Source of the DNA: Chlamydiales bacterium
Lineage (GTDB): Bacteria > Chlamydiota > Chlamydiia > Chlamydiales > JAAZZY01
Assembly (NCBI GenBank): GCA_965206695.1
Contig: CBDBKM010000005.1
Span: forward strand, 73,244 to 137,243
Direction of reading: 5' to 3'
Length of the DNA stretch: 64,000 nucleotides
A program made the translations under genes and the position numbers. Shown one piece after another: positions 1 to 64,000 of the stretch (positions within the stretch are counted from its first letter, which is position 1; every line of letters starts with the position of its first letter). The notes beneath the pieces were generated by a model. That model was given only the letters and a program-made list of their open reading frames with translations, had not been told where the DNA came from and searched no databases.

Positions 1-1
1 A

Positions 2-352
2 GAATATGCTTATAAAAGAGGGTTAAATCTCATATTAGTAACCGCAGCTCCCTATAAGCTTGCCAAATGTTTTTTAAAAAGCCATAACATCATGCATTAC
101 TTTCAATCGATTCAAACCAATGACTGTTTAAAAATAGCAAAGCAAGATCCTGCCTTTTATAAACAGGTATTGTCAAAATATGCTCTTGCTGCAAATGAAG
201 TTCTTTTGATTGAAGATTCGATGAAAAATATTTTAGCTGCTAATTTGGCCGGAATGAAAAGTATGCTAATCGCTCATAGGGCTTTTTTTCATCCTCTGCC
301 CTCTCATAATAATTTTAAAACACTCAAACACTTATTAAGCTTGCAACCATGA
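2..352 (+). CDS. HAD-superfamily hydrolase, C-terminal portion (5' end outside window)
   Basis: Frame is open from the window edge into ORF 92..352. The stretch VLLIEDSMKNILAANLAGMKSMLI resembles the HAD motif IV region (D-S-x-x-[DN]-I-x-A-A-x-x-A-G-M). Confidence 0.55.
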   Translation, partial: EYAYKRGLNLILVTAAPYKLAKCFLKSHNIMHYFQSIQTNDCLKIAKQDPAFYKQVLSKYALAANEVLLIEDSMKNILAANLAGMKSMLIAHRAFFHPLPSHNNFKTLKHLLSLQP

Positions 353-1095
353 CATCAGACTTAAATCTTAAAACGTATCCCGTCACCGAAACGTTTTCTG
401 TCATCAATCAAGAGAAAAGTTTTTCCTATAATGATAAAGAATCTCATTTTATTGATGAGAATTGGAAAACCCTTTTAAAAACAAGCCACAAATCTTTATT
501 TAACGGTCAAATTTTTTGCATCGACACATTTGATTCTGAATTACTTATAGGATTCTATGTTGAATACAAACAATTCCTGGCTCATAGAATAAACCCTAAG
601 CTGAAAAAAAAATATCCCTTAATCTCCCTAGGCGTTAGCGGTATCACATTTTTTAAAGACCATCTTCTTTTTGGGACGCGTTCGAATCAAGTCTATTCAT
701 ATAATAAATATCTGGAGTTGGCTCCTTCCGGAAATGTGGATGACAGCTGCAAACAAGGTGATAATATACTTTATCGTAAGCAGCTATTATTAGAATTGGA
801 ACAAGAGACAACGATTGCATCGAAATATGTCACAACACTTACACCCTTTACGCTTCTTTATGATAGGCAAGAAGAGTATTATGATATTTGCATGCTCGTC
901 ATACTCGATGATAACTGCCCAATAAGTACAGAGCCTAATGACGAGTATGACTCTCTTTCTTTGCTTTCCTTAAAAGAGCTCCCTCGCTTTCTGGAATCGA
1001 AAAAAAATAATATTATACCCCCCTCCTTAGCTGTGCTAAAACTCTCTTATATTAAAGATACAATCGCAAAAATTTTACTTGCATACGGTGACTAA
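349..1095 (+). CDS. hypothetical protein, possibly a degenerate Nudix-like fold
   Basis: 248-aa ORF whose ATG overlaps the upstream stop (ATGA). LELAPSGNVD...RKQLLLELEQETTI loosely resembles a Nudix box. No confident family assignment. Confidence 0.45.
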   Translation: MTSDLNLKTYPVTETFSVINQEKSFSYNDKESHFIDENWKTLLKTSHKSLFNGQIFCIDTFDSELLIGFYVEYKQFLAHRINPKLKKKYPLISLGVSGITFFKDHLLFGTRSNQVYSYNKYLELAPSGNVDDSCKQGDNILYRKQLLLELEQETTIASKYVTTLTPFTLLYDRQEEYYDICMLVILDDNCPISTEPNDEYDSLSLLSLKELPRFLESKKNNIIPPSLAVLKLSYIKDTIAKILLAYGD

Positions 1096-1273
1096 CTGCC
1101 TTAAAAGGCATGTTGATTAAATTGGTTGATATCCAATGAGTTCACACATTTAATTATAAGTAACTGTTTTCTTCATTACTTTCTCACCTTACGCAAAGGT
1201 GACGTAAAGAAAGTTTTTTATTTTTATAATTTTTTCTCTAATTATGAGGAAAAAATATGGAGTTTATTCATTA

Positions 1274-2198
1274 TAGTGAATAAACTTTAATTTTTCTTTT
1301 ATATATGTTATTTTTTTGACATGGCATATTCAACTGATTTAAGACAAAAGGCTTTAGCCTATATAGAAGGAGGAGGCTCTCAGGTAGAGGCCGGGCGTAT
1401 TTTTGGTGTAACAACACGTACTTTATTGAATTGGATAAATAGAAAAAAAGCAGGTCGTTTAGCTGCCGCGACAACAAGAAAACGCAAACCTTATAAAATT
1501 GACGGAGATAAACTGAATCATTATATTGAAAAGCATCCTGACAGCTATTTGAGAGAAATAGCTGCTGTTTTCAGTGTATCCGTTAACGCCATATGCAAAG
1601 CATGTAAGCGCTTAAAGATCACTTTAAAAAAAAGACGCCCTTCTACAGGGAACGGGATGAGAAAAAAAGAGAGGTGTTTCAAAAAGAGTTAAAGCACATC
1701 CCTCCTGAAAATAGAGTCTATATTGATGAAAGCGGTATCAATGAATATCTCGATCGTCAACATGGCAGAGCTTTGAAGGGAAAATTGATTTATGGAGCCG
1801 TATCAGGTCATCGTTATCAGAGGGAAAGCTTTATAGCAGCAAAAAATGAATCACGTATTTTTGCTCCCTTTTGTTATACTGGTACTTGCAATACGCTATT
1901 ATTCAATACATGGCTTGAGCAGGTACTTATTCCTGAATTGAAGCCCGGGCAGGTTGTTATTATGGATAATGTAAGTTTTCACAAGTCTAAGGAAACCATA
2001 GACATTATCCAAAGCAAAGGGTGCCGTATTTTATTTCTGCCTCCTTATTCTCCTGATCTAAATCCAATTGAGCAATTTTGGGCAAATTTTAAAAGAAAAA
2101 TAAAAGAAACTCTTAAGCTCTATTCAGGGTTAGCAGAAGCTATCGATAGTGCTTTTGTTGAGGTGTGTAATATATGAAATATTAAAGTTTATTCACTA
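1274..2198 (+). mobile_element. IS630/Tc1-mariner family insertion sequence with complete ends
   Basis: Perfect 17-bp terminal inverted repeats TAGTGAATAAACTTTAA. TA target duplication at 1272-1273 and 2199-2200, with the uninterrupted target CATTATGATAC visible in the intact IS4 copy. 925 bp. Confidence 0.85.
1321..2177 (+). CDS. IS630-family transposase in two overlapping frames (HTH part 1321-1692, DDE part 1674-2177)
   Basis: HTH N-terminus (MAYSTDLRQKALAYIEGGGS). DDE part with YIDESG, VIMDNVSFHKS and PPYSPDLNPIEQFW. The frames fuse as ...LKKKTPFYRERDEKKREVFQKEL if the A8 tract 1626-1633 is read with a -1 shift. Confidence 0.75.
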
Positions 2199-2228
2199 TA
2201 TGATACAGATAAGAAATTTATTTTAGGC

Positions 2229-2619
2229 ATGAAGTCCAACAGACTCATCGCTTTCTCAGAAGAAGCAAGAAAAAAAGGTCAGTATCACAATCTTGAATCG
2301 GTTAATTTCAAGGATGGAGAAAAAAAGATAGTCCGGCTTAAAGATTTATCTTTTCCCGTTTCCTTAGTGAAAAAAGTCTTCAAAAACGAAGATAATTCCA
2401 CGGGGACTCTATACCTTGTGAGCAACGACTTAAACCATGATACTGACTCATTCTATGAGATCTACAAAAAACCATATTTTTGCATCTCTTATATCTTATT
2501 GCAAGCCGGAATTTTTAAAAATTAAAACCCATCTTAACCATTTTGCCCTAAAATACAAATTATTGATCAAAGCAAATCAGGCTACCTTTCATGAGCCGGA
2601 AAAATTATATGCTATTTGA
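2229..2619 (+). pseudogene. IS4-family transposase, C-terminal fragments
   Basis: MKSNRLIAFSEEARKKGQYHNLES... is near-identical to residues of ORF 58204..59253. It is frameshifted near the YREK motif region. Confidence 0.7.
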
Positions 2620-2639
2620 TTTTGCGTAACATAAGTTAC

Positions 2640-3412
2640 TTTCCAAAGCCTTATCTATTGTATTTAAATTTGGTGAATAGGGAAGAAGCAATAGAATGTG
2701 ACAACCTGCTTGTTTTATAAGTTGTTGTGAATATTGAGATTTATGAAAAGTTGCATTATCCATAATAACAACTTGACCGGGTTTAAGTTCCGGAATAAGA
2801 AAATCTTTTAACCATAGATTAAATAACTTAGTATCACATGTTCCCGTATAGCAAAAAGGAGCTAAGATTCGAGATTGATTCTTTGCTGCGATAAAACTTT
2901 CACGTGCATATCGCATTCCTAAAACGGCTCCGGATACTTGAATTAATCCCGCTCTCATCTACATAAACACGATTTTTCATGGGAATATTTTTTAGTGTTT
3001 TTTGAAACTCTTGTCGTTTTTTTTCATCTCTTTCTTTGTAGAACGGGATCTTTTTTTTAAGGTTAGTTTCAAACGTTTACAGGTATAAAAAATAGCCGGT
3101 ATCCTAACACTCGATTCTTGAGCAATGTCTTTAAGATAGGCATCCGGATATTGTTGAAGATATTGCTTAAGTTTATGATGATCAATTTTACTTGGGCTAG
3201 GGCGCCTTTTGTTAGGAGCTAAGATCTGCAGCCTTTCTCGAGAAAATCCGGTTCGATAAAGTGCGGGTTGTAACTGAAAAAATGATACTTGCCTCTTTTC
3301 GTATTCCCACATTTTTAATATATTTTAAAGCTTGTTTTCTTAAATCAAGTGAATATGTCATCCGGATATTTTACATGAATAAAATGAAAAATAAAATTTA
3401 ATTTACTATAAA
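2640..3412 (-). pseudogene. IS630-family transposase, degenerate copy (second lineage)
   Basis: ORFs 2992..3312 and 2605..2958 carry HTH and DDE pieces (VVIMDNATFHKS, LLPYSPNLNTI). The MTYSLDLRK N-terminus lies in another frame near 3360. Several frameshifts are present. Confidence 0.65.
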
Positions 3413-3893
3413 TGGCGTCTGTTTCTCTCAGTCAAGCCTACCGGGGCCATTAACAGGGTTTTTGAAAACAAAATGATGATGCTTTAGCCCGGATGTCATC
3501 TCTTCTGTGTTATAGGAAATGTTATAGTGTTTTAAGACAGACGCACATAGACTCTGAACCCTTCTATTAAGTGTATTGAGAAAGATATTGCACTCGTTCT
3601 TTCATTTGCCGTTTGGATCCTTTACCGGCTGATCCTCCTTTGGTATCATGCTAAGTTTTTCCTTCTGATTGACATCCCTTCAAATACCCATAAACACTCG
3701 AGCGGCTTAAGCGCAGAACATGAGCAATGTGATCAGGCTCTGACCGTCATCTCATGCAAGAAGCACACATAAACGATTACGTTCATTCATTCAAAAGTGC
3801 TTCTTTGATGTGGCGTTAATTGGTTCATACAAAACTAATATCATATTTATCCTTTTTTATGTACCTTATCAGTAGCGAAGAATATATACCTAA

Positions 3894-3996
3894 GGCAGTC
3901 GGTAATTTAAGCCTTTGGAGATCGTGTTAGACTAACACTTATTAGCAATGGTCGTTGAATGAGGAATCCCTTCATTTTAGGGTTGGACTCTGTCAG
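3894..3996 (+). repeat. IS200/IS605 right-end module (putative omegaRNA scaffold), solo copy 1, degenerate terminus
   Basis: GGCAGTCGGTAATTTAAGCCTTTGGAGATCGTGTTAGAC...TTTAGGGTTGGACTCTGTCAG aligns with the modules attached to the tnpB 3' ends at 23955, 38050, 43155 and 49103. No tnpB lies next to it. Confidence 0.6.
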
Positions 3997-4089
3997 ATTA
4001 TATAAAAAATTTGGTCTTTAATTTTTGATCTCAAAATAGTTTTTTGACCCTTTGTTAAAGGGTTTTATAACAAGAACGCCTACTAAGAT

Positions 4090-4632
4090 ATGCAACGCTA
4101 TTCTAAAACATTATTATTCATCGCCTTTCTCTTATCATGTCTACCTGCTGCATTAAGTCCTATTATCTTTCCTAATCTTAAAATAACTTATTTCGCTCCT
4201 TTTTTAGTTTTACTTTTCTATCAACGCTCTCTTTTGGCTACTTTATGGATCTCATCTTTAATCGGATTAAGCCTTGACTTAGTTTCATCGTACAGCTTGC
4301 TGGGTATGTATGCTGTGAATTATTGCGTAACAACACTTCTATTATATCATTTAAAACGGCTTCTTTTTCAGGATCAACTTTCTACCGTTCCACTTTTAAG
4401 CTTTTTATTTGGTATTATATCAACTCTCATAGAAGTTATAATCCTTACCCTATCACATGTGACTCTTTCACTTTCATTTGGATGGTTTATATCCGATCTT
4501 ATCATCATGCCTTTCTGTGATGCCTTATTTGCTTTCATTGGATTTGTTTTGCCCATATTTCTATTGAGCCATCTTCCCTTTGTAAAAATGCAGGTGAAAC
4601 GACCCAAAACACTCATATTAAAAACGCCATAA
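4090..4632 (+). CDS. polytopic membrane protein (MreD-like is only a guess)
   Basis: 180-aa ORF with about 5 hydrophobic segments, located upstream of folD. No diagnostic motif was recognised. Confidence 0.5.
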   Translation: MQRYSKTLLFIAFLLSCLPAALSPIIFPNLKITYFAPFLVLLFYQRSLLATLWISSLIGLSLDLVSSYSLLGMYAVNYCVTTLLLYHLKRLLFQDQLSTVPLLSFLFGIISTLIEVIILTLSHVTLSLSFGWFISDLIIMPFCDALFAFIGFVLPIFLLSHLPFVKMQVKRPKTLILKTP

Positions 4633-4701
4633 TTAACGAGACAAGTTGTCAAGAACCAAGATATACGAGTATACTTTTAATTTAATTTTTTTGGGACCAT
4701 A

Positions 4702-5547
4702 TTGATGATTATAGATGGAAAAAAAATAGCTAAAGAAATCCGTTTAGAAATGGCTTCTTTAATTAGTAAACATAAAACCCCTCCCGGCTTAGCTTTTATC
4801 TTAATAGGCGATAATCCTGCCTCTGAAGTATACGTTCGAATGAAAAAGAGGGCTTGCGAAGACGTCGGTATAAAATCTCAAGTTTTTACCCTACCCAAAA
4901 CCATTTCTCAAGATAAATTGATTATTATGATCGAAAAGATGAATCAAGATCCATCTATCGATGGTATTTTGGTTCAATTACCCTTACCTCACCATATTGA
5001 TTCACCTCAACTCATGCAATGTATTGACCCGAAAAAAGATGTCGATGGTTTCCATCCTATCAATATGGGAAAACTATTAACGGGCATACCGGGAGGCTTT
5101 GTCCCTTGTACTCCGTTAGGTATTCAAATGATTTTAACAAGATCACAAGTTAAAATTGAAGGTAAGCATGTTGTCATACTTGGTCGAAGCAACATCGTCG
5201 GTAAACCATTAGCCGCTCTTTTAATGCAAAAAAAAGAAGCGGCTAACGCTTCTGTCACCGTGCTTCATAGCCTAAGTGAAAATTTACATAGCATACTAAG
5301 AGAAGCGGATATATTGGTGGCAGCACTTGGAAGACCACATTTTGTTAAAAAGGATATGATTAAAGATAAGGCTGTAGTAATAGATGTCGGCATTAATCGA
5401 ATAGACAATCATTTAGTAGGAGATGCTGATTTTGATAATATTAAAGATAAATGTTCGTATATTACCCCCGTTCCCGGCGGAGTAGGCCCTATGACTATCG
5501 CCATGCTGCTTTCAAATACCCTTCTTAGTTATCAGAGAAAACAATGA
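4702..5547 (+). CDS. folD: bifunctional methylenetetrahydrofolate dehydrogenase/cyclohydrolase
   Basis: Motifs IIDGKKIAKEIR, YVRMKKRACEDVGI, DGILVQLPLP, VVILGRSNIVGKP and PVPGGVGPMT. TTG at 4702 or ATG at 4705 as start. Confidence 0.95.
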   Translation: MMIIDGKKIAKEIRLEMASLISKHKTPPGLAFILIGDNPASEVYVRMKKRACEDVGIKSQVFTLPKTISQDKLIIMIEKMNQDPSIDGILVQLPLPHHIDSPQLMQCIDPKKDVDGFHPINMGKLLTGIPGGFVPCTPLGIQMILTRSQVKIEGKHVVILGRSNIVGKPLAALLMQKKEAANASVTVLHSLSENLHSILREADILVAALGRPHFVKKDMIKDKAVVIDVGINRIDNHLVGDADFDNIKDKCSYITPVPGGVGPMTIAMLLSNTLLSYQRKQ

Positions 5548-6531
5548 AAAAGATTATGATTCTTTACCTGTTGTTATTCTCTTCCTGCAATCATCCGGAT
5601 TCAAAAAAACGTCAGGTTACTCACTTCGAAGGCATCGCTATGACCATCCCCTATCGCATGACGATAGGGAAAAATTTAAATGATCAAGAATGGCATCTTG
5701 TACAAGATACCGTTCTTACTGCATTTGACAATACTCATCAAACTTTTGACAATTGGAATCTTGATTCCGAAATCTCTTTATTAAACACACTATCTGCATA
5801 TGAAGTCGCTAACATCTCTGAAGAAATGTATCAGTTTTTATTAATGGTAAATCAAATGTATACCCTAACAGAAGGTCGTTTTGATCCTGCTATAGGAGCA
5901 TTGAAAGCCATCTGGAAGCAAACTGCTATTAATGGAGAAGAACCCTTTATTAATCTCAATACTAATTGGCACTCGATTCATTTTACTGAGTCTACTTTCT
6001 ATAAAGATAACACAGCTGTTCAATTAGATTTCTGTGGTATTGCTAAAGGATATACGATTGATCAAATCGTTATTGCCTTACAAGAAAAAGGCTTTGCCGA
6101 TCTCTTTATAGAATGGGGGGGGTGAAATTCGCGCTTCAGGCTCTTATCCGGATAATCGTCCCTGGCAAGTATCTCTTTATCCCAAAAATTCTCTTATGAA
6201 TAATCCGCCTAAAACCATACCCCTTATCAATCAGGCCATAGCAACTAGTGGAGATTATTTAGACCGGTGGCCGGATCAAAAAAACAATACCGTTTGTTTT
6301 CATATCATTAACCCCGGCAATCACCAACCCCTACAGGTTACCTCTCATTCCATAACATCTGTATCGGTATGTGCATCTAACTGCATGATAGCTGACGCAC
6401 TTGCAACCGCCGGCATGATTTTTGATTCTATAGATGATGCTGAAGATTGGGCAAGAGGTGTTCAACGTACATTGCCGGAAACGACATTCTATTTTTACCA
6501 AAGAAATCCTGATAAACTTGATTCACTTTAA
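5544..6531 (+). pseudogene. apbE: FAD:protein FMN transferase ApbE lipoprotein, interrupted by a +1 frameshift in a G8 tract (or a sequencing error)
   Basis: Lipobox-like LLLFSSC. ORFs 5544..6125 and 6196..6531 re-join as IEWGGEIRASGSYPDNRPWQVSL...AIATSGDY if one G is removed from the 6115-6122 run. Confidence 0.85.
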
Positions 6532-6588
6532 AAAAAAATTTAGTAATATATTTTCCTGCTTCCACATGATAACAAAGGGTGCTTCAAT

Positions 6589-7427
6589 ATGAAAAAAATT
6601 ATAATACCTATTCTTTTAATCGGAATAACTTTTAGCGGTATGTACGCTTATAAAAGATTTTCTAATCCTTATGTCACATGTGATTTTAGAGGGCAATTGG
6701 GTAATAACATGTTCCAAATAGCCACTGCTACAGCTCTTGCAATGGATAATAGAGCGACTCCTATTTTCCCAACTGTAAAAAAAAAGCAAGAATGGTCGTT
6801 TAAATAAAAAACATGTCTTTCATCGATTGCAAACAACAAAACATTTAGGCAAATGGACTGTCTTTGTCGAGGAAGAGGATTACTGTCACTATCATCCTAT
6901 CCCATACCAACCTAACCTTAAGATTTCCGGTTTTTTTCAAACAGAAAAATACTTTGTCCATCATAGAGAAACGATTCAAAAACTTTTCGGCTCCTAAGAC
7001 CAAGCTAAAAAAAGAGATCACCAAAAAATATGCTCCTCTTTTAAATCAACCCCATGTCGCCCTTCATGTCAGGACATTTTTAGGCGATAACCGCAACCCG
7101 GATGATGACCCTAATTTTTGGAATTACTTCTAAAAGCTCTTGGAACACTTTCCCAAAAACCACATGGTAATTGTTTTTCTGATTTTATGGACTGGACCAA
7201 AGAACACTTTCCTATAACCGAGCATAACGTCGTCTTTATTGAAGGAAATCCTCACTATTATGATTTTCACTTCATGACTATGTGTGATCATCAAATAACA
7301 TCTCCGGCTCTTCTTTTCATGGTGGGCCGGTTGGCTAAATACCTATCCGGATAAAAAAGTTGTAGCTCAAGCAGGATGGGGAGGTGTTGAAAGTGAGGCG
7401 ATTCCGGAATCTTGGATACAAATATGA
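6589..7427 (+). pseudogene. glycosyltransferase family 11 (alpha-1,2-fucosyltransferase-like), multi-lesion pseudogene
   Basis: GQLGNNMFQIATA, HVALHVRTFLGD, VFSDFMDW and SWWAGWLNTYPDKKVVA are spread over all three frames. Frameshifts lie at A9 6777-6785, GG 6989-6990, T5 7174-7178 and about 7300-7317. There is an in-frame TAA at 7131-7133. Confidence 0.75.
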
Positions 7428-7679
7428 TAAAATAATTGCCATATAATTACCTGTTTAGTAGTATTTTCACTTGCTTTCCACTCATCAGTCCGGTTTGAGT
7501 GGGTATAGCGGCCCCGGATTACTGTCTTGTCTTGCCTACTAATTTCATAAATACAACATACCTTACGCACGCCTTCCGGTAAGCAAGCTACAGAATCAAT
7601 CCCTACTTAGGAGGTTTCTTTAATCCTCTACCAACCCATTTTAAATTAAAGTAGGATTACTCTCGTTTTGTAGTAGTAT

Positions 7680-7839
7680 CAGTTTCCAAGGCTATGAGTT
7701 TTTATGAAACCCTTTCCGTATGCCCTACGGTAATTTTGAAAAACAACAGTATTGAAATAAAAAGAACTGTTTAATACAAGAGAAGAACGCTCTCATCCCA
7801 ATGCTAAAGCAAAGGGTTTTCTCGCTTGATTGTCATAAA
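7680..7839 (-). repeat. non-autonomous IS605-derived mini-element (LE hairpin plus degenerate RE-like part)
   Basis: TGCCCTACGGTA...GAAATAAAA...ACGCTCTCATCCCAATGCTAAAGCAAAGGGTTTTCTCGCTTGATTGTCATAAA is homologous to 21540-21665 and to the LE ends of the IS605 copies. It has no coding capacity. Confidence 0.45.
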
Positions 7840-8117
7840 GATACGAAACGAAAACAAAAAACGACCCGGTTTGGCTTGAGTGGATATTGAAGTGCAAGAG
7901 CTTCTAAAGGCCCTGGAGCTATCCTTTTTTTCTGTTTATTTAGATCCGGTAGGTCACAAAGAGCTGTTTCAATCCCTCCTTGTTTAGGAGGCGTGAGTGC
8001 AAAAAAATCTCCATTTTATGCCGGAAAATCTAAAGTCGGGCAATTTGATTTTTCTAAAGGAGTTTTTCCACCTAACTCTTTTAAACAAAAATCCGTTAAA
8101 CTGTGAATAACAGTAAC

Positions 8118-9314
8118 TTACGGATCAATTTTTTTTACCGAAAACTTGTCTGCCAGTAATATAATAATAAAACCAATTATTACCACTAGAATAATAGGTA
8201 AAAATTGGTATGAAAAATTTTTCGGCCAAATAGGCTCAATTAATTCAAGATGAATACCGTTAAAAGGATGAAGAGGATTCAGAACATAACGAGAAGACCA
8301 AAAAGGCCATATTGATTTTAAAGCTCCAATCATGATGCCACATAAAAAGGCAATAGTCACACTAGAATAATACTTTAAAAGCCAAAACAAAAAACGTGAA
8401 AATATCACTAATCCGATAACAATGCCAATTCCCATATTCAAGAGAGTCCAAAACGCATCCTCATAAATCCTCCCTTGAGTAAACCCCATGCTAAAATCTG
8501 CCAGGGAACCAATGATAAGAGAATACAATCCCAACATATGCATTAGATAGCTTCCTGAAATACCGGGCAGAAGCATCGCCGATACAGCCAAAATACCACA
8601 ACAGACTAACCAAGGGTTAAAATAATGAACTTCTTGAGCCTCAACAAAATCTCTTGCTACTTTGACTTCATTCAGTAAATAACTGTAAACGGGAGTGTCA
8701 TCAAAAATAATACCCTTACTTAACATAGCGCTCAATGTCGCTTCATTTACACCTGTTAACATCTGAGTATCTTCACGATAATTATGTGCTAAATCAAGAT
8801 TTTTTTGAGCCGTATACACCCCTAGAGATACATCATACACAGGCTCATTTTGAGTAGGTAATTTAATTGATAGAAGCAAAATAATTGTTCCGATACCCAA
8901 AGCTAGAGCTATAAACTCTTTTTTAGTCCAATTTCTAACTTCTTTGAAACACAAGAAAATAGAAGCTCCTACCAATCCAATAAAAAAAGCATAGAAATAC
9001 GTTCGTAATGGCTCTTGATTGAGAAGATAGCGAATAAGAGTAGAAAATATTACTAAACTTAATGAAATACCGATGACTATAGCCGTAATAAATTTCCAAG
9101 GAATTAAAGATGAAAAGGCTTTAAATTTTCCTCGAAAGAGTAAGAGAATCGTTTTTCTATTGAAACTACGAATAGCTTGTAATAAATCGGCATATATCCC
9201 ACTAAGAAAAGCAACGGTCCCACCTGATATCCCGGGTATTAAATCAGCTATTCCCATTAACATTCCAATGCCGCAAATGTTAAACCAACTTTTTGAAACA
9301 TCTTCTTTGGACAT
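8118..9314 (-). CDS. DUF368 family membrane protein (PopT-like polyprenyl-phosphate transporter candidate)
   Basis: Two DUF368 signatures (GIADLIPGISGGTVAFLSGIY and LLPGISGSYLMHMLGLY) and about 10 TM segments. An extra hydrophilic insert of about 80 aa (nt 8616-8861) is present. The start overlaps the rodZ stop (TAATG). Confidence 0.85.
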   Translation of the reverse strand: MSKEDVSKSWFNICGIGMLMGIADLIPGISGGTVAFLSGIYADLLQAIRSFNRKTILLLFRGKFKAFSSLIPWKFITAIVIGISLSLVIFSTLIRYLLNQEPLRTYFYAFFIGLVGASIFLCFKEVRNWTKKEFIALALGIGTIILLLSIKLPTQNEPVYDVSLGVYTAQKNLDLAHNYREDTQMLTGVNEATLSAMLSKGIIFDDTPVYSYLLNEVKVARDFVEAQEVHYFNPWLVCCGILAVSAMLLPGISGSYLMHMLGLYSLIIGSLADFSMGFTQGRIYEDAFWTLLNMGIGIVIGLVIFSRFLFWLLKYYSSVTIAFLCGIMIGALKSIWPFWSSRYVLNPLHPFNGIHLELIEPIWPKNFSYQFLPIILVVIIGFIIILLADKFSVKKIDP

Positions 9315-9736
9315 TAAAGGACGTCCATATATTTAGCAAATATCCAAAGCGCCAATAATCCCAAGAATGAAGCTCCGATCCAGAGCACATTTGGTAACCA
9401 TTTAACTCCTGAACCCGGAGCCCCTCTTACTTCAAGAGTGCCTAAGCCATAAGCAAATTCTTGTTTACATTGAGGGTCTTTTAAAGACTGTAAGTTTTCA
9501 TTAATCAACCTATCGCCATCCAAGCCAAGAAATTGGGCGTACTGCTTAATAAAGCCTTGAGCATATACAGGTGAAATTAAATTATTTAACCTCCCTTGTT
9601 CGATTGCTTGAAGATAATTAATTCGTATGGATGTACCGTTTTCAATTTCTTTTAGAGAAAAGTTTCTTTCTGTACGTCTTTCTTGTAATAAACCACCAAC
9701 ATGCTTCAATTGATCATTTAAACTCAGATCATTCAT
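9314..9736 (-). CDS. rodZ: RodZ-like cytoskeletal adaptor (HTH plus a single TM)
   Basis: XRE-type HTH FSLKEIENGTSIRINYLQAIEQGRL...PVYAQGFIKQYAQFLGLD followed by a C-terminal TM (VLWIGASFLGLLALWIFA). Its 140 aa matches the short chlamydial form. Confidence 0.75.
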   Translation of the reverse strand: MNDLSLNDQLKHVGGLLQERRTERNFSLKEIENGTSIRINYLQAIEQGRLNNLISPVYAQGFIKQYAQFLGLDGDRLINENLQSLKDPQCKQEFAYGLGTLEVRGAPGSGVKWLPNVLWIGASFLGLLALWIFAKYMDVL

Positions 9737-9944
9737 AATTACCTCAAAATTATACTGTCATCAAGTATCTGTAATATAGGATTTTCAAGAAAGTCTTTTT
9801 TTTAGAAATATTTTTATAGTCTTTACATTACGATTTGGTCTTTTGCCAAATTCTTGTGTAGTAAGAACTCTCGTGCTATGATTTATCTTTTACTCAATTG
9901 ATGGCAATAACATATTTATAAAATGACCGGAAGAGCACTCTTTT

Positions 9945-10865
9945 ATGACACAACCTACTAAAGAAAATAGCAAACCAACATGCTTTGTCACTAAACTGGA
10001 TCTGAATTTAACCGATAAGTTAAAACATGATTTAGAAAATCAAAGATTTACTTTTACACAACCCCCTTATTCTATCTTTTCTGCTAAAAAAAAAGGCCTT
10101 TCTGTTACTCTTTATGAATCCGGAAAATTAATGGTTCAAGGAAAAGCCATAGCTGAATTTATGGAATTTTATCTGGAACCTGAGATTCTTAATTCTTTTA
10201 ACTACAGCCACCCCGAAGCTTATGTAGATAAGCAACCGCGAATAGGGGTTGATGAGGCCGGTAAGGGAGATTTTTTTGGTCCTTTATGTGTTGCAAGTGC
10301 TTATGCCGATTCGGAGCAAGTAATAAAACTAGTTAAACTGGGTGTTAAAGATTCTAAGACCATGTCGGATAAAAAGGTTCTTGATATGGCTAAAATCATC
10401 CGATCATTATGTGTCCATCACACCATTCGTATCGGTCCTGAGAAATATAATGAGCTATACCAAAAATTCGGTAACCTCAATCACTTACTCGCTTGGGGAC
10501 ATGCAACCTGTATCAAAGAACTTGTCGAAAAAACGGCATGCACCAATGTGATCATTGATCAGTTTGCTTCAAAAACTATCGTCCCTCAAGCTTTGAAACG
10601 CTACCAACTAGAAGTAATGTTAACTCAAAGACACCGAGCTGAAGAAGATGTTGTCGTAGCAGCAGCAGCTTGTTTAGCAAGAGCTGCCTTTTTAGAGAGG
10701 CTTGCCGCATTAGGTAAACAATTTGAGATTGAATTACCAAAAGGTGCTTCTCAAAAAACTATCCAAACAGGTATTAAAATAGCACGTAAGCTAGGTCCTG
10801 ATGGACTGGCAAAAGTATCGAAAAAGCATTTCAAAACTTTTGATGATGTGATGCAACAATGCTAA
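9945..10865 (+). CDS. rnhC: ribonuclease HIII
   Basis: GVDEAGKGDFFGPLCVA catalytic motif, DSK motif, and an N-terminal extra domain of about 90 aa typical of RNase HIII. 306 aa. Confidence 0.9.
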   Translation: MTQPTKENSKPTCFVTKLDLNLTDKLKHDLENQRFTFTQPPYSIFSAKKKGLSVTLYESGKLMVQGKAIAEFMEFYLEPEILNSFNYSHPEAYVDKQPRIGVDEAGKGDFFGPLCVASAYADSEQVIKLVKLGVKDSKTMSDKKVLDMAKIIRSLCVHHTIRIGPEKYNELYQKFGNLNHLLAWGHATCIKELVEKTACTNVIIDQFASKTIVPQALKRYQLEVMLTQRHRAEEDVVVAAAACLARAAFLERLAALGKQFEIELPKGASQKTIQTGIKIARKLGPDGLAKVSKKHFKTFDDVMQQC

Positions 10866-10933
10866 AAGAACTTCGTATCAACAATATTATTCTCATTGAA
10901 AAAGTGATGATCCCTTTCGAAAAAGGATTCAAT
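10859..10933 (+). pseudogene. recN: recN, 5' fragment (25 codons) cut by an IS
   Basis: MLKELRINNIILIEKVMIPFEKGFN is the canonical RecN N-terminus. It is truncated exactly at the IS5-like inverted repeat AGACTTCTTTCGAAA. Confidence 0.7.
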
Positions 10934-11539
10934 AGACTTCTTTCGAAATGCATCATATGAATTCCAAATTATAAATTCCCGCAATAAGATTGAACCGCAA
11001 AGCAAACCTTTTTCGTCTATTTCGATAACGACCGGAAATGATTTTAAAGCGTTTGATCACTCCTGTCACATTGTCATTCAAAACACGTTCCCTTGATAAA
11101 TGTCTATTATTTTTCTTATCTTCTTTAGTTAGAGGCTTCTTCTTACTTTTCTTTTTTGGCATATTGGTATTAGCATGAAGCTTTTTTAATCCTTGATATC
11201 CCGTATCCGTTAATACGCTTATTCCCGGATGAATTTTTATTTTTGATTCCTTAAACAGTCTACAGTCATGTCTCCTACCATTAAAAAATGCAGTACAAAT
11301 AATCTGTCGTGTTTTTTTATCTACTATAACCTGAGTCTTTAAGGTATGCTTTTTCTTTTTCCCCGAGTAGAATTTTTTTTGGGCCTTTCAACGGCTGTTT
11401 CCGTGGCATCTATTAAAATAAGCTCATATACCGAATCGTTTTTTAAAAGTGCTTTACGACCGGGTAAAGCAAAATCAGAGTGCTTAATTAAGTGTACCTT
11501 CAACCCACTTTATACTTTTATAAGCACTGCTTTCACTTA
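10932..11539 (-). mobile_element. IS5-family element, copy 1 (truncated; continues at 12477-12514)
   Basis: Terminal IR (T)AGACTTCTTTCGAAA. ORF 10953..11162 (MPKKKSKKKPLTKEDKK...NRRKRFALRFNLIAGIYNLE) is homologous to 12532..12795. It is split by the IS630 at 11540-12474. Confidence 0.7.
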
Positions 11540-12474
11540 TAGTCATTTAATTTTACATTGATAAGATTGCTTGATCAATGGCGAATTTAAAATTCGTAAC
11601 TTTTCGTAATATCTCTCTAACTTTATTTTTCATATTAGCCCAATATTTTTCTATAGGATTTAAGTCCGGAGAATATGGAGGAAGAAACATAAGCTTACAA
11701 CCGGCAGATTCTACTATTTTCCTGCTTTCCGCTGACTTGTGAAAACCGGCATTGTCAAGAATAAGAACACTACCGGGTGTAAGCTGAGGAGTCAAAACTT
11801 CCTTAAGCCAAATATTGAATAACCCGGTATTACAAGTACCTTCAAAACACATTGGAGATAAAAACTGCCCTTTAGATAGGGCTGAAATAATATTTTGCCT
11901 TATAAAGCGGTTTCCTGAAACCGCTCCAAAAACTTTTTTGCCGCGTAAGCTTCTTCCGGACTCACGAAATAAAAATTGATGAATCCCGGTTTCATCGAGA
12001 TAAATTCTCTTGTCAAAGGGAATATTTTTTAAATTTTTCATAAAAGCTTCCCGTTTCTTTTCATCTCTTTCCTTATAGCGAGTAGTTTTTTTTTTCGTGT
12101 AATTTTTAATCTTTTAAGGGCATAAAAAATCGTTTGCGGAGTGACTGAAAAATAATCAGCAATTTCCGATAAAAAATAATCCGGATGTTTTTCTACATAT
12201 TTAGATAACAACTCATCATCTAATTTCTTATAAGCATATTTTCTGCGGATTGGCTTTAAATGTCCTTTTTGCTTTTTTTGCAAGATCCATCGATATATTG
12301 TTGCGATACCTACTTGAAAAATATGGCCGGCTGTTTTTTTATCATGATGTTTTTCTATATGTTGTAATACTTTCTCTCGAAGATCTACTGAATAGGCTCT
12401 AGGCATTGTTTTGTCCTTACTGTTTGTATAAAAAAAGAAGGATAACATATTATCAAATAAAAATTAAAATACTA
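11540..12474 (-). mobile_element. IS630-family IS (third lineage), copy 1
   Basis: Imperfect IRs TAGTCATTTAATTTTAC / TAGTATTTTAATTTTTA. It is flanked by TA on both sides and inserted into the IS5-like copy. It is near-identical to 13750-14685. Confidence 0.85.
11553..12406 (-). CDS. IS630-family transposase, two frames separated at an A10 tract
   Basis: HTH part (MPRAYSVDLREKVLQHIE...) ends 12038. DDE part 11553..12041 carries YLDETG, LILDNAGFHKS and PPYSPDLNPIEKYW. The coding-strand A10 run (12076-12085) needs a -1 shift or slippage to fuse the frames. Confidence 0.8.
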
Positions 12475-12514
12475 TATACCGGAACTTTGACTGATATGAA
12501 AATAGGTCCTATAT

Positions 12515-13420
12515 TAGACTTCTTTCGAAACTCATTGTGCCAACTCCAAATTGTAAATGCCGGCAATTAGATTAAAACGAAGAGCAAACCTTTTACGCCT
12601 ATTTCCGTAACGATCAGTTATAATCTTGAATCGCTTTAAACGGGCAATGACATGTTCATTGAGAACTCGTTCTTTGGAAAGCTGTCGATTGCGTTTCTTA
12701 TCATCTTTAGTCAATGGCTTCTTTTTACTTTTTTTCTTTGGCATTTGGGTCTTAGAGTGAATATCTTGTAGACCTTGATATCCGGTATCAGTCAATACAT
12801 TTATTTCCGGACGGATTTGTATTTTTGACTCTTTGAATAATCTGAAATCATGTAGCTTGCCATTCGAGAATGCCGTACAGATTACTTATTGCGTCTTCTT
12901 GTTCACAACAATCTGAGTTTTTAGCGTATATTTTTTCTTTTTTCCTGAGTAAAAATACTTCTGTTTCTTTTTGGCCTTTCAATACGCGTTTCTGTTGCAT
13001 CGATTAAAATAACGTCATATTCAACATCGCTCTTTAGAAGAGCTTTGCGTCCGGGCAAAAAGAAATCAGGGTGCTTGATTAATGTATCCTCGACCCACCT
13101 TACAGTTTTATAGGCAGTACTCTCACTAACACCGTAACTTTGACTCACATGGAAATAAGTCCCGTATTCTCGGATATATTCCGGAGTCATAAGCAGCATA
13201 TCCTTTATGCTTAGTTTGTTCTTCCTACCACCTTTAACTTTTTTGAGTTTGTTCGATTCTTCTAAAATCAACTGCATCCTATCAAATGTAGCTTTCTTAA
13301 TGCCCGTTAGCCGACGAAATTTTTCGTCGTCTAAACTTTTAACTGTTTCAAACTTCATGTTATCCTCACTTATTTTAACAAGAACATTATTATCAAAAAA
13401 TTAGTTTCGAAAGAAGTCTA
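12515..13420 (-). mobile_element. IS5-family element, copy 2 (both ends present, transposase frameshifted)
   Basis: Perfect IR of 16-19 bp (TATTAGACTTCTTTCGAAA). ORFs 12921..13358 (HTH, LIDATETRIERP) and 12532..12795 (TDTGYQG, NRRKRFALRFNL) lie in different frames. Confidence 0.8.
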
Positions 13421-13749
13421 ATAATCAAATGGCCCGGGTTACGCTATTACAAAAAATTGGTCCTTTATTGATTGATATGATAGCACAACATGCCAATCAG
13501 GATTTTACCCATGTCGATACTCATCGAGATATCCTTGATACATTTGCCAATCTCTCAGACCTTAAAAAACAAGTTCAAGATGAGTTTTTAAAAGAGAAGG
13601 TGTTATCCAAAGAATTATCTATCCTCATAGAAAAGAAAAAAGAAAGCCTTTTAAAAAAAGATATTCTAATCAAACAATTAAAAGAGCCGGAAAATGCCGG
13701 GTTAAAAAAGAATGAAGAAGAAACCCTATTTTCTGAATTTACCAAATTA
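13421..13749 (+). pseudogene. recN: recN, internal fragment
   Basis: RVTLLQKIGPLLIDMIAQHANQDFTHVDTHRDILDTFA matches the RecN region ...LVDIHGQHEHQxLL...LLD. It continues into coiled coil (LKKNEEETLFSEFTKL). It is bounded by IS5-like and IS630 insertions, and the Walker A part and C-terminal half are absent. Confidence 0.65.
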
Positions 13750-14685
13750 TAGTCATTTAATTTTACATTGATAAGATTGCTTGATCAATGGCGAATTTAA
13801 AATTCGTAACTTTTCGTAATATCTCTCTAACTTTATTTTTCATATTAGCCCAATATTTTTCTATAGGATTTAAGTCCGGAGAATATGGAGGAAGAAACAT
13901 AAGCTTACAACCGGCAGAGTCTACTGTTTTCCTGCTTTCCGCTGACTTGTAAAAACCGGCATTGTCAAGAATAAGAACACTACCGGGTGTAAGCTGAGGA
14001 GTCAAAACTTCCTTAAGCCAAATATTGAATAACCCGGTATTACAAGTACCTTCAAAACACATTGGAGATAAAAACTGCCCTTTAGATAGGGCTGAAATAA
14101 TATTTTGCCTTATAAAGCGGTTTCCTGAAACCGCTCCAAAAACTTTTTTGCCGCGTAAGCTTCTTCCGGACTCACGAAATAAAAATTGATAAATCCCGGT
14201 TTCATCGAGATAAATTCTCTTGTCAAAGGGAATATTTTTTAAATCTTTCATAAAAGCTTCCCGTTTCTTTTCATCTCTTTCCTTATAGCGAGTAGTTTTT
14301 TTTTTTCGTGTAATTTTTAATCTTTTAAGGGCATAAAAAATCGTTTGCGGAGTGACTGAAAAATAATCAGCAATTTCCGATAAAAAATAATCCGGATGTT
14401 TTTCTACATATTTAGATAACAACTCATCATCTAATTTCTTATAAGCATATTTTCTGCGGATTGGCTTTAAATGTCCTTTTTGCTTTTTTTGCAAGATCCA
14501 TCGATATATTGTTGCGATACCTACTTGAAAAATATGGCCGGCTGTTTTTTTATCATGATGTTTTTCTATATGTTGTCATACTTTCTCTCGAAGATCTACT
14601 GAATAGGCTCTAGGCATTGTTTTGTCCTTACTGTTTGTATAAAAAAAGAAGGATAACATATTATCAAATAAAAATTAAAATACTA
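13750..14685 (-). mobile_element. IS630-family IS (third lineage), copy 2
   Basis: Same ends as copy 1, with TA flanks at 13748-13749 and 14686-14687. It is one nt longer than copy 1 (A11 versus A10). Confidence 0.85.
13763..14617 (-). pseudogene. IS630-family transposase, frames fused by an A11 tract but with a premature TGA
   Basis: ORF 13763..14494 reads straight through ...ITRKKKTTRYKERDEKKREAFMKDLKNIP.... Upstream, codon 14576-14578 is TGA where copy 1 has TTA (Leu). Confidence 0.8.
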
Positions 14686-14687
14686 TA

Positions 14688-14793
14688 AGTTAAATGAACA
14701 TACCGTTAGAATCTATATACAGAATCAAAAAAACAAATAGACACTTTCATCCCGGTGCTAAAGCAAGGGGTTTTCTCGCTTTATTGTCATAAA
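14688..14793 (-). repeat. IS605 tnpA 3'-end plus LE hairpin scar
   Basis: Encodes ...LNEHTVRIYIQNQKNK* (the IS200 TnpA C-terminus), followed by CATCCCGGTGCTAAAGCAAGGGGTTTTCTCGCTTTATTGTCATAAA as in the LE of copies at 39616 and 44576. Confidence 0.65.
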
Positions 14794-15081
14794 GAAGATT
14801 GCTCTGCATTTGAATGTATTGATTTTTGCATCTTCTTTATAATTAACCATTTTTTTATTTTAATTGTATTATAGAAAAAATTTAATTAAAATCGGAATAA
14901 AAAACCTGTCACTAATAATCTATTAACATTAAAAAATTGAAATAATAACTATTATATTGTTAAGAGATTCAACACATTAGTTTATCTGCTTAATATTATC
15001 ATTCTTTTTAAATGTATTGGGTAAGGTATAGGTTGCAATTTTCCAATAATACCCTTAATAATAAAATTGGAGGCAGGTAAA

Positions 15082-17493
15082 ATGGAAAATAACGATCCCC
15101 CGGGACATCCGGGTATTACACCTAGATGGACATCTAGTCGTAAAAGTGGGATTGGTAAGACTATATCTTATAAAAACTCGATATGGTTTACCATTTCGCA
15201 TGGTATTTTAAATGAAGTCTATTATCCGACAGTCGATAATCCTAATATCAGAGATTTGGGTTTTTTGGTAACAAATGGAACTGATTTCTTTTCAGAAGAG
15301 AAAAGGGATACCGATCATGAAACCACTTATATTAAAACGGGTATACCTGCCTATAATTGTATCAATACCTGTAAGCAAGGGCGCTATCGAATACATAAAA
15401 CCATTTTCCTAAATCCTCATAATAATTCTTTAGTACAGGAAGTATTTTTCGAAACTCTTAAAGGAACGCTAAAAGATTATAAGCTTTATGCCCTACTGGC
15501 TCCTCATGTTCAAGGTCAAGGGAGTGGTAATGATGCTTGGATTACCGATTTCAAGGGACTGCCTATATTCTATGCTTCTAAATTTCATTCTTTTTTAGCT
15601 ATGGCTTGTGAACCTTACTTTATTGCGGGAAGTTGCGGGTATGTTGGCACCAGTGATGGTTATTTAGATATCCAAGCTAATAAAAAACTCACTAACTTTT
15701 ATTCCGAAGCACGAGATGGCAATGTTGCGATAACAAGTGAAGTAGACCTTCCGGCAAATGAAGGTAGATTCACTATCGCTCTTTCCTTTGGATCTACTTA
15801 TTCTGATGCAGGAAGACAAGCTAAAGGAACCTTAATTTGTAAAAACTATGATCTTCTTAAGCTCTATATGACCGAATGGGATAGAACTCTTGAAAAATAT
15901 AGAACCTTAGGTATTACAGATCCGGAAGTCGAACGACTGTATCGCACTTCTTTAATGGTTTTAAATGTTCACCGCGGCAAAAATGCTGATGGATGTGTCA
16001 TTGCCGGCTTATCTATTCCTTGGGGATCAAACAAAGGAGATAATGATCTGGGCGGCTACCATTTAATATGGCCAAGAGATTTAGTCGAAATAGCCGGTGG
16101 CTTTGTAGCTGTTGGTGATTTAGAAAATGCTCGCAAAATTTTATATTATTTATCCGGCATACAAGAAGCAGATGGTCATTTTGCACAATGTCTTTGGCAT
16201 GATGGATACCCATACTGGACCAATATCCAAATGGACGAAACAGCCCTGCCTATTCTTTTAGCAAATTGCCTTAAACATGCCGGTGCTCTGGATTGGATTG
16301 ATGCTTGGCCATTAGTATCAAAAGCTGCTGCTTATCTTGCCTGCAATGGTCCGGTAACACCACAAGACCGATGGGAAGAAGATGGAGGATATACTCCGTT
16401 TACGCTTGCAGCGGAGATTGCTGCCCTTTTAGCCGCTGCTGATTTTTTTGAAGATAAAGAGTTACACGATACGGCTACTTATTTAAAAGAGTTAGCCGAT
16501 AATTGGAATAGTAATATTGAAAAATGGACTTATAGAACCAATACGGAATTAACTAAACAAGCCGGAGTGGAAGGCTACTATGTCCGTATCACTCCGGACA
16601 AGAATCATTCGGTTGAATCCGCAGAAGATGAGATTATTGAAGTAAAAAATCGCCCTCCTGATCATCGATTTAACCCGGCTTCTGATATTATTAGCACAGA
16701 TGCTCTTGCCTTGGTTCGTTTTGGGTTAAGAAGAGCCGATGATCCTCACATGATCAATACCGTTAAAGTTATCGATACAGTACTAAAAACAGAAACCAAA
16801 AAAGGGGTTTCATGGCGTCGCTATAATGAAGATGGCTATGGTGAACATGAAGATGGAAGCCCTTTCGATGGAACAGGAATAGGTCGCAGTTGGCCTCTAT
16901 TAGTTGGCGAACGGGCTCATTATGAACTAGCCAAAGGAAACCCGGAGGAAACCAAACGTCTATTAGCAGTGATGACAAAACAGGCAGGTATGAACTCTTT
17001 AATTTCGGAACAAATTTGGGATACTGACGATATTGAAGAAAAATCATTAATAAATGGAGAACCTACTTTAGGGGCACAACCTCTTGTTTGGGCTCATGCC
17101 GAATATATCAAACTATTACGCTCCATTCAGCAAGGAAGTATTTTCGATACGCCAACTCAAACCACTCAACGTTATCTAATCGAAAAGACAGGGTCGGATA
17201 TCGCAATTTGGCGTTTTAATCATAAATGTCATTGTATAGCAGAAGGCAAGAAGTTACGCGTCGAGACGACTAATCCGGCCAAAGTTAAATGGTCTATTGA
17301 TGGTGGTAAAACGGAAAATGAACTCGATACAAAAGACACCCTTTTAGGGATTTACTACGTTGATTTGCCAACAGAAAACCTTAACAAGTCTCAAACATGT
17401 CAATTCACTTTTTATTGGATTGAAAGTAATAAATGGGACAAAGAAATATTTACTGTAACTATTCACTCCAAGGAGGATACAACATGCAATTAG
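15082..17493 (+). CDS. GH15 glucoamylase/glucodextranase-like glycoside hydrolase
   Basis: About 800 aa with an N-terminal beta-sandwich domain plus an (alpha/alpha)6 domain. Motifs YHLIWPRD, PQDRWEEDGGYTPFTLAAEIAAL and SEQIWD. RBS GGAGG lies upstream of ATG 15082. Confidence 0.88.
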   Translation: MENNDPPGHPGITPRWTSSRKSGIGKTISYKNSIWFTISHGILNEVYYPTVDNPNIRDLGFLVTNGTDFFSEEKRDTDHETTYIKTGIPAYNCINTCKQGRYRIHKTIFLNPHNNSLVQEVFFETLKGTLKDYKLYALLAPHVQGQGSGNDAWITDFKGLPIFYASKFHSFLAMACEPYFIAGSCGYVGTSDGYLDIQANKKLTNFYSEARDGNVAITSEVDLPANEGRFTIALSFGSTYSDAGRQAKGTLICKNYDLLKLYMTEWDRTLEKYRTLGITDPEVERLYRTSLMVLNVHRGKNADGCVIAGLSIPWGSNKGDNDLGGYHLIWPRDLVEIAGGFVAVGDLENARKILYYLSGIQEADGHFAQCLWHDGYPYWTNIQMDETALPILLANCLKHAGALDWIDAWPLVSKAAAYLACNGPVTPQDRWEEDGGYTPFTLAAEIAALLAAADFFEDKELHDTATYLKELADNWNSNIEKWTYRTNTELTKQAGVEGYYVRITPDKNHSVESAEDEIIEVKNRPPDHRFNPASDIISTDALALVRFGLRRADDPHMINTVKVIDTVLKTETKKGVSWRRYNEDGYGEHEDGSPFDGTGIGRSWPLLVGERAHYELAKGNPEETKRLLAVMTKQAGMNSLISEQIWDTDDIEEKSLINGEPTLGAQPLVWAHAEYIKLLRSIQQGSIFDTPTQTTQRYLIEKTGSDIAIWRFNHKCHCIAEGKKLRVETTNPAKVKWSIDGGKTENELDTKDTLLGIYYVDLPTENLNKSQTCQFTFYWIESNKWDKEIFTVTIHSKEDTTCN

Positions 17494-18501
17494 GGATGAT
17501 CGGCTTAGGCCGTATGGGCGCAAATATTGTAAGACGTCTAATAAAAAAACGGCCACACTTGTGTTGTCTTTGATACCAATGAAAAAATGAGAGAAGACTT
17601 AGCTAAAGAAGGCGCTATACCGGCGACTTCTATAAAAGATTTTGTCGGTAAATTAGAAAAGCCCAGAGCCGCTTGGATGATGATACCCGCAGCTCTTACA
17701 GAAGAGTTAGTAAAAGAGATTTCTCAATATTTAGAAGAAGGTGATATTCTCATTGATGGGGGTAATTCATATTTTAGAGATGATCGACGTCGATCAGAAT
17801 CATTAAAACCAAAAGGCATTCACTACATAGACTGTGGAACAAGTGGTGGAGTTTGGGGATTAGAACGCGGCTATTGCTTAATGATCGGCGGTAATAAAGA
17901 AGCAGTTGAACATTTAGATTCTATATTCAAAACCATTGCTCCCGGAAAAGGAGATGTGGCACTGACACCCGGACGAAAACAGCTCGGCGATACAGCAGAA
18001 GATGGCTATTTGCGCTGTGGGGAGTCCGGAGCGGGTCATTTTGTAAAAATGGTTCATAATGGTGTGGAATACGGGATCATGGAAGCTTTTGCTGAAGGAT
18101 TTGATATTTTAAGTAATGGTGATTGTGATATTCAGAAAAAGGAAGAGGATGCAGAAACAGCTCCTAGTCTTAATAAAGACTTAGATTACACCATTAATGT
18201 TGCAGATGTAGCTGAAGTATGGAGACGAGGTAGTGTAGTAGGAGCCTGGCTATTGGATTTAGCTGCGGAAGCTTTAGCTGAAAATCCGGATTTATCAAAT
18301 TATACAGGTCGAGTCTCGGATTCAGGAGAAGGTAGGTGGACAATCATGGCAGCGATAGAAGAGGCTGTCTCAGCCGAAGTACTAACAGCTGCGTTATATG
18401 CCAGATTCCGTTCACGAAAAGAACATACTTTTGCAGAAAAAATATGCTCTGCTATGCGATTCAAGTTTGGTGGGCATATTGAACGTGCGTCCGGTGGTTG
18501 A
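17484..18501 (+). pseudogene. gnd: 6-phosphogluconate dehydrogenase (short GntZ/YqeC-like form), single +1 frameshift in an A7 tract (or a sequencing error)
   Basis: AAGGAGGA RBS, then [21 protein letters not shown] (Rossmann fold). This joins ORF 17587..18501 ([17 protein letters not shown]..., [16 protein letters not shown]) if one A is removed from 17543-17549. The start overlaps the glucoamylase stop. Confidence 0.85.
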
Positions 18502-18530
18502 TTAATTTATACTTATCTAAGGTGATACTC

Positions 18531-20066
18531 ATGGCGAAAAAGGAAGAGAAAAAGAAAAAAATAATGGAAAACCCTGTGCATCGTCCTGAAGGACCATGTA
18601 TAATTGTTATATTCGGAGCATCAGGCGATCTAACCAAACGTCTTTTAATGCCGGCTATTTATAATTTATTTACTCATGAAGCACTTCCTGAACAGTATTT
18701 TATAATAGGCACCTCAATGGACAAAATGGATACCTCCTCGTTTAGAAAGAAAATCGGGGATAATTTAAATGAATACGGCACTCAAGAATTTGATAGTCAT
18801 GCTTACTCAGAATTTTCTAAAAACCTTTTTTACTATACTTCCAAATTTGATGAAAAAAGTTGTTACGATAATCTGAAAAAAAAGATCGACGAAATAGACA
18901 AACAAAATAACTGCAAATCGAAACTTCTTTTCTATTTAGCCATATCCCCTGCCATTTTTGAATTGGTATCGGATAATTTAAGTGATAATGGTTTTAGTAA
19001 AATGGAAGACCGAAACCCAAAATTAATTCTGGAGAAACCCTTTGGAAGAAATTTAGATAGTGCCCTAAAATTAAATGCTGCTCTTCATAATAATTGGGAA
19101 GAAAAACAAATTTGGCGCATTGATCATTATTTGGGAAAAGAGACCGTTCAAAATATTTTAGCTTTTCGATTTGGTAATGGGATCTTTGAGCCTCTCTGGA
19201 ATCGCAATTACATCGATCATGTTCAAATTACTGTTGCTGAAACAGTAGGAGTTGAAAAAAGAGGTAGCTATTATGACCATGCCGGTGCTTTGAGAGATAT
19301 GATACAAAATCACTTATTACAAGTGGTCAGTTATATTGCTATGGAACCTCCTAATGCTTTTAATGCCGAGACCATTCGCAATGCTAAAATAGAAGTACTA
19401 AATGCAATAAAGATAATGACACCTGAAGAGGTCTTCCAAAATACGGTCCGTGGACAATATGGACCGGGAAAAATAGGGAAAGAAAACAAGGTTGCTTATC
19501 GAGATGCAGATGATGTCGACAAGCAATCAATAACTGAAACATTTGTAGCTGCTAAACTTAATATCGATAATTGGCGTTGGTCGGGCGTGCCTTTCTTTTT
19601 ACGCACAGGCAAACACCTTTCTAAACGGTACGCTGAAGTGGTTATCAATTTTAAAAAAGCGCCTAAACAACTATTTGCAACATCTAAGTCAAAAGAAATC
19701 TATACAAATGAATTACGTTTTTTACTGCAACCCAAACAAGCTATTGAATTAGTACTAAAAGCAAAAGTCCCCGGTGAAAAGATGACTCTACAACCTGTTA
19801 AAATGCATTTTGACTATAAAGAAGCCTTTCACACTGAAAGAGGGACGGGGTACGAAGTCTTGCTCTATGATTGCCTTGTCGATGACCCAACACTTTTTTC
19901 TCGAAGCGATTTAGTCGAACAAGCCTGGAAAATTGCACAGCCTATGCTTGATATCTGGTCATCATTACCTCCGGGCGATTTTCCGAATTATGCATCCGGT
20001 TCGTGGGGCCCGGATGCAGCTAATGACTTGATTCAAAGAGAGGGAAGGGAGTGGAGACATCTATGA
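18531..20066 (+). CDS. zwf: glucose-6-phosphate 1-dehydrogenase
   Basis: Motifs FGASGDLTKR, EKPFG and RIDHYLGKE. The ATG at 18531 is preceded by AAGGTGA. Confidence 0.95.
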   Translation: MAKKEEKKKKIMENPVHRPEGPCIIVIFGASGDLTKRLLMPAIYNLFTHEALPEQYFIIGTSMDKMDTSSFRKKIGDNLNEYGTQEFDSHAYSEFSKNLFYYTSKFDEKSCYDNLKKKIDEIDKQNNCKSKLLFYLAISPAIFELVSDNLSDNGFSKMEDRNPKLILEKPFGRNLDSALKLNAALHNNWEEKQIWRIDHYLGKETVQNILAFRFGNGIFEPLWNRNYIDHVQITVAETVGVEKRGSYYDHAGALRDMIQNHLLQVVSYIAMEPPNAFNAETIRNAKIEVLNAIKIMTPEEVFQNTVRGQYGPGKIGKENKVAYRDADDVDKQSITETFVAAKLNIDNWRWSGVPFFLRTGKHLSKRYAEVVINFKKAPKQLFATSKSKEIYTNELRFLLQPKQAIELVLKAKVPGEKMTLQPVKMHFDYKEAFHTERGTGYEVLLYDCLVDDPTLFSRSDLVEQAWKIAQPMLDIWSSLPPGDFPNYASGSWGPDAANDLIQREGREWRHL

Positions 20067-21049
20067 TATTGGCAGGAGATATCGGAGGGACTAAAACTAA
20101 CTTAGCTATTTTTGATGTTAAAGATTCTAAATTGGTTTTAAAAGAAGAAAAAAAATACCCCGGCTCTGATTATGAAAGCCTCGATAAAATCGTTAATCTT
20201 TTTCTAAGTGAACATCCTACTAAAATCTTAAGTGCCTCTTTTGGCATTGCAGGCCCGGTAAAAGAAGGAAAAGCTAAAACAACTAACCTGCCTTGGGTTA
20301 TTGATGCCAAAACTCTTGCAAACGAAATAAAATGTGAGCATGTATCCTTACTCAATGATCTGGAAGCAAATGCTTATGGCATTGCAGTGCTGGAAACCAA
20401 AGACTTTTTTAATTTAAACAAGGGAGACACCTCTATAAAAGGCAATGCCGCATTAATTTCTGCAGGTACAGGCCTAGGAGAAGCCGGATTATATTGGGAT
20501 GGTAAAAACCATCTTCCATTTGCCTGTGAAGGCGGTCATGTAGATTTCGCAGCACGAAACGAACTGGAAATGCGTTTATTTCAATTCCTTAATAAAGAAG
20601 AAGAGCATGTTTCATATGAAAAGGTACTCTCCGGCATTGGAATACATAACATCTATCGATTTCTACTTCATGATCATCAAAGCCGTCCCGGTAATCAGTT
20701 GCAGAAAGATCTGAAAGAAAAAGACCCTGCTTATGTTATCTCAGAATATGCTCTAAACAATAAAGATTTAATCTGTGTCGAAGCACTTGAGCTTTTCATG
20801 ATGCTATATGGATCTGAAGCGGGTAATGTTGCGTTAAAATTTCTGGCAGTCGGCGGGCTTTATATTGGAGGCGGTATCGCACCCAAAATTTTAGAGAAAT
20901 TAAAAACCTCACAGTTCATGACGTGTTTTTGTAAAAAAGGCCGTATGGATACCCTCTTAAAGCCTATTCCGGTAAATGTCATTTTAAATGACAACGCAGC
21001 CCTTTTAGGAGCTGCTCGATTTGCAGCTCTACAGGTTGATTTAATATAG
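20063..21049 (+). CDS. glk: glucokinase
   Basis: Motifs MILAGDIGGTKTNLAIF, EGGHVDFA and GGGIAPK. ATGA overlap with the zwf stop (20063-20066). An alternative GTG start lies at 20051. Confidence 0.9.
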   Translation: MILAGDIGGTKTNLAIFDVKDSKLVLKEEKKYPGSDYESLDKIVNLFLSEHPTKILSASFGIAGPVKEGKAKTTNLPWVIDAKTLANEIKCEHVSLLNDLEANAYGIAVLETKDFFNLNKGDTSIKGNAALISAGTGLGEAGLYWDGKNHLPFACEGGHVDFAARNELEMRLFQFLNKEEEHVSYEKVLSGIGIHNIYRFLLHDHQSRPGNQLQKDLKEKDPAYVISEYALNNKDLICVEALELFMMLYGSEAGNVALKFLAVGGLYIGGGIAPKILEKLKTSQFMTCFCKKGRMDTLLKPIPVNVILNDNAALLGAARFAALQVDLI

Positions 21050-21074
21050 GCAGTCCCACAAAACAATCTCTTTC

Positions 21075-21461
21075 TTATCTTAAAAATCTCTGCCGGTTTG
21101 TTACAATCGCTTTCATCGCTACCTGTGTTGTCTCAACAATTGCTTTATCCATATCATGTGTGATTTCTATCATACCCCACCCTGAGATAACTCCCACAGC
21201 TAATCCGGATAGAAAAAAAATACTGTTTTCTGCATAAATACCTATACTAACAATGCTTACAGCTGTAAAGACACCAAATAATGAAACCGAAAGAGTAAAT
21301 TTGGCTATACCTTCTATAACATCTTGAGCAGATTGAATCCTCCTATCAGTGAATTCAATAATTGGATTAGTTGTTAATGCTTTCGATTCAATAGATTTTC
21401 CATCCAATATATCCCTCTTAAAAACATACGGTGACTCTGAAACGATGGTCATATTACTCAT
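21075..21461 (-). CDS. small membrane protein with a bilobed hydrophobic domain (Inc-like candidate)
   Basis: 128 aa. FTLSVSLFGVFTAVSIVSIGIY - AENS - IFFLSGLAVGVISGWGMIEI forms two adjacent TM segments with a short loop. No homolog was recognised. Confidence 0.55.
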   Translation of the reverse strand: MSNMTIVSESPYVFKRDILDGKSIESKALTTNPIIEFTDRRIQSAQDVIEGIAKFTLSVSLFGVFTAVSIVSIGIYAENSIFFLSGLAVGVISGWGMIEITHDMDKAIVETTQVAMKAIVTNRQRFLR

Positions 21462-21504
21462 AAATTAACCTCCTAAATACGGGATAGCTTACTAAATATC
21501 GACT

Positions 21505-21665
21505 TTGACAACTCATAACCCTCGGGGGAAGGGATTGCTCATTCCACGATCACTGCCCTACGGTAGATCTAAAAGATAGGGATAGTATACAAAATATGAG
21601 GATTAACAAAAATACGAAATAAAACTGTAATCGAAACGCTCTCATCCCAATACTAAAGCGTCTAT
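21505..21665 (-). repeat. non-autonomous IS605-derived mini-element (degenerate RE module 2 plus partial LE)
   Basis: TTGACAACTCATAACCCTCGGGGGAAGGGATTGCTCATTCCACGATCACTGC aligns to the reverse RE module. The TGCCCTACGGTA...ACGCTCTCATCCCAATACTAAAGC part is homologous to 7700-7810. Confidence 0.5.
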
Positions 21666-21687
21666 TTGTTTTTTTGATTTTGGATAT

Positions 21688-21912
21688 ACTCATTCACATT
21701 CGAAGCCGGACAGGATTGAGTTCCGGCACTTGAAATGTATCATTCATTCGTGTCTTAAGCTTGTCTCTTAAAATCGGGATTTTGTCTTTAAAAAACCCCT
21801 TACCTCTCATTTAAAATCAGTAAATGTCATAAGTAACCGTTTCCCTTATCACCTTCCAAAGACTTTCTATGGTATTTAAATTTGGAGAATTATGGGGTTA
21901 AAGAGACAAGCT
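21688..21912. repeat. segmental repeat copy 1: unclassified unit of about 140 bp plus the 3' terminus of a degenerate IS630-type element
   Basis: ACTCATTCACATTCGAAGCCGGACAGGA...CTTAAGCTTGTCTCTTAAAATCGGGATTTT...ATAAGTAACCG...CCAAAGACTTTCTATGG recurs at 26096-26330 with a few indels. Confidence 0.6.
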
Positions 21913-21913
21913 C

Positions 21914-23021
21914 TATACCCCTTATGAATCAAAGTGCCGATTCTAAGACTTGAAAATGATCATTGATTCGTTTCCTCATTGATTGAGCAATAGAGGGCCA
22001 AGTATTTTCAAAAAATCCGGTAATCGATCTCCGAAATTCTTTAGCAGAATTAAAAAACCGATTATTGCGACAATATTCATTCATCACTTTCCATAATCGT
22101 TCAATGGGATTGAGGTTAGGACTGTAAGAAGGTAAATAATAGAGAATAATACCTTGTTTTTCTGCTTCTTGTTTGGTCTGAATACTTGTATTATAAGGGC
22201 CTTGATCTAAAATAAGATGGATATTTGGAGCTGAGGGGTATTTTGACCGTAGCAAAGCAAAATGCTTTGCCATGGTACCGCTATTTAATGTTTCATAAGC
22301 ATCTATTGTTACCTTCATACTGTTTAAATTGATAGACCCCATAAGATTCATTCGAGTACGAGAAGCTGTTGTTGCAATCAATTTATCTGTTCCCGGTCGA
22401 ATCCAACCATAAGAAATTTTAGTTGCCATAGTTGGATGTACACCATCAGCAAATTCAACAGGCTCATTTTTAGGCAAAGATGCCATAAGCTTGGCGTAAA
22501 ATTGCATCCAAGCTTTTTGTTGATCAGAATTTGCCTTAGCCGGTGTACCTTTAGGCTTTTTATAGGAAAAACCATGTGAGTGTAGCCAAGAAGTCATCCC
22601 TGAAATCGTATAAACAATGCCATATTTCGCGAGAACATAAGAACAGATATCTTCTACTTTGACATAGGTATGAGTTGTTAAATGTTTAATGAATTCTTCT
22701 GACTGTGGCGCAAGAAGTTTACTGACTGAACCACCGCTTTCTATATGCAATTGCTGTTTATTTTGATATTCTTTAATGTGACGAGACACTGTTTCATCGT
22801 CTAAAAGCACAGCTTCAGCAATACGAGTATTACTCCAACCTTTATTCGACAATAGAACAGCCTTGATACGATCTCGTATACGACCATTCTTTTCTCGTTT
22901 ATGTTGCTGTCTGAGATGCTTTTCTTCTGATAGTGTTAAAAATGAATTCATACAAAACAATTTACACTATACGAATACAAAATATCCGGAGGTTTATTCG
23001 TGATGAGTATATACTTAGTAC
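21914..23021 (-). mobile_element. IS630-family IS (fourth lineage), apparently intact
   Basis: Imperfect terminal IRs beginning TATAC, with TA at both junctions. It carries the full-length ORF 21929..22960. Confidence 0.8.
21929..22960 (-). CDS. IS630-family transposase, full length
   Basis: 343 aa in a single frame. N-terminal HTH (WSNTRIAEAVLLDDETVSRHIKEY). DDE residues in FADGVH, LILDQGPYN and YSPNLNPIERLW. Confidence 0.9.
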   Translation of the reverse strand: MFCMNSFLTLSEEKHLRQQHKREKNGRIRDRIKAVLLSNKGWSNTRIAEAVLLDDETVSRHIKEYQNKQQLHIESGGSVSKLLAPQSEEFIKHLTTHTYVKVEDICSYVLAKYGIVYTISGMTSWLHSHGFSYKKPKGTPAKANSDQQKAWMQFYAKLMASLPKNEPVEFADGVHPTMATKISYGWIRPGTDKLIATTASRTRMNLMGSINLNSMKVTIDAYETLNSGTMAKHFALLRSKYPSAPNIHLILDQGPYNTSIQTKQEAEKQGIILYYLPSYSPNLNPIERLWKVMNEYCRNNRFFNSAKEFRRSITGFFENTWPSIAQSMRKRINDHFQVLESAL

Positions 23022-23117
23022 ACCAAATAATTAAGATGATTAAGATTAAAAATAGCTGTCTTTGCAGTTTGCCGTCTTTCCATGTGGACAATGTATATAG
23101 TAATACAACATATGACT

Positions 23118-23971
23118 ATGAAAAAAGCTTATAAATTTAGATGCTGCCCAATAAAAAAATAAAAAGAGCTTTTAGCTAAAAGCTTTGGTTGTTGTAGGGT
23201 AGTGTATAATCAAGCTTTAAATTTTAAGATTAAGAAATATCAAGAAGAAAAAGAGAGCACATTAAATATTGCAAAACCTAAATAACCATTAAAAATACGT
23301 TGGTCGAGGAGATTGATTGGAATTCCTTCAGGAGTAGCGGTTACTAAAGATACATGCGAAAAATATTTTATCAGTATCCCGGTGGAAGAGCAACCTATTC
23401 AACTTAAGCAATATAATTATGCTATTGGAATCGATATGGGCTCGGAAAGTTTTGTAACAACATCCAACGGTAAAAAGTTAATTTCTCCTAAGCCATTTAA
23501 GTATTTTAAAAAGAAATTAAAAAAAAAATCAAAAATGTTTAAGTAAATTTAAATCTACCGGCAAACACAGAAACAAAAGCAGAATCAAAGTCGCCAAGAT
23601 TCATTTTAAAAATATAAGACATGACTTTTATCATAAACTTTCTACACAATTGATTTATGAAAACCAAGCCATCATAATTGAAGGTTTAAATATCAGAAGT
23701 ATGTTAAAAAATAAAAGATATGCGGAAGGTCTATCAGATGCAGAATAGCGTCAATTGTTAATATTTTTAAAGTATACATGTGATTGGTACGGAAAAAACA
23801 TAGTCGAACTACCTCAGAATTTTCCCGGTATACAACGATGTTCCATATGCCGACACAATGTAGAAAAATTAGAGTGCAATATAAGATCTTGAAAATCCCA
23901 AATGCAATACTGAGCATGACAGAGATTGTAACGCAGCCTATAATATCTACCGAGGGCAGTCGGTAATTTAA
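23118..23971 (+). pseudogene. tnpB: TnpB (IS605 OrfB) RNA-guided nuclease homolog, multiply frameshifted and deleted
   Basis: The N-terminus KAYKFR...LLAKSFGCCRVVYNQAL, the mid part GIDMGSESFVTTSNGKKLISPKPFKYFKKKLKK and the Zn-finger region are spread over several frames. It is shorter than a full tnpB. Confidence 0.75.
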
Positions 23972-24057
23972 GCCTTTGGGGATCGTGTTAGACTAGCACT
24001 TGTTAGCAATGATCGTTGAATGAGGAATTCCCTCCCTTTAGGGTTGGGAGCTGTCAA
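23955..24057 (+). repeat. IS605 RE / putative omegaRNA module 3
   Basis: GGCAGTCGGTAATTTAAGCC...CCCTCCCTTTAGGGTTGGGAGCTGTCAA. It overlaps the tnpB stop and ends 26 nt before the TTG start of the ltaS-like gene. Confidence 0.7.
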
Positions 24058-24082
24058 TTGTTCTTCTAAAGGGGGGATACTT

Positions 24083-25960
24083 TTGAATAGATTCATCAAA
24101 CTCGCGTGGCATTTTTTTTTACTTATCATTATTTATGAAGGATTACGTCTTTTATTTTTAATCAACAATATCGATTTTTTTCAAGATTTTGCTACTAAAG
24201 ACCTTCTCAAAACATTTATCTCAGGCCTTCGTTTTGATCTAGCCGGTATTGGATTTATCAATTTCTTATATGTAATCCTTTATATGTTTCCCATAAAAGA
24301 TGAGTGGATGAATAAATCCTATCTCGCATTTTTAAAATGGTTATTCGTCATTAGTAATGGTATTTTTATTACAGCGAACATCTCCGATGCCGAATATTTT
24401 AAATTTTCCGGAACAAGGTTATCATTAAGTTCATTTAAAATTACGCAAGATTTAGCCGATCAATCTCTTCAATTGATCGGCTATTACTGGTATTTATCTC
24501 TTTTAATTATTTTTAATATCGGGTTTTTAGCCTACTTTTACGACAAACCTTTCTTAAAAAAATGGAACTTTAAATTTAATTTCTTCTCTCAAAATTTTCT
24601 TTTTCTTCTTATGATTTTTTTTATGGTCGTATTCGCAAGAGGTGGCTTACAACTTAAACCTGTCATACCGGCCAATGCCTTCGCTAACAATAAGCCTCGC
24701 TTAGCTCAGCTTGCCTTAAATAGCTCTTTTACTATTTTAAAATCTTCTACACAAGAACAACTCTCATCCCCTCATTATTTTAAAAATTGGAATGAAATAT
24801 TAAATATTCTCAATAAAGAATCATCTGTAAATAAGGGTATTGATCCCTTACCGGAAAACACTAATGTCGTTATTTTTATTTTAGAAAGCTTTGCATTGGA
24901 ATATATGGGTTTGCCTAATAGCTACGAAGGATACACCCCTTTTCTTGATGAAATTGCTAACAACGGACATTTTTTTTATAACCATTTTGCAAATGGACGT
25001 CGCTCTATTGATGCTCTGCCTTCGATTTTAGGTGGTTTACCTGCCTTGATGGATACCGCTTTTATCGTCTCTAGATACCAAACATGTTCTTTAAACGGAT
25101 TACCGGCAACATTAGATGAACGAGGATATTCAACAGCTTTTTTCCATGGAGGGAAAGAAGGGACAATGTATTTTGATGTTTTAACCAAAATGCTTGGCTT
25201 TCATCAATACTTCGGCGCTTCCGATTATCCCAATGAAAAGGACCATAGCGGTAGTTGGGGGATCCATGATCATTCTTTTTTTTCCTTTTCAATAGAACGG
25301 ATTAATGAAATGAAAAAACCCTGCTTTTGCACTATTTTTAGTTTGAGCTCTCACCATCCATATAATATTCCACCCGAACACGAAAATCATTTTCCTAAAG
25401 GAACTTTAGAAATTCATGAAAGCATTGGTTATGCTGATTATGCTTTAAGACAATTTTTTGAGAAAGCCAAAACACAAGATTGGTTTGATAATACCTTGTT
25501 CATATTCACCGCTGATCACACTTCTAAATCTGAATATCCCCAATACCAAACCAATATAGGACGTTTTCGGATTCCATTAATTTTTTATCACCCGCAGAAA
25601 TCATTACCTCTGGTATCAGAAAAGACTGTCGCTCAACATGTGGATATTACACCTACTATTTTAGATTTATTGGGTATCCTACAGACTAAAAAAGCGTTAT
25701 TTGGCAACTCGTTAATCAAAAAAGATAACAACCATTATGCCCTAATCTACAATTCTAATACCTATTGGCTTGTTAAAGATGATTTTCTCACCCAGATGAA
25801 TCCTGACGGTAGTATCGAATATTTCAACCGGGAACAAGACCCCCTTCAAACCAAGCAACTATCCATACATGCTCGGCAAAAAAATCCGTTAGACAACTTG
25901 TTAAAAGCCAACATCCAATATTATAAGGATGGCCTTAAAGAAAATAAGATATCTTGGTAA
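24083..25960 (+). CDS. LtaS-like sulfatase-family membrane enzyme (phosphoglycerol/phosphoethanolamine-transferase-like)
   Basis: N-terminal polytopic membrane region plus an alkaline-phosphatase/sulfatase domain (VVIFILESF, GRRSIDALPS, SSHHPY, FTADHTS). The start is set at TTG 24083, after AAAGGGGGG, because the longer ORF (24020) begins inside the RE repeat. Confidence 0.8.
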   Translation: MNRFIKLAWHFFLLIIIYEGLRLLFLINNIDFFQDFATKDLLKTFISGLRFDLAGIGFINFLYVILYMFPIKDEWMNKSYLAFLKWLFVISNGIFITANISDAEYFKFSGTRLSLSSFKITQDLADQSLQLIGYYWYLSLLIIFNIGFLAYFYDKPFLKKWNFKFNFFSQNFLFLLMIFFMVVFARGGLQLKPVIPANAFANNKPRLAQLALNSSFTILKSSTQEQLSSPHYFKNWNEILNILNKESSVNKGIDPLPENTNVVIFILESFALEYMGLPNSYEGYTPFLDEIANNGHFFYNHFANGRRSIDALPSILGGLPALMDTAFIVSRYQTCSLNGLPATLDERGYSTAFFHGGKEGTMYFDVLTKMLGFHQYFGASDYPNEKDHSGSWGIHDHSFFSFSIERINEMKKPCFCTIFSLSSHHPYNIPPEHENHFPKGTLEIHESIGYADYALRQFFEKAKTQDWFDNTLFIFTADHTSKSEYPQYQTNIGRFRIPLIFYHPQKSLPLVSEKTVAQHVDITPTILDLLGILQTKKALFGNSLIKKDNNHYALIYNSNTYWLVKDDFLTQMNPDGSIEYFNREQDPLQTKQLSIHARQKNPLDNLLKANIQYYKDGLKENKISW

Positions 25961-25981
25961 AGGAAGGCTATCATCACAAGG

Positions 25982-26083
25982 TTGACAGCTCCCAACCCTA
26001 CAGGGAAGGAATTCCTCATTCAATGACCATTGTAACAAGTCTTAGCCTAATATGATCTCCAAAAGCTTAAATTACCGACTGCC
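25982..26083 (-). repeat. IS605 RE / putative omegaRNA module 4 (only a tnpB scrap attached)
   Basis: TTGACAGCTCCCAACCCTACAGGGAAGGAATTCCTCATTCAATGACC...TTAAATTACCGACTGCC. It is convergent with module 3 across the ltaS-like gene. Confidence 0.7.
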
Positions 26084-26095
26084 CTTCAGATATAC

Positions 26096-26330
26096 ACTCA
26101 TCCACATTGGAAGCCGGACAGGAGCACTTGAAATGTATCATTCATTCGTGTCTTAAGCTTGTCTCTTAAAATCGGGATTTTTTCTTTAAAAAAGCCCCTT
26201 ACCTCTCATTTAAAATCAGTGAATGTATTATAAAATTTATTATAAGTAACCGCTTCCCTCATCATTTTCCAAAGCCTTATCTATTGCATTTAAATTTGGA
26301 GAATAATGTAGGGGTAAATAGACATGCTCT
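26096..26330. repeat. segmental repeat copy 2 (see 21688-21912)
   Basis: Alignable by eye to 21688-21912. It runs into the IS630-type remnant at 26241 onward. Confidence 0.6.
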
Positions 26331-26660
26331 ATACGTGAAGTTTTTAAATATTCTGTGAATCAGTTTGTTGTTATTGGCTCTTCCGTTATCTAAAATGACA
26401 TCTATTTTTGAAGCCTGTGAATGTTTTTCTAATCCTTTTAAGAAGTCAATAACCCCCTCTTCCTCCAATCATAGAATATTCTTTTGACCTGATTGTCATA
26501 CCCTCAAGTCGCAAAGCTCCAATAATTAGGCCTCCCGGTTTGCTTCTTTCCGGTCTTAATCGTTTTCTTAACCCCTTTTTGGATCCACCCACATACAGTT
26601 TAGAGGATGTACTGCATCAAAAAAATAGATCTCTTCAGAATTTTGAAGACCGGCTTTTAA
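26241..26660 (-). pseudogene. IS630-family transposase remnant (second lineage)
   Basis: ORF 26277..26468 (IDVILDNGRANNN...) plus frameshifted upstream pieces. The 3' end PNLNAIDKALE-like sequence matches 2640-2700. Confidence 0.55.
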
Positions 26661-26754
26661 TGCTTCCTATTCTTTAATAAATAAGTTTTTTGAGAAAAAG
26701 CTTAACATATTCATCAAATAATACGTATGAATTTATTTTATGGGATTGGTATTA

Positions 26755-29256
26755 CTAAAACCCTAAAGCATCTAAAACATCTTTCTCAACATATCGTTTT
26801 TCTCCTTTATTAGGATAACGATGCAAGAACAGGGCCGGATTAAAATTTAATTCGATAATGGAGTGATTTTTTGAGGTTTTCTTACTTGTAGGGTTTTTGA
26901 TGATGATATCAACACCACAAAAAGTGGCACGGACAATACGGGTAGCTTCAATCGCTAATTGACAATAGTCGTCATGAAGAAGATCAGTCATATCAACAGG
27001 ATCGCCTCCGGTAGAAACATTACTGTTTTTCCTTAAAAGAGCCTTTTCATTTTTTTTAGGGATGCTTTTAAAAGTAAAACCCTGTTCTTTTAATATAGAA
27101 CTCTCTTCATCTCCCATTTGAATCCGATACTTTGGAATTTTGAATTCATTGGGATCGAAATTTTTCTTATGAATTAATTGTCCTATAGTATGAATACCAT
27201 CCCCAACCACATGAGGAGGCTCTCTAAGGCAAACCGCTACGACTTTATAGTCGATTACCAAAACACGATATTCCTTTCCAATGCAAAAGTTCTCTACCAA
27301 AACATCGTCTGATAATTTAAATGCTTTCTCTAAAGCTAGAGTGTATTCTTTTTCAGAATTAGGATTTACAAAAGAAATGCCTAATCCATAATTCGTAGAG
27401 TTTGGTTTGACGACAATTTTTTTCTTAGAAAAGTATGAATAATCTTCAAAAGCCTTCTTTTGATCATAATAAATCCTTCCACATGGTACTTGCAGTCCTT
27501 TTTCTCTTAGAAGTTGTTTAGTCACTGATTTATTTTCCATTATCAGATAACTTATCAGGCTATCTTTTGATGTTTTAGTCCCTTGCTTGATTAGCTCCGT
27601 TTTAGATCCTCTTTTCAAACGGATAAAATTATCACCTCTATCTAAAACGGTAACATCTATGCCTCTATTTTGAACTTCGCGAATAATCATTTGAGTGGAA
27701 ATTTCCATATCTTCAAAACCCGATAAAAACATGTCATCATGATACTCCAGCTCTTGTTGTTTTCTATTGGAGTCTACCGCCCATTTTTCCATCTCCTTTT
27801 CAAAACTTGGTGGTATCGAATACTGTTTACTTGCTCTTTTGTGCTTTTTGGCTAACTTTAAACCGAATTCTTTAAAGCTAATTTTCTCCTTTTGAAGTTG
27901 TTGCATGATGCGATAAGACGGTGTTAGGCTAACATCATTAAGCTTCTCTTTTTGCTTTTTTAAAACACTTATGTACCTGTTATCAGTATGATTAAGGTCT
28001 AGAAGTTTAGCTGTTTTTTCAATTCTATTCATAATCTCCATAGCCCAAGTTCTGAAATTTATTGATTTACCATTTTTCTTTAATTTCAGTTTTGGATTTC
28101 TCCCTTCTAAAGTCACACGATTTTGATTGTAGCAGATTTCTTTTCGCTCAGTTTCTGTTATTGGAGAGCTTGTTTGAAAAAGACAGTCAATGATAAGTAC
28201 ATGTAAAAAATGTAACTGTTCTTCTGTTACCCCTACAGAATCAAACGGATCAAGATCAACAGCTCTGATTTCAATAAAACTAACCCCTTCATTTTTTAAA
28301 GCCTCAACCGAGCTAAGTTTAGAACCATAAGGTGCTTTCGGTCGAATACGTGAATAATGCTCCGCCTCAATTTGTAAAACGTTATGATTTAACTGCAGAT
28401 GTTTATTTTTTTTAAATAATCCAATCGTTTTAAAAGTAGAAGAAGAAGTAGATAGTGCCTTTTTCATATCCTGCAAATAAAAAGATAAGTCATTGAAGGA
28501 GATAGCATATTGGGCTTGAACACGACTATAATACCCTAATGCGCTCATTCTAATTGAAGTGGTATATTCTCCATAAAGTGTTCGATGCCGCATCAATGAA
28601 AGCTGTTTACAAGGTTTATCAAAATAAGAACGGTCAACAGCAGGAGAGGCGCCAAAAAAGTAGGCGTTGATCCATCCCCATCTTAAAAAATTACGCATTA
28701 TTTTGAAGTAACATTTATTAATAAACTCCTGCAAGGAAGTATCAGGATCAAAATTGTTATGAAGGAGCCGGAAAAAATCTTCAGAAAATGAAAAATTATA
28801 ATGAATTCCGGACATCGTCTGCATCTTTCTTCCATATCGAAAGCCGAGACCTCGACGATATATTTTTTTCTCTTCTCCTAACTTAGATGACCCATAGTCA
28901 GCTAAAGGGATGTCTTTTGCTTTAGGTAGTAAGCAAGGCGAACTAAAAGGCCACATCCATTCCTTTTTCATATGATCGAAGGTATACTTTTGAAGATTTT
29001 TAAGATGCTGAATGGCCTTCTTTTCATTATTGAAAGTAGAGGTGATAAATTCTAATTGAGCCTCTGAAAAATCTGTACTGATATAAGGGTGAGTTAGTGA
29101 AGAACCCATGAAGTTAGGGTGAGGTTGCTGAGATAACTCAGCTATATTATTTACCCTTAAACACTCTTTCTCTAATCCGTGTTTCGAATGAAGAAATAGT
29201 TCATGTTGCCTATTTTCTTCAAACAGCTTGAAGATTTGGGGATAATTCCAGCTCAT
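26755..29256 (-). CDS. gshF: bifunctional glutamate-cysteine ligase / glutathione synthetase
   Basis: 833 aa. The N-terminal ~480 aa are a GshA-type gamma-glutamylcysteine ligase. The C-terminal part is an ATP-grasp domain (KKIVVKPNSTNYGLGISFV, EYRVLVIDYKVVAV, IIELNFNPAL). Confidence 0.85.
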   Translation of the reverse strand: MSWNYPQIFKLFEENRQHELFLHSKHGLEKECLRVNNIAELSQQPHPNFMGSSLTHPYISTDFSEAQLEFITSTFNNEKKAIQHLKNLQKYTFDHMKKEWMWPFSSPCLLPKAKDIPLADYGSSKLGEEKKIYRRGLGFRYGRKMQTMSGIHYNFSFSEDFFRLLHNNFDPDTSLQEFINKCYFKIMRNFLRWGWINAYFFGASPAVDRSYFDKPCKQLSLMRHRTLYGEYTTSIRMSALGYYSRVQAQYAISFNDLSFYLQDMKKALSTSSSTFKTIGLFKKNKHLQLNHNVLQIEAEHYSRIRPKAPYGSKLSSVEALKNEGVSFIEIRAVDLDPFDSVGVTEEQLHFLHVLIIDCLFQTSSPITETERKEICYNQNRVTLEGRNPKLKLKKNGKSINFRTWAMEIMNRIEKTAKLLDLNHTDNRYISVLKKQKEKLNDVSLTPSYRIMQQLQKEKISFKEFGLKLAKKHKRASKQYSIPPSFEKEMEKWAVDSNRKQQELEYHDDMFLSGFEDMEISTQMIIREVQNRGIDVTVLDRGDNFIRLKRGSKTELIKQGTKTSKDSLISYLIMENKSVTKQLLREKGLQVPCGRIYYDQKKAFEDYSYFSKKKIVVKPNSTNYGLGISFVNPNSEKEYTLALEKAFKLSDDVLVENFCIGKEYRVLVIDYKVVAVCLREPPHVVGDGIHTIGQLIHKKNFDPNEFKIPKYRIQMGDEESSILKEQGFTFKSIPKKNEKALLRKNSNVSTGGDPVDMTDLLHDDYCQLAIEATRIVRATFCGVDIIIKNPTSKKTSKNHSIIELNFNPALFLHRYPNKGEKRYVEKDVLDALGF

Positions 29257-29455
29257 TTTAATACATTTAAATCTATAGAGTATATCATCTTGAGGTCACA
29301 GATCAGATCAGTAAAAAAGACCTTATTTATTCCTTATTCTTCTCATTTTTGATATAAGACCTAACATATTAAAAAGAAATGCCCTTTGTTAACAAGACTC
29401 TTGATTAGGAATAGAAAAAAAGATAAGGTGCAAATTTTGAAATAGCTTAAAAAAT

Positions 29456-30733
29456 ATGGACCGTGAACAAAACTTTATGAAGTGGTTGATTTGGTCATTA
29501 GCCGCTTTTTTCTATTTGTATGAATACTTTTTAAGAGTTTCACCTAGCGTTATGATCTCAGAGCTTATGGGAACATTTCATGTCAACGCGACTATTATCG
29601 GAACCATGTCAGCTTTTTATCTATATTCATACGCTTCGATGCAACTACCCGTCGGTCTTTTAATGGACCGCTTTGGTTCACGTAAGTTGTTAACCTTAGC
29701 CGCTTTTGTCTGTGGTCTTGGGGGTTTGTTTTTTGGCTTTTCTCAAGAAATTTGGACAGCTGGCTTGGGTCGGTTATTTATGGGTTTTGGCTCTGCCTTT
29801 GCCTTTGTTGCCATGATTTATGTCTGCTCACACTGGTTTCCTACTAAAAGACTTGCTCTTTTAGTAGGGTTAGCCAATTCACTCGGTATGCTGGGTGCCG
29901 TTGCAGGTCAAGGCCCTTTAAGTCTTATGGTAAGAATCTTCGGTTGGCGAGATACTTCTATTTATGGATTTGGAATTATTGGAATTCTTTTAGCGATAAT
30001 CATCTTTGTATTTGTTAGAAATGATCCTCCCAATATTCAAGAACATCAAAAAAGAACAGAGTCGGTTAAAGAATTACTAAGAGGCTTCAAAGACGTTTTT
30101 TTAAATTTCTTTACTTGGGTGAATGCTTTAGGAGCTTTACTTTTTTATCTAACGACTAGTGTTTTTGCCGGCCTTTGGGGTATCCCATTTCTCCATGTCG
30201 CTCACAAAATGGATATTAATACCGCTAGCTTCGCTACTTCCATGATCTTCGTTGGCTGGTTAGTTGGGGGTCCTCTTGTTGGCATTATCTCCGATAAGTT
30301 AAGATCAAGAAAATTAGTTATTTTGGTGTCTATCGTTTTCACGTTTATCCTTCTTTGCCCGGTTATTTATACGCAAGGAATGCATCCCTACCCGATTTTT
30401 ATCCTGCTATTTTTAGTCGGCTTATTCTCTTCTGCTGAACTGTTAAGTTTTAGCCTGGCTATTGAACTTAACCCACGGCTTGCTAAAGCCTCTTCCGTAG
30501 CCCTTACTAATTGCTTGATTGCATTCGCAGGATCGGGTCTTCAACCTCTGGTAGGGTATTTATTGGATACCGTTTGGGATGGTCATAGAATAAAAGGCAT
30601 CGCTATCTATACTGTAGATAATTACCTATACGCGATGAGTGTTTTCCCTATTACTTTGATACTGGCGTTTTTTGTCTATCTGTTCGTGAAAGAAAAAAAA
30701 CATCAATCGCATATTCACATCACGAACAACTAA
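29456..30733 (+). CDS. MFS transporter
   Basis: 425 aa with 12 predicted TM segments. MFS loop motif GLLMDRFGSRKLL. Confidence 0.85.
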   Translation: MDREQNFMKWLIWSLAAFFYLYEYFLRVSPSVMISELMGTFHVNATIIGTMSAFYLYSYASMQLPVGLLMDRFGSRKLLTLAAFVCGLGGLFFGFSQEIWTAGLGRLFMGFGSAFAFVAMIYVCSHWFPTKRLALLVGLANSLGMLGAVAGQGPLSLMVRIFGWRDTSIYGFGIIGILLAIIIFVFVRNDPPNIQEHQKRTESVKELLRGFKDVFLNFFTWVNALGALLFYLTTSVFAGLWGIPFLHVAHKMDINTASFATSMIFVGWLVGGPLVGIISDKLRSRKLVILVSIVFTFILLCPVIYTQGMHPYPIFILLFLVGLFSSAELLSFSLAIELNPRLAKASSVALTNCLIAFAGSGLQPLVGYLLDTVWDGHRIKGIAIYTVDNYLYAMSVFPITLILAFFVYLFVKEKKHQSHIHITNN

Positions 30734-30873
30734 TTTAATACAACTCATTTCTTCTTTTTACCTGCTTTTTTTGCTAACTATCTTTAGTTGATGATTAATG
30801 TTCTTTTATCATATAAATATTGTTATCATTTTTATATTTGATTTATAAAACTACAATATATGGGGTATACAAA

Positions 30874-31467
30874 ATGACTTTTAAACAGCCTGAACTTCCT
30901 TATTCACTAAATGCTTTGCAACCCTTTGTCTCCGAAGAGCAGATGCATTATCACTATAATAAGCATCATGCAGCTTATTTTAACAAGCTCAATGGGCTTG
31001 TCGACGGGAAACCTGTAAGTGACCTACCTATTAGAGATCTAGTCGTTCAATCATCGGGTGGTATTTTTAATAATGCTGCCCAAGCATGGAATCATACTTT
31101 TTTCTGGAATTGTATGTCTGCTTCCGGTGGAAGAATGCCTAAAGGCGACCTGAAAGCTGCAATCGAAAGAGATTTTGAAAGCATGGATAACTTTAAAAAG
31201 CAACTCTCGGACGCAGCTGCTGCTCTCTTCGGTTCAGGATGGGCATGGCTGGCTTGCGACAAGCAAGGTAAATTAGAGATTTTACCGTTAAGTAATGCCG
31301 ATACTCCTCTAAAACATGATAAAGAACCTATTCTTACATTAGATGTTTGGGAACATGCTTATTATATCGATTATCGAAATGAGCGCCCTCGTTTTATTGA
31401 AGGTTTTTGGGATGTTATCAATTGGGATTTTGCAGCTGAATGCTTTGCCGGTTCGCAGAAAAGCTAA
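30874..31467 (+). CDS. sodB: iron-type superoxide dismutase
   Basis: Motifs LPYSLNALQPF, HYNKHHAAYFNKLN, AAQAWNHTFFW and DVWEHAYYIDYRNERP. The internal ATG at 30874 fits the family N-terminus. Confidence 0.92.
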   Translation: MTFKQPELPYSLNALQPFVSEEQMHYHYNKHHAAYFNKLNGLVDGKPVSDLPIRDLVVQSSGGIFNNAAQAWNHTFFWNCMSASGGRMPKGDLKAAIERDFESMDNFKKQLSDAAAALFGSGWAWLACDKQGKLEILPLSNADTPLKHDKEPILTLDVWEHAYYIDYRNERPRFIEGFWDVINWDFAAECFAGSQKS

Positions 31468-31485
31468 TTTCCTTCATTACCTTTT

Positions 31486-31520
31486 CGAGATAAGAATATA
31501 TAGATTCTTATCTCGCCTTC
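31486..31520 (+). terminator. candidate intrinsic terminator after sodB
   Basis: Perfect 12-bp stem CGAGATAAGAAT / ATTCTTATCTCG with loop ATATAG, followed by a weak T-rich tail CCTTCTT. Confidence 0.5.
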
Positions 31521-31805
31521 TTAACGCGTCTAACTCACCCTAAATGGCCATGGAAAAGTCGCTTATTTTTCAGCAGCTTCTGCAGCTGTTGTCATCTTGT
31601 TTATCGATTATGGCTCGAAATCTATTTGACATTTAAAGAAGATCTAACCATAAAAAGCATACATGAAAATACATGTCAATTCGAGATGACACCGGCAAAA
31701 GACTTTCCAAAAGGTAAGATTTATATCACAGCGCATCAAAAGCCGGAAAAGCATACCGAAGCCTATCCGTTAGGACACCCTGAATTAATTAATATATCTT
31801 AGTAT

Positions 31806-33883
31806 ATGAAAGTCGTTTTAGCCGAAAAACCCAGCGTCGCAAGAGATATCGCATCCTTTTTAAAAGCTAATACTAAAGGCAATGGCTATTTTGAAGGTAA
31901 TGGTTATCAGGTTACATGGGCATTCGGACATTTAGTCACCTTAAAAGACCCGAATGAGTACGATCCCGGTTTAAAAAAATGGACCTTATCTACTCTCCCC
32001 TTTATTCCTAAAGATTTTGAATTGAAACTCGTCAATAATCAAGGGGTAAAAACCCGGTTTCAAGTAATTAAAAAGCTGTTTAAGGCAAGCGGATGAAATC
32101 ATCTGCGCTACAGATGCCGGAAGAGAGGGAGAGCTTATCTTTCGCTATATTCTGAAGATGAGTAATTGTGAAAAAAAGCCCTTTTGCCGTCTTTGGTTAA
32201 CTTCTTTAACCAATGAGGCAATTAAGTCGGGTTTTAAACAATTACAACCCGGAGAGGTCTATAACAACCTATATATGGCTGCTAAATGCAGAAGTGAATC
32301 TGATTGGGTAGTGGGAATAAATGGCACGCGAAATTTTACTGTGCGATATGGAAAAGGAACTCTTTGGAGCATCGGAAGGGTACAAACACCTGTTTTAGCT
32401 ATGATCGTTGCAAGAGATGATGAAATTCGAAACTTTGTCCTTCAAAATTTTTGGGAGCTTTTTTCCACTTTTAAAAACGTAGCTTTTAAATATACCGGTA
32501 AACGTTTTGATAAAAAAGAAAAAGCAGAAGTTGCAAAAGCCAAAGTTGCATCTCATCCTTTCAGCATAACAAAAATTCAAAGCAAACAGGAAAAGCAACA
32601 ACCCTCCTTCTTTTATATGACCTAACCGATTTACAGCGAGACATGAACCGTCGATATGCTATGAGTGCATCGGATACGTTAAAAATTGCTCAAACCCTAT
32701 ATGAAAGTAAAATTCTGACTTATCCCAGAACCGATTCACGTTTTTTAAGCAATGATATGAAAAAGGACATTATTCATACACTTCATAAATTAAAAGCCAT
32801 AAAATCAAATGAAATCGACGTGCTAAATTTGAATGCACTTCCTTTTACATCTCGCATTATCAATGATAAAAAAGTATCCGATCACCCATGCTATTATCCC
32901 TACCGGCAAAATCCCTTCAGGCCTTCCACTATCTCATCAACAGGTTTTTGATGCCGTTGTGTTACGCCTTATCTCCGGTTTTTATCCTAATTGCACTAAG
33001 CAGGTTAAAACAGTTGAGGGAGAGAGTAATGAATTAAAATTTCAAGCTAAAGGCATTCAAGTCATAGAGCCCGGTTGGACACGATTATATCCTAAAACTA
33101 AAAAAGATGATGAACAAGAATTGCCTGAATTTAAAGAAGGTGAAACGGGTCCTCATAATCCATATATCAAAGAAGGTAAAACCAAGCCCCCCTAAATATT
33201 ATTCTGAAAATTCACTACTTGGCTCCATGGAAACCGCAGGAAAGATGGTGGAAGATGAGACGTTAAGAGAAGCATTAAAACAAAGAGGCCTTGGAACACC
33301 GTCAACTAGAGCTGCTATTATTGAGACTTTACTCAAAAGAGGATACATCGAAAGAAAGAAAAAAACTCTTGTAGCTACTGCTAATGGTCGATATTTAATT
33401 ACGTTAGTACAAAACCCCAATTTAAAATCTCCGGAGCTTACCGGTATTTGGGAGTCCAAATTAAAAGAAATCGAACATGGTGGTTTAGATTCTAACCAAT
33501 TTATGAATGAAATTTACGGTTATACCAAGGAACTTATTGAAACGAGTAATCTAACTGAGATTGACCCAAATCAACTGGGTCCTTGCCCTCTTTGTAATAG
33601 CTCCGTTATTCAAGGAAAGAAGGGCTTCGGATGTTCTCAATGGAAAAAAGGCTGCACATTCGTTTTATGGAGAGAATACAAGGGAGTCACTCTTTCTACG
33701 AATCATATCCAAAAGCTATTGCAAAAAAGGGTCATTTTATCGCCCGTCAACGTACCTGAATTAGGAAATGTCATCTTAACACTTTCCGATTCAGGTATCG
33801 TTAAAGAACAACCCGTTCCAAATGAAGCGCCTGCCTTTAAGAAGCGGTATCCGAAAAAGGCCTATTCTAAGCGGCGACAATAA
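31806..33883 (+). pseudogene. topB: DNA topoisomerase III, four frameshifts
   Basis: Recognisable parts: Toprim MKVVLAEKPSVARDIA, ICATDAGREGELIFRYI, TYPRTDSRFLS, SDH-HAIIPTGK and the Zn ribbon CPLCNS...GCSQWKKGC. Frame changes lie at 32084-85 (GG), 32602-04 (CCC), 32885-87 (CCC) and 33187-92 (C6). Confidence 0.85.
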
Positions 33884-34688
33884 TCGTTGACGTATTCACA
33901 GGTAAAAAAATTTTATTGCCGGGGTTTTCCGAAATTTTTTCCATGCTCCGGCGAGATTTCTCAGCTTTTAAGATCTCTGTTGCATTTTCTATTCCTACTT
34001 GTAAAGCTAATGTTTGCAAGTATAGACTCTCTGATTCAGCTACCATTTTTAGTGCTCTAGTATTTGCTTCAGTTTCTATTATTAATGCTGTTGCTTTAGA
34101 CTCTGCTCTCATCACTTCCGCTAATGCAGATCCTTCAGCTTCTGTAATAACGGCTCGCTTTTCTCTTTCTGCAATCATTTCTTTCATCATAGCTTTTGCT
34201 GTTACATCTGAATAGGTCAATTCCTGTAATTCAACTCTAATCAATTTAACACCCCATTTATCTACAGTTGATGATAACTCATTTAAAATATTTTCATTGA
34301 GAAGAACACGTGATGATAATATTTCATCGAATTGCATAGTCCCTATGTTCGAGCGAAGAGCATTTAAAGCAATATCAGCAATAGTAGAGGGTAAGATATC
34401 AACTTCATAAGCTGCTTTGACCGGATCAATAATTCTCCATGATATGGATGTGTTAGCTTTAATCGTTACATTATCTTTGGTCTGACAGTGTCTAACAGAT
34501 GTATTCGTTTGTTGTTCTGTTAACTCGATATAACAACCTTCTTTATTAGCTACTCTCCCCCATGTATCAAGCTTTTTAACAGATTCGGTAAAAGGGTTGA
34601 GAACATTTAGCCCGGCAGTTAGGGTACGATCGAATTTGCCCCATCTCTCTACCAGAGCAACATGGCCTTGTGGCACAGTATAAAACAT
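33867..34688 (-). CDS. SPFH/band-7 (stomatin/HflC-like) protein
   Basis: 273 aa. VPQGHVALVERWGKF...WGVKLIRVELQEL followed by an Ala/Glu-rich coiled coil. The 3' end overlaps the topB 3' end by 17 nt. Confidence 0.8.
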   Translation of the reverse strand: MFYTVPQGHVALVERWGKFDRTLTAGLNVLNPFTESVKKLDTWGRVANKEGCYIELTEQQTNTSVRHCQTKDNVTIKANTSISWRIIDPVKAAYEVDILPSTIADIALNALRSNIGTMQFDEILSSRVLLNENILNELSSTVDKWGVKLIRVELQELTYSDVTAKAMMKEMIAEREKRAVITEAEGSALAEVMRAESKATALIIETEANTRALKMVAESESLYLQTLALQVGIENATEILKAEKSRRSMEKISENPGNKIFLPVNTSTIIVAA

Positions 34689-34835
34689 AGATAACCTACT
34701 GATTATAATTAAAGATTACATAAATATTATATTAAAATTATAAAAAAATCAAGATTGGAAATATTGTCTTATAAAAGAAATCGTTTATCCGGCAAGCTGG
34801 CAAATTATGAACTTTACTCGGGAAAAGACGCTGAA

Positions 34836-35462
34836 ATGGAAGAACTCGAATTCTATTTTAAAGGTATTTTAATCGGTTTTATTATAGCAGCTCCGATTGG
34901 TGCTATAGGAGCCCTTTGCGTTAGAAGAACTATTACGGAAGGTAGACGGGCAGGCCTTTTAACAGGTTTAGGAGCCGCTATGGCAGATGGTGTATATGGA
35001 GCTATCGCCGGTTTTGGTTTAACCTATATCTCTCATCTAATTTTACAATCTGAAGATTGGTTACGCCCAATAGCAGGAGTATTTCTGCTTGCTATAGGCA
35101 TTAAAATCTTTATCTCAAAGCCTGCAATTGATACACAACCGGTAAAAATCAGGCATTCGCTAGGTGATTTTTCTTCCGCTTTTTTTTTAGGATTGACCAA
35201 TCCATTAACCATTTTGGCATTCCTTGCCTTATTTTCAGCCCTTGGTCTTGATAAAGCGACACATACCTATCTTACAGCAACAGCTCTTGTAATAGGTGTT
35301 ATTTGTGGTTCTATTCTTTGCTGGTTACTTTTAATAGAAGCCGTTTCGTTTTTCCGAGAAAAGATCAACCATAACAGTATGACTTGGGTGAACAAAATTA
35401 CCGGGATGTTTCTCCTGGGATGCGGCGTCATAGCTATTATCAGCACATTTATTAAAGCTTAA
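34836..35462 (+). CDS. LysE/RhtB-family amino-acid exporter
   Basis: About 208 aa from the internal ATG. GILIGFIIAAPIGAIGALCV, LGLTNPLTILAF and 5-6 TM segments. Confidence 0.75.
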   Translation: MEELEFYFKGILIGFIIAAPIGAIGALCVRRTITEGRRAGLLTGLGAAMADGVYGAIAGFGLTYISHLILQSEDWLRPIAGVFLLAIGIKIFISKPAIDTQPVKIRHSLGDFSSAFFLGLTNPLTILAFLALFSALGLDKATHTYLTATALVIGVICGSILCWLLLIEAVSFFREKINHNSMTWVNKITGMFLLGCGVIAIISTFIKA

Positions 35463-36712
35463 AGGGGGCGAATTTGACCCTGTCCCCTTACAATCCATTT
35501 ATAACTCGTTAATTCAGGTAAAGACATAGGACCTCTAGCATGTAATTTTTGAGTGCTAATTCCTATTTCAGCTCCCATTTCAAATTGCGCTCCATCTGTA
35601 AACCCTGTTGAAGCATTCGCATAAACTACCGCAGCATCTACTTCTTTTAAAAATTGTTCGATATGATCACTATTATTCGACACAATCGCTTCACTATGCT
35701 TCGAACTAAAAAGAGAAATATGAACGATGGCCTCATTGATATTATTAACACTCTTGATTGCCATCTTATAAGATAAAAACTCATGACCGAATGAGTCAGA
35801 GGATGCCTTTTTTAAAAGTGATGAAGGATAATGACCATCTAGTGCAGCAAAAGCATCCGGATCGGCAAACAACTCAACATCCCGGTCTTTTAGATCTAGA
35901 ACCAATTCCTTTAAATGAGAGAGTATCTTTTTATTTACAATCAAAGTATCCAAAGCATTACAAACACTCACTCTTCCGGTTTTAGCATTCAGAATAATTT
36001 TTTTTGCCATATTGACATCAACCTCTTCATCAATATAAGTATGTACAATGCCGGCTCCCGTCTCTATTACAGGAATTTTAGAATGCTCTTTTACATAATC
36101 GATTAGAGCCTTACTCCCTCGTGGAATAATAACATCAATAAGCCCTGATGAGGTTAATAGTACATGGGTTGCTTTTCTATCCGGTGGTATAAGGGCTACT
36201 ATATTGGGATTGACTTTCTCTTCTTCTAAAATTTTATATATAAGATCGACAATAGCTCGGTTGGAGTGATGGGCATCACTACCCCCTTTTAGGACAAGAG
36301 CATTTCCCGATTTAAAGCATAAAGAAAAAACATCAAATGTCACATTCGGTCTTGCTTCATAAACAACGCCGACAACCCCTAAAGGAACGACTATTTTAGA
36401 AATTTGCAAGCCGTTATCTAATGTCCTACCTTCCAAAACATCCCCTAATGGATTTTTTAACAAAATAATATTACGAATATCCTGAGCAATAGCAAGAAGC
36501 CTCTCTTCATCAAGCAACAATCTATCATACTTTGGAGAGCTTCTCTCCATTTTACTTAAATCTTTTTGATTAGCCTCTAAAATAGTTTCGATGTTTTTTT
36601 CGATTGCATTGGCCAAATAAGTGAGAACTTGATTAATTTTTTCCTCATTGAGACTAATCAAAGAAGAGCTTGCCTCTTTAACCTTTTGTAGTGTTTTTGT
36701 AACTATTTCCAT
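35459..36712 (-). CDS. proA: gamma-glutamyl phosphate reductase
   Basis: 417 aa. Aldehyde-dehydrogenase fold with VPLGVVGVVYEARPNVT, the catalytic CNALDTLIV, and STQKLHARGPM. Confidence 0.93.
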   Translation of the reverse strand: MEIVTKTLQKVKEASSSLISLNEEKINQVLTYLANAIEKNIETILEANQKDLSKMERSSPKYDRLLLDEERLLAIAQDIRNIILLKNPLGDVLEGRTLDNGLQISKIVVPLGVVGVVYEARPNVTFDVFSLCFKSGNALVLKGGSDAHHSNRAIVDLIYKILEEEKVNPNIVALIPPDRKATHVLLTSSGLIDVIIPRGSKALIDYVKEHSKIPVIETGAGIVHTYIDEEVDVNMAKKIILNAKTGRVSVCNALDTLIVNKKILSHLKELVLDLKDRDVELFADPDAFAALDGHYPSSLLKKASSDSFGHEFLSYKMAIKSVNNINEAIVHISLFSSKHSEAIVSNNSDHIEQFLKEVDAAVVYANASTGFTDGAQFEMGAEIGISTQKLHARGPMSLPELTSYKWIVRGQGQIRPL

Positions 36713-36714
36713 AA

Positions 36715-37794
36715 TTAAATATTGCCTATAAAAAGGTAATCGTAGTGGATTAAAGCCCGTCCACCTTTTTTCCCTGCTAATTTTTTTGCTTCTTCTGAAG
36801 AATATTTTGCTATTCCAAGGCCTAAATTTTTACCTTTTTCATTGTTGATAATAATGATATCTCCCTTTAAAAAAGAACCTGAAACTTTTGTAATACCAAT
36901 CGGCAAAAGACTCCTTATTTCTGTTTTTGAAGTCAGTTGTTTTTCCAAACAGCGATTGATATAGATTTCTCCTTTTTCTCCCCCTTTTGCATGAGCTATC
37001 CATTTTTTTACATTGGATGCTTTTCTTTTTTCAATGAATCGCGTGCCCGCGACTTCCCCATTCAAAGCATTGATTATCACATCATCTTTTTTACCGTTCA
37101 AAATATAGACGGCGATCCCAAGACCCGCTAATCTAGCTGCAACGCGACATTTAGTGTGCATACCTCCTCTTCCAAATTCAGATTTCCGGGGTGAAATAAA
37201 ATGTTCGAATGATTCTTTAGATGGGTCTAACTCTGTAATCAGTTCAACATCTTGCTCATCAGGAGATCCCGTTAATAGGCCTTGAACGTTTGTTAGAATC
37301 ATTAACGCATCTGCATTCATCATTGCCGCAATGAGTCCTGCCAACTCATCATTATCAGTAAACATCAATTCATCTACAGACACAACATCATTCTCATTTA
37401 CAACCGGTATAACCTTTGACTTCCATAATGCGTTAAAACAATTTTTAATATTTAAGTAATGATGCCGATCTCTAAAATCTTCTTTTGTAGCTAACACTTG
37501 AGCGCAATGGACTCCTGCTCCGGTAAATAAGCGAGAATACGTCCCTATCAATTTAATTTGACCTAATGCAGCAAGAGTTTGACGCTCTTCAATGACATCA
37601 ACGCTCTTGCTAAGCTTCGTTATCCCTTTTCCGGCTGTTAAAGCACCGGAACTGACCAAAATCACTTCAATTGATTGCCTAAGCATGTGAACAATCTGGT
37701 CAACTATTTTAGCTAACCTTCTCCTGTCTAAGAGACCATTTGGTTTGGTAACTAAATTACTTCCGACTTTAACAATAATTTTTTTATACTGCAT
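36715..37794 (-). CDS. proB: glutamate 5-kinase with a PUA domain
   Basis: Motifs KIIVKVGSNLVT and FTDNDELAGLIA, with a C-terminal PUA (LLPIGITKVSGSFLKGDII). It lies directly upstream of proA. The start is chosen at MQYKK. Confidence 0.92.
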   Translation of the reverse strand: MQYKKIIVKVGSNLVTKPNGLLDRRRLAKIVDQIVHMLRQSIEVILVSSGALTAGKGITKLSKSVDVIEERQTLAALGQIKLIGTYSRLFTGAGVHCAQVLATKEDFRDRHHYLNIKNCFNALWKSKVIPVVNENDVVSVDELMFTDNDELAGLIAAMMNADALMILTNVQGLLTGSPDEQDVELITELDPSKESFEHFISPRKSEFGRGGMHTKCRVAARLAGLGIAVYILNGKKDDVIINALNGEVAGTRFIEKRKASNVKKWIAHAKGGEKGEIYINRCLEKQLTSKTEIRSLLPIGITKVSGSFLKGDIIIINNEKGKNLGLGIAKYSSEEAKKLAGKKGGRALIHYDYLFIGNI

Positions 37795-37945
37795 AAATTC
37801 GTATCGTCTTTTAATGCCTCTTGAGATTATCATATCTTCGATCTTTTTATTCTTTAATAAGCTTCATGAATACTTATATCAATATTATAATATTTACTGA
37901 AATATTACTTTGAAATAAAGAGAAAACCGGATAAGAAAAACACTT

Positions 37946-38050
37946 TTGACAGCTCCCAACCCTAAAGGGAAGGGATTCCTAATTCATTGACCACTGCTAA
38001 CAAACAAGCTAGTCTAACATGATCTCCAAAGGCTTAAATTACCGACTGCC
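37946..38050 (-). repeat. IS605 RE / putative omegaRNA module 5
   Basis: Reverse complement reads GGCAGTCGGTAATTTAAGCCTTTGGAGATCATGTTAGAC...CCCTTCCCTTTAGGGTTGGGAGCTGTCAA. It lies upstream of, and co-oriented with, proB. Confidence 0.7.
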
Positions 38051-39130
38051 CCTGCGGTATCGATATTAATAGATGCATTAAGATCTCTATCGTGTGTTAC
38101 TTTGCAGTTTGGACACTGCCAACTTCTCACACTTAAATCTAAAATTTCTATTTGGTACCGGCAGGCAGAGCATAGTTTTGAACCGGCAAAAAATTGATCT
38201 AATTCCACTATATTTCTTCCGTACCATTCACACTTATACTTTAAAAATGTTAAAAACCGGCTCCATCCTGCATCCGATATATGCTTGGAAAGTTTTTTAT
38301 TTTTTAACATCTTATTAATATTTAACCCTTCTATCGTGATCGTTTGGTTTTCACGAGCCAACTTTGTAGAAAGTTTATGATGAAAGTCCTGCCTTATATT
38401 TTTTATCTTCGAATGTATCGAAGCCACCGATCTTCTTTTTTTGAGTCTGTTTTTACCTTTGACTTTAGCTTTGCTAAGAGAACGTTGTTTTCTTTTTAGT
38501 CTTTTCTTATGAAATCTAAAAGGTTTAGGTGCCGTAATCTTTTTCCCTGTAGAAAGAGTTGCGAATGTCGTTAATCCTAAATCTATACCGACAGAATTAT
38601 TTCTCTTCTCAAAAGGGATCACTTCTTCTTCTACTATATAGGCTCACAAAATACCTGTCACAAGAGCCTTTTGTGATTGTTATACCTGTTGGTGTACCTA
38701 AAAAACACCTTGACCAATGTATTTTTAATCTGTCTTTAGATTTTGCAATCTTAAGATTAACCCCATCCCAACTAAATGCTGACTTAGTTAATCGTATTGC
38801 CTGCGTACTGTGTTTGTTTTTAAAGCGAGGGAAATTTGACCTTTTTTTAAAAAGTTTAAAAAAGCTCTATCAAGATCTCTAAGACTTTGTTGCAGACAAA
38901 CAGAAGAAACTTCGTTTAACCAAAGAAACTCTTTGTTTTGCTTAAGACTTGTCAAGAATGCCGATGTTTTAGAATAACTTACATTCTCTTTGTATTGCCT
39001 GATATTTCTTGATCTTAAAATTTAAAGCTTGATTATATACAACTCCGGAACATCCAAAGCTTTTTGTAAGCAACTCCTTTTGTTTTTTCGTTGGATAGAA
39101 TCTAAATTTATATGCTTTTTTGATCATCAT
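38014..39130 (-). pseudogene. tnpB: TnpB homolog, N-terminal half frameshifted
   Basis: N-terminus MMIKKAYKFRFYPTKKQKELLTKSFGC at 39130. The C-terminal ORF 38014..38622 carries GIDLGLTTFATLS, the Zn finger CSACRY...CPNCKVTHDRDLNASINI, and an extra G that shifts the last codons. Confidence 0.85.
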
Positions 39131-39149
39131 GTATTGCATTATATGTCCG

Positions 39150-39563
39150 GTACATATATATTGTCTATCCGGAAAGACGGAAAACCTCTAAAACAGCAGT
39201 TTTTAACCTTAGTTACCATGTTATTTGGTGTCCTAAATATAGGAGAAAGGTTCTTGAAGGTGATATTGTTGTTCGTTTAAAGGAATTATTAGAATTAAAA
39301 GCTCTACAACTAAATATAGAAATTAACGAACTGAATATTATGCCTGATCACGTACATATTTTTTAAATACCAAGCCTATATATTCGCCACAATTTTTCAT
39401 AGGACAACTTAAGGGATATACAAGCCGAATATTAAGGCAAGAATTTTCAAGCTTAAGATCCGGGTTACCCACACTGTGGACACGGTCTTATTATGTTGAT
39501 AGTGTTGGAAAATTAAATGAATATACAATCAGAAAGTATATACGGAATCAAAAAAACAAATAG
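39150..39563 (+). pseudogene. tnpA: IS200-type Y1 transposase TnpA, disrupted
   Basis: ...NELNIMPDHVHIF* (HUH motif region), then QLKGYTSRILRQEFSSL...LWTRSYYVDSVGKLNEYTIRKYIRNQKNK* in other frames. Confidence 0.8.
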
Positions 39564-39616
39564 ACACTTTCATCCCACCCTTAAAAAGGTGGGGTTTCTC
39601 GTTTAATTGTCATAAA

Positions 39617-40300
39617 TCAAATGAAATAACCGCTATCCCTGAATTATTAGATCTTTTAGACATAAAAGGCTTGATAATCACTATTGATGCTATGGGTTGT
39701 CAAAAGAATATAGCTAGAAACATTATCGATAAACAAGGAGATTATGTTTTAGCCCTCAAGGGCAATCAAGGACTTTTTGCTGAAGAAATTACAGAATTTC
39801 TAGCAGTAGCACCTTTCGATCCACAAACAACCTATTCTTTTGACAGCGACACGGAGTGTGATAAAGGTCATGGAAGAATAGAAGAAAGGACTTGTTATGC
39901 AACATCTGATATATCCCGGCTTCATGATAAAAAAAATGGAGTGGTTTAAAAACTATTTGTATCTTAGAATCGAAACGAATCATTCAAAATAAAACAAGCA
40001 TAGAGAGAAGATGTTTTATATCCGGTCTTCCTGCAAATGCCAAACAAATAACAGACGCTATTCGAAATCATTGAGGAATAGAAAATCAGCTCCATTGGAC
40101 TTTAGATGTCGTTTTTAATGAAGATCAATCACGAATAAGGAGTAAAAAATCCGCAGACAATATGGCTACAATTAGACACTGTGCAATAAACTTACTCCAA
40201 TAAGCTAAATCTTTTTTTAAAGGGGCTTAGAAAAAAAGCAGGTTGGGGGAGCCACGCTTTAGATTTAATCTTAATACAGAACAATTTTTAATGGGACAGC
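39617..40300 (+). pseudogene. ISAs1-family transposase, 5'-truncated and frameshifted
   Basis: SNEITAIPELLDLLDIKGLIITIDAMGCQKNIARNIIDKQGDYVLALKGNQ...HGRIEERTC, then ENQLHWTLDVVFNEDQSRIRSKK in another frame. It begins exactly at the IS605 LE boundary. Confidence 0.75.
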
Positions 40301-40384
40301 CTTGCCAATAGAGGTGTTTCTCTTTTTTTAAATCTAATAACCGGATATAATAACTTAATCTTAAATCAATTAATTTCTATTATT

Positions 40385-41116
40385 ATGAAAAAAATCCGTT
40401 TATCCAAAATTATGTCTGAGAGAGCCCTATGTTCTCGTAGAGAGGCTGATAATTATATTTATAAAGGATGGGTATCCGTTGATGGAGTAAAAGTTGATCA
40501 GTTGGGGTATCAATGTAGTAGTGATGTTGATATCCAATTAGACACAAAAGCCGATACCGCTCAGAATAAAAAAATGACTATCCTTTTAAATAAACCTCTT
40601 GGCTATATTTCCGGTCCAAGGCAAGATACGTACAAAGCCGCTAAAGAATTACTGATCTTAAATAACAAAGACCCTAAATGCCCTGTCCCCGTAAATCAGT
40701 TTAACGAAAACAACAATCTGGTTATCGCCGGTAGGCTCGATATTAACTCAAGTGGTTTAATGGCCTTCACAGAAGATGGTCGTGTTGCCAAACAACTTAT
40801 CGAAGATCATTCTCAAGTAGAAAAAGAATACCGCGTCATGTTCGATGGCTATCTTTCTCAAGAAAAATTATCTCTTTTGCAATGTGGACTAAGGCTTGAT
40901 GGTGTCCCCTTGAGACGAGCTCAAGTTACTCTCACAAAAAATAAAATGCTTAAAATGATCCTAAGGCAAGGACGAAAACGACAAATTCGACGTATGTTTG
41001 AGTTGATTGATCTTGATATCATCAGTTTAAAAAGAGTTCGTATTGGCAATATCAATCTGCGCGCTCTCCCTAAAGGGAAATGGCGCTACCTTCAAGAGAG
41101 TGAATCCTTTATTTAA
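40385..41116 (+). CDS. RsuA/RluB/RluF-family pseudouridine synthase
   Basis: N-terminal S4 domain (IRLSKIMSERALCSRREAD), catalytic GRLDINSSGLM, and GRKRQIRRMFE. Confidence 0.88.
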   Translation: MKKIRLSKIMSERALCSRREADNYIYKGWVSVDGVKVDQLGYQCSSDVDIQLDTKADTAQNKKMTILLNKPLGYISGPRQDTYKAAKELLILNNKDPKCPVPVNQFNENNNLVIAGRLDINSSGLMAFTEDGRVAKQLIEDHSQVEKEYRVMFDGYLSQEKLSLLQCGLRLDGVPLRRAQVTLTKNKMLKMILRQGRKRQIRRMFELIDLDIISLKRVRIGNINLRALPKGKWRYLQESESFI

Positions 41117-41187
41117 ACTCTTGCAAAGAAAGTCATAATTTCTCATCGTCTAACCATTCTTTAACTAAAAAGACACAGGGTATCTAT

Positions 41188-42013
41188 ATGAACAAACTTT
41201 TTTTATTTTTTGGATGCATTTTTATGCTTTTGCAAACACTGGGAGCAGATATCCACACAATAGAAAAATATCAATGATATTAATGATCAATTGCAAACGG
41301 CCGATTCTGAAACTCTTGTCATTTTTGATCTTGAACAAGTACTATTCCTTCCCGATGATCTCGTACTACGTCCTTGTTCAGAGGCTCTGTTAAAAGACCA
41401 AATCTCAATGATTCAAATGGGCTCTTTAGGAGATCATGACTTTGATCTTATCTTAAGCAAGATCTATCTCCAAAAAACCAATAATTTAGTTGATGCTAAT
41501 ATCATTCAAATTCTTGCAGAATTACAAGCAAAGCATATTCCGGCCATAGGCCTTACTAAAACAAATATCGGCTCTAAAGGGTATATGCAAAGTCAGGAAG
41601 ATGCTCGCTTAGTCGAACTTGAAGAATTAGGCATCTCTTTTTCAGAAACATTTCCGGATAAAAATGGCATGGTTTTAATGATCGACGAAGAAAAAAATCA
41701 ACCCATTTTTAAAGACGGTGTTCTTTTCTGTGATCGCTATAGCAAAGAAGAGGTATTATCTACTTTTATAAGCCGGCTTAACTTCAAGCCAAAAAACGTT
41801 CTCTTTATTGACGGTAAGCTAAAAAATGTAAAATCTGTAGAAGAAAAAATGGAGAAGCAAGGGATCGCTTTTCAAGGATACCACTACATTGCAGTCAAAA
41901 AAGACCTCGAAATTGATGATGAACTAGCTAAGTATCAGCTAAAGCATTTGCTCGAAACCGGTAAATGGCTAAATGATGAAGAGGCCGGGTCTCATCTATC
42001 TGCTGATGAATAA
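41188..42013 (+). pseudogene. secreted HAD-like protein (DUF2608-like), +1 frameshift after the signal peptide (or a sequencing error)
   Basis: Signal peptide MNKLFLFFGCIFMLLQTLGA at 41188. It joins ORF 41291..42013 (LVIFDLEQVLF...) if one A is removed from the A5 run 41264-41268. Confidence 0.6.
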
Positions 42014-42248
42014 TCCTCTTATTCTAAAGTAATAAATTTAATTTTGTTTTTCATTATGATGATGTACCATGCACGAATGACTTAATTCACTTGATTTAAG
42101 AAAAAAAACCCTCAAATATCTCGATAAGATTGGAGCCGGTTTTTAATTTTTTTAAAATATAAAAGCGAGTGCTACGGGAGAAATCCAGTAGAATTAGATC
42201 AATATTTTCCTAGTACACAAAAGTGTTCTACATACGGTTATAAACAAG

Positions 42249-42354
42249 GGCAGTCGGTAATTTAAGCCTTTGGATATCGTATTAGACCAGCTCTTTTGTT
42301 AGCTGTTGTCTGTGAATCAGGAACCCCTTCCCTTATAGGTTTGGGAGCTGTCAA
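42249..42354 (+). repeat. IS605 RE / putative omegaRNA module 6 (preceded only by a tnpB C-terminal scrap)
   Basis: GGCAGTCGGTAATTTAAGCCTTTGGATATCGTATTAGACC...CCCTTCCCTTATAGGTTTGGGAGCTGTCAA. Positions 42165-42248 encode a VELDQYFPSTQKCS-like TnpB scrap. Confidence 0.65.
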
Positions 42355-42555
42355 ATAAGCCCTAATTGCCGGTCCTGCCAAAAAGTTATGGCGTATCTTA
42401 ACTCTGAGAGTAAGCAAATACCTCACAAAGATGTAAAAAACCCTGAAAATAGACAGAAACTTATTGGCATAGGCGGAAAAGGGCAAGTATCTTGTCTTAT
42501 TATCAACGGTGTTCCTCTGCATGAATCTCTCGAGATTATTGCATTGCAACGAAGT

Positions 42556-43026
42556 CTAGTCGTCTTTAGAATAATCTCTCTGTTTATCATCAATCTCTTT
42601 ATTACGTTGGCGCTTCCAAGGGCTCCAACCGGGGATATTGGGAAGGGCAAGCAGCCCAAGGATGATGATAGTTCCGGCGATTCCAACTATGTACATACTA
42701 TTGGCAATAGATAGTCCGATAGATGCTGTTGCCCATAGAGTCGCAGCTGTTGTCATTCCTCTTACTCTACCATGATCACGTAAAATAACCCCGGCTCCTA
42801 AAAAACCAATTCCGCTAACTATTTGGGCTGCTATCCTGGAAGGATCAGCAGGGCCGTGTACATTAAAAGAAATAAGTCCAAAGAGGCACGCCCCTAAAGC
42901 TACAGCAGCATGAGTTCTAATGCCGGAAAGACCAACATGCTTTTCTCTTTCCAACCCGATTACACCACCTAAAATAGCGGCAAATAATAATTGGAAAACC
43001 ATTAATAACTGTTCTTCCCAAGTCAT
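42556..43026 (-). CDS. mgtC: MgtC/SapB-family membrane protein
   Basis: 156 aa. GGVIGLEREKHVGLSGIRTHAAVALGACLF and GIGFLGAGVIL. The start lies 27 nt after the RE end of module 7, preceded by AAGAGG. Confidence 0.88.
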   Translation of the reverse strand: MTWEEQLLMVFQLLFAAILGGVIGLEREKHVGLSGIRTHAAVALGACLFGLISFNVHGPADPSRIAAQIVSGIGFLGAGVILRDHGRVRGMTTAATLWATASIGLSIANSMYIVGIAGTIIILGLLALPNIPGWSPWKRQRNKEIDDKQRDYSKDD

Positions 43027-43052
43027 GTGAGCACCTCTTATTAAGCCACTAA

Positions 43053-43155
43053 TTGACAGCTCCCAATCCTAAAGGGAAGGGATTCCTCATTCAACGACCC
43101 TTGCTAACAAGGGTTAGTCTAATACGATATCCAAAGGCTTAAATTACCGACTGCC
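43053..43155 (-). repeat. IS605 RE / putative omegaRNA module 7
   Basis: Reverse complement GGCAGTCGGTAATTTAAGCC...CCCTTCCCTTTAGGATTGGGAGCTGTCAA. It overlaps the tnpB stop (..NIDTEGQSVI*). Confidence 0.7.
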
Positions 43156-44097
43156 CTTCGGTATCTATATTATAGGCTGCGTTAAAATCTCTGTCATGCA
43201 AAGTATTACATTTGGGACATTTCCAAGATCTTATATCGCAATCCAATTTTCCTATATTGTGCCGGCACATGGAGCATCGTTGTGTACCGGGAAAATTCTG
43301 AGGTAATTCTACTATGTTCCTTCCGTACCAATCACATGTATACTTTAAACATGGTAACAATTGACGCCATCCTGCATCTGATATACCTTTCGCATATCTT
43401 TTATTTTTTAACATACTTTTGATATCTAAACCTTTAATTATGATTGCTTGGTTTTCATAAATCAATTGTGTAGAAAGTATATGATAAAAGTCATGTCTTA
43501 TATTTTTAGAATGAATCTTGGCAACTTCGATTCTGCTTTTGTTTCTGTTTGAGCTGTTAGATTTAAATTTACTTAAACGTTTTTGATTTTTTTTTAATTT
43601 CTTTTTAAAATGCTTAAATGGCTGAGGGGAAAGTAACTTTTTACCGTTGGATGTTGTTAGACAACTTTCCGAACCCGGATCTATTTCGGTAGAATGATCC
43701 GGTTCTTTAGACTTTGCAATATATAAATGCATTTCCAGCCCATCTAAACGCGGAATTGGTAAACGAAATTGATTAGGTAGTGTTTTTAGTTTTGAATGTA
43801 GGAAAATGAACCCTCTTTTTAAAACAATTTGAATACGCTCTATCAAGGTTCCTAAGGCTTTGCCGTAGACAAATAGAGATGCTTCCTTTAACCAAAGAAA
43901 CTCTTTATTTTAAGATCTGTCAAGAATGCTGATATCACAGAGTTAGGAGATACTTTCTTTTTCTTCTTGATATTTCTTAACCTTAAAATTTAAAGCTTGA
44001 TTATACACTATCCTGCAACAACCGGAGCTTTTAGCTAAGAGCTCTTTTCGTTTTTTTGTTGGGTAGAATCTAAATTTATAACGTTTTTAATAGTCAT
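43139..44097 (-). pseudogene. tnpB: TnpB homolog, N-terminal part degenerate
   Basis: ORF 43139..43846 carries the RuvC/Zn-finger part (CSMCRHN...CPKCNTLHDRDFNAAYNI). The N-terminal KAYKFRFYPT region is frameshifted and shortened. Confidence 0.85.
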
Positions 44098-44099
44098 AC

Positions 44100-44523
44100 A
44101 TTGTGTTATACTATTGGTATATATATTGTCCAGATGGAAAACTGTCAAAGGCAGCTATTTTTAATCTTAGTTATCATGTATTTGGTGTACTAAGTATAGA
44201 AGCAAAATTTTCGAGGAAAATCTTGAAAAAAAGACTAAGAGAGTTATGAAATGAGAAAGCCCATCAACTATCTATGGCAATTAAAGCACCTGATATTATG
44301 CCCGACCATGTACATATGTTTATCAAAACTCAACCCATTCAATCTTCACAGTTTATAATTGGTCAACTTAAAGGATACGGCAGTCGCTTGTTAAGGCAAG
44401 CATCCTCAAGTTTAAAATCTCGAGTGTCTACATTAATGAACAAGATCGTATTATGTTGATAGTGTGGGAGGACTAAATGAATATACAATTAAGGAGTATA
44501 TCCAAAATCAAAAAAACAAATAG
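44100..44523 (+). pseudogene. tnpA: IS200-type TnpA, disrupted
   Basis: ORF 44274..44459 (APDIMPDHVHMFIKTQPIQSSQFIIGQLKGYGSRLLRQ). The 5' and 3' parts lie in other frames and the protein ends ...YIQNQKNK*. Confidence 0.8.
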
Positions 44524-44816
44524 ACGCTTTCATCCCAATGATAAAACAAGAGGTTTTCTCGTTTAATTGTCATAAAAAATATTGTTTAATATTGTATTAA
44601 TCGTATTGTAGTAATAAAAAAGTATGTTTTTAAGAGTGAGATCGAATGCCTAAAAATTCATGAGACTTTATAAAAAACCTCACAGTATCCGAGACGGAAA
44701 AGCCGTAACAGAATATTTGGAAAATCAGCGAGGTATTCCGGAAAGAAAAAAACGATTAGTAATCCTCTCTTAATTTTAAAAAATCAGTCAATCAGGAGTA
44801 ACTCAATTTATCGATT

Positions 44817-46238
44817 ATGAAACGATTTAATTTTCTTTTTCTTATATGCATTATTTTTTCGGCTTCTTCTATTTATTCTTATGATCTTTTAAACGAACCG
44901 CTTGCTTTCGAAGATCGTAAGATATCAGATAGTTATGAATTAGGTCACGCTGATCAAATTAAAATCCCCCAACCGACAGAGAAAGTCATGAGGTATTACC
45001 ATACAGGGAATATCCTATGGTTTGTCTCGCAGTTTTGGAACTTAATCATCCCCGCCTTATTTCTTTTTACCGGTTTTTCTGCAAAGCTCCGAACTTGGGC
45101 AAGGATCATTTCCGATAGGTGGTACTTCACCCTTCTCTTTTACTTTTCTTTTTATTTTATCATCTATCAAGTCATCTCCATACCTCTTTCACTTTATGCC
45201 ACTTATCTCCGCCCTCATGATTACGGATTGTCAACTCAACCTTTAGGAGCTTGGTATGTTCAGTATCTATTAAATACAGTGATTGTTTTAATGATCGGAG
45301 CTCTCTTTCTTTGGATCCCTTATATATTAATTAAAAAATATCCTACGCTATGCTGGTTCTACGCTGCGATCCTTTCCATACCTACCACCATTTTTTTTAT
45401 ACTTATCTACCCTATTTGGATACAACCAATCTTTAACGAATTCAAACCTTTTCCTGCCGGGCCGCTAAGAAGTAGAATCGAAAATTTAGCGGAAAGGACC
45501 GGTATTGATAGTAAGCGCATCTATATAGTAAACAAAAGCAAGGAAACGAATCGAATTAATGCTTATGTTGTCGGATGGGGACGCACCCAACGCATTGTTA
45601 TATGGGATACGGCTATTAAAGAGCTAAGTAACGATGAATTGATGTTTGTCCTGGCTCATGAAATGGGTCATTATAAACTTGGACATATTTGGATCAGCTT
45701 ACTTTACTTTAGTTTGACAAATTTTTTAATCTTTTTTCTGATTTATAAGGTTGGACATTATTTAATCAATCGTTTTCGATATCATTTCCATTTTCAAAAA
45801 ATGGATGATGTTGCTTCTTTTCCTCTTTTAATACTCTTATTTAATCTCTTTTCTTTTATTACAGAACCCATAGACAATGCCTTCTCTCAATATAGGGAGC
45901 ATGAAGCAGATCGCTTTGGACTGGAACTGACTCAAAATAATAGAGCCGCCGCTGAAGCATTTGTTGTTTTACAACGAGAAAATTTAATCAACCCATCTCC
46001 CGGCCTATTTTACCGATTATGGATTGCACACCATCCGCCTTTACAAGAAAGAATCAACTTTTCTAATAACTATCACCCTTGGGATCAACAGATACCTCTT
46101 TTCTATCAATCGCTTTTTAAAGAAGATTTATCTAAAAAGGTAGATTCCAAACAGGATTCCCCAAAGCACCATCACCGAAATTCAAACCAATCTAAACGAG
46201 GTAACCATGGAAAGAATAAATCCCATCAAATTAATTAA
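44817..46238 (+). CDS. M48-family (Ste24/HtpX-like) zinc metalloprotease
   Basis: Multi-TM N-terminal half, HEMGHYKLGH (HExxH), EHEADRFG, and a basic His-rich tail. Confidence 0.85.
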   Translation: MKRFNFLFLICIIFSASSIYSYDLLNEPLAFEDRKISDSYELGHADQIKIPQPTEKVMRYYHTGNILWFVSQFWNLIIPALFLFTGFSAKLRTWARIISDRWYFTLLFYFSFYFIIYQVISIPLSLYATYLRPHDYGLSTQPLGAWYVQYLLNTVIVLMIGALFLWIPYILIKKYPTLCWFYAAILSIPTTIFFILIYPIWIQPIFNEFKPFPAGPLRSRIENLAERTGIDSKRIYIVNKSKETNRINAYVVGWGRTQRIVIWDTAIKELSNDELMFVLAHEMGHYKLGHIWISLLYFSLTNFLIFFLIYKVGHYLINRFRYHFHFQKMDDVASFPLLILLFNLFSFITEPIDNAFSQYREHEADRFGLELTQNNRAAAEAFVVLQRENLINPSPGLFYRLWIAHHPPLQERINFSNNYHPWDQQIPLFYQSLFKEDLSKKVDSKQDSPKHHHRNSNQSKRGNHGKNKSHQIN

Positions 46239-46482
46239 AGAAAAAAGGAATAGGTTTTTTGTCACTTGTTTTGTGATTTTAATTGCTGCTTGTATCGGAA
46301 TTATTTCTATTTTTTTCTTCGGGGAGGACAATTCTATAGAAGAATATTCCGAGCATATAATTAAATCTTTTTCAGGTATAGATATGGACTTATCCTATCA
46401 ATCTGAAGAAGAGAATTCTAATTTAGACAAAAACATTAAAACTCTTTTGCTGCGTGAAGATCTCCAAACCATTTTGAAATAG
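46207..46482 (+). CDS. small single-TM hypothetical protein
   Basis: 91-aa ORF overlapping the M48 gene end. Has one TM (FFVTCFVILIAACIGIISIFFF). No family was recognised. Confidence 0.4.
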   Translation: MERINPIKLIKEKRNRFFVTCFVILIAACIGIISIFFFGEDNSIEEYSEHIIKSFSGIDMDLSYQSEEENSNLDKNIKTLLLREDLQTILK

Positions 46483-46492
46483 TTAGGTGGTC

Positions 46493-48592
46493 TTATTCCT
46501 GATTGGGAGGATACATATGTTGGATACCCAAATCTTGAAAAAAAGCTTTTTGATCCGGTTCGCGACCCAAAAATGATCGTAACATACGATTAGGGTCTTC
46601 GCTTCCTCCTTTTCCGATAATTTCATTAACATATTTTTCCCCAACTTCCGGATTTAGCAATCCGTATCTTTTAATCTCTTGAAAAATATCTAATGCAAAT
46701 ACTTTTGACCAAAGATAACCGTAGTATCTAGATCCATAACCATCTAAATGACCGAAAGACAATTGAAAATGTGTATCTTTAGTATGTAGGTAATGAGGAC
46801 AAATAGATTGTTTTAAATGACGAACGATTCCATCAGCATCTTTTGTTTCACCTTCTTTAAAATAATTCAAAGCAATCATTGAGTATAGGCATTGTCTTTG
46901 AACCCACATTCCCGAAGAATAATTTTTAGCAGCAAACATCTTATCAATGAGTTCATCCGGTAATGGTTTTTTAGTTTGATAATGCCCACTAAGCTTATGT
47001 AGAATATCTCTATCCCATAACCATTCTTCCAGAATCTGTGAAGGTAGTTCAACAAAATCTCTTTTGACCCGCGTACCGCATGTTTGAATCATCTTAGTAC
47101 GTCCTAAAACATCATGAATGGCATGGCCGAATTCATGAAAGAAAGTCTGCACTTCTCTATGTTCTAATAATGAAGGCCTATCACTCGTCGCTTTAGGAAA
47201 GTTCATTATTAATAAACTAACAGCAGGATAATCCCTTCCATCCAAACCTTTTAATGCAGGAATAAGTGGACAATCACAAGCATGCGAATATTTACTCTCC
47301 CTTGGAAAGAGATCTAAAATAATAAAAGCTAAAAGTTTTAAATGATGATTTTCAATTTTTAGTAATCTGGCCTCATTATGCCACAGTTCTTTGATAGGCA
47401 TTTCTGTAATTTTTAGATTAAAAAACTGTTCATATATTCCTATTAAGCCTCGAATCGTGACATCCATAGGGAAATATTGCGCTATCACTTCATCATCAAG
47501 ATTATAATACTTCTTCTTATACCGGTCATGAATATAAGCCACATCCCAGGGTTTAATTTTTTTTTCATTGGATAAGGTAACCCCATCAGGTAAATTCTTA
47601 GTGATGGAAATAAACTCTTCCTCTTCCTTGATCAAAGAATTTTTGATCAATCCATTTAAGAAAAGTTCTGCATTTTCCGGCGTTTGAACCATTTGTCTAT
47701 TTAATTCATATTGAGCATAACTTTCATAACCAAGCTCTTTAGCTAAGCGATCTCTTTGAGAAATCATGTCATTTAAAATAGGTACATTTTGTGGATAGGC
47801 TCGATTAGAAAACATCTCATAAAGTTTTCTTCTCGTCTCTTCTATGACACAAGTACTCATTATCGGGATATATACCGGATAATCACAGGTCACTTTATAC
47901 AAACCCTGATCATCTCTTGACAGGACGTTCAAGAGATCCGGATTTACGCCTGATAATGCGTTTTCAGATACAAATATAAAACGATTATCATCACGAATAT
48001 TTTTACTAAAAGACTGTGATAACTTTGTTAATTTTTGCAGGATTTGTTTGACTTTTTCTCTTTTTTCTACCTCTAATGCTAACCCAAAGTCCTCAAAATC
48101 GCTGATTAATTCAGTTAAATAATACCATTGCTGATCGGTCAAAGAATACTGTTCATTTTCGGCTTTTAAAGTATAATTTTTAACCGTCCGATAAAGGATT
48201 TCATTATTAGAAATGCATTCGATATAAATCGCTTCCATTTCTTGAGAGATATTCGATGCTTTTTCTCGCATTGCCTTTTCCGGACTAACCATACTAAGAC
48301 TATGTAAAAGCGAAACTTGAATTTCCAGCGCTCCGGAAGCTCTATCCCACGCTATAATCGTATTTTCAAAAGTTCTTTCATCTTCTTCGATAGCAAGAAT
48401 GGATCGAATAGCAACTCGAAATTGGTTTAAGCTCTTATCTTTTCTCTCATCTATTTCCTTAATACTTTTAGGGAAAAGAGCGACTATATCTGCAGGGGTA
48501 GTGACATAAGGGACGGTTTCTTGAAATGAAAATAAAAGGGTAAAAGAATAAAGAAAAAAAAGAGTGCCAATGGTCACACCTCTCATAATCAT
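46493..48592 (-). CDS. M3-family oligopeptidase (thimet oligopeptidase / Dcp-like), with a signal peptide
   Basis: 699 aa. FHEFGHAIH zinc motif and downstream ELPSQILEEW. Hydrophobic N-terminus. Confidence 0.88.
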   Translation of the reverse strand: MIMRGVTIGTLFFLYSFTLLFSFQETVPYVTTPADIVALFPKSIKEIDERKDKSLNQFRVAIRSILAIEEDERTFENTIIAWDRASGALEIQVSLLHSLSMVSPEKAMREKASNISQEMEAIYIECISNNEILYRTVKNYTLKAENEQYSLTDQQWYYLTELISDFEDFGLALEVEKREKVKQILQKLTKLSQSFSKNIRDDNRFIFVSENALSGVNPDLLNVLSRDDQGLYKVTCDYPVYIPIMSTCVIEETRRKLYEMFSNRAYPQNVPILNDMISQRDRLAKELGYESYAQYELNRQMVQTPENAELFLNGLIKNSLIKEEEEFISITKNLPDGVTLSNEKKIKPWDVAYIHDRYKKKYYNLDDEVIAQYFPMDVTIRGLIGIYEQFFNLKITEMPIKELWHNEARLLKIENHHLKLLAFIILDLFPRESKYSHACDCPLIPALKGLDGRDYPAVSLLIMNFPKATSDRPSLLEHREVQTFFHEFGHAIHDVLGRTKMIQTCGTRVKRDFVELPSQILEEWLWDRDILHKLSGHYQTKKPLPDELIDKMFAAKNYSSGMWVQRQCLYSMIALNYFKEGETKDADGIVRHLKQSICPHYLHTKDTHFQLSFGHLDGYGSRYYGYLWSKVFALDIFQEIKRYGLLNPEVGEKYVNEIIGKGGSEDPNRMLRSFLGREPDQKAFFQDLGIQHMYPPNQE

Positions 48593-48618
48593 CTCCTAAT
48601 TAAATTTGAAAAAATTAT

Positions 48619-49206
48619 TTTATGACAATTAAACAAGAAAATCTTTTGCTTTAGCATTAGGATGAAAGCGTCTATTTGTTTTTTTTGATTTTGGATATAC
48701 TTCCTAATTGTATATTCATTTAGTTTTCCCACATTATCAACATACTACGATCTTATCCATAATGTAGGCAATCGAGATTTTAAACTTGAGAATGCTTGCC
48801 TTAACAAGCGACCGGTGTATCCTTTCAGTTGACCAATTGCAAACTGTGAAGATTGAGTGGGTTGAGTTTTGATAAATATATGTACATGGTCAGGCATAAT
48901 AACCTCCATAGAGAGTTGATTGGCTTTCGCATTTTAATCACTTTCTTAGTCTTTTCTCAGTATTTTCTTAGTACACAACAATGCTCCATATGCCGGTACA
49001 ATGTAGGAAAATTAGATTACGATATAAGATCTTGAAAATGCCCCAAATGCAATACTTTGCATGACAGAGACTTTAACGCAACCTATAATATAGACACCGA
49101 AGGGCAGTCGGTAATTTAAGCCTTTGGAGATCGTGTTAGACTAGCATTTGTTAGCAATGATCGTTTGAATAAGGCATCCATTCTCTTTAGGGTTGGGAGC
49201 TGTTAA
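48619..49206 (+). mobile_element. IS200/IS605-family element, copy D (internal-deletion derivative)
   Basis: From left to right it carries the LE TTTATGACAATTAAACAAG, a reverse tnpA 3' half (to about 48900), a tnpB C-terminal scrap (CSICRYNVGKLDYDIRS.KCPKCNTLHDRDFNATYNIDTEGQSVI) and an RE. 588 bp. Confidence 0.8.
49103..49206 (+). repeat. IS605 RE / putative omegaRNA module 8 (terminus variant TGTTAA)
   Basis: GGCAGTCGGTAATTTAAGCCTTTGGAGATCGTGTTAGACTAGC...TCTCTTTAGGGTTGGGAGCTGTTAA. It abuts the stop codon of the minus-strand ORF 49203..49676. Confidence 0.65.
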
Positions 49207-49676
49207 GCTAATCGTTCTGATTGTAAACGTTCTATAGAGGCATTTTTTCTTCCTTCAGTATAGATAACGGCTTGATAAAACTTATATGACAACCAAAGCC
49301 AAAATATTCTACCAACAATACCAACAGAATCAACTAAGACTACCTTAATGTGCATTACTAAAATAAACTGAGTTAGAATTTCAATACAAAGCCCTAAAAA
49401 GTATGGAACAGAGAGTAACAAAATACAATAGTATCTAAACTTTGCTGCAAAACAATTTCCTCTTACATAAGCATAATAAAGAGGTATTAATAAAAACATA
49501 GTTACTAATAAGAAGTTAAGAAAAACAAAAAGGTATTTATAATGAAAAAAAGCTTGAAATCCAAGCTTCATGAGATACGGTATGATTGTTCCAAAAGCAT
49601 AAAGGACTGCAATTAACCAAATAATGGATGCTCCAAAATAAATATGTCTAACCCACTTAGCGTTTTTTAAAGTCAT
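49203..49676 (-). CDS. hypothetical polytopic membrane protein
   Basis: 157 aa with about 4 TM segments. No family was recognised. Confidence 0.5.
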   Translation of the reverse strand: MTLKNAKWVRHIYFGASIIWLIAVLYAFGTIIPYLMKLGFQAFFHYKYLFVFLNFLLVTMFLLIPLYYAYVRGNCFAAKFRYYCILLLSVPYFLGLCIEILTQFILVMHIKVVLVDSVGIVGRIFWLWLSYKFYQAVIYTEGRKNASIERLQSERLA

Positions 49677-49812
49677 GAGATCCCCTTAAAATTTTCTTTT
49701 TATTCAAACTTGTTTAGTAAAATCTTTTTATTTGATATGCTAAAAGTTTCCATGTCAGTATATCAAATAAACTCTTTTTCAACCTACATAATTTCAATGA
49801 GGCTTACCTATT

Positions 49813-52476
49813 ATGAATGGAATTACTTTGCTAAACGAAACAAAACCTAAAAAGATTTTGTTAAAAGATTATAAGAAACCGAACTTTCTCATCCCATCAT
49901 GTGAACTCTCATTCCAATTAGCTGATGAAAATACCATTGTTTCAAGCAAACTCAATATTGTTCGTAATTCGGATGAAAACAACAAAAATGCTCCCCTTGT
50001 ATTAAATGGGGAACATATGAAATTATTATCTGTTACTTTAGATGGAGTATTACTGGATTCTTCAAAGTATGAAGTTGATAACAAATTCTTAACAATTCCG
50101 AATGTCCCAAATCAATTCTTATTAGAAATTTCTAACGAGATCAATCCAAAGAATAATACGGCTTTAGATGGCTTGTATAAATCGGGCGATATCTTTTGCA
50201 CACAAAATGAGCCGCTTGGATTCAGACGCATCTCTTATTCTCTTGATCGTTCAGATGTTATGTCAAAATATACAACCACTGTTATTGCTGACAAAAAGCT
50301 CTATCCCATACTTCTTTCAAATGGTAATGCAATCGATCGAGGTGATTTAGATGACGGTAAGCATTTTGTAACTTGGAAAGACCCCTTTCCTAAACCCAGT
50401 TACCTTTTTGCTTTAGTAGCAGGCGACTTAGGAATGATACAAGATTCCTTTACGACCCGTTCCAAAAAGGAAGTGTCCTTGCAAATTTTTTGCGATAAAG
50501 GGAATGAAGAAAAATGTGGCCATGCTATGGAGTCATTAAAAAAGTCAATGAAGTGGGATGAAGAGGTCTTTGGACTTGAATACGATCTTGATATTTTTAT
50601 GATCGTGGCAGTCGATGCATTCAATATGGGAGCCATGGAAAATAAGGGCCTAAATATATTTAATACCGGCTGTATTTTGGCAAATCCGAAAACAGCTACA
50701 GATGCCAATTTTGAACGAATCGAAAAAGTTGTTGCTCATGAATACTTTCATAACTGGACAGGCAATCGAGTAACATGTAGAGATTGGTTTCAGTTAACTT
50801 TAAAAGAAGGTCTTACTGTTTTTAGAGATCAAGAATTTTCAGCTGATATGAACGTTCGTTCAGTGCAGCGCATACAAGATGTCATAAATTTAAGATCCGA
50901 ACAATTCCCGGAAGATGCAGGTCCCATGTCCCATCCTATTAAACCCGACTCCTATATACAGATTAATAATTTCTATACTTCAACTGTTTATTGTAAAGGG
51001 GCGGAAGTGATCAGAATGATCCACACGCTTATAGGCAAAGAGGCTTTTCGAAAAGGGATCGATACCTATTTTGAACTCTACGACGGACAGGCGGTGACAA
51101 CAGAAGACTTTGTTCATACAATGGAACTTGCTTCTAAAAAGGATTTATCCCTGTTTAAAAATTGGTATTCTCAATCAGGAACACCCTTAGTGACTATCCA
51201 TTTTAATTATCATCATAAAAAGCAAACCTTAGAAATTACAGTTGAACAAAAATGTCCCCCTACACCGGATCAAAACACTAAACAGCCTTTCCATTTTCCT
51301 TTATCCATAGGCCTTTTAGATCAAAAAGGAAAGGATATGGCAATTCAGCTAAATGAACAAAAAGGGACGACTATTTGTCTTAATGTGACACAGAAAAAAG
51401 AAATCTTTGAAATTTCAAATGTTTATGAACAGCCGATTGCATCAGTTAACAGAAATTTTTCTGCTCCCGTAAAAATTCAAGCTCCATATACTCGTAAAGA
51501 TTATATGTTTCTAATGGCGCATGATAGTGATGATTTTAATCGTTTCGAAGCCTCCCGAGAACTTGCAAAATCGATTATGAATGAACTAATTGAAAAAGAA
51601 GAAGACAAAACCTTACTAAAAATAGATGAAGGTTATTTGGATACATTTAAGACCCTATTGGAAAATAAGAATCTTGACCATGCACTAAAAGCTAAAGCGA
51701 TGATCCTTCCCGATGAAGCTTCTCTGATAAATGAACAACAAGTCATTGACTTTCATGCAACTCATGAAGCTAGAGAGTTTGTCTATCGGCAAATTGCCCA
51801 AAAGTATCAAGATCAACTTCTTTCATTATATGAAGAATTGCATGACACCGGTGATTATCGAATTGATCCCGAGTCTATTGGTAAAAGAAGTCTTAAAAAC
51901 GCTTGTTTAAATTACTTGGTAAAAAGCAAAGAAAAACAAATGATCGCACTGGCTTTTAAACAATTTCAAGAAGCTAATAATATGACAGATGAGTTTGCTG
52001 CTCTTTTTATACTTGCCAACATAGACTGTGAAGAAAAGGATAAGGCTTTGGTTCTTTTCTATGACAAATGGAAAGAAGATACGTTAGTGATGAATAAATG
52101 GCTTGCTGTCCAAGCCATATCCAAGCTTTCCAATACTCTTGAAAGAGTTAGGTCTCTTATGTGCGATCCTATCTTTGATATCAGCATTCCTAATTTAGTC
52201 AAAGCTCTTCTCGGAAGCTTTATCAGTAATCTGATTGTATTCCATAATAAAAATGGCAAAGGCTATTCTTTCATTGCCGATAAAATTATTGAGCTCGATA
52301 CTCTCAACCCGCAAATAGCCTCGGGACTTTGTAGTGCTTTTAAATATTACGCTAAAGTTGATGCGATGAGAAAAACGATGATGAATAAAGAAATGGTGAA
52401 AATTCTCGGAAAAAAGGATTTATCCAACAATGTTTACGAAATCATTTCGAAAACAATTCATCCTGATGGAAGGTAA
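49813..52476 (+). CDS. pepN: aminopeptidase N (M1 family)
   Basis: 887 aa with GAMEN and HEYFHNWTGNRVT...WFQLTLKEGLTVF. Confidence 0.95.
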   Translation: MNGITLLNETKPKKILLKDYKKPNFLIPSCELSFQLADENTIVSSKLNIVRNSDENNKNAPLVLNGEHMKLLSVTLDGVLLDSSKYEVDNKFLTIPNVPNQFLLEISNEINPKNNTALDGLYKSGDIFCTQNEPLGFRRISYSLDRSDVMSKYTTTVIADKKLYPILLSNGNAIDRGDLDDGKHFVTWKDPFPKPSYLFALVAGDLGMIQDSFTTRSKKEVSLQIFCDKGNEEKCGHAMESLKKSMKWDEEVFGLEYDLDIFMIVAVDAFNMGAMENKGLNIFNTGCILANPKTATDANFERIEKVVAHEYFHNWTGNRVTCRDWFQLTLKEGLTVFRDQEFSADMNVRSVQRIQDVINLRSEQFPEDAGPMSHPIKPDSYIQINNFYTSTVYCKGAEVIRMIHTLIGKEAFRKGIDTYFELYDGQAVTTEDFVHTMELASKKDLSLFKNWYSQSGTPLVTIHFNYHHKKQTLEITVEQKCPPTPDQNTKQPFHFPLSIGLLDQKGKDMAIQLNEQKGTTICLNVTQKKEIFEISNVYEQPIASVNRNFSAPVKIQAPYTRKDYMFLMAHDSDDFNRFEASRELAKSIMNELIEKEEDKTLLKIDEGYLDTFKTLLENKNLDHALKAKAMILPDEASLINEQQVIDFHATHEAREFVYRQIAQKYQDQLLSLYEELHDTGDYRIDPESIGKRSLKNACLNYLVKSKEKQMIALAFKQFQEANNMTDEFAALFILANIDCEEKDKALVLFYDKWKEDTLVMNKWLAVQAISKLSNTLERVRSLMCDPIFDISIPNLVKALLGSFISNLIVFHNKNGKGYSFIADKIIELDTLNPQIASGLCSAFKYYAKVDAMRKTMMNKEMVKILGKKDLSNNVYEIISKTIHPDGR

Positions 52477-52484
52477 GCTATTTT

Positions 52485-53696
52485 ATGGAAGAAAAAAAGA
52501 AGCACCCGCCGTTTAAAACATTTTTTCCCGGTGTTATTATGTTATCAACCGTTGGTTTTTTTGCAACCGACGCGTATATACCCTCTTTTCCATATATAGT
52601 AATAGACCTGGCCACTACTAAAAGCTTAGTACAGCTAACCCTTAGCTTCTATTTCTTATCTTTTGCTCTTTCCCAAATTTATTATGGCCCTTTATCCGAA
52701 AAATATGGTCGCCGTAAGATTGCTGTTTTTGGAATACTTTTCAGTCTGGTAGGCAATTTCGTATGTATATTTGCCCCGGATATTACTACATTAATTATTG
52801 GACGTTTTTTACAGGGACTTGCTTTCGGTGCAGGATCCACTGTATTTAGAGCTATTTTAAGAGATGCTTATTCCGGAAAAGAGCTCGCCTTTTATGGTTC
52901 CTTTATAGCAATAGGGACAGCATTCATGATGGCTATAGCACCGGCAATAGGAGGATATATTCAACATTATTTCAACTGGAGAATCAACTTTGTAGCAGCT
53001 TTAATCTATAGCCTTATCACGCTTGTTTGGATATGGAAATGGCTTCCTGAAACAAATGCGCATTTTAATCCGGATGCTATGAAAATTAAAACTTTTATAG
53101 GAAATTATCTTCATATTTTAAAAAACCCTATCTTTATTGGATATAGTTTTTGCTCCTGGCTTGCTTTAGCCGGAATTGAAGCTTTTTATGCCGTCAGTCC
53201 CTTTCTTTTAGAAGATGTGGTAGGATTAACTCCTATTCAATTTGGATGGCTTGCTTTCATAACCGGGGGAGGAATTGGTATAGGAGGAGTCCTGAATAGT
53301 TTTCTTGTAAAAGTAATTGGAAGGCATCGTATGTTACTTATAGGAATTGCCCTTGTTGTGCTATCCGGAGTCATAATGCTTCTATTCGGATATTTAGGCT
53401 ACCTCAATACATATGTTGTTATGGGCCCAATACTCATCTATATGATAGGATCGGCTCCTATTTTTGCGGGTGCTTTTGCCGGGGCTTTTCAACCATTTGC
53501 TAAGATGGCCGGTTTTGCCGGGGCTTTGTATAGTGGCTTTCAAATGTTAGGTGGAGCAATCGTAACCGCTATTGTTTCGGGATTCCACACACAAAATCAA
53601 ATTCCTTTGGGCTATATCCTTCTCATTCTTGGTATTCTTGCCTATTTCGCTCAGGTAGTAGCATTTCGTTATAGTAAAAAAGCAAATATGATATAA
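52485..53696 (+). CDS. MFS transporter, Bcr/CflA-like drug-efflux subfamily
   Basis: 403 aa with 12 TM segments. GPLSEKYGRRKI loop and N-terminal pattern typical of Bcr/CflA. Confidence 0.8.
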   Translation: MEEKKKHPPFKTFFPGVIMLSTVGFFATDAYIPSFPYIVIDLATTKSLVQLTLSFYFLSFALSQIYYGPLSEKYGRRKIAVFGILFSLVGNFVCIFAPDITTLIIGRFLQGLAFGAGSTVFRAILRDAYSGKELAFYGSFIAIGTAFMMAIAPAIGGYIQHYFNWRINFVAALIYSLITLVWIWKWLPETNAHFNPDAMKIKTFIGNYLHILKNPIFIGYSFCSWLALAGIEAFYAVSPFLLEDVVGLTPIQFGWLAFITGGGIGIGGVLNSFLVKVIGRHRMLLIGIALVVLSGVIMLLFGYLGYLNTYVVMGPILIYMIGSAPIFAGAFAGAFQPFAKMAGFAGALYSGFQMLGGAIVTAIVSGFHTQNQIPLGYILLILGILAYFAQVVAFRYSKKANMI

Positions 53697-53731
53697 GGTG
53701 TTATTTAACATGTTATGCTAGTCCTAATGCG

Positions 53732-53793
53732 TTAAATGAGTAAAAAAAATCCCAATGCTAAAGATAAAGAGTTTTCTTGCTTAATTGTTATAA
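53732..53793 (-). repeat. IS605 tnpA-3'/LE scar
   Basis: AAATGAG..AAAAAAAATCCCAATGCTAAAGATAAAGAGTTTTCTTGCTTAATTGTTATAA aligns to the LE of copies A and B with deletions. It contains the PPTase stop codon. Confidence 0.55.
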
Positions 53794-54452
53794 CAAATTG
53801 CTAGTGTATGTTCTTTTAGTTTGTTTGTAAAAACATAGATGTGATGACCATTTCCATGAAGAATTACCTCTTCGGAATTCTTTACCGGTAATTTTTCCAG
53901 TAAGGGAATCTCATTAGTTTTAAAACCTGTCCCTAAAGCTTTTAATAAAGCTTCTTTAGCACACCAAAATTGATAGAAAGTATCTAATGGATCTTTAGAA
54001 TTTAATATGTAATTTCTTTCTTTATCATGCAAAATAGACGATTTTATAAAGTTGTCATAATCACGTCTCTTCTCAATATCAACACCAATTGAAAGTTCTG
54101 AATGAAAACCGATGAATGCATAGGCTTTAGTGTGTGACAAATTAAAATGTATGGGCAAGCCTTCAATAAAAGGCTTGCCGACGGGATTTAGCTTTATTTC
54201 AATTTGTAAGGGTAAGCAATCTAAAAGCTGCGCTAAATGAAATCTTAGAAGTGCATGAGTAATAATAGATTTATGCTGATGTTCTTCATACACATATTGC
54301 TGTGATCTATCTAAGGAAGCTTTATCTAGCAACTTTATCGCTTGTAAAACTTCATGTTTTTGAATCAACTTGAGATCAAGTAGATAAAAAATACCTTTAT
54401 CAGAATGAAGAGAAAGAGGTTTTGATCGCTTAAGTAAATCGAATTGTTTCAT
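53781..54452 (-). CDS. Sfp-type 4'-phosphopantetheinyl transferase
   Basis: 223 aa with GKPF, FNLSHTKAYAFIG, GVDIE and FWCAKEALLKALGTG. Confidence 0.88.
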   Translation of the reverse strand: MKQFDLLKRSKPLSLHSDKGIFYLLDLKLIQKHEVLQAIKLLDKASLDRSQQYVYEEHQHKSIITHALLRFHLAQLLDCLPLQIEIKLNPVGKPFIEGLPIHFNLSHTKAYAFIGFHSELSIGVDIEKRRDYDNFIKSSILHDKERNYILNSKDPLDTFYQFWCAKEALLKALGTGFKTNEIPLLEKLPVKNSEEVILHGNGHHIYVFTNKLKEHTLAICYNN

Positions 54453-54471
54453 TATACATATTTCTTTTATC

Positions 54472-57400
54472 TTAAGTCTCTAATTTTGAGTGCAGCTTAG
54501 TCTGATAATTTTTTAAATAAACATTTAATCGTTTAGCTAAATCAGTAATATTAGGTTGCATGAGCATACTGATATGATTACCTGCTACCTCATGATTTTC
54601 AATACTTCCTTCTATGAGATGATGCCAAGTAGATGAAACGGTAATATCCGCTATTGAAGATAATCTGTCCTCTGCCTCAAAAAATAGCACATCACCAAAA
54701 TATTTTTTTGGCTTGTAGTTATCAAAGGCAAGCCAATGAACTTTCATCTTTTCAAAGAGTTTTTCCTTTTCAGAAAAGGATGAAGGTTCAAAGTGCATAC
54801 TTTTCATCAATATTTCTATTTGGTCATGTCTTGAAAGACCTTTAAGCTCTTCTGCTAGTTTGGGATTAGCAGAAAAAAGTTCAGCTAAGGTCGTTATCAT
54901 TTCAGTTTCAGTATCTACCTGTACCTTGTGAGGCAATTTCTCAGGGCAAATAATATCCAACATTGCCAGTAAAGAAATATCTTCAGATTCTTCTTTTAAC
55001 CGTATCGCCATTTCATAAGCTATAAGGCCTCCAAAAGACGTTCCTAGTAATTGGTAAGGCCCTTTAGGTTGTATCTTGCGAATTAACTGAATATACTTAG
55101 CAGCGATCTTTTCAATTGATATATGATCTCCAATTTCATAATCCGGACTCTCTAAACCATAAATAGCACTATCGTGTTTCAAAGCCTCAACTAAATCTTT
55201 ATAACAAAAGACGGAACCACTAATAGGATGCATGCAGAATAAGGGTTGATTTGTATTACCGTCTTTTAATTTTACAACTAAATGTGTTGAATCTTTTACC
55301 TGAATTTGTTGATGAATCGCTTTACCTAGTTTTTCTATTGTCGAATATTCCAATAGCATATTAGAACGAATTGAAATTTGGAATAATTCTTGAATTTTAG
55401 AAGTAATTTGAATAGCTAATAATGAGTCTCCTCCTAAATGAAAGAAATCATCGTGAATACCAATCGACTCTAACGCTAAAGCCTCTTGCCAAATAGATCT
55501 CAATGATCGTTCCAAATGATTTAAACTATGGTTTATCTCTTTGTGTACCTTCGGAGTATTTGTAGTAGAAGAATCCTTCGTAGGTGGGTAGATCCAGAAC
55601 TCTTTTTTCTTAAAAGGATAAGTGGGCAAGGAGATTCTATGAGATTGATTATTAACACAAAGCCTACCCCAATCTATATCAAGACCACGCGACCAAAGCT
55701 TACCTAATAATGAAAGATGAAATTTTGAACTGTCCTTTTCTACTGTAGGTAGTGATGGAGAAATAATATTTTCACGGTGAGTTAATTGATTTGTTTTGAT
55801 GAAACGGCAAACACTAGAGCCCGGGCCAACTTCAATGATTGCTTGATTCGGTCTTTTTAAAAGATCTTGAAAAACTGATAAATGCTTATTTAACGGGATC
55901 GAAGAATTGGAATAGGTCATCACTTTTTCCATTGTCTCTTTTAAGATGCCGGGATTCTCAATATAGCCTTCTAAATAGCGACCTATACCCCATGTAATGA
56001 TTCTATCCGGAAAGAGACCCCGGCTTTTCCATAACAAAAATAACGAATATGATATGATGAAATATGATAGATTCACCACCTCTTTTTTCTGATCTTGAAG
56101 AGAAGGATTTTTTATATCTAATGCCTCGCAGCAAAGAAAAGGTCGAAGGTTAATATCGAAATACTTTTTCGATAACTCAATAAGGTGATCGATACTGTCT
56201 CTAAAACAAGGCTCCTTTTCATAGAGATATTGTGAGGTATTAGTCCACTCATCTTGAATATCGGGAAGAATAAAAATAACATCGGGCTTTAAATCAACAG
56301 ATTCGAAAGTCTGATGATCATATGATAGCCTTGCAAGTAACTCCTCTTTATTGGAACACATAATCGCCTCTCTATAAGAAAAGCTTTTTCGACCGACTTG
56401 CAAGGTATAGGATATATCTCTTAAAGAGAACTCCGGATTCTTAAGCAAATGGTTTTTTAAACGAGAAAACATCTGATTAAGTGCCCATTCTGATTTGGCA
56501 GACAAAATAATTAACTCATCTCTATTCTTATTTTGAATAGTCGGTAAGATCGGCGCTTCTTCTAAAAGAATACAAGCATTTGTCCCTCCAAAACCTAAAG
56601 AAGACACTAATGCTCTTCTTGGATGAGATTTTTTCTCCCAATTTTTTAACTCTGTATTCACGTAAAATGGAGTTTTAGCAAAGTCGATAGTTGGATTAGG
56701 AGTATCAAAGTGCAAACTAGGAGGCAACATTTGATGGTTTAAAGCTAATGAGCATTTAATAAAGCCTGCTACTCCGGCCGCTTCCATCAAATGACCAATA
56801 TTACTTTTAATAGAACCTATAGCACAATAACCCGTTCTTTGAGTCTGTGCTTTAAAAGCTCGGTCTAAAGCATGAATTTCAATCGGGTCTCCCAGAGGCG
56901 TAGCAGTGCCATGAGTTTCAATATAGCCTATTGTTTCCGGATGAATGTCAGCTTTCTTAATAGCAAGGGAAACGGCTTCAACTTGCCCTTCAATACCGGG
57001 AGCTGTAAATCCAATTTTTTCTCCCCCATCATTGTTCATGCCATATCCGGAGATAACCGAATAAATATGATCGTTATCTTTCAAGGCTTGATCTAAAGGT
57101 TTTAAAACAACCACTCCAACACCACTTCCCGGTACTGTACCTTCAGCCTTTTTATCAAAAGATCTGCAATGACCATCCGGTGAAAAAATCATCCCATTTT
57201 GATAGAGATAACCTCGCTTTTGAGGGATTGAGAGGGATACTCCTCCTGCTATAGCAATATCACACTGATTGCTAAAAAGATGATCGCATGCAACGCAAAT
57301 AGATACCAAAGAGCTCGAACAAGCTGTTTGAATAGCAAGACTAGGCCCTTTGAGATTAAGCTTATATGAGACTCTTGTGGTTAAATAATCTTTTTCGTTA

Positions 57401-57855
57401 CCGATATGAGAAAGATATTCATCTGAATCATTTCGAAAGTCTTTATTAGGATATAGGTTATGTAAGTAATACAAACTATTACTACTTCCTGCAAATACCC
57501 CAATAGGTTGAGAGCTGTCCTTAGAATATCCGGCATCTTCTAATGCTTCATAACAGGATTCTAAAAACAGTCGATGCTGCGGATCCATTAATTTCGCTTC
57601 TTTAGAACTGATACCAAAAAAATTAGCATCAAAAGAAGCTATATCATCGACTATCCCTCTTGCAGGTACATAATTGGCATTATCTATCTGTTCATCAGAT
57701 ATTCCCGATATATGTAAATCGTGTTCAGAAAATTTTGAAATAGATTCCCTTTTTTTAGAAATATTATCCCAAAAGGCATCCGGATTATTAGCGCCCGGAA
57801 AGCGGCTTATCATTCCTATAATAGCAATCTTATGATCCTTTTTATTAGGAATCAT
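54472..57855 (-). CDS. single-module polyketide synthase: KS - degenerate AT - carrier protein - thioesterase
   Basis: KS motifs TACSSS, ETHGTATPLGDP and NIGHLMEAAG. The KS-AT linker is followed by an AT relic with TWGIG instead of GHSxG. The carrier domain has FFHLGGDSLLAIQ, and the TE has GTSFGG ... GNHISM. Confidence 0.9.
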   Translation of the reverse strand: MIPNKKDHKIAIIGMISRFPGANNPDAFWDNISKKRESISKFSEHDLHISGISDEQIDNANYVPARGIVDDIASFDANFFGISSKEAKLMDPQHRLFLESCYEALEDAGYSKDSSQPIGVFAGSSNSLYYLHNLYPNKDFRNDSDEYLSHIGNEKDYLTTRVSYKLNLKGPSLAIQTACSSSLVSICVACDHLFSNQCDIAIAGGVSLSIPQKRGYLYQNGMIFSPDGHCRSFDKKAEGTVPGSGVGVVVLKPLDQALKDNDHIYSVISGYGMNNDGGEKIGFTAPGIEGQVEAVSLAIKKADIHPETIGYIETHGTATPLGDPIEIHALDRAFKAQTQRTGYCAIGSIKSNIGHLMEAAGVAGFIKCSLALNHQMLPPSLHFDTPNPTIDFAKTPFYVNTELKNWEKKSHPRRALVSSLGFGGTNACILLEEAPILPTIQNKNRDELIILSAKSEWALNQMFSRLKNHLLKNPEFSLRDISYTLQVGRKSFSYREAIMCSNKEELLARLSYDHQTFESVDLKPDVIFILPDIQDEWTNTSQYLYEKEPCFRDSIDHLIELSKKYFDINLRPFLCCEALDIKNPSLQDQKKEVVNLSYFIISYSLFLLWKSRGLFPDRIITWGIGRYLEGYIENPGILKETMEKVMTYSNSSIPLNKHLSVFQDLLKRPNQAIIEVGPGSSVCRFIKTNQLTHRENIISPSLPTVEKDSSKFHLSLLGKLWSRGLDIDWGRLCVNNQSHRISLPTYPFKKKEFWIYPPTKDSSTTNTPKVHKEINHSLNHLERSLRSIWQEALALESIGIHDDFFHLGGDSLLAIQITSKIQELFQISIRSNMLLEYSTIEKLGKAIHQQIQVKDSTHLVVKLKDGNTNQPLFCMHPISGSVFCYKDLVEALKHDSAIYGLESPDYEIGDHISIEKIAAKYIQLIRKIQPKGPYQLLGTSFGGLIAYEMAIRLKEESEDISLLAMLDIICPEKLPHKVQVDTETEMITTLAELFSANPKLAEELKGLSRHDQIEILMKSMHFEPSSFSEKEKLFEKMKVHWLAFDNYKPKKYFGDVLFFEAEDRLSSIADITVSSTWHHLIEGSIENHEVAGNHISMLMQPNITDLAKRLNVYLKNYQTKLHSKLET

Positions 57856-58169
57856 TTTTTTCTCCTATTAGTTAAGTGAACTAAAATTTTTAATTACGAT
57901 TTGATTCTTTTAAAACTCATATTTTCAAATAATTCAGAAAAATTAAAATAAATATTCAATATTAGTTAAGTACTAGCTGTTTTCTTTTGAGATGCGGTAT
58001 TAAATCATATAATAAAATTATTAATTGTCATTCAGATCAGTGCAAAATTAATTAACATTAAACAAACATTCGATTGAATATTCGATGTTCCTTATTAAAA
58101 AATCAATAATTAAAAAAAATATTTAATAAATAAATTCATTAAAATCCTCAAATCAATTAAAGATCATTT

Positions 58170-59335
58170 GAATAACTCATGTTACGCAAAATCAAATAGC
58201 ATATCATTTTTCCGGCTCATGAAAGGTAGCCTGATTTGCTTTGATCAATAATTTGTATTTTAGGGCAAAATGGTTAAGATGGGTTTTAATTTTTAAAAAT
58301 TCCGGCTTGCAATAAGATAGGAGAGATGCAAAAATATGGTTTTTTTGAGATTTTTCAACCTTGGTAGGCGATTTTGCAAGGCTTGCATTTTGCTTAATAG
58401 ATTTGTGATACTCTTCTATTCTCCACCGTTTTTTGTAGATCTCATAGAGTGAGTCAGCATCATGGTTTAAGTCGTTGCTCACAAGGTATAGAGTCCCCGT
58501 GGAATTATCTTCGTTTTTGAAGACTTTTTTCACTAAGGAAACGGGAAAAGATAAATCTTTAAGCCGGACTATCTTTTTTTCTCCATCCTTGAAATTAATC
58601 GATTCAAGATTGTGATACTGACCTTTTTTTCTTGCTTCTTCTGAGAAAGCGATGAGTCTGTTGGACTTCATGCCTAAAATAAATTTCTTATCTGTATCAT
58701 AATGAATAAACTCCCTATTTTTTTTAGCTCCAAACCAATTATCTGCAAGAATATAATCAAACTTGACCTGATTCCGTATAGCTTGCTTTATTTGTTTTTG
58801 AAATAATTCATTTTTAGTGACATCGGATTTTCTTGTTTCCTTTTTGGTTTTGATATCACAAAAATGTACTGTTTTAGATATGACTTCATATCCGATAGGA
58901 AATACAATGTCATCATAATGAACAAGAGTAGATAAAATGTTAACCCCTTTGATACACCGACCTTTAGCATGAGAAAAATGCCATGCAATAATATCATTTT
59001 CATCCGTGTAAGGCTTCTCTTCGATAGAATCATCTATAATCAAAACACCGGCTTTACCTCCTGAATATTTTTTCAGCGTGTCTTTTACATAGCACCATAA
59101 ATCTTTTCCTGAAAATTCTCTCTTATTGAGAAAACGAGTAATTTTATCATGGCTGATCTCACCATCTAATAAAGCTGACAGTCCGGTAGCCGTAGCATAT
59201 TGGTTTTGGCTGATAAGGTAATCTGTATATATATCCGGGAGCTGTTTTGACATATTTTTTCCTCATAATTAGAGAAAAAATTATAAAAATAAAAAACTTT
59301 CTTTACATCACCTTTGCGGTAAGGTGAGTGAATAA
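58170..59335 (-). mobile_element. IS4-family insertion sequence, apparently intact (boundaries +/-15 bp)
   Basis: Imperfect IRs containing ACTCAnnTTAC(C)GCAAA. It carries ORF 58204..59253 and sits in the AT-rich divergent region between the PKS and NRPS genes. A second, broken copy lies at 1172-2638. Confidence 0.75.
58204..59253 (-). CDS. IS4-family DDE transposase
   Basis: 349 aa with LIIDDS, LADNWFG and the Y-2-R-3-E-6-K signature in YKKRWRIEEYHKSIK. Confidence 0.88.
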   Translation of the reverse strand: MSKQLPDIYTDYLISQNQYATATGLSALLDGEISHDKITRFLNKREFSGKDLWCYVKDTLKKYSGGKAGVLIIDDSIEEKPYTDENDIIAWHFSHAKGRCIKGVNILSTLVHYDDIVFPIGYEVISKTVHFCDIKTKKETRKSDVTKNELFQKQIKQAIRNQVKFDYILADNWFGAKKNREFIHYDTDKKFILGMKSNRLIAFSEEARKKGQYHNLESINFKDGEKKIVRLKDLSFPVSLVKKVFKNEDNSTGTLYLVSNDLNHDADSLYEIYKKRWRIEEYHKSIKQNASLAKSPTKVEKSQKNHIFASLLSYCKPEFLKIKTHLNHFALKYKLLIKANQATFHEPEK

Positions 59336-59395
59336 GTGCCTATATCAGATGGCCCCAAATATAGAATTGAATATAAATCCAATTTGTTTTAACAT

Positions 59396-59434
59396 GAACA
59401 ATCAAAACAAATATAATATTTGTTTTGATTGTTC
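59396..59434. promoter_or_regulatory. 39-bp palindrome (19-bp perfect arms, 1-nt spacer) upstream of the NRPS gene
   Basis: GAACAATCAAAACAAATAT-A-ATATTTGTTTTGATTGTTC followed by TTTTTT, ending 54 nt before ATG 59488. Confidence 0.45.
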
Positions 59435-59487
59435 TTTTTTGATTATTAAGATTTAAATAGAATAAGGAGTAATTAAGAAGTAATGAT

Positions 59488-61878
59488 ATGCTTGATCTAG
59501 GATTTGAACGACCCATTACTTGCGATCGTAGCAAGGATAGGATTAGTTATTCTTCTTTTTTTTCCAAAGAACTGACAAAAAATCTTCGTCATTTTTCTTT
59601 AGAATGGAAAATTCCGGCAGCTCTAATTTTATTAGGAGCATATCAGGTGCTCCTTTACCGCTACTGCAGCAAAAATGAGTTTGTAATAGGAATCCGGGAT
59701 TCTAACAAAAATCAGACGGCTCACTTAAATTGTCAAGGACAGGATACATTCCAAAAGCTATTAACTAGTTTACAGCTTTGCAAAACTGTTAATTGCACCC
59801 CGATTAAACCTAACTTCTTTTTTTCTACAGAAAAAAACGCCACATCTTTGCTTGACAATGCTTCTATAGATTTACATTTTTCAATACTTCAAAAAAATGA
59901 ATCATATTTAGTCACAGCCGATGCCTTAACTAAAGCATTCTATCCTGATACTATTGAGAATATGGTAAATCATTACTCACGTTTATTAGAAAACTTATTA
60001 AAGTACCCGCATGAAGTATTAGAGCATGTTCCTTTTTTATCACCTAAAGAAGAAGACTTATTACTCAACACATTAGCAAGGACAACAACAGAAAGCTACC
60101 CTGATAATATCTTAGATACTTTTACTGATTTCGCAAAACATCTCCCAAATAAAATAGCCGTTAAAGGCGATATGGATTCTTTAACTTATAGTGATCTTGA
60201 TATTCAATCTAATCAGCTAGCATCGTATTTAACAAAAATGAAAATTGGAGCTGATGATGTGGTTGCTGTTAGCACCTCACATTGTCCTAAGTTGATAATA
60301 GCCCTTTTGGCAATTATCAAAATAGGGGCTACTTACCTGCCTTTAGATCCTAGTTATCCTGAAATTCGTTTGCAAGAGATGCTCAAAGATGCCAAACCAA
60401 AAATTTTATTAACGCAATCTAAATGGGTCGTTAAGTTTAACAAATATTCGGTATCTATTTTACAAATAGATACCGAATGGAATCAAATCCAAACATCCGG
60501 TAAAGAGTTCGTATATGCTAAACCGGACCCTTTTTCAACAGCTTATATTATATATACATCAGGTTCTACAGGAAAACCTAAAGGAATCATGATTGCATAT
60601 CGAAGCCTTTCCCACCTATCATTAGAACGAAAAATGTTTTATCCTGAGGAAACGATACCCCTACTATTAGGATCAATAGCTTTTGATATCAGCTTGTTAA
60701 TGATATTTCATACTTTAATGACTGGTGGAACGCTATGTATTCCTGAGCACAGCAAGTATGTAGATGGAGAAGCATTAATTCAATTTATGGAGCAGCATTG
60801 TGTGAATTATCTCATGTGTGTTCCTTCATTTTATGCTATGCTCCTTGAAAAATCTATCCCTTTACCTGCTCATTTGTTGATGGTGAGTCTTGTAGGTGAA
60901 GTCATTCCCAACTCGTTACCTATTTTGCACCAACAATTAGCTCCTGAAGCAATTTTAAATAATGAATATGGGCCTTGTGAAATAGCAATAGGGAGCAATC
61001 ATGCTATAGTTTATGATTCAAAATCAAAAAAAATCAACCGGATGACAATTGGTAAACCTCTTCCAAATACAGATGTATTTATTCTCACACCTAATCTTTC
61101 GCCTGCTTTGTTAGGAACAAAAGGAGAAATTTGTATCGGAGGTATTGGATTAGCCAAAGGATACTTAAATAATAAGAAATTAACAGAAGAAAAATTTGTT
61201 GATGTTTCTTTTAATAGAAAAACGCCTAATAAGCTCTATCGTACCGGAGACTTTGGACGTCTGCATCCAGATGGTAATTTTGAATTTTTAGGACGTATGG
61301 ATACCCAAATAAAATTGCGTGGGCATCGAATAGAACTTGATGAAATAGAACGCAAGCTTATGCAACATATTGACATTGATGAAGCCGTTATTCTTCTTGA
61401 TAAGAATAACGAAACTCAAGGGTATCTTGTAGCTTATTTTACCACAATGTCAGGTAATGAGTTATCTATTGACGCAGTGCGAGACTTTCTCAAGCAAAAT
61501 CTTCCAAAATTTATGATCCCTACTCATTTTCTTCAACTTAAAAACTTTCCTCGAACCTTAATTAAAAAGATTGATCGGAAAGCTTTGCCAAAAATTTTAA
61601 ATTCCATTCCAATTAAGAATACCCCAGAAACAAGCTCTGAAATAAAATCTAAGCTATTGAGCATTTGGAAAGATGTTTTAGGTAATCAAGAAATCAATCA
61701 AAATAAGAACTTCTTTGACCTTGGTGGAAATTCTTTATTGCTTGCAACCGTCCAAACAAAAGTAAAAGGCGTTTTTGGTGTTAACATTCCTATGATTGAG
61801 TTCTTCAATTTTCCAACACTTGATAAACTTGCAGTACATTTGAAAAAATCATTAACTCTCATCAAATTAAATTCATAA
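59488..61878 (+). CDS. non-ribosomal peptide synthetase module: partial C - A - T
   Basis: The first ~190 aa correspond to the C-terminal subdomain of a condensation domain, with no HHxxxDG. A-domain motifs are YIIYTSGSTGKPKG, NEYGPCE, YRTGD, GRMDTQIKLRGHRIELDEIE and IDRKAL. The T domain has FFDLGGNSLL. Confidence 0.9.
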   Translation: MLDLGFERPITCDRSKDRISYSSFFSKELTKNLRHFSLEWKIPAALILLGAYQVLLYRYCSKNEFVIGIRDSNKNQTAHLNCQGQDTFQKLLTSLQLCKTVNCTPIKPNFFFSTEKNATSLLDNASIDLHFSILQKNESYLVTADALTKAFYPDTIENMVNHYSRLLENLLKYPHEVLEHVPFLSPKEEDLLLNTLARTTTESYPDNILDTFTDFAKHLPNKIAVKGDMDSLTYSDLDIQSNQLASYLTKMKIGADDVVAVSTSHCPKLIIALLAIIKIGATYLPLDPSYPEIRLQEMLKDAKPKILLTQSKWVVKFNKYSVSILQIDTEWNQIQTSGKEFVYAKPDPFSTAYIIYTSGSTGKPKGIMIAYRSLSHLSLERKMFYPEETIPLLLGSIAFDISLLMIFHTLMTGGTLCIPEHSKYVDGEALIQFMEQHCVNYLMCVPSFYAMLLEKSIPLPAHLLMVSLVGEVIPNSLPILHQQLAPEAILNNEYGPCEIAIGSNHAIVYDSKSKKINRMTIGKPLPNTDVFILTPNLSPALLGTKGEICIGGIGLAKGYLNNKKLTEEKFVDVSFNRKTPNKLYRTGDFGRLHPDGNFEFLGRMDTQIKLRGHRIELDEIERKLMQHIDIDEAVILLDKNNETQGYLVAYFTTMSGNELSIDAVRDFLKQNLPKFMIPTHFLQLKNFPRTLIKKIDRKALPKILNSIPIKNTPETSSEIKSKLLSIWKDVLGNQEINQNKNFFDLGGNSLLLATVQTKVKGVFGVNIPMIEFFNFPTLDKLAVHLKKSLTLIKLNS

Positions 61879-61899
61879 CATTTAAGCTTTATAACGGCG

Positions 61900-63096
61900 T
61901 TATGTATGTAACTCTTTTGGCCTTATTTTTTCATATTTAATAAATGGAAACCAAGAAACTATAATGAGGCTCAATGAGAAAGTTATAACGTACATTATAT
62001 GAAGCTGAAAAAAGTTATGAAACAAAACAATAAATATTGAAATGAGCAAAGCAATAGTATCAGTCGATTCAATCAAACCATAAACTCTACCTTGCTCATG
62101 ATAAGCGGCTCCTTTAGCAAGCATCGAAAATAAAGTTGCAGGAAGAATAGCTATACCGATTGTATAGAAATAAAAACAACCTGCCAATAGAGAGAAATTT
62201 GGGATGTGTGAAAATAAAAAATCTACATAAAATGGCAATAGAGATACGGACCCAAAAAGAAAACCAATTCTACTCATCATGCTATCAGAAACTCGATTAC
62301 AAAATTTCAGTGCCAAAATCCCGGTTAAATACCCCACCGATATTGTTATTGCAACCCAAAAAAATTGTTGAATTTTGAAATCAACGTATAACAAGAGAAT
62401 GCAATAAATCGCAATTTCCCACAAAAGAAATGCAAAAATCGCACTTAACATATAAGTCTTTTTAAGATCATTTATTAATAGCTTTATCTCTTTAATGATT
62501 AGATCTAAAAAACGACTATTCTTCAATGTACCACGGCTGTTCTTATCGCGGATATCTGTAAAGGCCTTAATACAAAAATAAATAATCAGAATATAAAATA
62601 CTATCATTATTGCAATGGCAATCTGTTCTTTAATATAAAATTCCTGAAAAACTAATAACGCATAAGCTACTGCATAAGAAGCAGTTGAGAGTCCAAATGA
62701 AAAGCGATAATTGCTATTTTGAGTATCTGCAATCGCGGCCCATGAAAGAGGGATTGTATTCCCGAAGCCTCCTTTAATAAAGCTTAATATGATTAATATT
62801 GGTAAAAACTTTACAATTGTCAAATTCAATAAAAACAATAGAATAATAGTTATCGAGGTGGCTGATAATGAAAAGACTAAGCTTTTTTTTCTACAATATA
62901 AATCCGAAAAAGATGCTTGGATAGGAGCTGCAAGACTTTGCAAAGTAAGAACACCTACAAAAAGTGCCATTTGCAACGACAATATTTGCTCATTGAAAGC
63001 ACGAAAGATGTAGTTTTCACAAATAACATCTCCAAAAATAAATAACAGTATCAATAAGAGAGAGTTAGTCGGTTTTGAGACATTATTTTTAAACAT
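61900..63096 (-). CDS. MFS-type transporter (candidate exporter of the NRPS-PKS product)
   Basis: 398 aa with about 12 TM segments, convergent with the NRPS gene. Family assignment rests on topology only. Confidence 0.65.
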   Translation of the reverse strand: MFKNNVSKPTNSLLLILLFIFGDVICENYIFRAFNEQILSLQMALFVGVLTLQSLAAPIQASFSDLYCRKKSLVFSLSATSITIILLFLLNLTIVKFLPILIILSFIKGGFGNTIPLSWAAIADTQNSNYRFSFGLSTASYAVAYALLVFQEFYIKEQIAIAIMIVFYILIIYFCIKAFTDIRDKNSRGTLKNSRFLDLIIKEIKLLINDLKKTYMLSAIFAFLLWEIAIYCILLLYVDFKIQQFFWVAITISVGYLTGILALKFCNRVSDSMMSRIGFLFGSVSLLPFYVDFLFSHIPNFSLLAGCFYFYTIGIAILPATLFSMLAKGAAYHEQGRVYGLIESTDTIALLISIFIVLFHNFFQLHIMYVITFSLSLIIVSWFPFIKYEKIRPKELHT

Positions 63097-63192
63097 AAAA
63101 ATTTCCTAAATACCCATACTGAGAGTATCGAGATTCGCATAATACAAAAGGATCAAATAACACACACCCAACCAAGAGTAAATTAATGTGAT

Positions 63193-63649
63193 TTATATTG
63201 TTCGTTTCCATAGAAGCTTGGAATGTCTTTCTTGAAGATTAGTACAAGTTAATATTAATTGATTTCCCAAAAGAGTTGGATATCTTATTTCTGGCATTTG
63301 GATCAGGTTTATGAATCCAGATAGTTCAGGATGATGAATAATAAGATTTTCCTTAATTTCATATCGTCCGATATACCCAGCGTAATTTTCTGCAACCTCT
63401 ATTTTCCCCTTATCAGTACCTTCTTGAAATTGAAACTGACTTGATTTTAGAGCGATTAGAAGACATAATTATGTACGGAGACAATGTCACATAACCTAAT
63501 GCATTTTGGCCATAAGGATGTGTTATCTTGTCATTCTTATCGATTATAACATACGAAAAAAGTTGCCAGGCTCCTTCAAGATCCGACTTTTGCATATAAA
63601 ATTTCCAAACAATTACTTGAATACATTTAATCAAGTAGTAATTTAACAT
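63193..63649 (-). pseudogene. lipocalin-like domain protein, frameshifted
   Basis: DLEGAWQLFSYVIIDKNDKITHPYGQNALGYVTLSP, then in another frame GKIEVAENYAGYIGRYEIKENLIIHHPELS...GNQLILTC. This is the pattern of lipocalin-like beta-barrel domain proteins. Confidence 0.5.
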
Positions 63650-63792
63650 ACTTTCAAATTATTTAATACTATTTTAAAGTAAACATTAAACCAACGCCCT
63701 TTCAACATCGAAGTGCAACAAATAGAAGAAATTTGAAAATAGCCAAATGCCGATAAAATCTCTATAGTAAATTTTTGCAAAAAACAAGACTA

Positions 63793-64000
63793 ATGGAGGA
63801 GTTTTTTATACCTAAAGTCTATCGGTATTTAACCTATGAACAAAGATGCCAAATATATACTTTAAAAAAAAGAGAAGATTCTATTGAGGACATTTCTCAA
63901 GAATTAAATATTAATAAGATTACTATTTATCGAGAATTAAAAAGAAACAGCTATAAGGGCAAATATATTTATATTGTGGCACAAATCAAAGCTATAGTAC
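63793..64000 (+). CDS. IS30-family transposase, N-terminal part (runs off the window)
   Basis: LTYEQRCQIYTLKKREDSIEDISQELNINKITIYRELKRNS is the IS30 HTH signature (LTxxERxxI...STIxRELxRN). Confidence 0.75.
   Translation, partial: MEEFFIPKVYRYLTYEQRCQIYTLKKREDSIEDISQELNINKITIYRELKRNSYKGKYIYIVAQIKAIV

Follow-up and report, generated by a model that had tools for sequence, protein, structure and literature searches.

The PKS gene and its neighbourhood

The window (the whole 64 kb stretch of DNA that was analysed) carries on its minus strand a type I PKS gene (54472..57855), the 1127-residue product of which is laid out as ketosynthase (KS), KS–AT linker, acyltransferase (AT) relic, post-AT linker, carrier protein (ACP) and thioesterase (TE), as judged from the ORF list, the translation and Pfam. 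The interval 55810–56285, in which a sequence-only reading had recognized a dead and shortened AT domain, lies inside this ORF, so that all of the motifs are found on the reverse complement, a strand that this reading had left unstated. The GC content of the gene is 35.7%, compared with 35.1% for the window. The KS domain (residues 9–434, 56554..57831; Pfam PF00109/PF02801, E 2e-73 and 4e-41) retains an intact catalytic triad, with Cys177 in TACSSS, His315 in HGTAT and His355 in NIGH as located by motif position. It is followed by the KS–AT linker, or flanking subdomain (residues 447–512, 56320..56517; PF22621 and PF22336, E 3e-22 and 2e-16), the Pfam matches of which start at about residues 447–448 and end at residue 512, and which is modelled by AF2 with a pLDDT above 90 throughout. 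Beyond the relic, the post-AT linker (residues 687–760, 55576..55797, including LPTYPFKKKEFW) aligns with the corresponding linkers in KS structures of both the cis-AT and the AT-less type, and its L-P-x-Y-x-F-...-W residues are invariant across the family. The carrier protein domain (residues 784–847, 55315..55506; PF00550, E 6e-15) contains Ser811 in the motif GGDS, and the TE domain (residues 870–1105, 54541..55248; PF00975, E 2.5e-26) contains the motif GTSFG. With the Cys-His-His set of the KS, the carrier serine and the GxSxG of the TE all present, the protein is a type I modular PKS elongation/termination module.

Directly downstream of the PKS gene lies a gene for an Sfp-type 4'-phosphopantetheinyl transferase (PPTase; 53781..54452, minus strand; PF01648 and PF22624), and beyond it, on the plus strand, that for an MFS transporter (52485..53696; PF07690, E 7e-44), a conserved member of the cassette; both neighbours are also found in related cassettes. 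The partner NRPS, a (C-domain tail)-A-PCP protein of 796 residues assigned by Pfam (59488..61878, plus strand), has module 2 of LgrA as its closest solved protein (E 2e-178) and presumably supplies the starter acyl or aminoacyl group to the KS. Its A-domain specificity code, read from an alignment to a GrsA fragment, was ambiguous and was dropped. In every related cassette examined, the PKS gene is preceded by an A-PCP gene, the one exception being P0013, where the contig is truncated. In the window, an ORF for a DDE transposase (58204..59253, minus strand; PF13546 and PF01609) lies between the PKS gene and that of the NRPS; it is no part of the pathway, but has a bearing on the present expression of the cluster. 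Candidate terminal inverted repeats of the insertion sequence were rejected as A/T-rich chance matches, a 15-nt pair at 57856/59266 covering the two ribosome-binding regions.

The same cassette is found in all three states of the AT domain, and consists of the MFS, A-PCP and PKS genes, usually with a PPTase and/or a methyltransferase gene and in two cases with a lipocalin gene. In the form A-PCP, KS-x-ACP-TE, PPTase, MFS and often methyltransferase, it is widespread in environmental chlamydiae; no mention of its PKS was found in two papers on chlamydial BGCs. Ten proteins of the window were looked up, nine of which were found, as singleton clusters. The genome is probably chlamydial; the one taxonomic clue is that the nearest named match of the window's G6PD is from a Chlamydiae MAG, at 63% identity. 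A placement in Legionellales, suspected at first from the gene order glucoamylase–zwf–glk, gained no support.

The truncated acyltransferase domain

The region from about residue 523 to residue 686 is homologous to AT domains in both sequence and fold, which upholds the proposal that it still aligns with cis-AT domains. An intact-AT profile of 303 nodes, for which 34 intact ATs from this protein family were used, matches residues 523–632 with nodes 18–127 (51 bits, E 5e-18) and residues 662–686 with nodes 278–302, and the approximately 150 nodes between the matched blocks face just 29 residues of the window PKS; nodes 128–277, including HAFHS at 214–218, are without a counterpart. The same break is seen when an intact AT is searched against the window by tblastn, which yields a single site in two abutting pieces, 56280–55873 (E 2e-10) and 55872–55669 (E 1e-9), that adjoin at 55873/55872 while the query jumps AT residues 151–269. 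In the phmmer alignment with ClbI (PDB entry 8xju), residues 6–633 of the query pair with 4–635 of the target, with TWGIG opposite the GHSLG strand, and the alignment picks up again at query residue 673 and target residue 796. The DEBS and CurL ATs are also matched by phmmer, and the relic alone retrieves the ATs of CurL (E 7e-14) and ZmaA (E 1e-11) from the PDB, where just the post-AT portion of this query matched ClbK (8cjh). With 12.2 bits (E 0.13), the Pfam model Acyl_transf_1 (PF00698) stays below its gathering score of 32.7; this sub-threshold match is in the correct register, residues 542–653 pairing with positions 16–121 of the 319 in the profile.

Of the large subdomain, the N-terminal half has been retained (residues 523–648, 55912..56289, minus strand), as delimited by the intact-AT profile, tblastn, the ATs in the PDB, MAFFT and AF2; in the AF2 secondary structure it comprises the first strand, the helices, the nucleophile-elbow strand and the two helices after it. 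The heptapeptide PDIQDEW (residues 531–537, 56245–56265) stands in place of GQGSQ and pairs with SGQGSQY of intact ATs in both the MAFFT alignment and the profile, so that this motif, as had been noted, is lost. The serine of GHSxG carries the extender unit. In the window PKS this motif is replaced by TWGIG (residues 621–625, 55981–55995), in which the nucleophile is Gly623 and the preceding histidine is Trp622, exactly as read earlier, and the surrounding nucleophile elbow, IITWGIGRY, has no Ser or Cys at or beside the nucleophile position. At the site of the carboxylate-binding arginine, MAFFT pairs AARGKLM with KVMT-YSN, in which there is no Arg, in an alignment that is weak at this edge of the deletion. 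The deletion itself has left a scar of 13 residues (649–661, 55873..55911, minus strand; tblastn and profile) that replaces some 130 residues present in an intact AT, and the absent stretch holds the small ferredoxin-like subdomain, the catalytic histidine of xAFH and the greater part of the C-terminal half. The chain resumes with the last helix and the last β-strand of the AT (residues 662–686, 55798..55872, minus strand, FQDLLKRPNQAIIEVGPGSS; profile nodes 278–302 and the ClbI alignment from 796), which contain the EVGPGSS motif (residues 675–681, 55813–55833). The distance from GHS to VGPG is 55 residues, compared with 176 nodes in the profile; both this short distance and the absence of the small subdomain and the xAFH histidine (phmmer, profile, tblastn and MAFFT) agree with what had been proposed. 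The AT domain has been stripped of all its catalytic elements and of some 120 internal residues, and is best read as catalytically dead.

Structure prediction, which had been suggested as a check, returned an AT-like fold without the small subdomain. The AF2 model of the relic region has a pLDDT of 82.8 and lacks the ferredoxin-like small subdomain, and its best Foldseek matches are AT domains with their linkers from ZmaA (4qbu, E 8e-20), CurL, DEBS and ClbI. The same fold was obtained from an alignment limited to relic-bearing sequences (pLDDT 79.2). The relic is thus confidently modelled as a compact α/β unit, with the reservation that AF2 confidence is no proof that a truncated domain folds.

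Relatives with intact, truncated and absent acyltransferases

Fifteen full-length homologues in the same NRPS–PKS cassette carry dead ATs of differing lengths, one homologue has an intact AT (P0019) and many have no AT; the comparison of orthologous clusters that had been recommended thus did uncover an intact AT. The spacer between YTLxxGR and LPTYxF measures 381–431 residues (mode 387) in intact-AT relatives, 194–339 residues in the 16 relic-bearing proteins, with 260 in the window protein, and 49–78 residues in the AT-less proteins. Replacement of the nucleophile serine by glycine is common to 13 of these 16 proteins, the window protein counted, in the MAFFT alignment. The edges of the deletion vary between relic proteins, yet are always centred on the small subdomain, the natural boundaries falling at profile nodes ~121–165 on the left and ~211–277 on the right. 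Two further proteins, P0029 and P0107, in which a regular expression found no GHSxG, were rejected as relics, as their ATs are full-length, carry GYSxG and have kept HAFH intact.

In a neighbour-joining tree of the non-AT regions, P0019 joins all of the relic-bearing and AT-less proteins in a single clade (100% bootstrap) that is nested among intact-AT proteins. Within it, the sister group (85%) of the window protein is a clade (99%) that contains the relic-bearing P0079, P0088 and P0089 as well as the AT-less P0017 and P0026; the backbone is unresolved and the basal position of P0019 has 19% support. A sister relationship of P0019 and P0012, suggested by a first, KS-only tree and by common neighbours, has only 8% bootstrap in the tree of the non-AT regions and was rejected. 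The comparison supports the view that the window protein is a genuine intermediate in the loss of the AT domain, and the decay of the AT predates the window genome because it is common to all 16 relic-bearing proteins. In the order of events that we infer, the AT would have been inactivated first, by the change of Ser to Gly, the small subdomain would then have been lost, the C-terminal half would have been worn away by independent deletions and the whole domain would finally have been excised in many lineages, with the window protein as a mid-stage member of this series in one largely chlamydial NRPS–PKS cassette.

The nearest homologue of the window PKS is only 47% identical, and selection was therefore measured in relatives; no close relative was found in any collection searched, the best GTDB species representative being Ca. 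Acheromyda pituitae at 56%. In the relatives measured, which share 28–35% identity with the window protein across the linker–relic–post-AT region, the dN/dS of the relic is 0.15 (CI 0.09–0.30) for the pair P0088/P0089, compared with 0.07 for the KS, 0.11 for the TE and 0.24 for the ACP, and for the pair P0005/P0006 the dN of the N-terminal half of the relic is 0.195, compared with 0.196 for the TE, whereas that of the C-terminal half is 0.44. Purifying selection thus acts on the retained N-terminal half in two related pairs, with dN/dS values of 0.15 and about 0.11, and the C-terminal remnant is eroding. The description of the relic as a 'frozen intermediate' thus stands with regard to the intermediate, through the spacers and the tree, and is half right with regard to frozen, in that it fits the constrained N-terminal half and does not fit the eroding C-terminal remnant. 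Family-wide, the N-terminal half of the relic is the least conserved region, with a mean identity of 31% versus 63% for the KS, whereas in intact-AT pairs the corresponding half has 67% identity versus 69% for the KS; the constraint on the relic is clearly relaxed relative to that on a working AT. Four residues, Phe528, Tyr545, Gly613 and Pro616, are invariant in all 16 relics. The AT-less orthologues demonstrate that the AT piece is dispensable over long times.

Role of the relic and comparison with known systems

We consider it likely that residues ~523–686, the remnant of a cis-AT, serve as a folded structural bridge in a working module loaded in trans by FabD, the loading and the structural role being, like the order of events, what we infer. 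The relic would act as a brace between the KS–AT linker subdomain and the post-AT linker, the neighbouring A-PCP protein would bring the starter to the KS, the ACP would receive its malonyl group in trans, the most likely donor enzyme being the housekeeping FabD of fatty-acid synthesis, and the KS would condense starter and extender before release of the product by the TE. Of the two outcomes that had been considered earlier, loading in trans or a non-functional module, the former is the better supported, as the rest of the module is intact, the protein shows no acceleration of its rate and orthologous cassettes without any AT are widespread; the cassette therefore evidently works without a cis-AT. 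No second AT was found in the 64 kb window by tblastn with an intact AT, and the flanks of nine related cassettes, searched likewise over as much as 10 kb if the contig was long enough, have no discrete AT either, which points to a housekeeping FabD as the probable loader. Chlamydiae keep a complete type II fatty-acid synthesis (PMC6167442).

A wider reading, which we offer tentatively and as something less than probable, is that the family documents a stepwise route from cis-AT to AT-less modules, distinct from the one by which canonical trans-AT PKSs originated, in which the half-AT is maintained as a brace or as a landing pad for FabD in a functional, FabD-dependent PKS. To our knowledge, a functional FabD-dependent 'half-AT' PKS has not been described, and neither a half-AT nor a graded series in one orthologous family was found in a literature search on vestigial, remnant or truncated AT domains.

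It seems unlikely that the half-AT has been exapted as a non-catalytic docking platform that recruits FabD or positions the ACP. Purifying selection on the N-terminal half in the two pairs and the four invariant residues would fit such a platform, and a docking site for stand-alone ATs has been postulated for AT-less modules generally (PMC11907408). However, the invariant residues are of hydrophobic-core and turn types, and many orthologous cassettes that are conserved in complete-looking genomes have no AT remnant, so that docking is not required.

The cassette could also already be out of use here, as a pseudogene in the making with a relic that has no present role in an ORF that is just still unbroken, which we regard as rather improbable. 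The window does show signs of disturbance: the transposase ORF separates the PKS gene from that of the NRPS, the two being divergent and not, as in the relatives, co-directional with overlapping stop and start; the methyltransferase of related cassettes is absent from the window; and there are many gene fragments, including a topoisomerase gene that is split and several transposase/TnpB genes that are truncated. Against this, the ORFs of the PKS (1127 residues), the NRPS (796 residues) and the PPTase (223 residues) are uninterrupted, all of the non-AT catalytic motifs are intact and the AT decay is older than the window genome. Nor is the rate of the window PKS protein accelerated relative to sister lineages, as its identity to outgroups, 0.547 over the KS and linker and 0.352 over the C-terminal part, is not below the 0.515–0.518 and 0.30–0.31 of those lineages.

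That the relic is unconstrained filler, kept in frame only for translation of the downstream ACP and TE, is very improbable. Its low conservation, its highly variable length and the many different boundaries of the in-frame deletions would be expected of filler, whereas the dN/dS of the N-terminal half in relatives is far below 1 and akin to those of the TE and ACP, the N-terminal half still attains its 51 bits against the intact-AT profile although the TE is down to 43% identity, and the relic is predicted to be compact. It is hardly credible that the relic is a still active acyltransferase with unconventional residues, for which nothing was found in favour, since a Ser or Cys is missing from the elbow, the deletion has removed the catalytic histidine region along with the entire small subdomain, which makes up half of the substrate pocket, and the relatives with variant motifs that may be active, P0029 and P0107, keep the serine, the xAFH histidine and the full length.

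Domain callers show KS-ACP-TE with an unexplained gap of about 250 residues, and recognition of a dead half-AT avoids both the prediction of a cis-loaded extender and the assignment to canonical trans-AT PKSs. The occurrence of one cassette with the AT from intact to absent would provide a concrete order of events towards dependence on an external acyltransferase, and suggests that the part of the AT that is hardest to lose is the N-terminal half packing beside the KS–AT linker. The natural deletion edges, or clean excision to a spacer of 49–78 residues, represent tolerated cut sites that could guide the removal or swapping of AT domains.

Focusing on known systems, the window PKS resembles the AT-less 'trans-AT' modules (for example bacillaene PksJ/PksL, and the KS structures 4tkt, 4zdn and 4qyr) in having no working cis-AT, and the extender must therefore be loaded in trans. 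These modules likewise keep the KS–AT linker subdomain and the LPTYPF post-AT motif (PMC11907408). The window PKS differs from them in keeping half an AT, in having no dedicated stand-alone AT gene in the cluster and apparently also in its KS, which nests among those of cis-AT KS-AT-ACP-TE proteins in a neighbour-joining tree of family members; canonical trans-AT PKSs are considered to have arisen independently of cis-AT PKSs (PMC5772238). The AT-less KS-ACP-TE orthologues, for example those of Ca. Acheromyda pituitae (L001) and Rhabdochlamydiaceae (P0039), have 55–59% identity in the KS, the same ACP and TE, and the same cassette of MFS, A-PCP and PKS for P0039 and of A-PCP followed by PKS for L001, but the AT has been fully excised. 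The intact-AT orthologue P0019 (1235 residues, from a metagenome) also shares the cassette MFS, A-PCP and PKS, and has an RHS/YD-shell neighbour, as have the relic-bearing P0012 and P0005, but it retains GQGSQ, GHSLG, the arginine, LAFH and the full length of the AT (470 bits against the intact-AT profile).

With the cis-AT proteins ClbI (8xju), CurL (4mz0), ZmaA (4qbu) and DEBS (2hg4), the window PKS shares the order of KS, KS–AT linker, AT, post-AT linker and ACP. Over the first ~125 residues of the AT, and again over its last helix and strand, the alignment runs residue by residue, and the predicted fold of the relic superposes on these four structures, from which it differs in what has been lost: GQGSQ, the GHSxG serine, the small subdomain and the xAFH histidine. 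Inactive or vestigial domains are found elsewhere in megasynthases, as in the degenerate AT regions reported in colibactin ClbC, ClbK and ClbO and in KS0 and KR0 domains, where an assembly-line enzyme likewise keeps a dead domain that is complemented in trans. Such decay of domains has been known before, and the half-AT PKS is one more case of it.

The acyltransferase remnant of the PKS

The type I PKS is encoded on the minus strand at 54472–57855 (1127 residues), an ORF that encloses 55810–56285 and has the same GC content as the window. Pfam places in it a ketosynthase (KS; residues 9–384, with a C-terminal extension), a KS–AT linker (residues 448–512; PF22621 and PF22336), a carrier domain (residues 784–847) and a thioesterase (TE; residues 870–1105). 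Judged by their motifs, the domains other than the acyltransferase (AT) look functional, with Cys177 (TACSSS), His315 (HGTAT) and His355 (NIGH) of the KS, Ser811 (GGDS) of the carrier domain and GTSFG of the TE all kept. The motifs from which a sequence-only reading had deduced a recognizable, dead and shortened AT are all where it had placed them: PDIQDEW at residues 531–537 (56245–56265), TWGIG at residues 621–625 (55981–55995) and EVGPGSS at residues 675–681 (55813–55833).

The AT profile PF00698 matches the PKS below threshold (12.2 bits, E = 0.13; cut-off 32.7), still in the expected register, with residues 542–653 on profile positions 16–121 of 319. In a phmmer search of the PDB with the whole PKS, residues 6–633 align without a break with residues 4–635 of ClbI (PDB entry 8xju, KS–AT–ACP), TWGIG falling on the GHSLG strand, and the alignment restarts at residue 673, paired with residue 796, so that about 120 ClbI residues have no partner. 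When an intact AT (residues 521–860 of the homologous PKS P0028) was compared with the 64 kb window by tblastn, the PKS locus was the sole match; no second AT-like sequence, and hence no fabD, was found in these 64 kb. The match consists of two pieces, AT residues 15–150 at 56280–55873 (E = 2e-10) and 270–339 at 55872–55669 (E = 1e-9), which adjoin in the DNA and thus indicate that AT residues ~151–269 have been cut out cleanly and in frame. A family-specific profile of 303 nodes was derived from 34 intact ATs; GQGSQ, GHS, HAFHS and VGPG lie at its nodes 27, 116, 214 and 292, its nodes 18–127 correspond to residues 523–632 (51 bits, E = 5e-18) and its nodes 278–302 to residues 662–686. The deletion has therefore removed the small subdomain together with the catalytic histidine and, from the large subdomain, most of the C-terminal half; the alignment is not full length and places no serine nucleophile. 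Residues 513–760 alone (the relic and the post-AT linker) retrieve the ATs of CurL (E = 7e-14) and ZmaA (E = 1e-11) from the PDB, and the four independent comparisons (phmmer, tblastn, family profile and relic-only PDB search) agree on an AT origin.

SGQGSQY of the intact ATs is replaced by PDIQDEW and GHSIG by TWGIG, the histidine of xAFH is deleted, and no arginine is found at the position paired with the carboxylate-binding arginine, where the alignment is weak at the edge of the deletion. Since AT catalysis uses a Ser/His dyad (PMC11907408), these sequence comparisons show a domain that is, by its residues, catalytically dead and half deleted. With the descent of an AT and, the weakly aligned arginine position aside, none of its functional features, the relic is on this evidence a former AT rather than an AT.

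An AlphaFold model of residues 436–780 (mean pLDDT 82.8, pTM 0.80) best matches the AT and linkers of ZmaA in a Foldseek search of the PDB (4qbu, E = 8e-20, query TM 0.69), followed by the corresponding regions of CurL, DEBS and ClbI. A control model, from an alignment of relic-bearing homologues only, has the same secondary structure (pLDDT 79.2). Still present are the first strand (VIFILP) and the long helices, the nucleophile-elbow strand (RIIT) with the pair of helices behind it, and the final helix and strand (AIIEV); the predicted structure points the same way as the sequence comparisons, to an AT remnant.

Relatives with intact, partial and absent acyltransferases

The nearest database relative of the PKS is only 47% identical, and no close homologue was returned. 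Classified by the number of residues between YTLxxGR of the linker and LPTYxF after the AT, the homologues comprise proteins with an intact AT (381–431 residues, mode 387; GHSxG in nearly all), 16 full-length KS–x–ACP–TE proteins with a relic (194–339; 260 in the window PKS) and AT-less KS–ACP–TE proteins (49–78), including those of Rhabdochlamydiaceae MAGs. GHSxG is absent from all 16 relic-bearing proteins, and in 13 of them glycine occupies the serine position. Every relic keeps the N-terminal AT part, with the left end of the deletion between nodes ~121 and ~165 of the intact-AT profile; the C-terminal part is variable, either resuming at a node from ~211 to ~277 or absent, and the relic of P0007 has an additional internal deletion. 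The smallest deletions (nodes 166–217 in P0006 and 152–224 in P0005) approximate the small subdomain. That the boundaries vary between proteins points to several independent deletions.

In a neighbour-joining tree (848 columns from KS plus linker and post-AT plus ACP plus TE, the AT left out; 100 bootstraps), P0019, whose AT is intact (GQGSQ, GHSLG, Arg and LAFH; 470 bits on the intact-AT profile), joins all relic-bearing and AT-less proteins at 100%, and this clade is nested (99%, 93%) among intact, mostly cyanobacterial KS–AT–ACP–TE proteins, so that AT loss is derived. The backbone within the clade is poorly supported, a basal position of P0019 reaching only 19% in this distance tree. The sister group (85%) of the window PKS is a clade with 99% support that mixes the relic-bearing P0079, P0088 and P0089 (spacer ~205) with the AT-less P0017 and P0026 (spacer 69), and complete excision thus came after a relic stage, at least there.

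A parallel and independent AT decay after a KS was observed in P0002, an unrelated multidomain PKS of 1962 residues from a Chloroflexota MAG, in which GHSxG has become GNGVG, again Ser to Gly, and only nodes 14–54 and 89–137 are left (spacer 201); the adjacent proteins in the KS tree, P0029 and P0107, possess ATs of full length, with GYSxG and an intact HAFH.

The PKS genes of P0019 (intact), P0012, P0088, P0089, P0005 and P0006 (relic) and P0039 (AT-less) are each directly preceded on the same strand by an A-PCP gene and are accompanied by an MFS transporter, usually a PPTase or SAM-methyltransferase and, in two cases, a lipocalin. These gene neighbourhoods show one cassette in three AT states, including an orthologous cluster with an intact AT. 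The relic itself is real, and the comparisons support the sequence-only reading of an intermediate between cis-AT and AT-less architectures. No discrete AT was found in the flanks of the related cassettes examined. The contig of P0013 stops 2.8 kb upstream of the PKS gene, short of any A-PCP gene; on contig L001 an A-PCP gene, the only annotated neighbour, directly precedes the PKS. Several of the contexts are chlamydial: L001 belongs to Ca. Acheromyda pituitae (Rhabdochlamydiaceae), P0079 comes from a Chlamydiia MAG and a CT021-family gene lies near P0013. Upstream of the relic-bearing P0013, a divergent aromatic amino-acid ammonia-lyase gene (contig L008, 782–2422, minus strand) gives a hint that a cinnamate-type acid may be the starter in some pathway versions.

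The cluster in its genome

An Sfp-type PPTase gene (53781–54452, minus) lies immediately downstream of the PKS, followed by an MFS transporter (52485–53696, plus; Pfam). On the other side, within 57856–59487, an insertion sequence with a DDE transposase ORF at 58204–59253 (minus), for which no terminal inverted repeats were found, separates the PKS from a divergent NRPS gene (59488–61878, plus; C-domain tail–A–PCP), whose nearest solved relative is LgrA module 2 (A-PCP part, E = 2e-178); a second MFS transporter lies at 61900–63096. The cluster is rearranged: in the related contigs L011, L012, L013, L014, L009, L010 and L001 the A-PCP gene is directly upstream of the PKS and co-directional, with overlapping stop and start codons. 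The 64 kb window lacks the SAM-methyltransferase that most related cassettes contain. NRPS residues 123–192, before the A domain, are a second domain relic matching only the last ~70 positions of the Condensation profile (386–455 of 456); the 788-residue NRPSs beside P0088 and P0089 have an equally faint match, and the A-PCP proteins of other cassettes are shorter (624–640 residues). A 24 nt palindrome (59391–59439; arms 59391–59414 and 59416–59439, 1 nt apart, 92% complementary) precedes the NRPS start codon by about 50 nt and may act as an operator or form a terminator-like hairpin.

Elsewhere in the window, two plus-strand ORFs at 32158–32625 and 33107–33883 match N-terminal (2–127) and C-terminal (314–410) parts of a type IA topoisomerase profile and are apparently a single disrupted gene; an ApbE ORF (5544–6125) covers only profile positions 1–158 of 266; and there are four IS630/DDE_3 transposase ORFs (1674–2177, 11553–12041, 13763–14494 and 21929–22960), at least two of them truncated, and two short TnpB (OrfB_IS605) ORFs (38014–38622 and 43139–43846). 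These fragments suggest gene decay in this genome. A sugar-catabolism block (15067–21049, plus) encodes a GH15 glucoamylase/glucodextranase, a short 6-phosphogluconate-dehydrogenase-like protein, G6PD and glucokinase; the nearest named match of the G6PD is from a Chlamydiae MAG (63% identity). Of the window proteins, nine were present in the protein collection, each as a singleton cluster, and the organism thus has no close sequenced relative.

The cluster may have been recently silenced in this genome, as the intervening insertion sequence, the divergent orientation, the missing methyltransferase and the many gene fragments would allow; however, the ORFs are intact and the PKS shows no acceleration of evolutionary rate relative to sister lineages, both of which speak against silencing.

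Constraint, proposed mechanism and known systems

Across the family, no region is less conserved than the N-terminal half of the relic (mean identity 0.31, versus 0.63 for the KS), whereas intact-AT pairs with comparable KS divergence reach 0.67 in this region (KS 0.69); by this measure, constraint is relaxed relative to a working AT. For the pair P0088/P0089 (Nei–Gojobori, dS ~0.65), dN/dS is 0.15 for the relic (95% CI 0.09–0.30), 0.07 for the KS, 0.11 for the TE and 0.24 for the ACP. For P0005/P0006, where dS is near saturation and dN was compared, the values are 0.195 for the N-terminal half of the relic, 0.196 for the TE, 0.216 for the KS–AT linker and 0.44 for the C-terminal half. As estimated from these two pairs of relatives rather than from the window gene, the relic is not neutral; its N-terminal half behaves like a structural part and its C-terminal remnant like one that is being lost.

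The starter would be supplied to the KS by the A-PCP protein, and the ACP would be malonylated in trans, most likely by the housekeeping FabD, since the cassettes have no dedicated AT and type II fatty-acid synthesis is still complete in chlamydiae (PMC6167442); the KS would join the starter and the malonyl unit and the TE would release the product. The half-AT would persist because it still packs against the KS–AT and post-AT linkers: partial removal exposing its core would be harmful, and clean excision would be tolerated, as in the AT-less orthologues. It is also possible that the relic has been exapted, as a putative docking platform. That it is neutral filler is contradicted by the dN/dS values from the relatives, and the loss of pocket and dyad rules out a non-canonical active AT.

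The interest of the half-AT is moderate and lies in the family-level series and in the selective retention of half a domain, with selection measured in relatives. Degenerate AT regions are reported from colibactin enzymes. Dead assembly-line domains and AT-less modules that keep the KS–AT linker subdomain are well known (PMC11907408, PMC6164871), and the relic is a vestigial catalytic domain in a module made AT-less by decay, of a kind already known. No paper describing the half-AT state or the graded series was found in the literature, of which coverage was incomplete. Like the trans-AT PKSs, the window PKS has no working cis-AT; unlike them, its cluster encodes no stand-alone AT, and its KS sits among cis-AT proteins in the neighbour-joining tree of these homologues. 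Canonical trans-AT PKSs are considered to have arisen independently of the cis-AT type (PMC5772238), and the window PKS is atypical as a trans-AT system.
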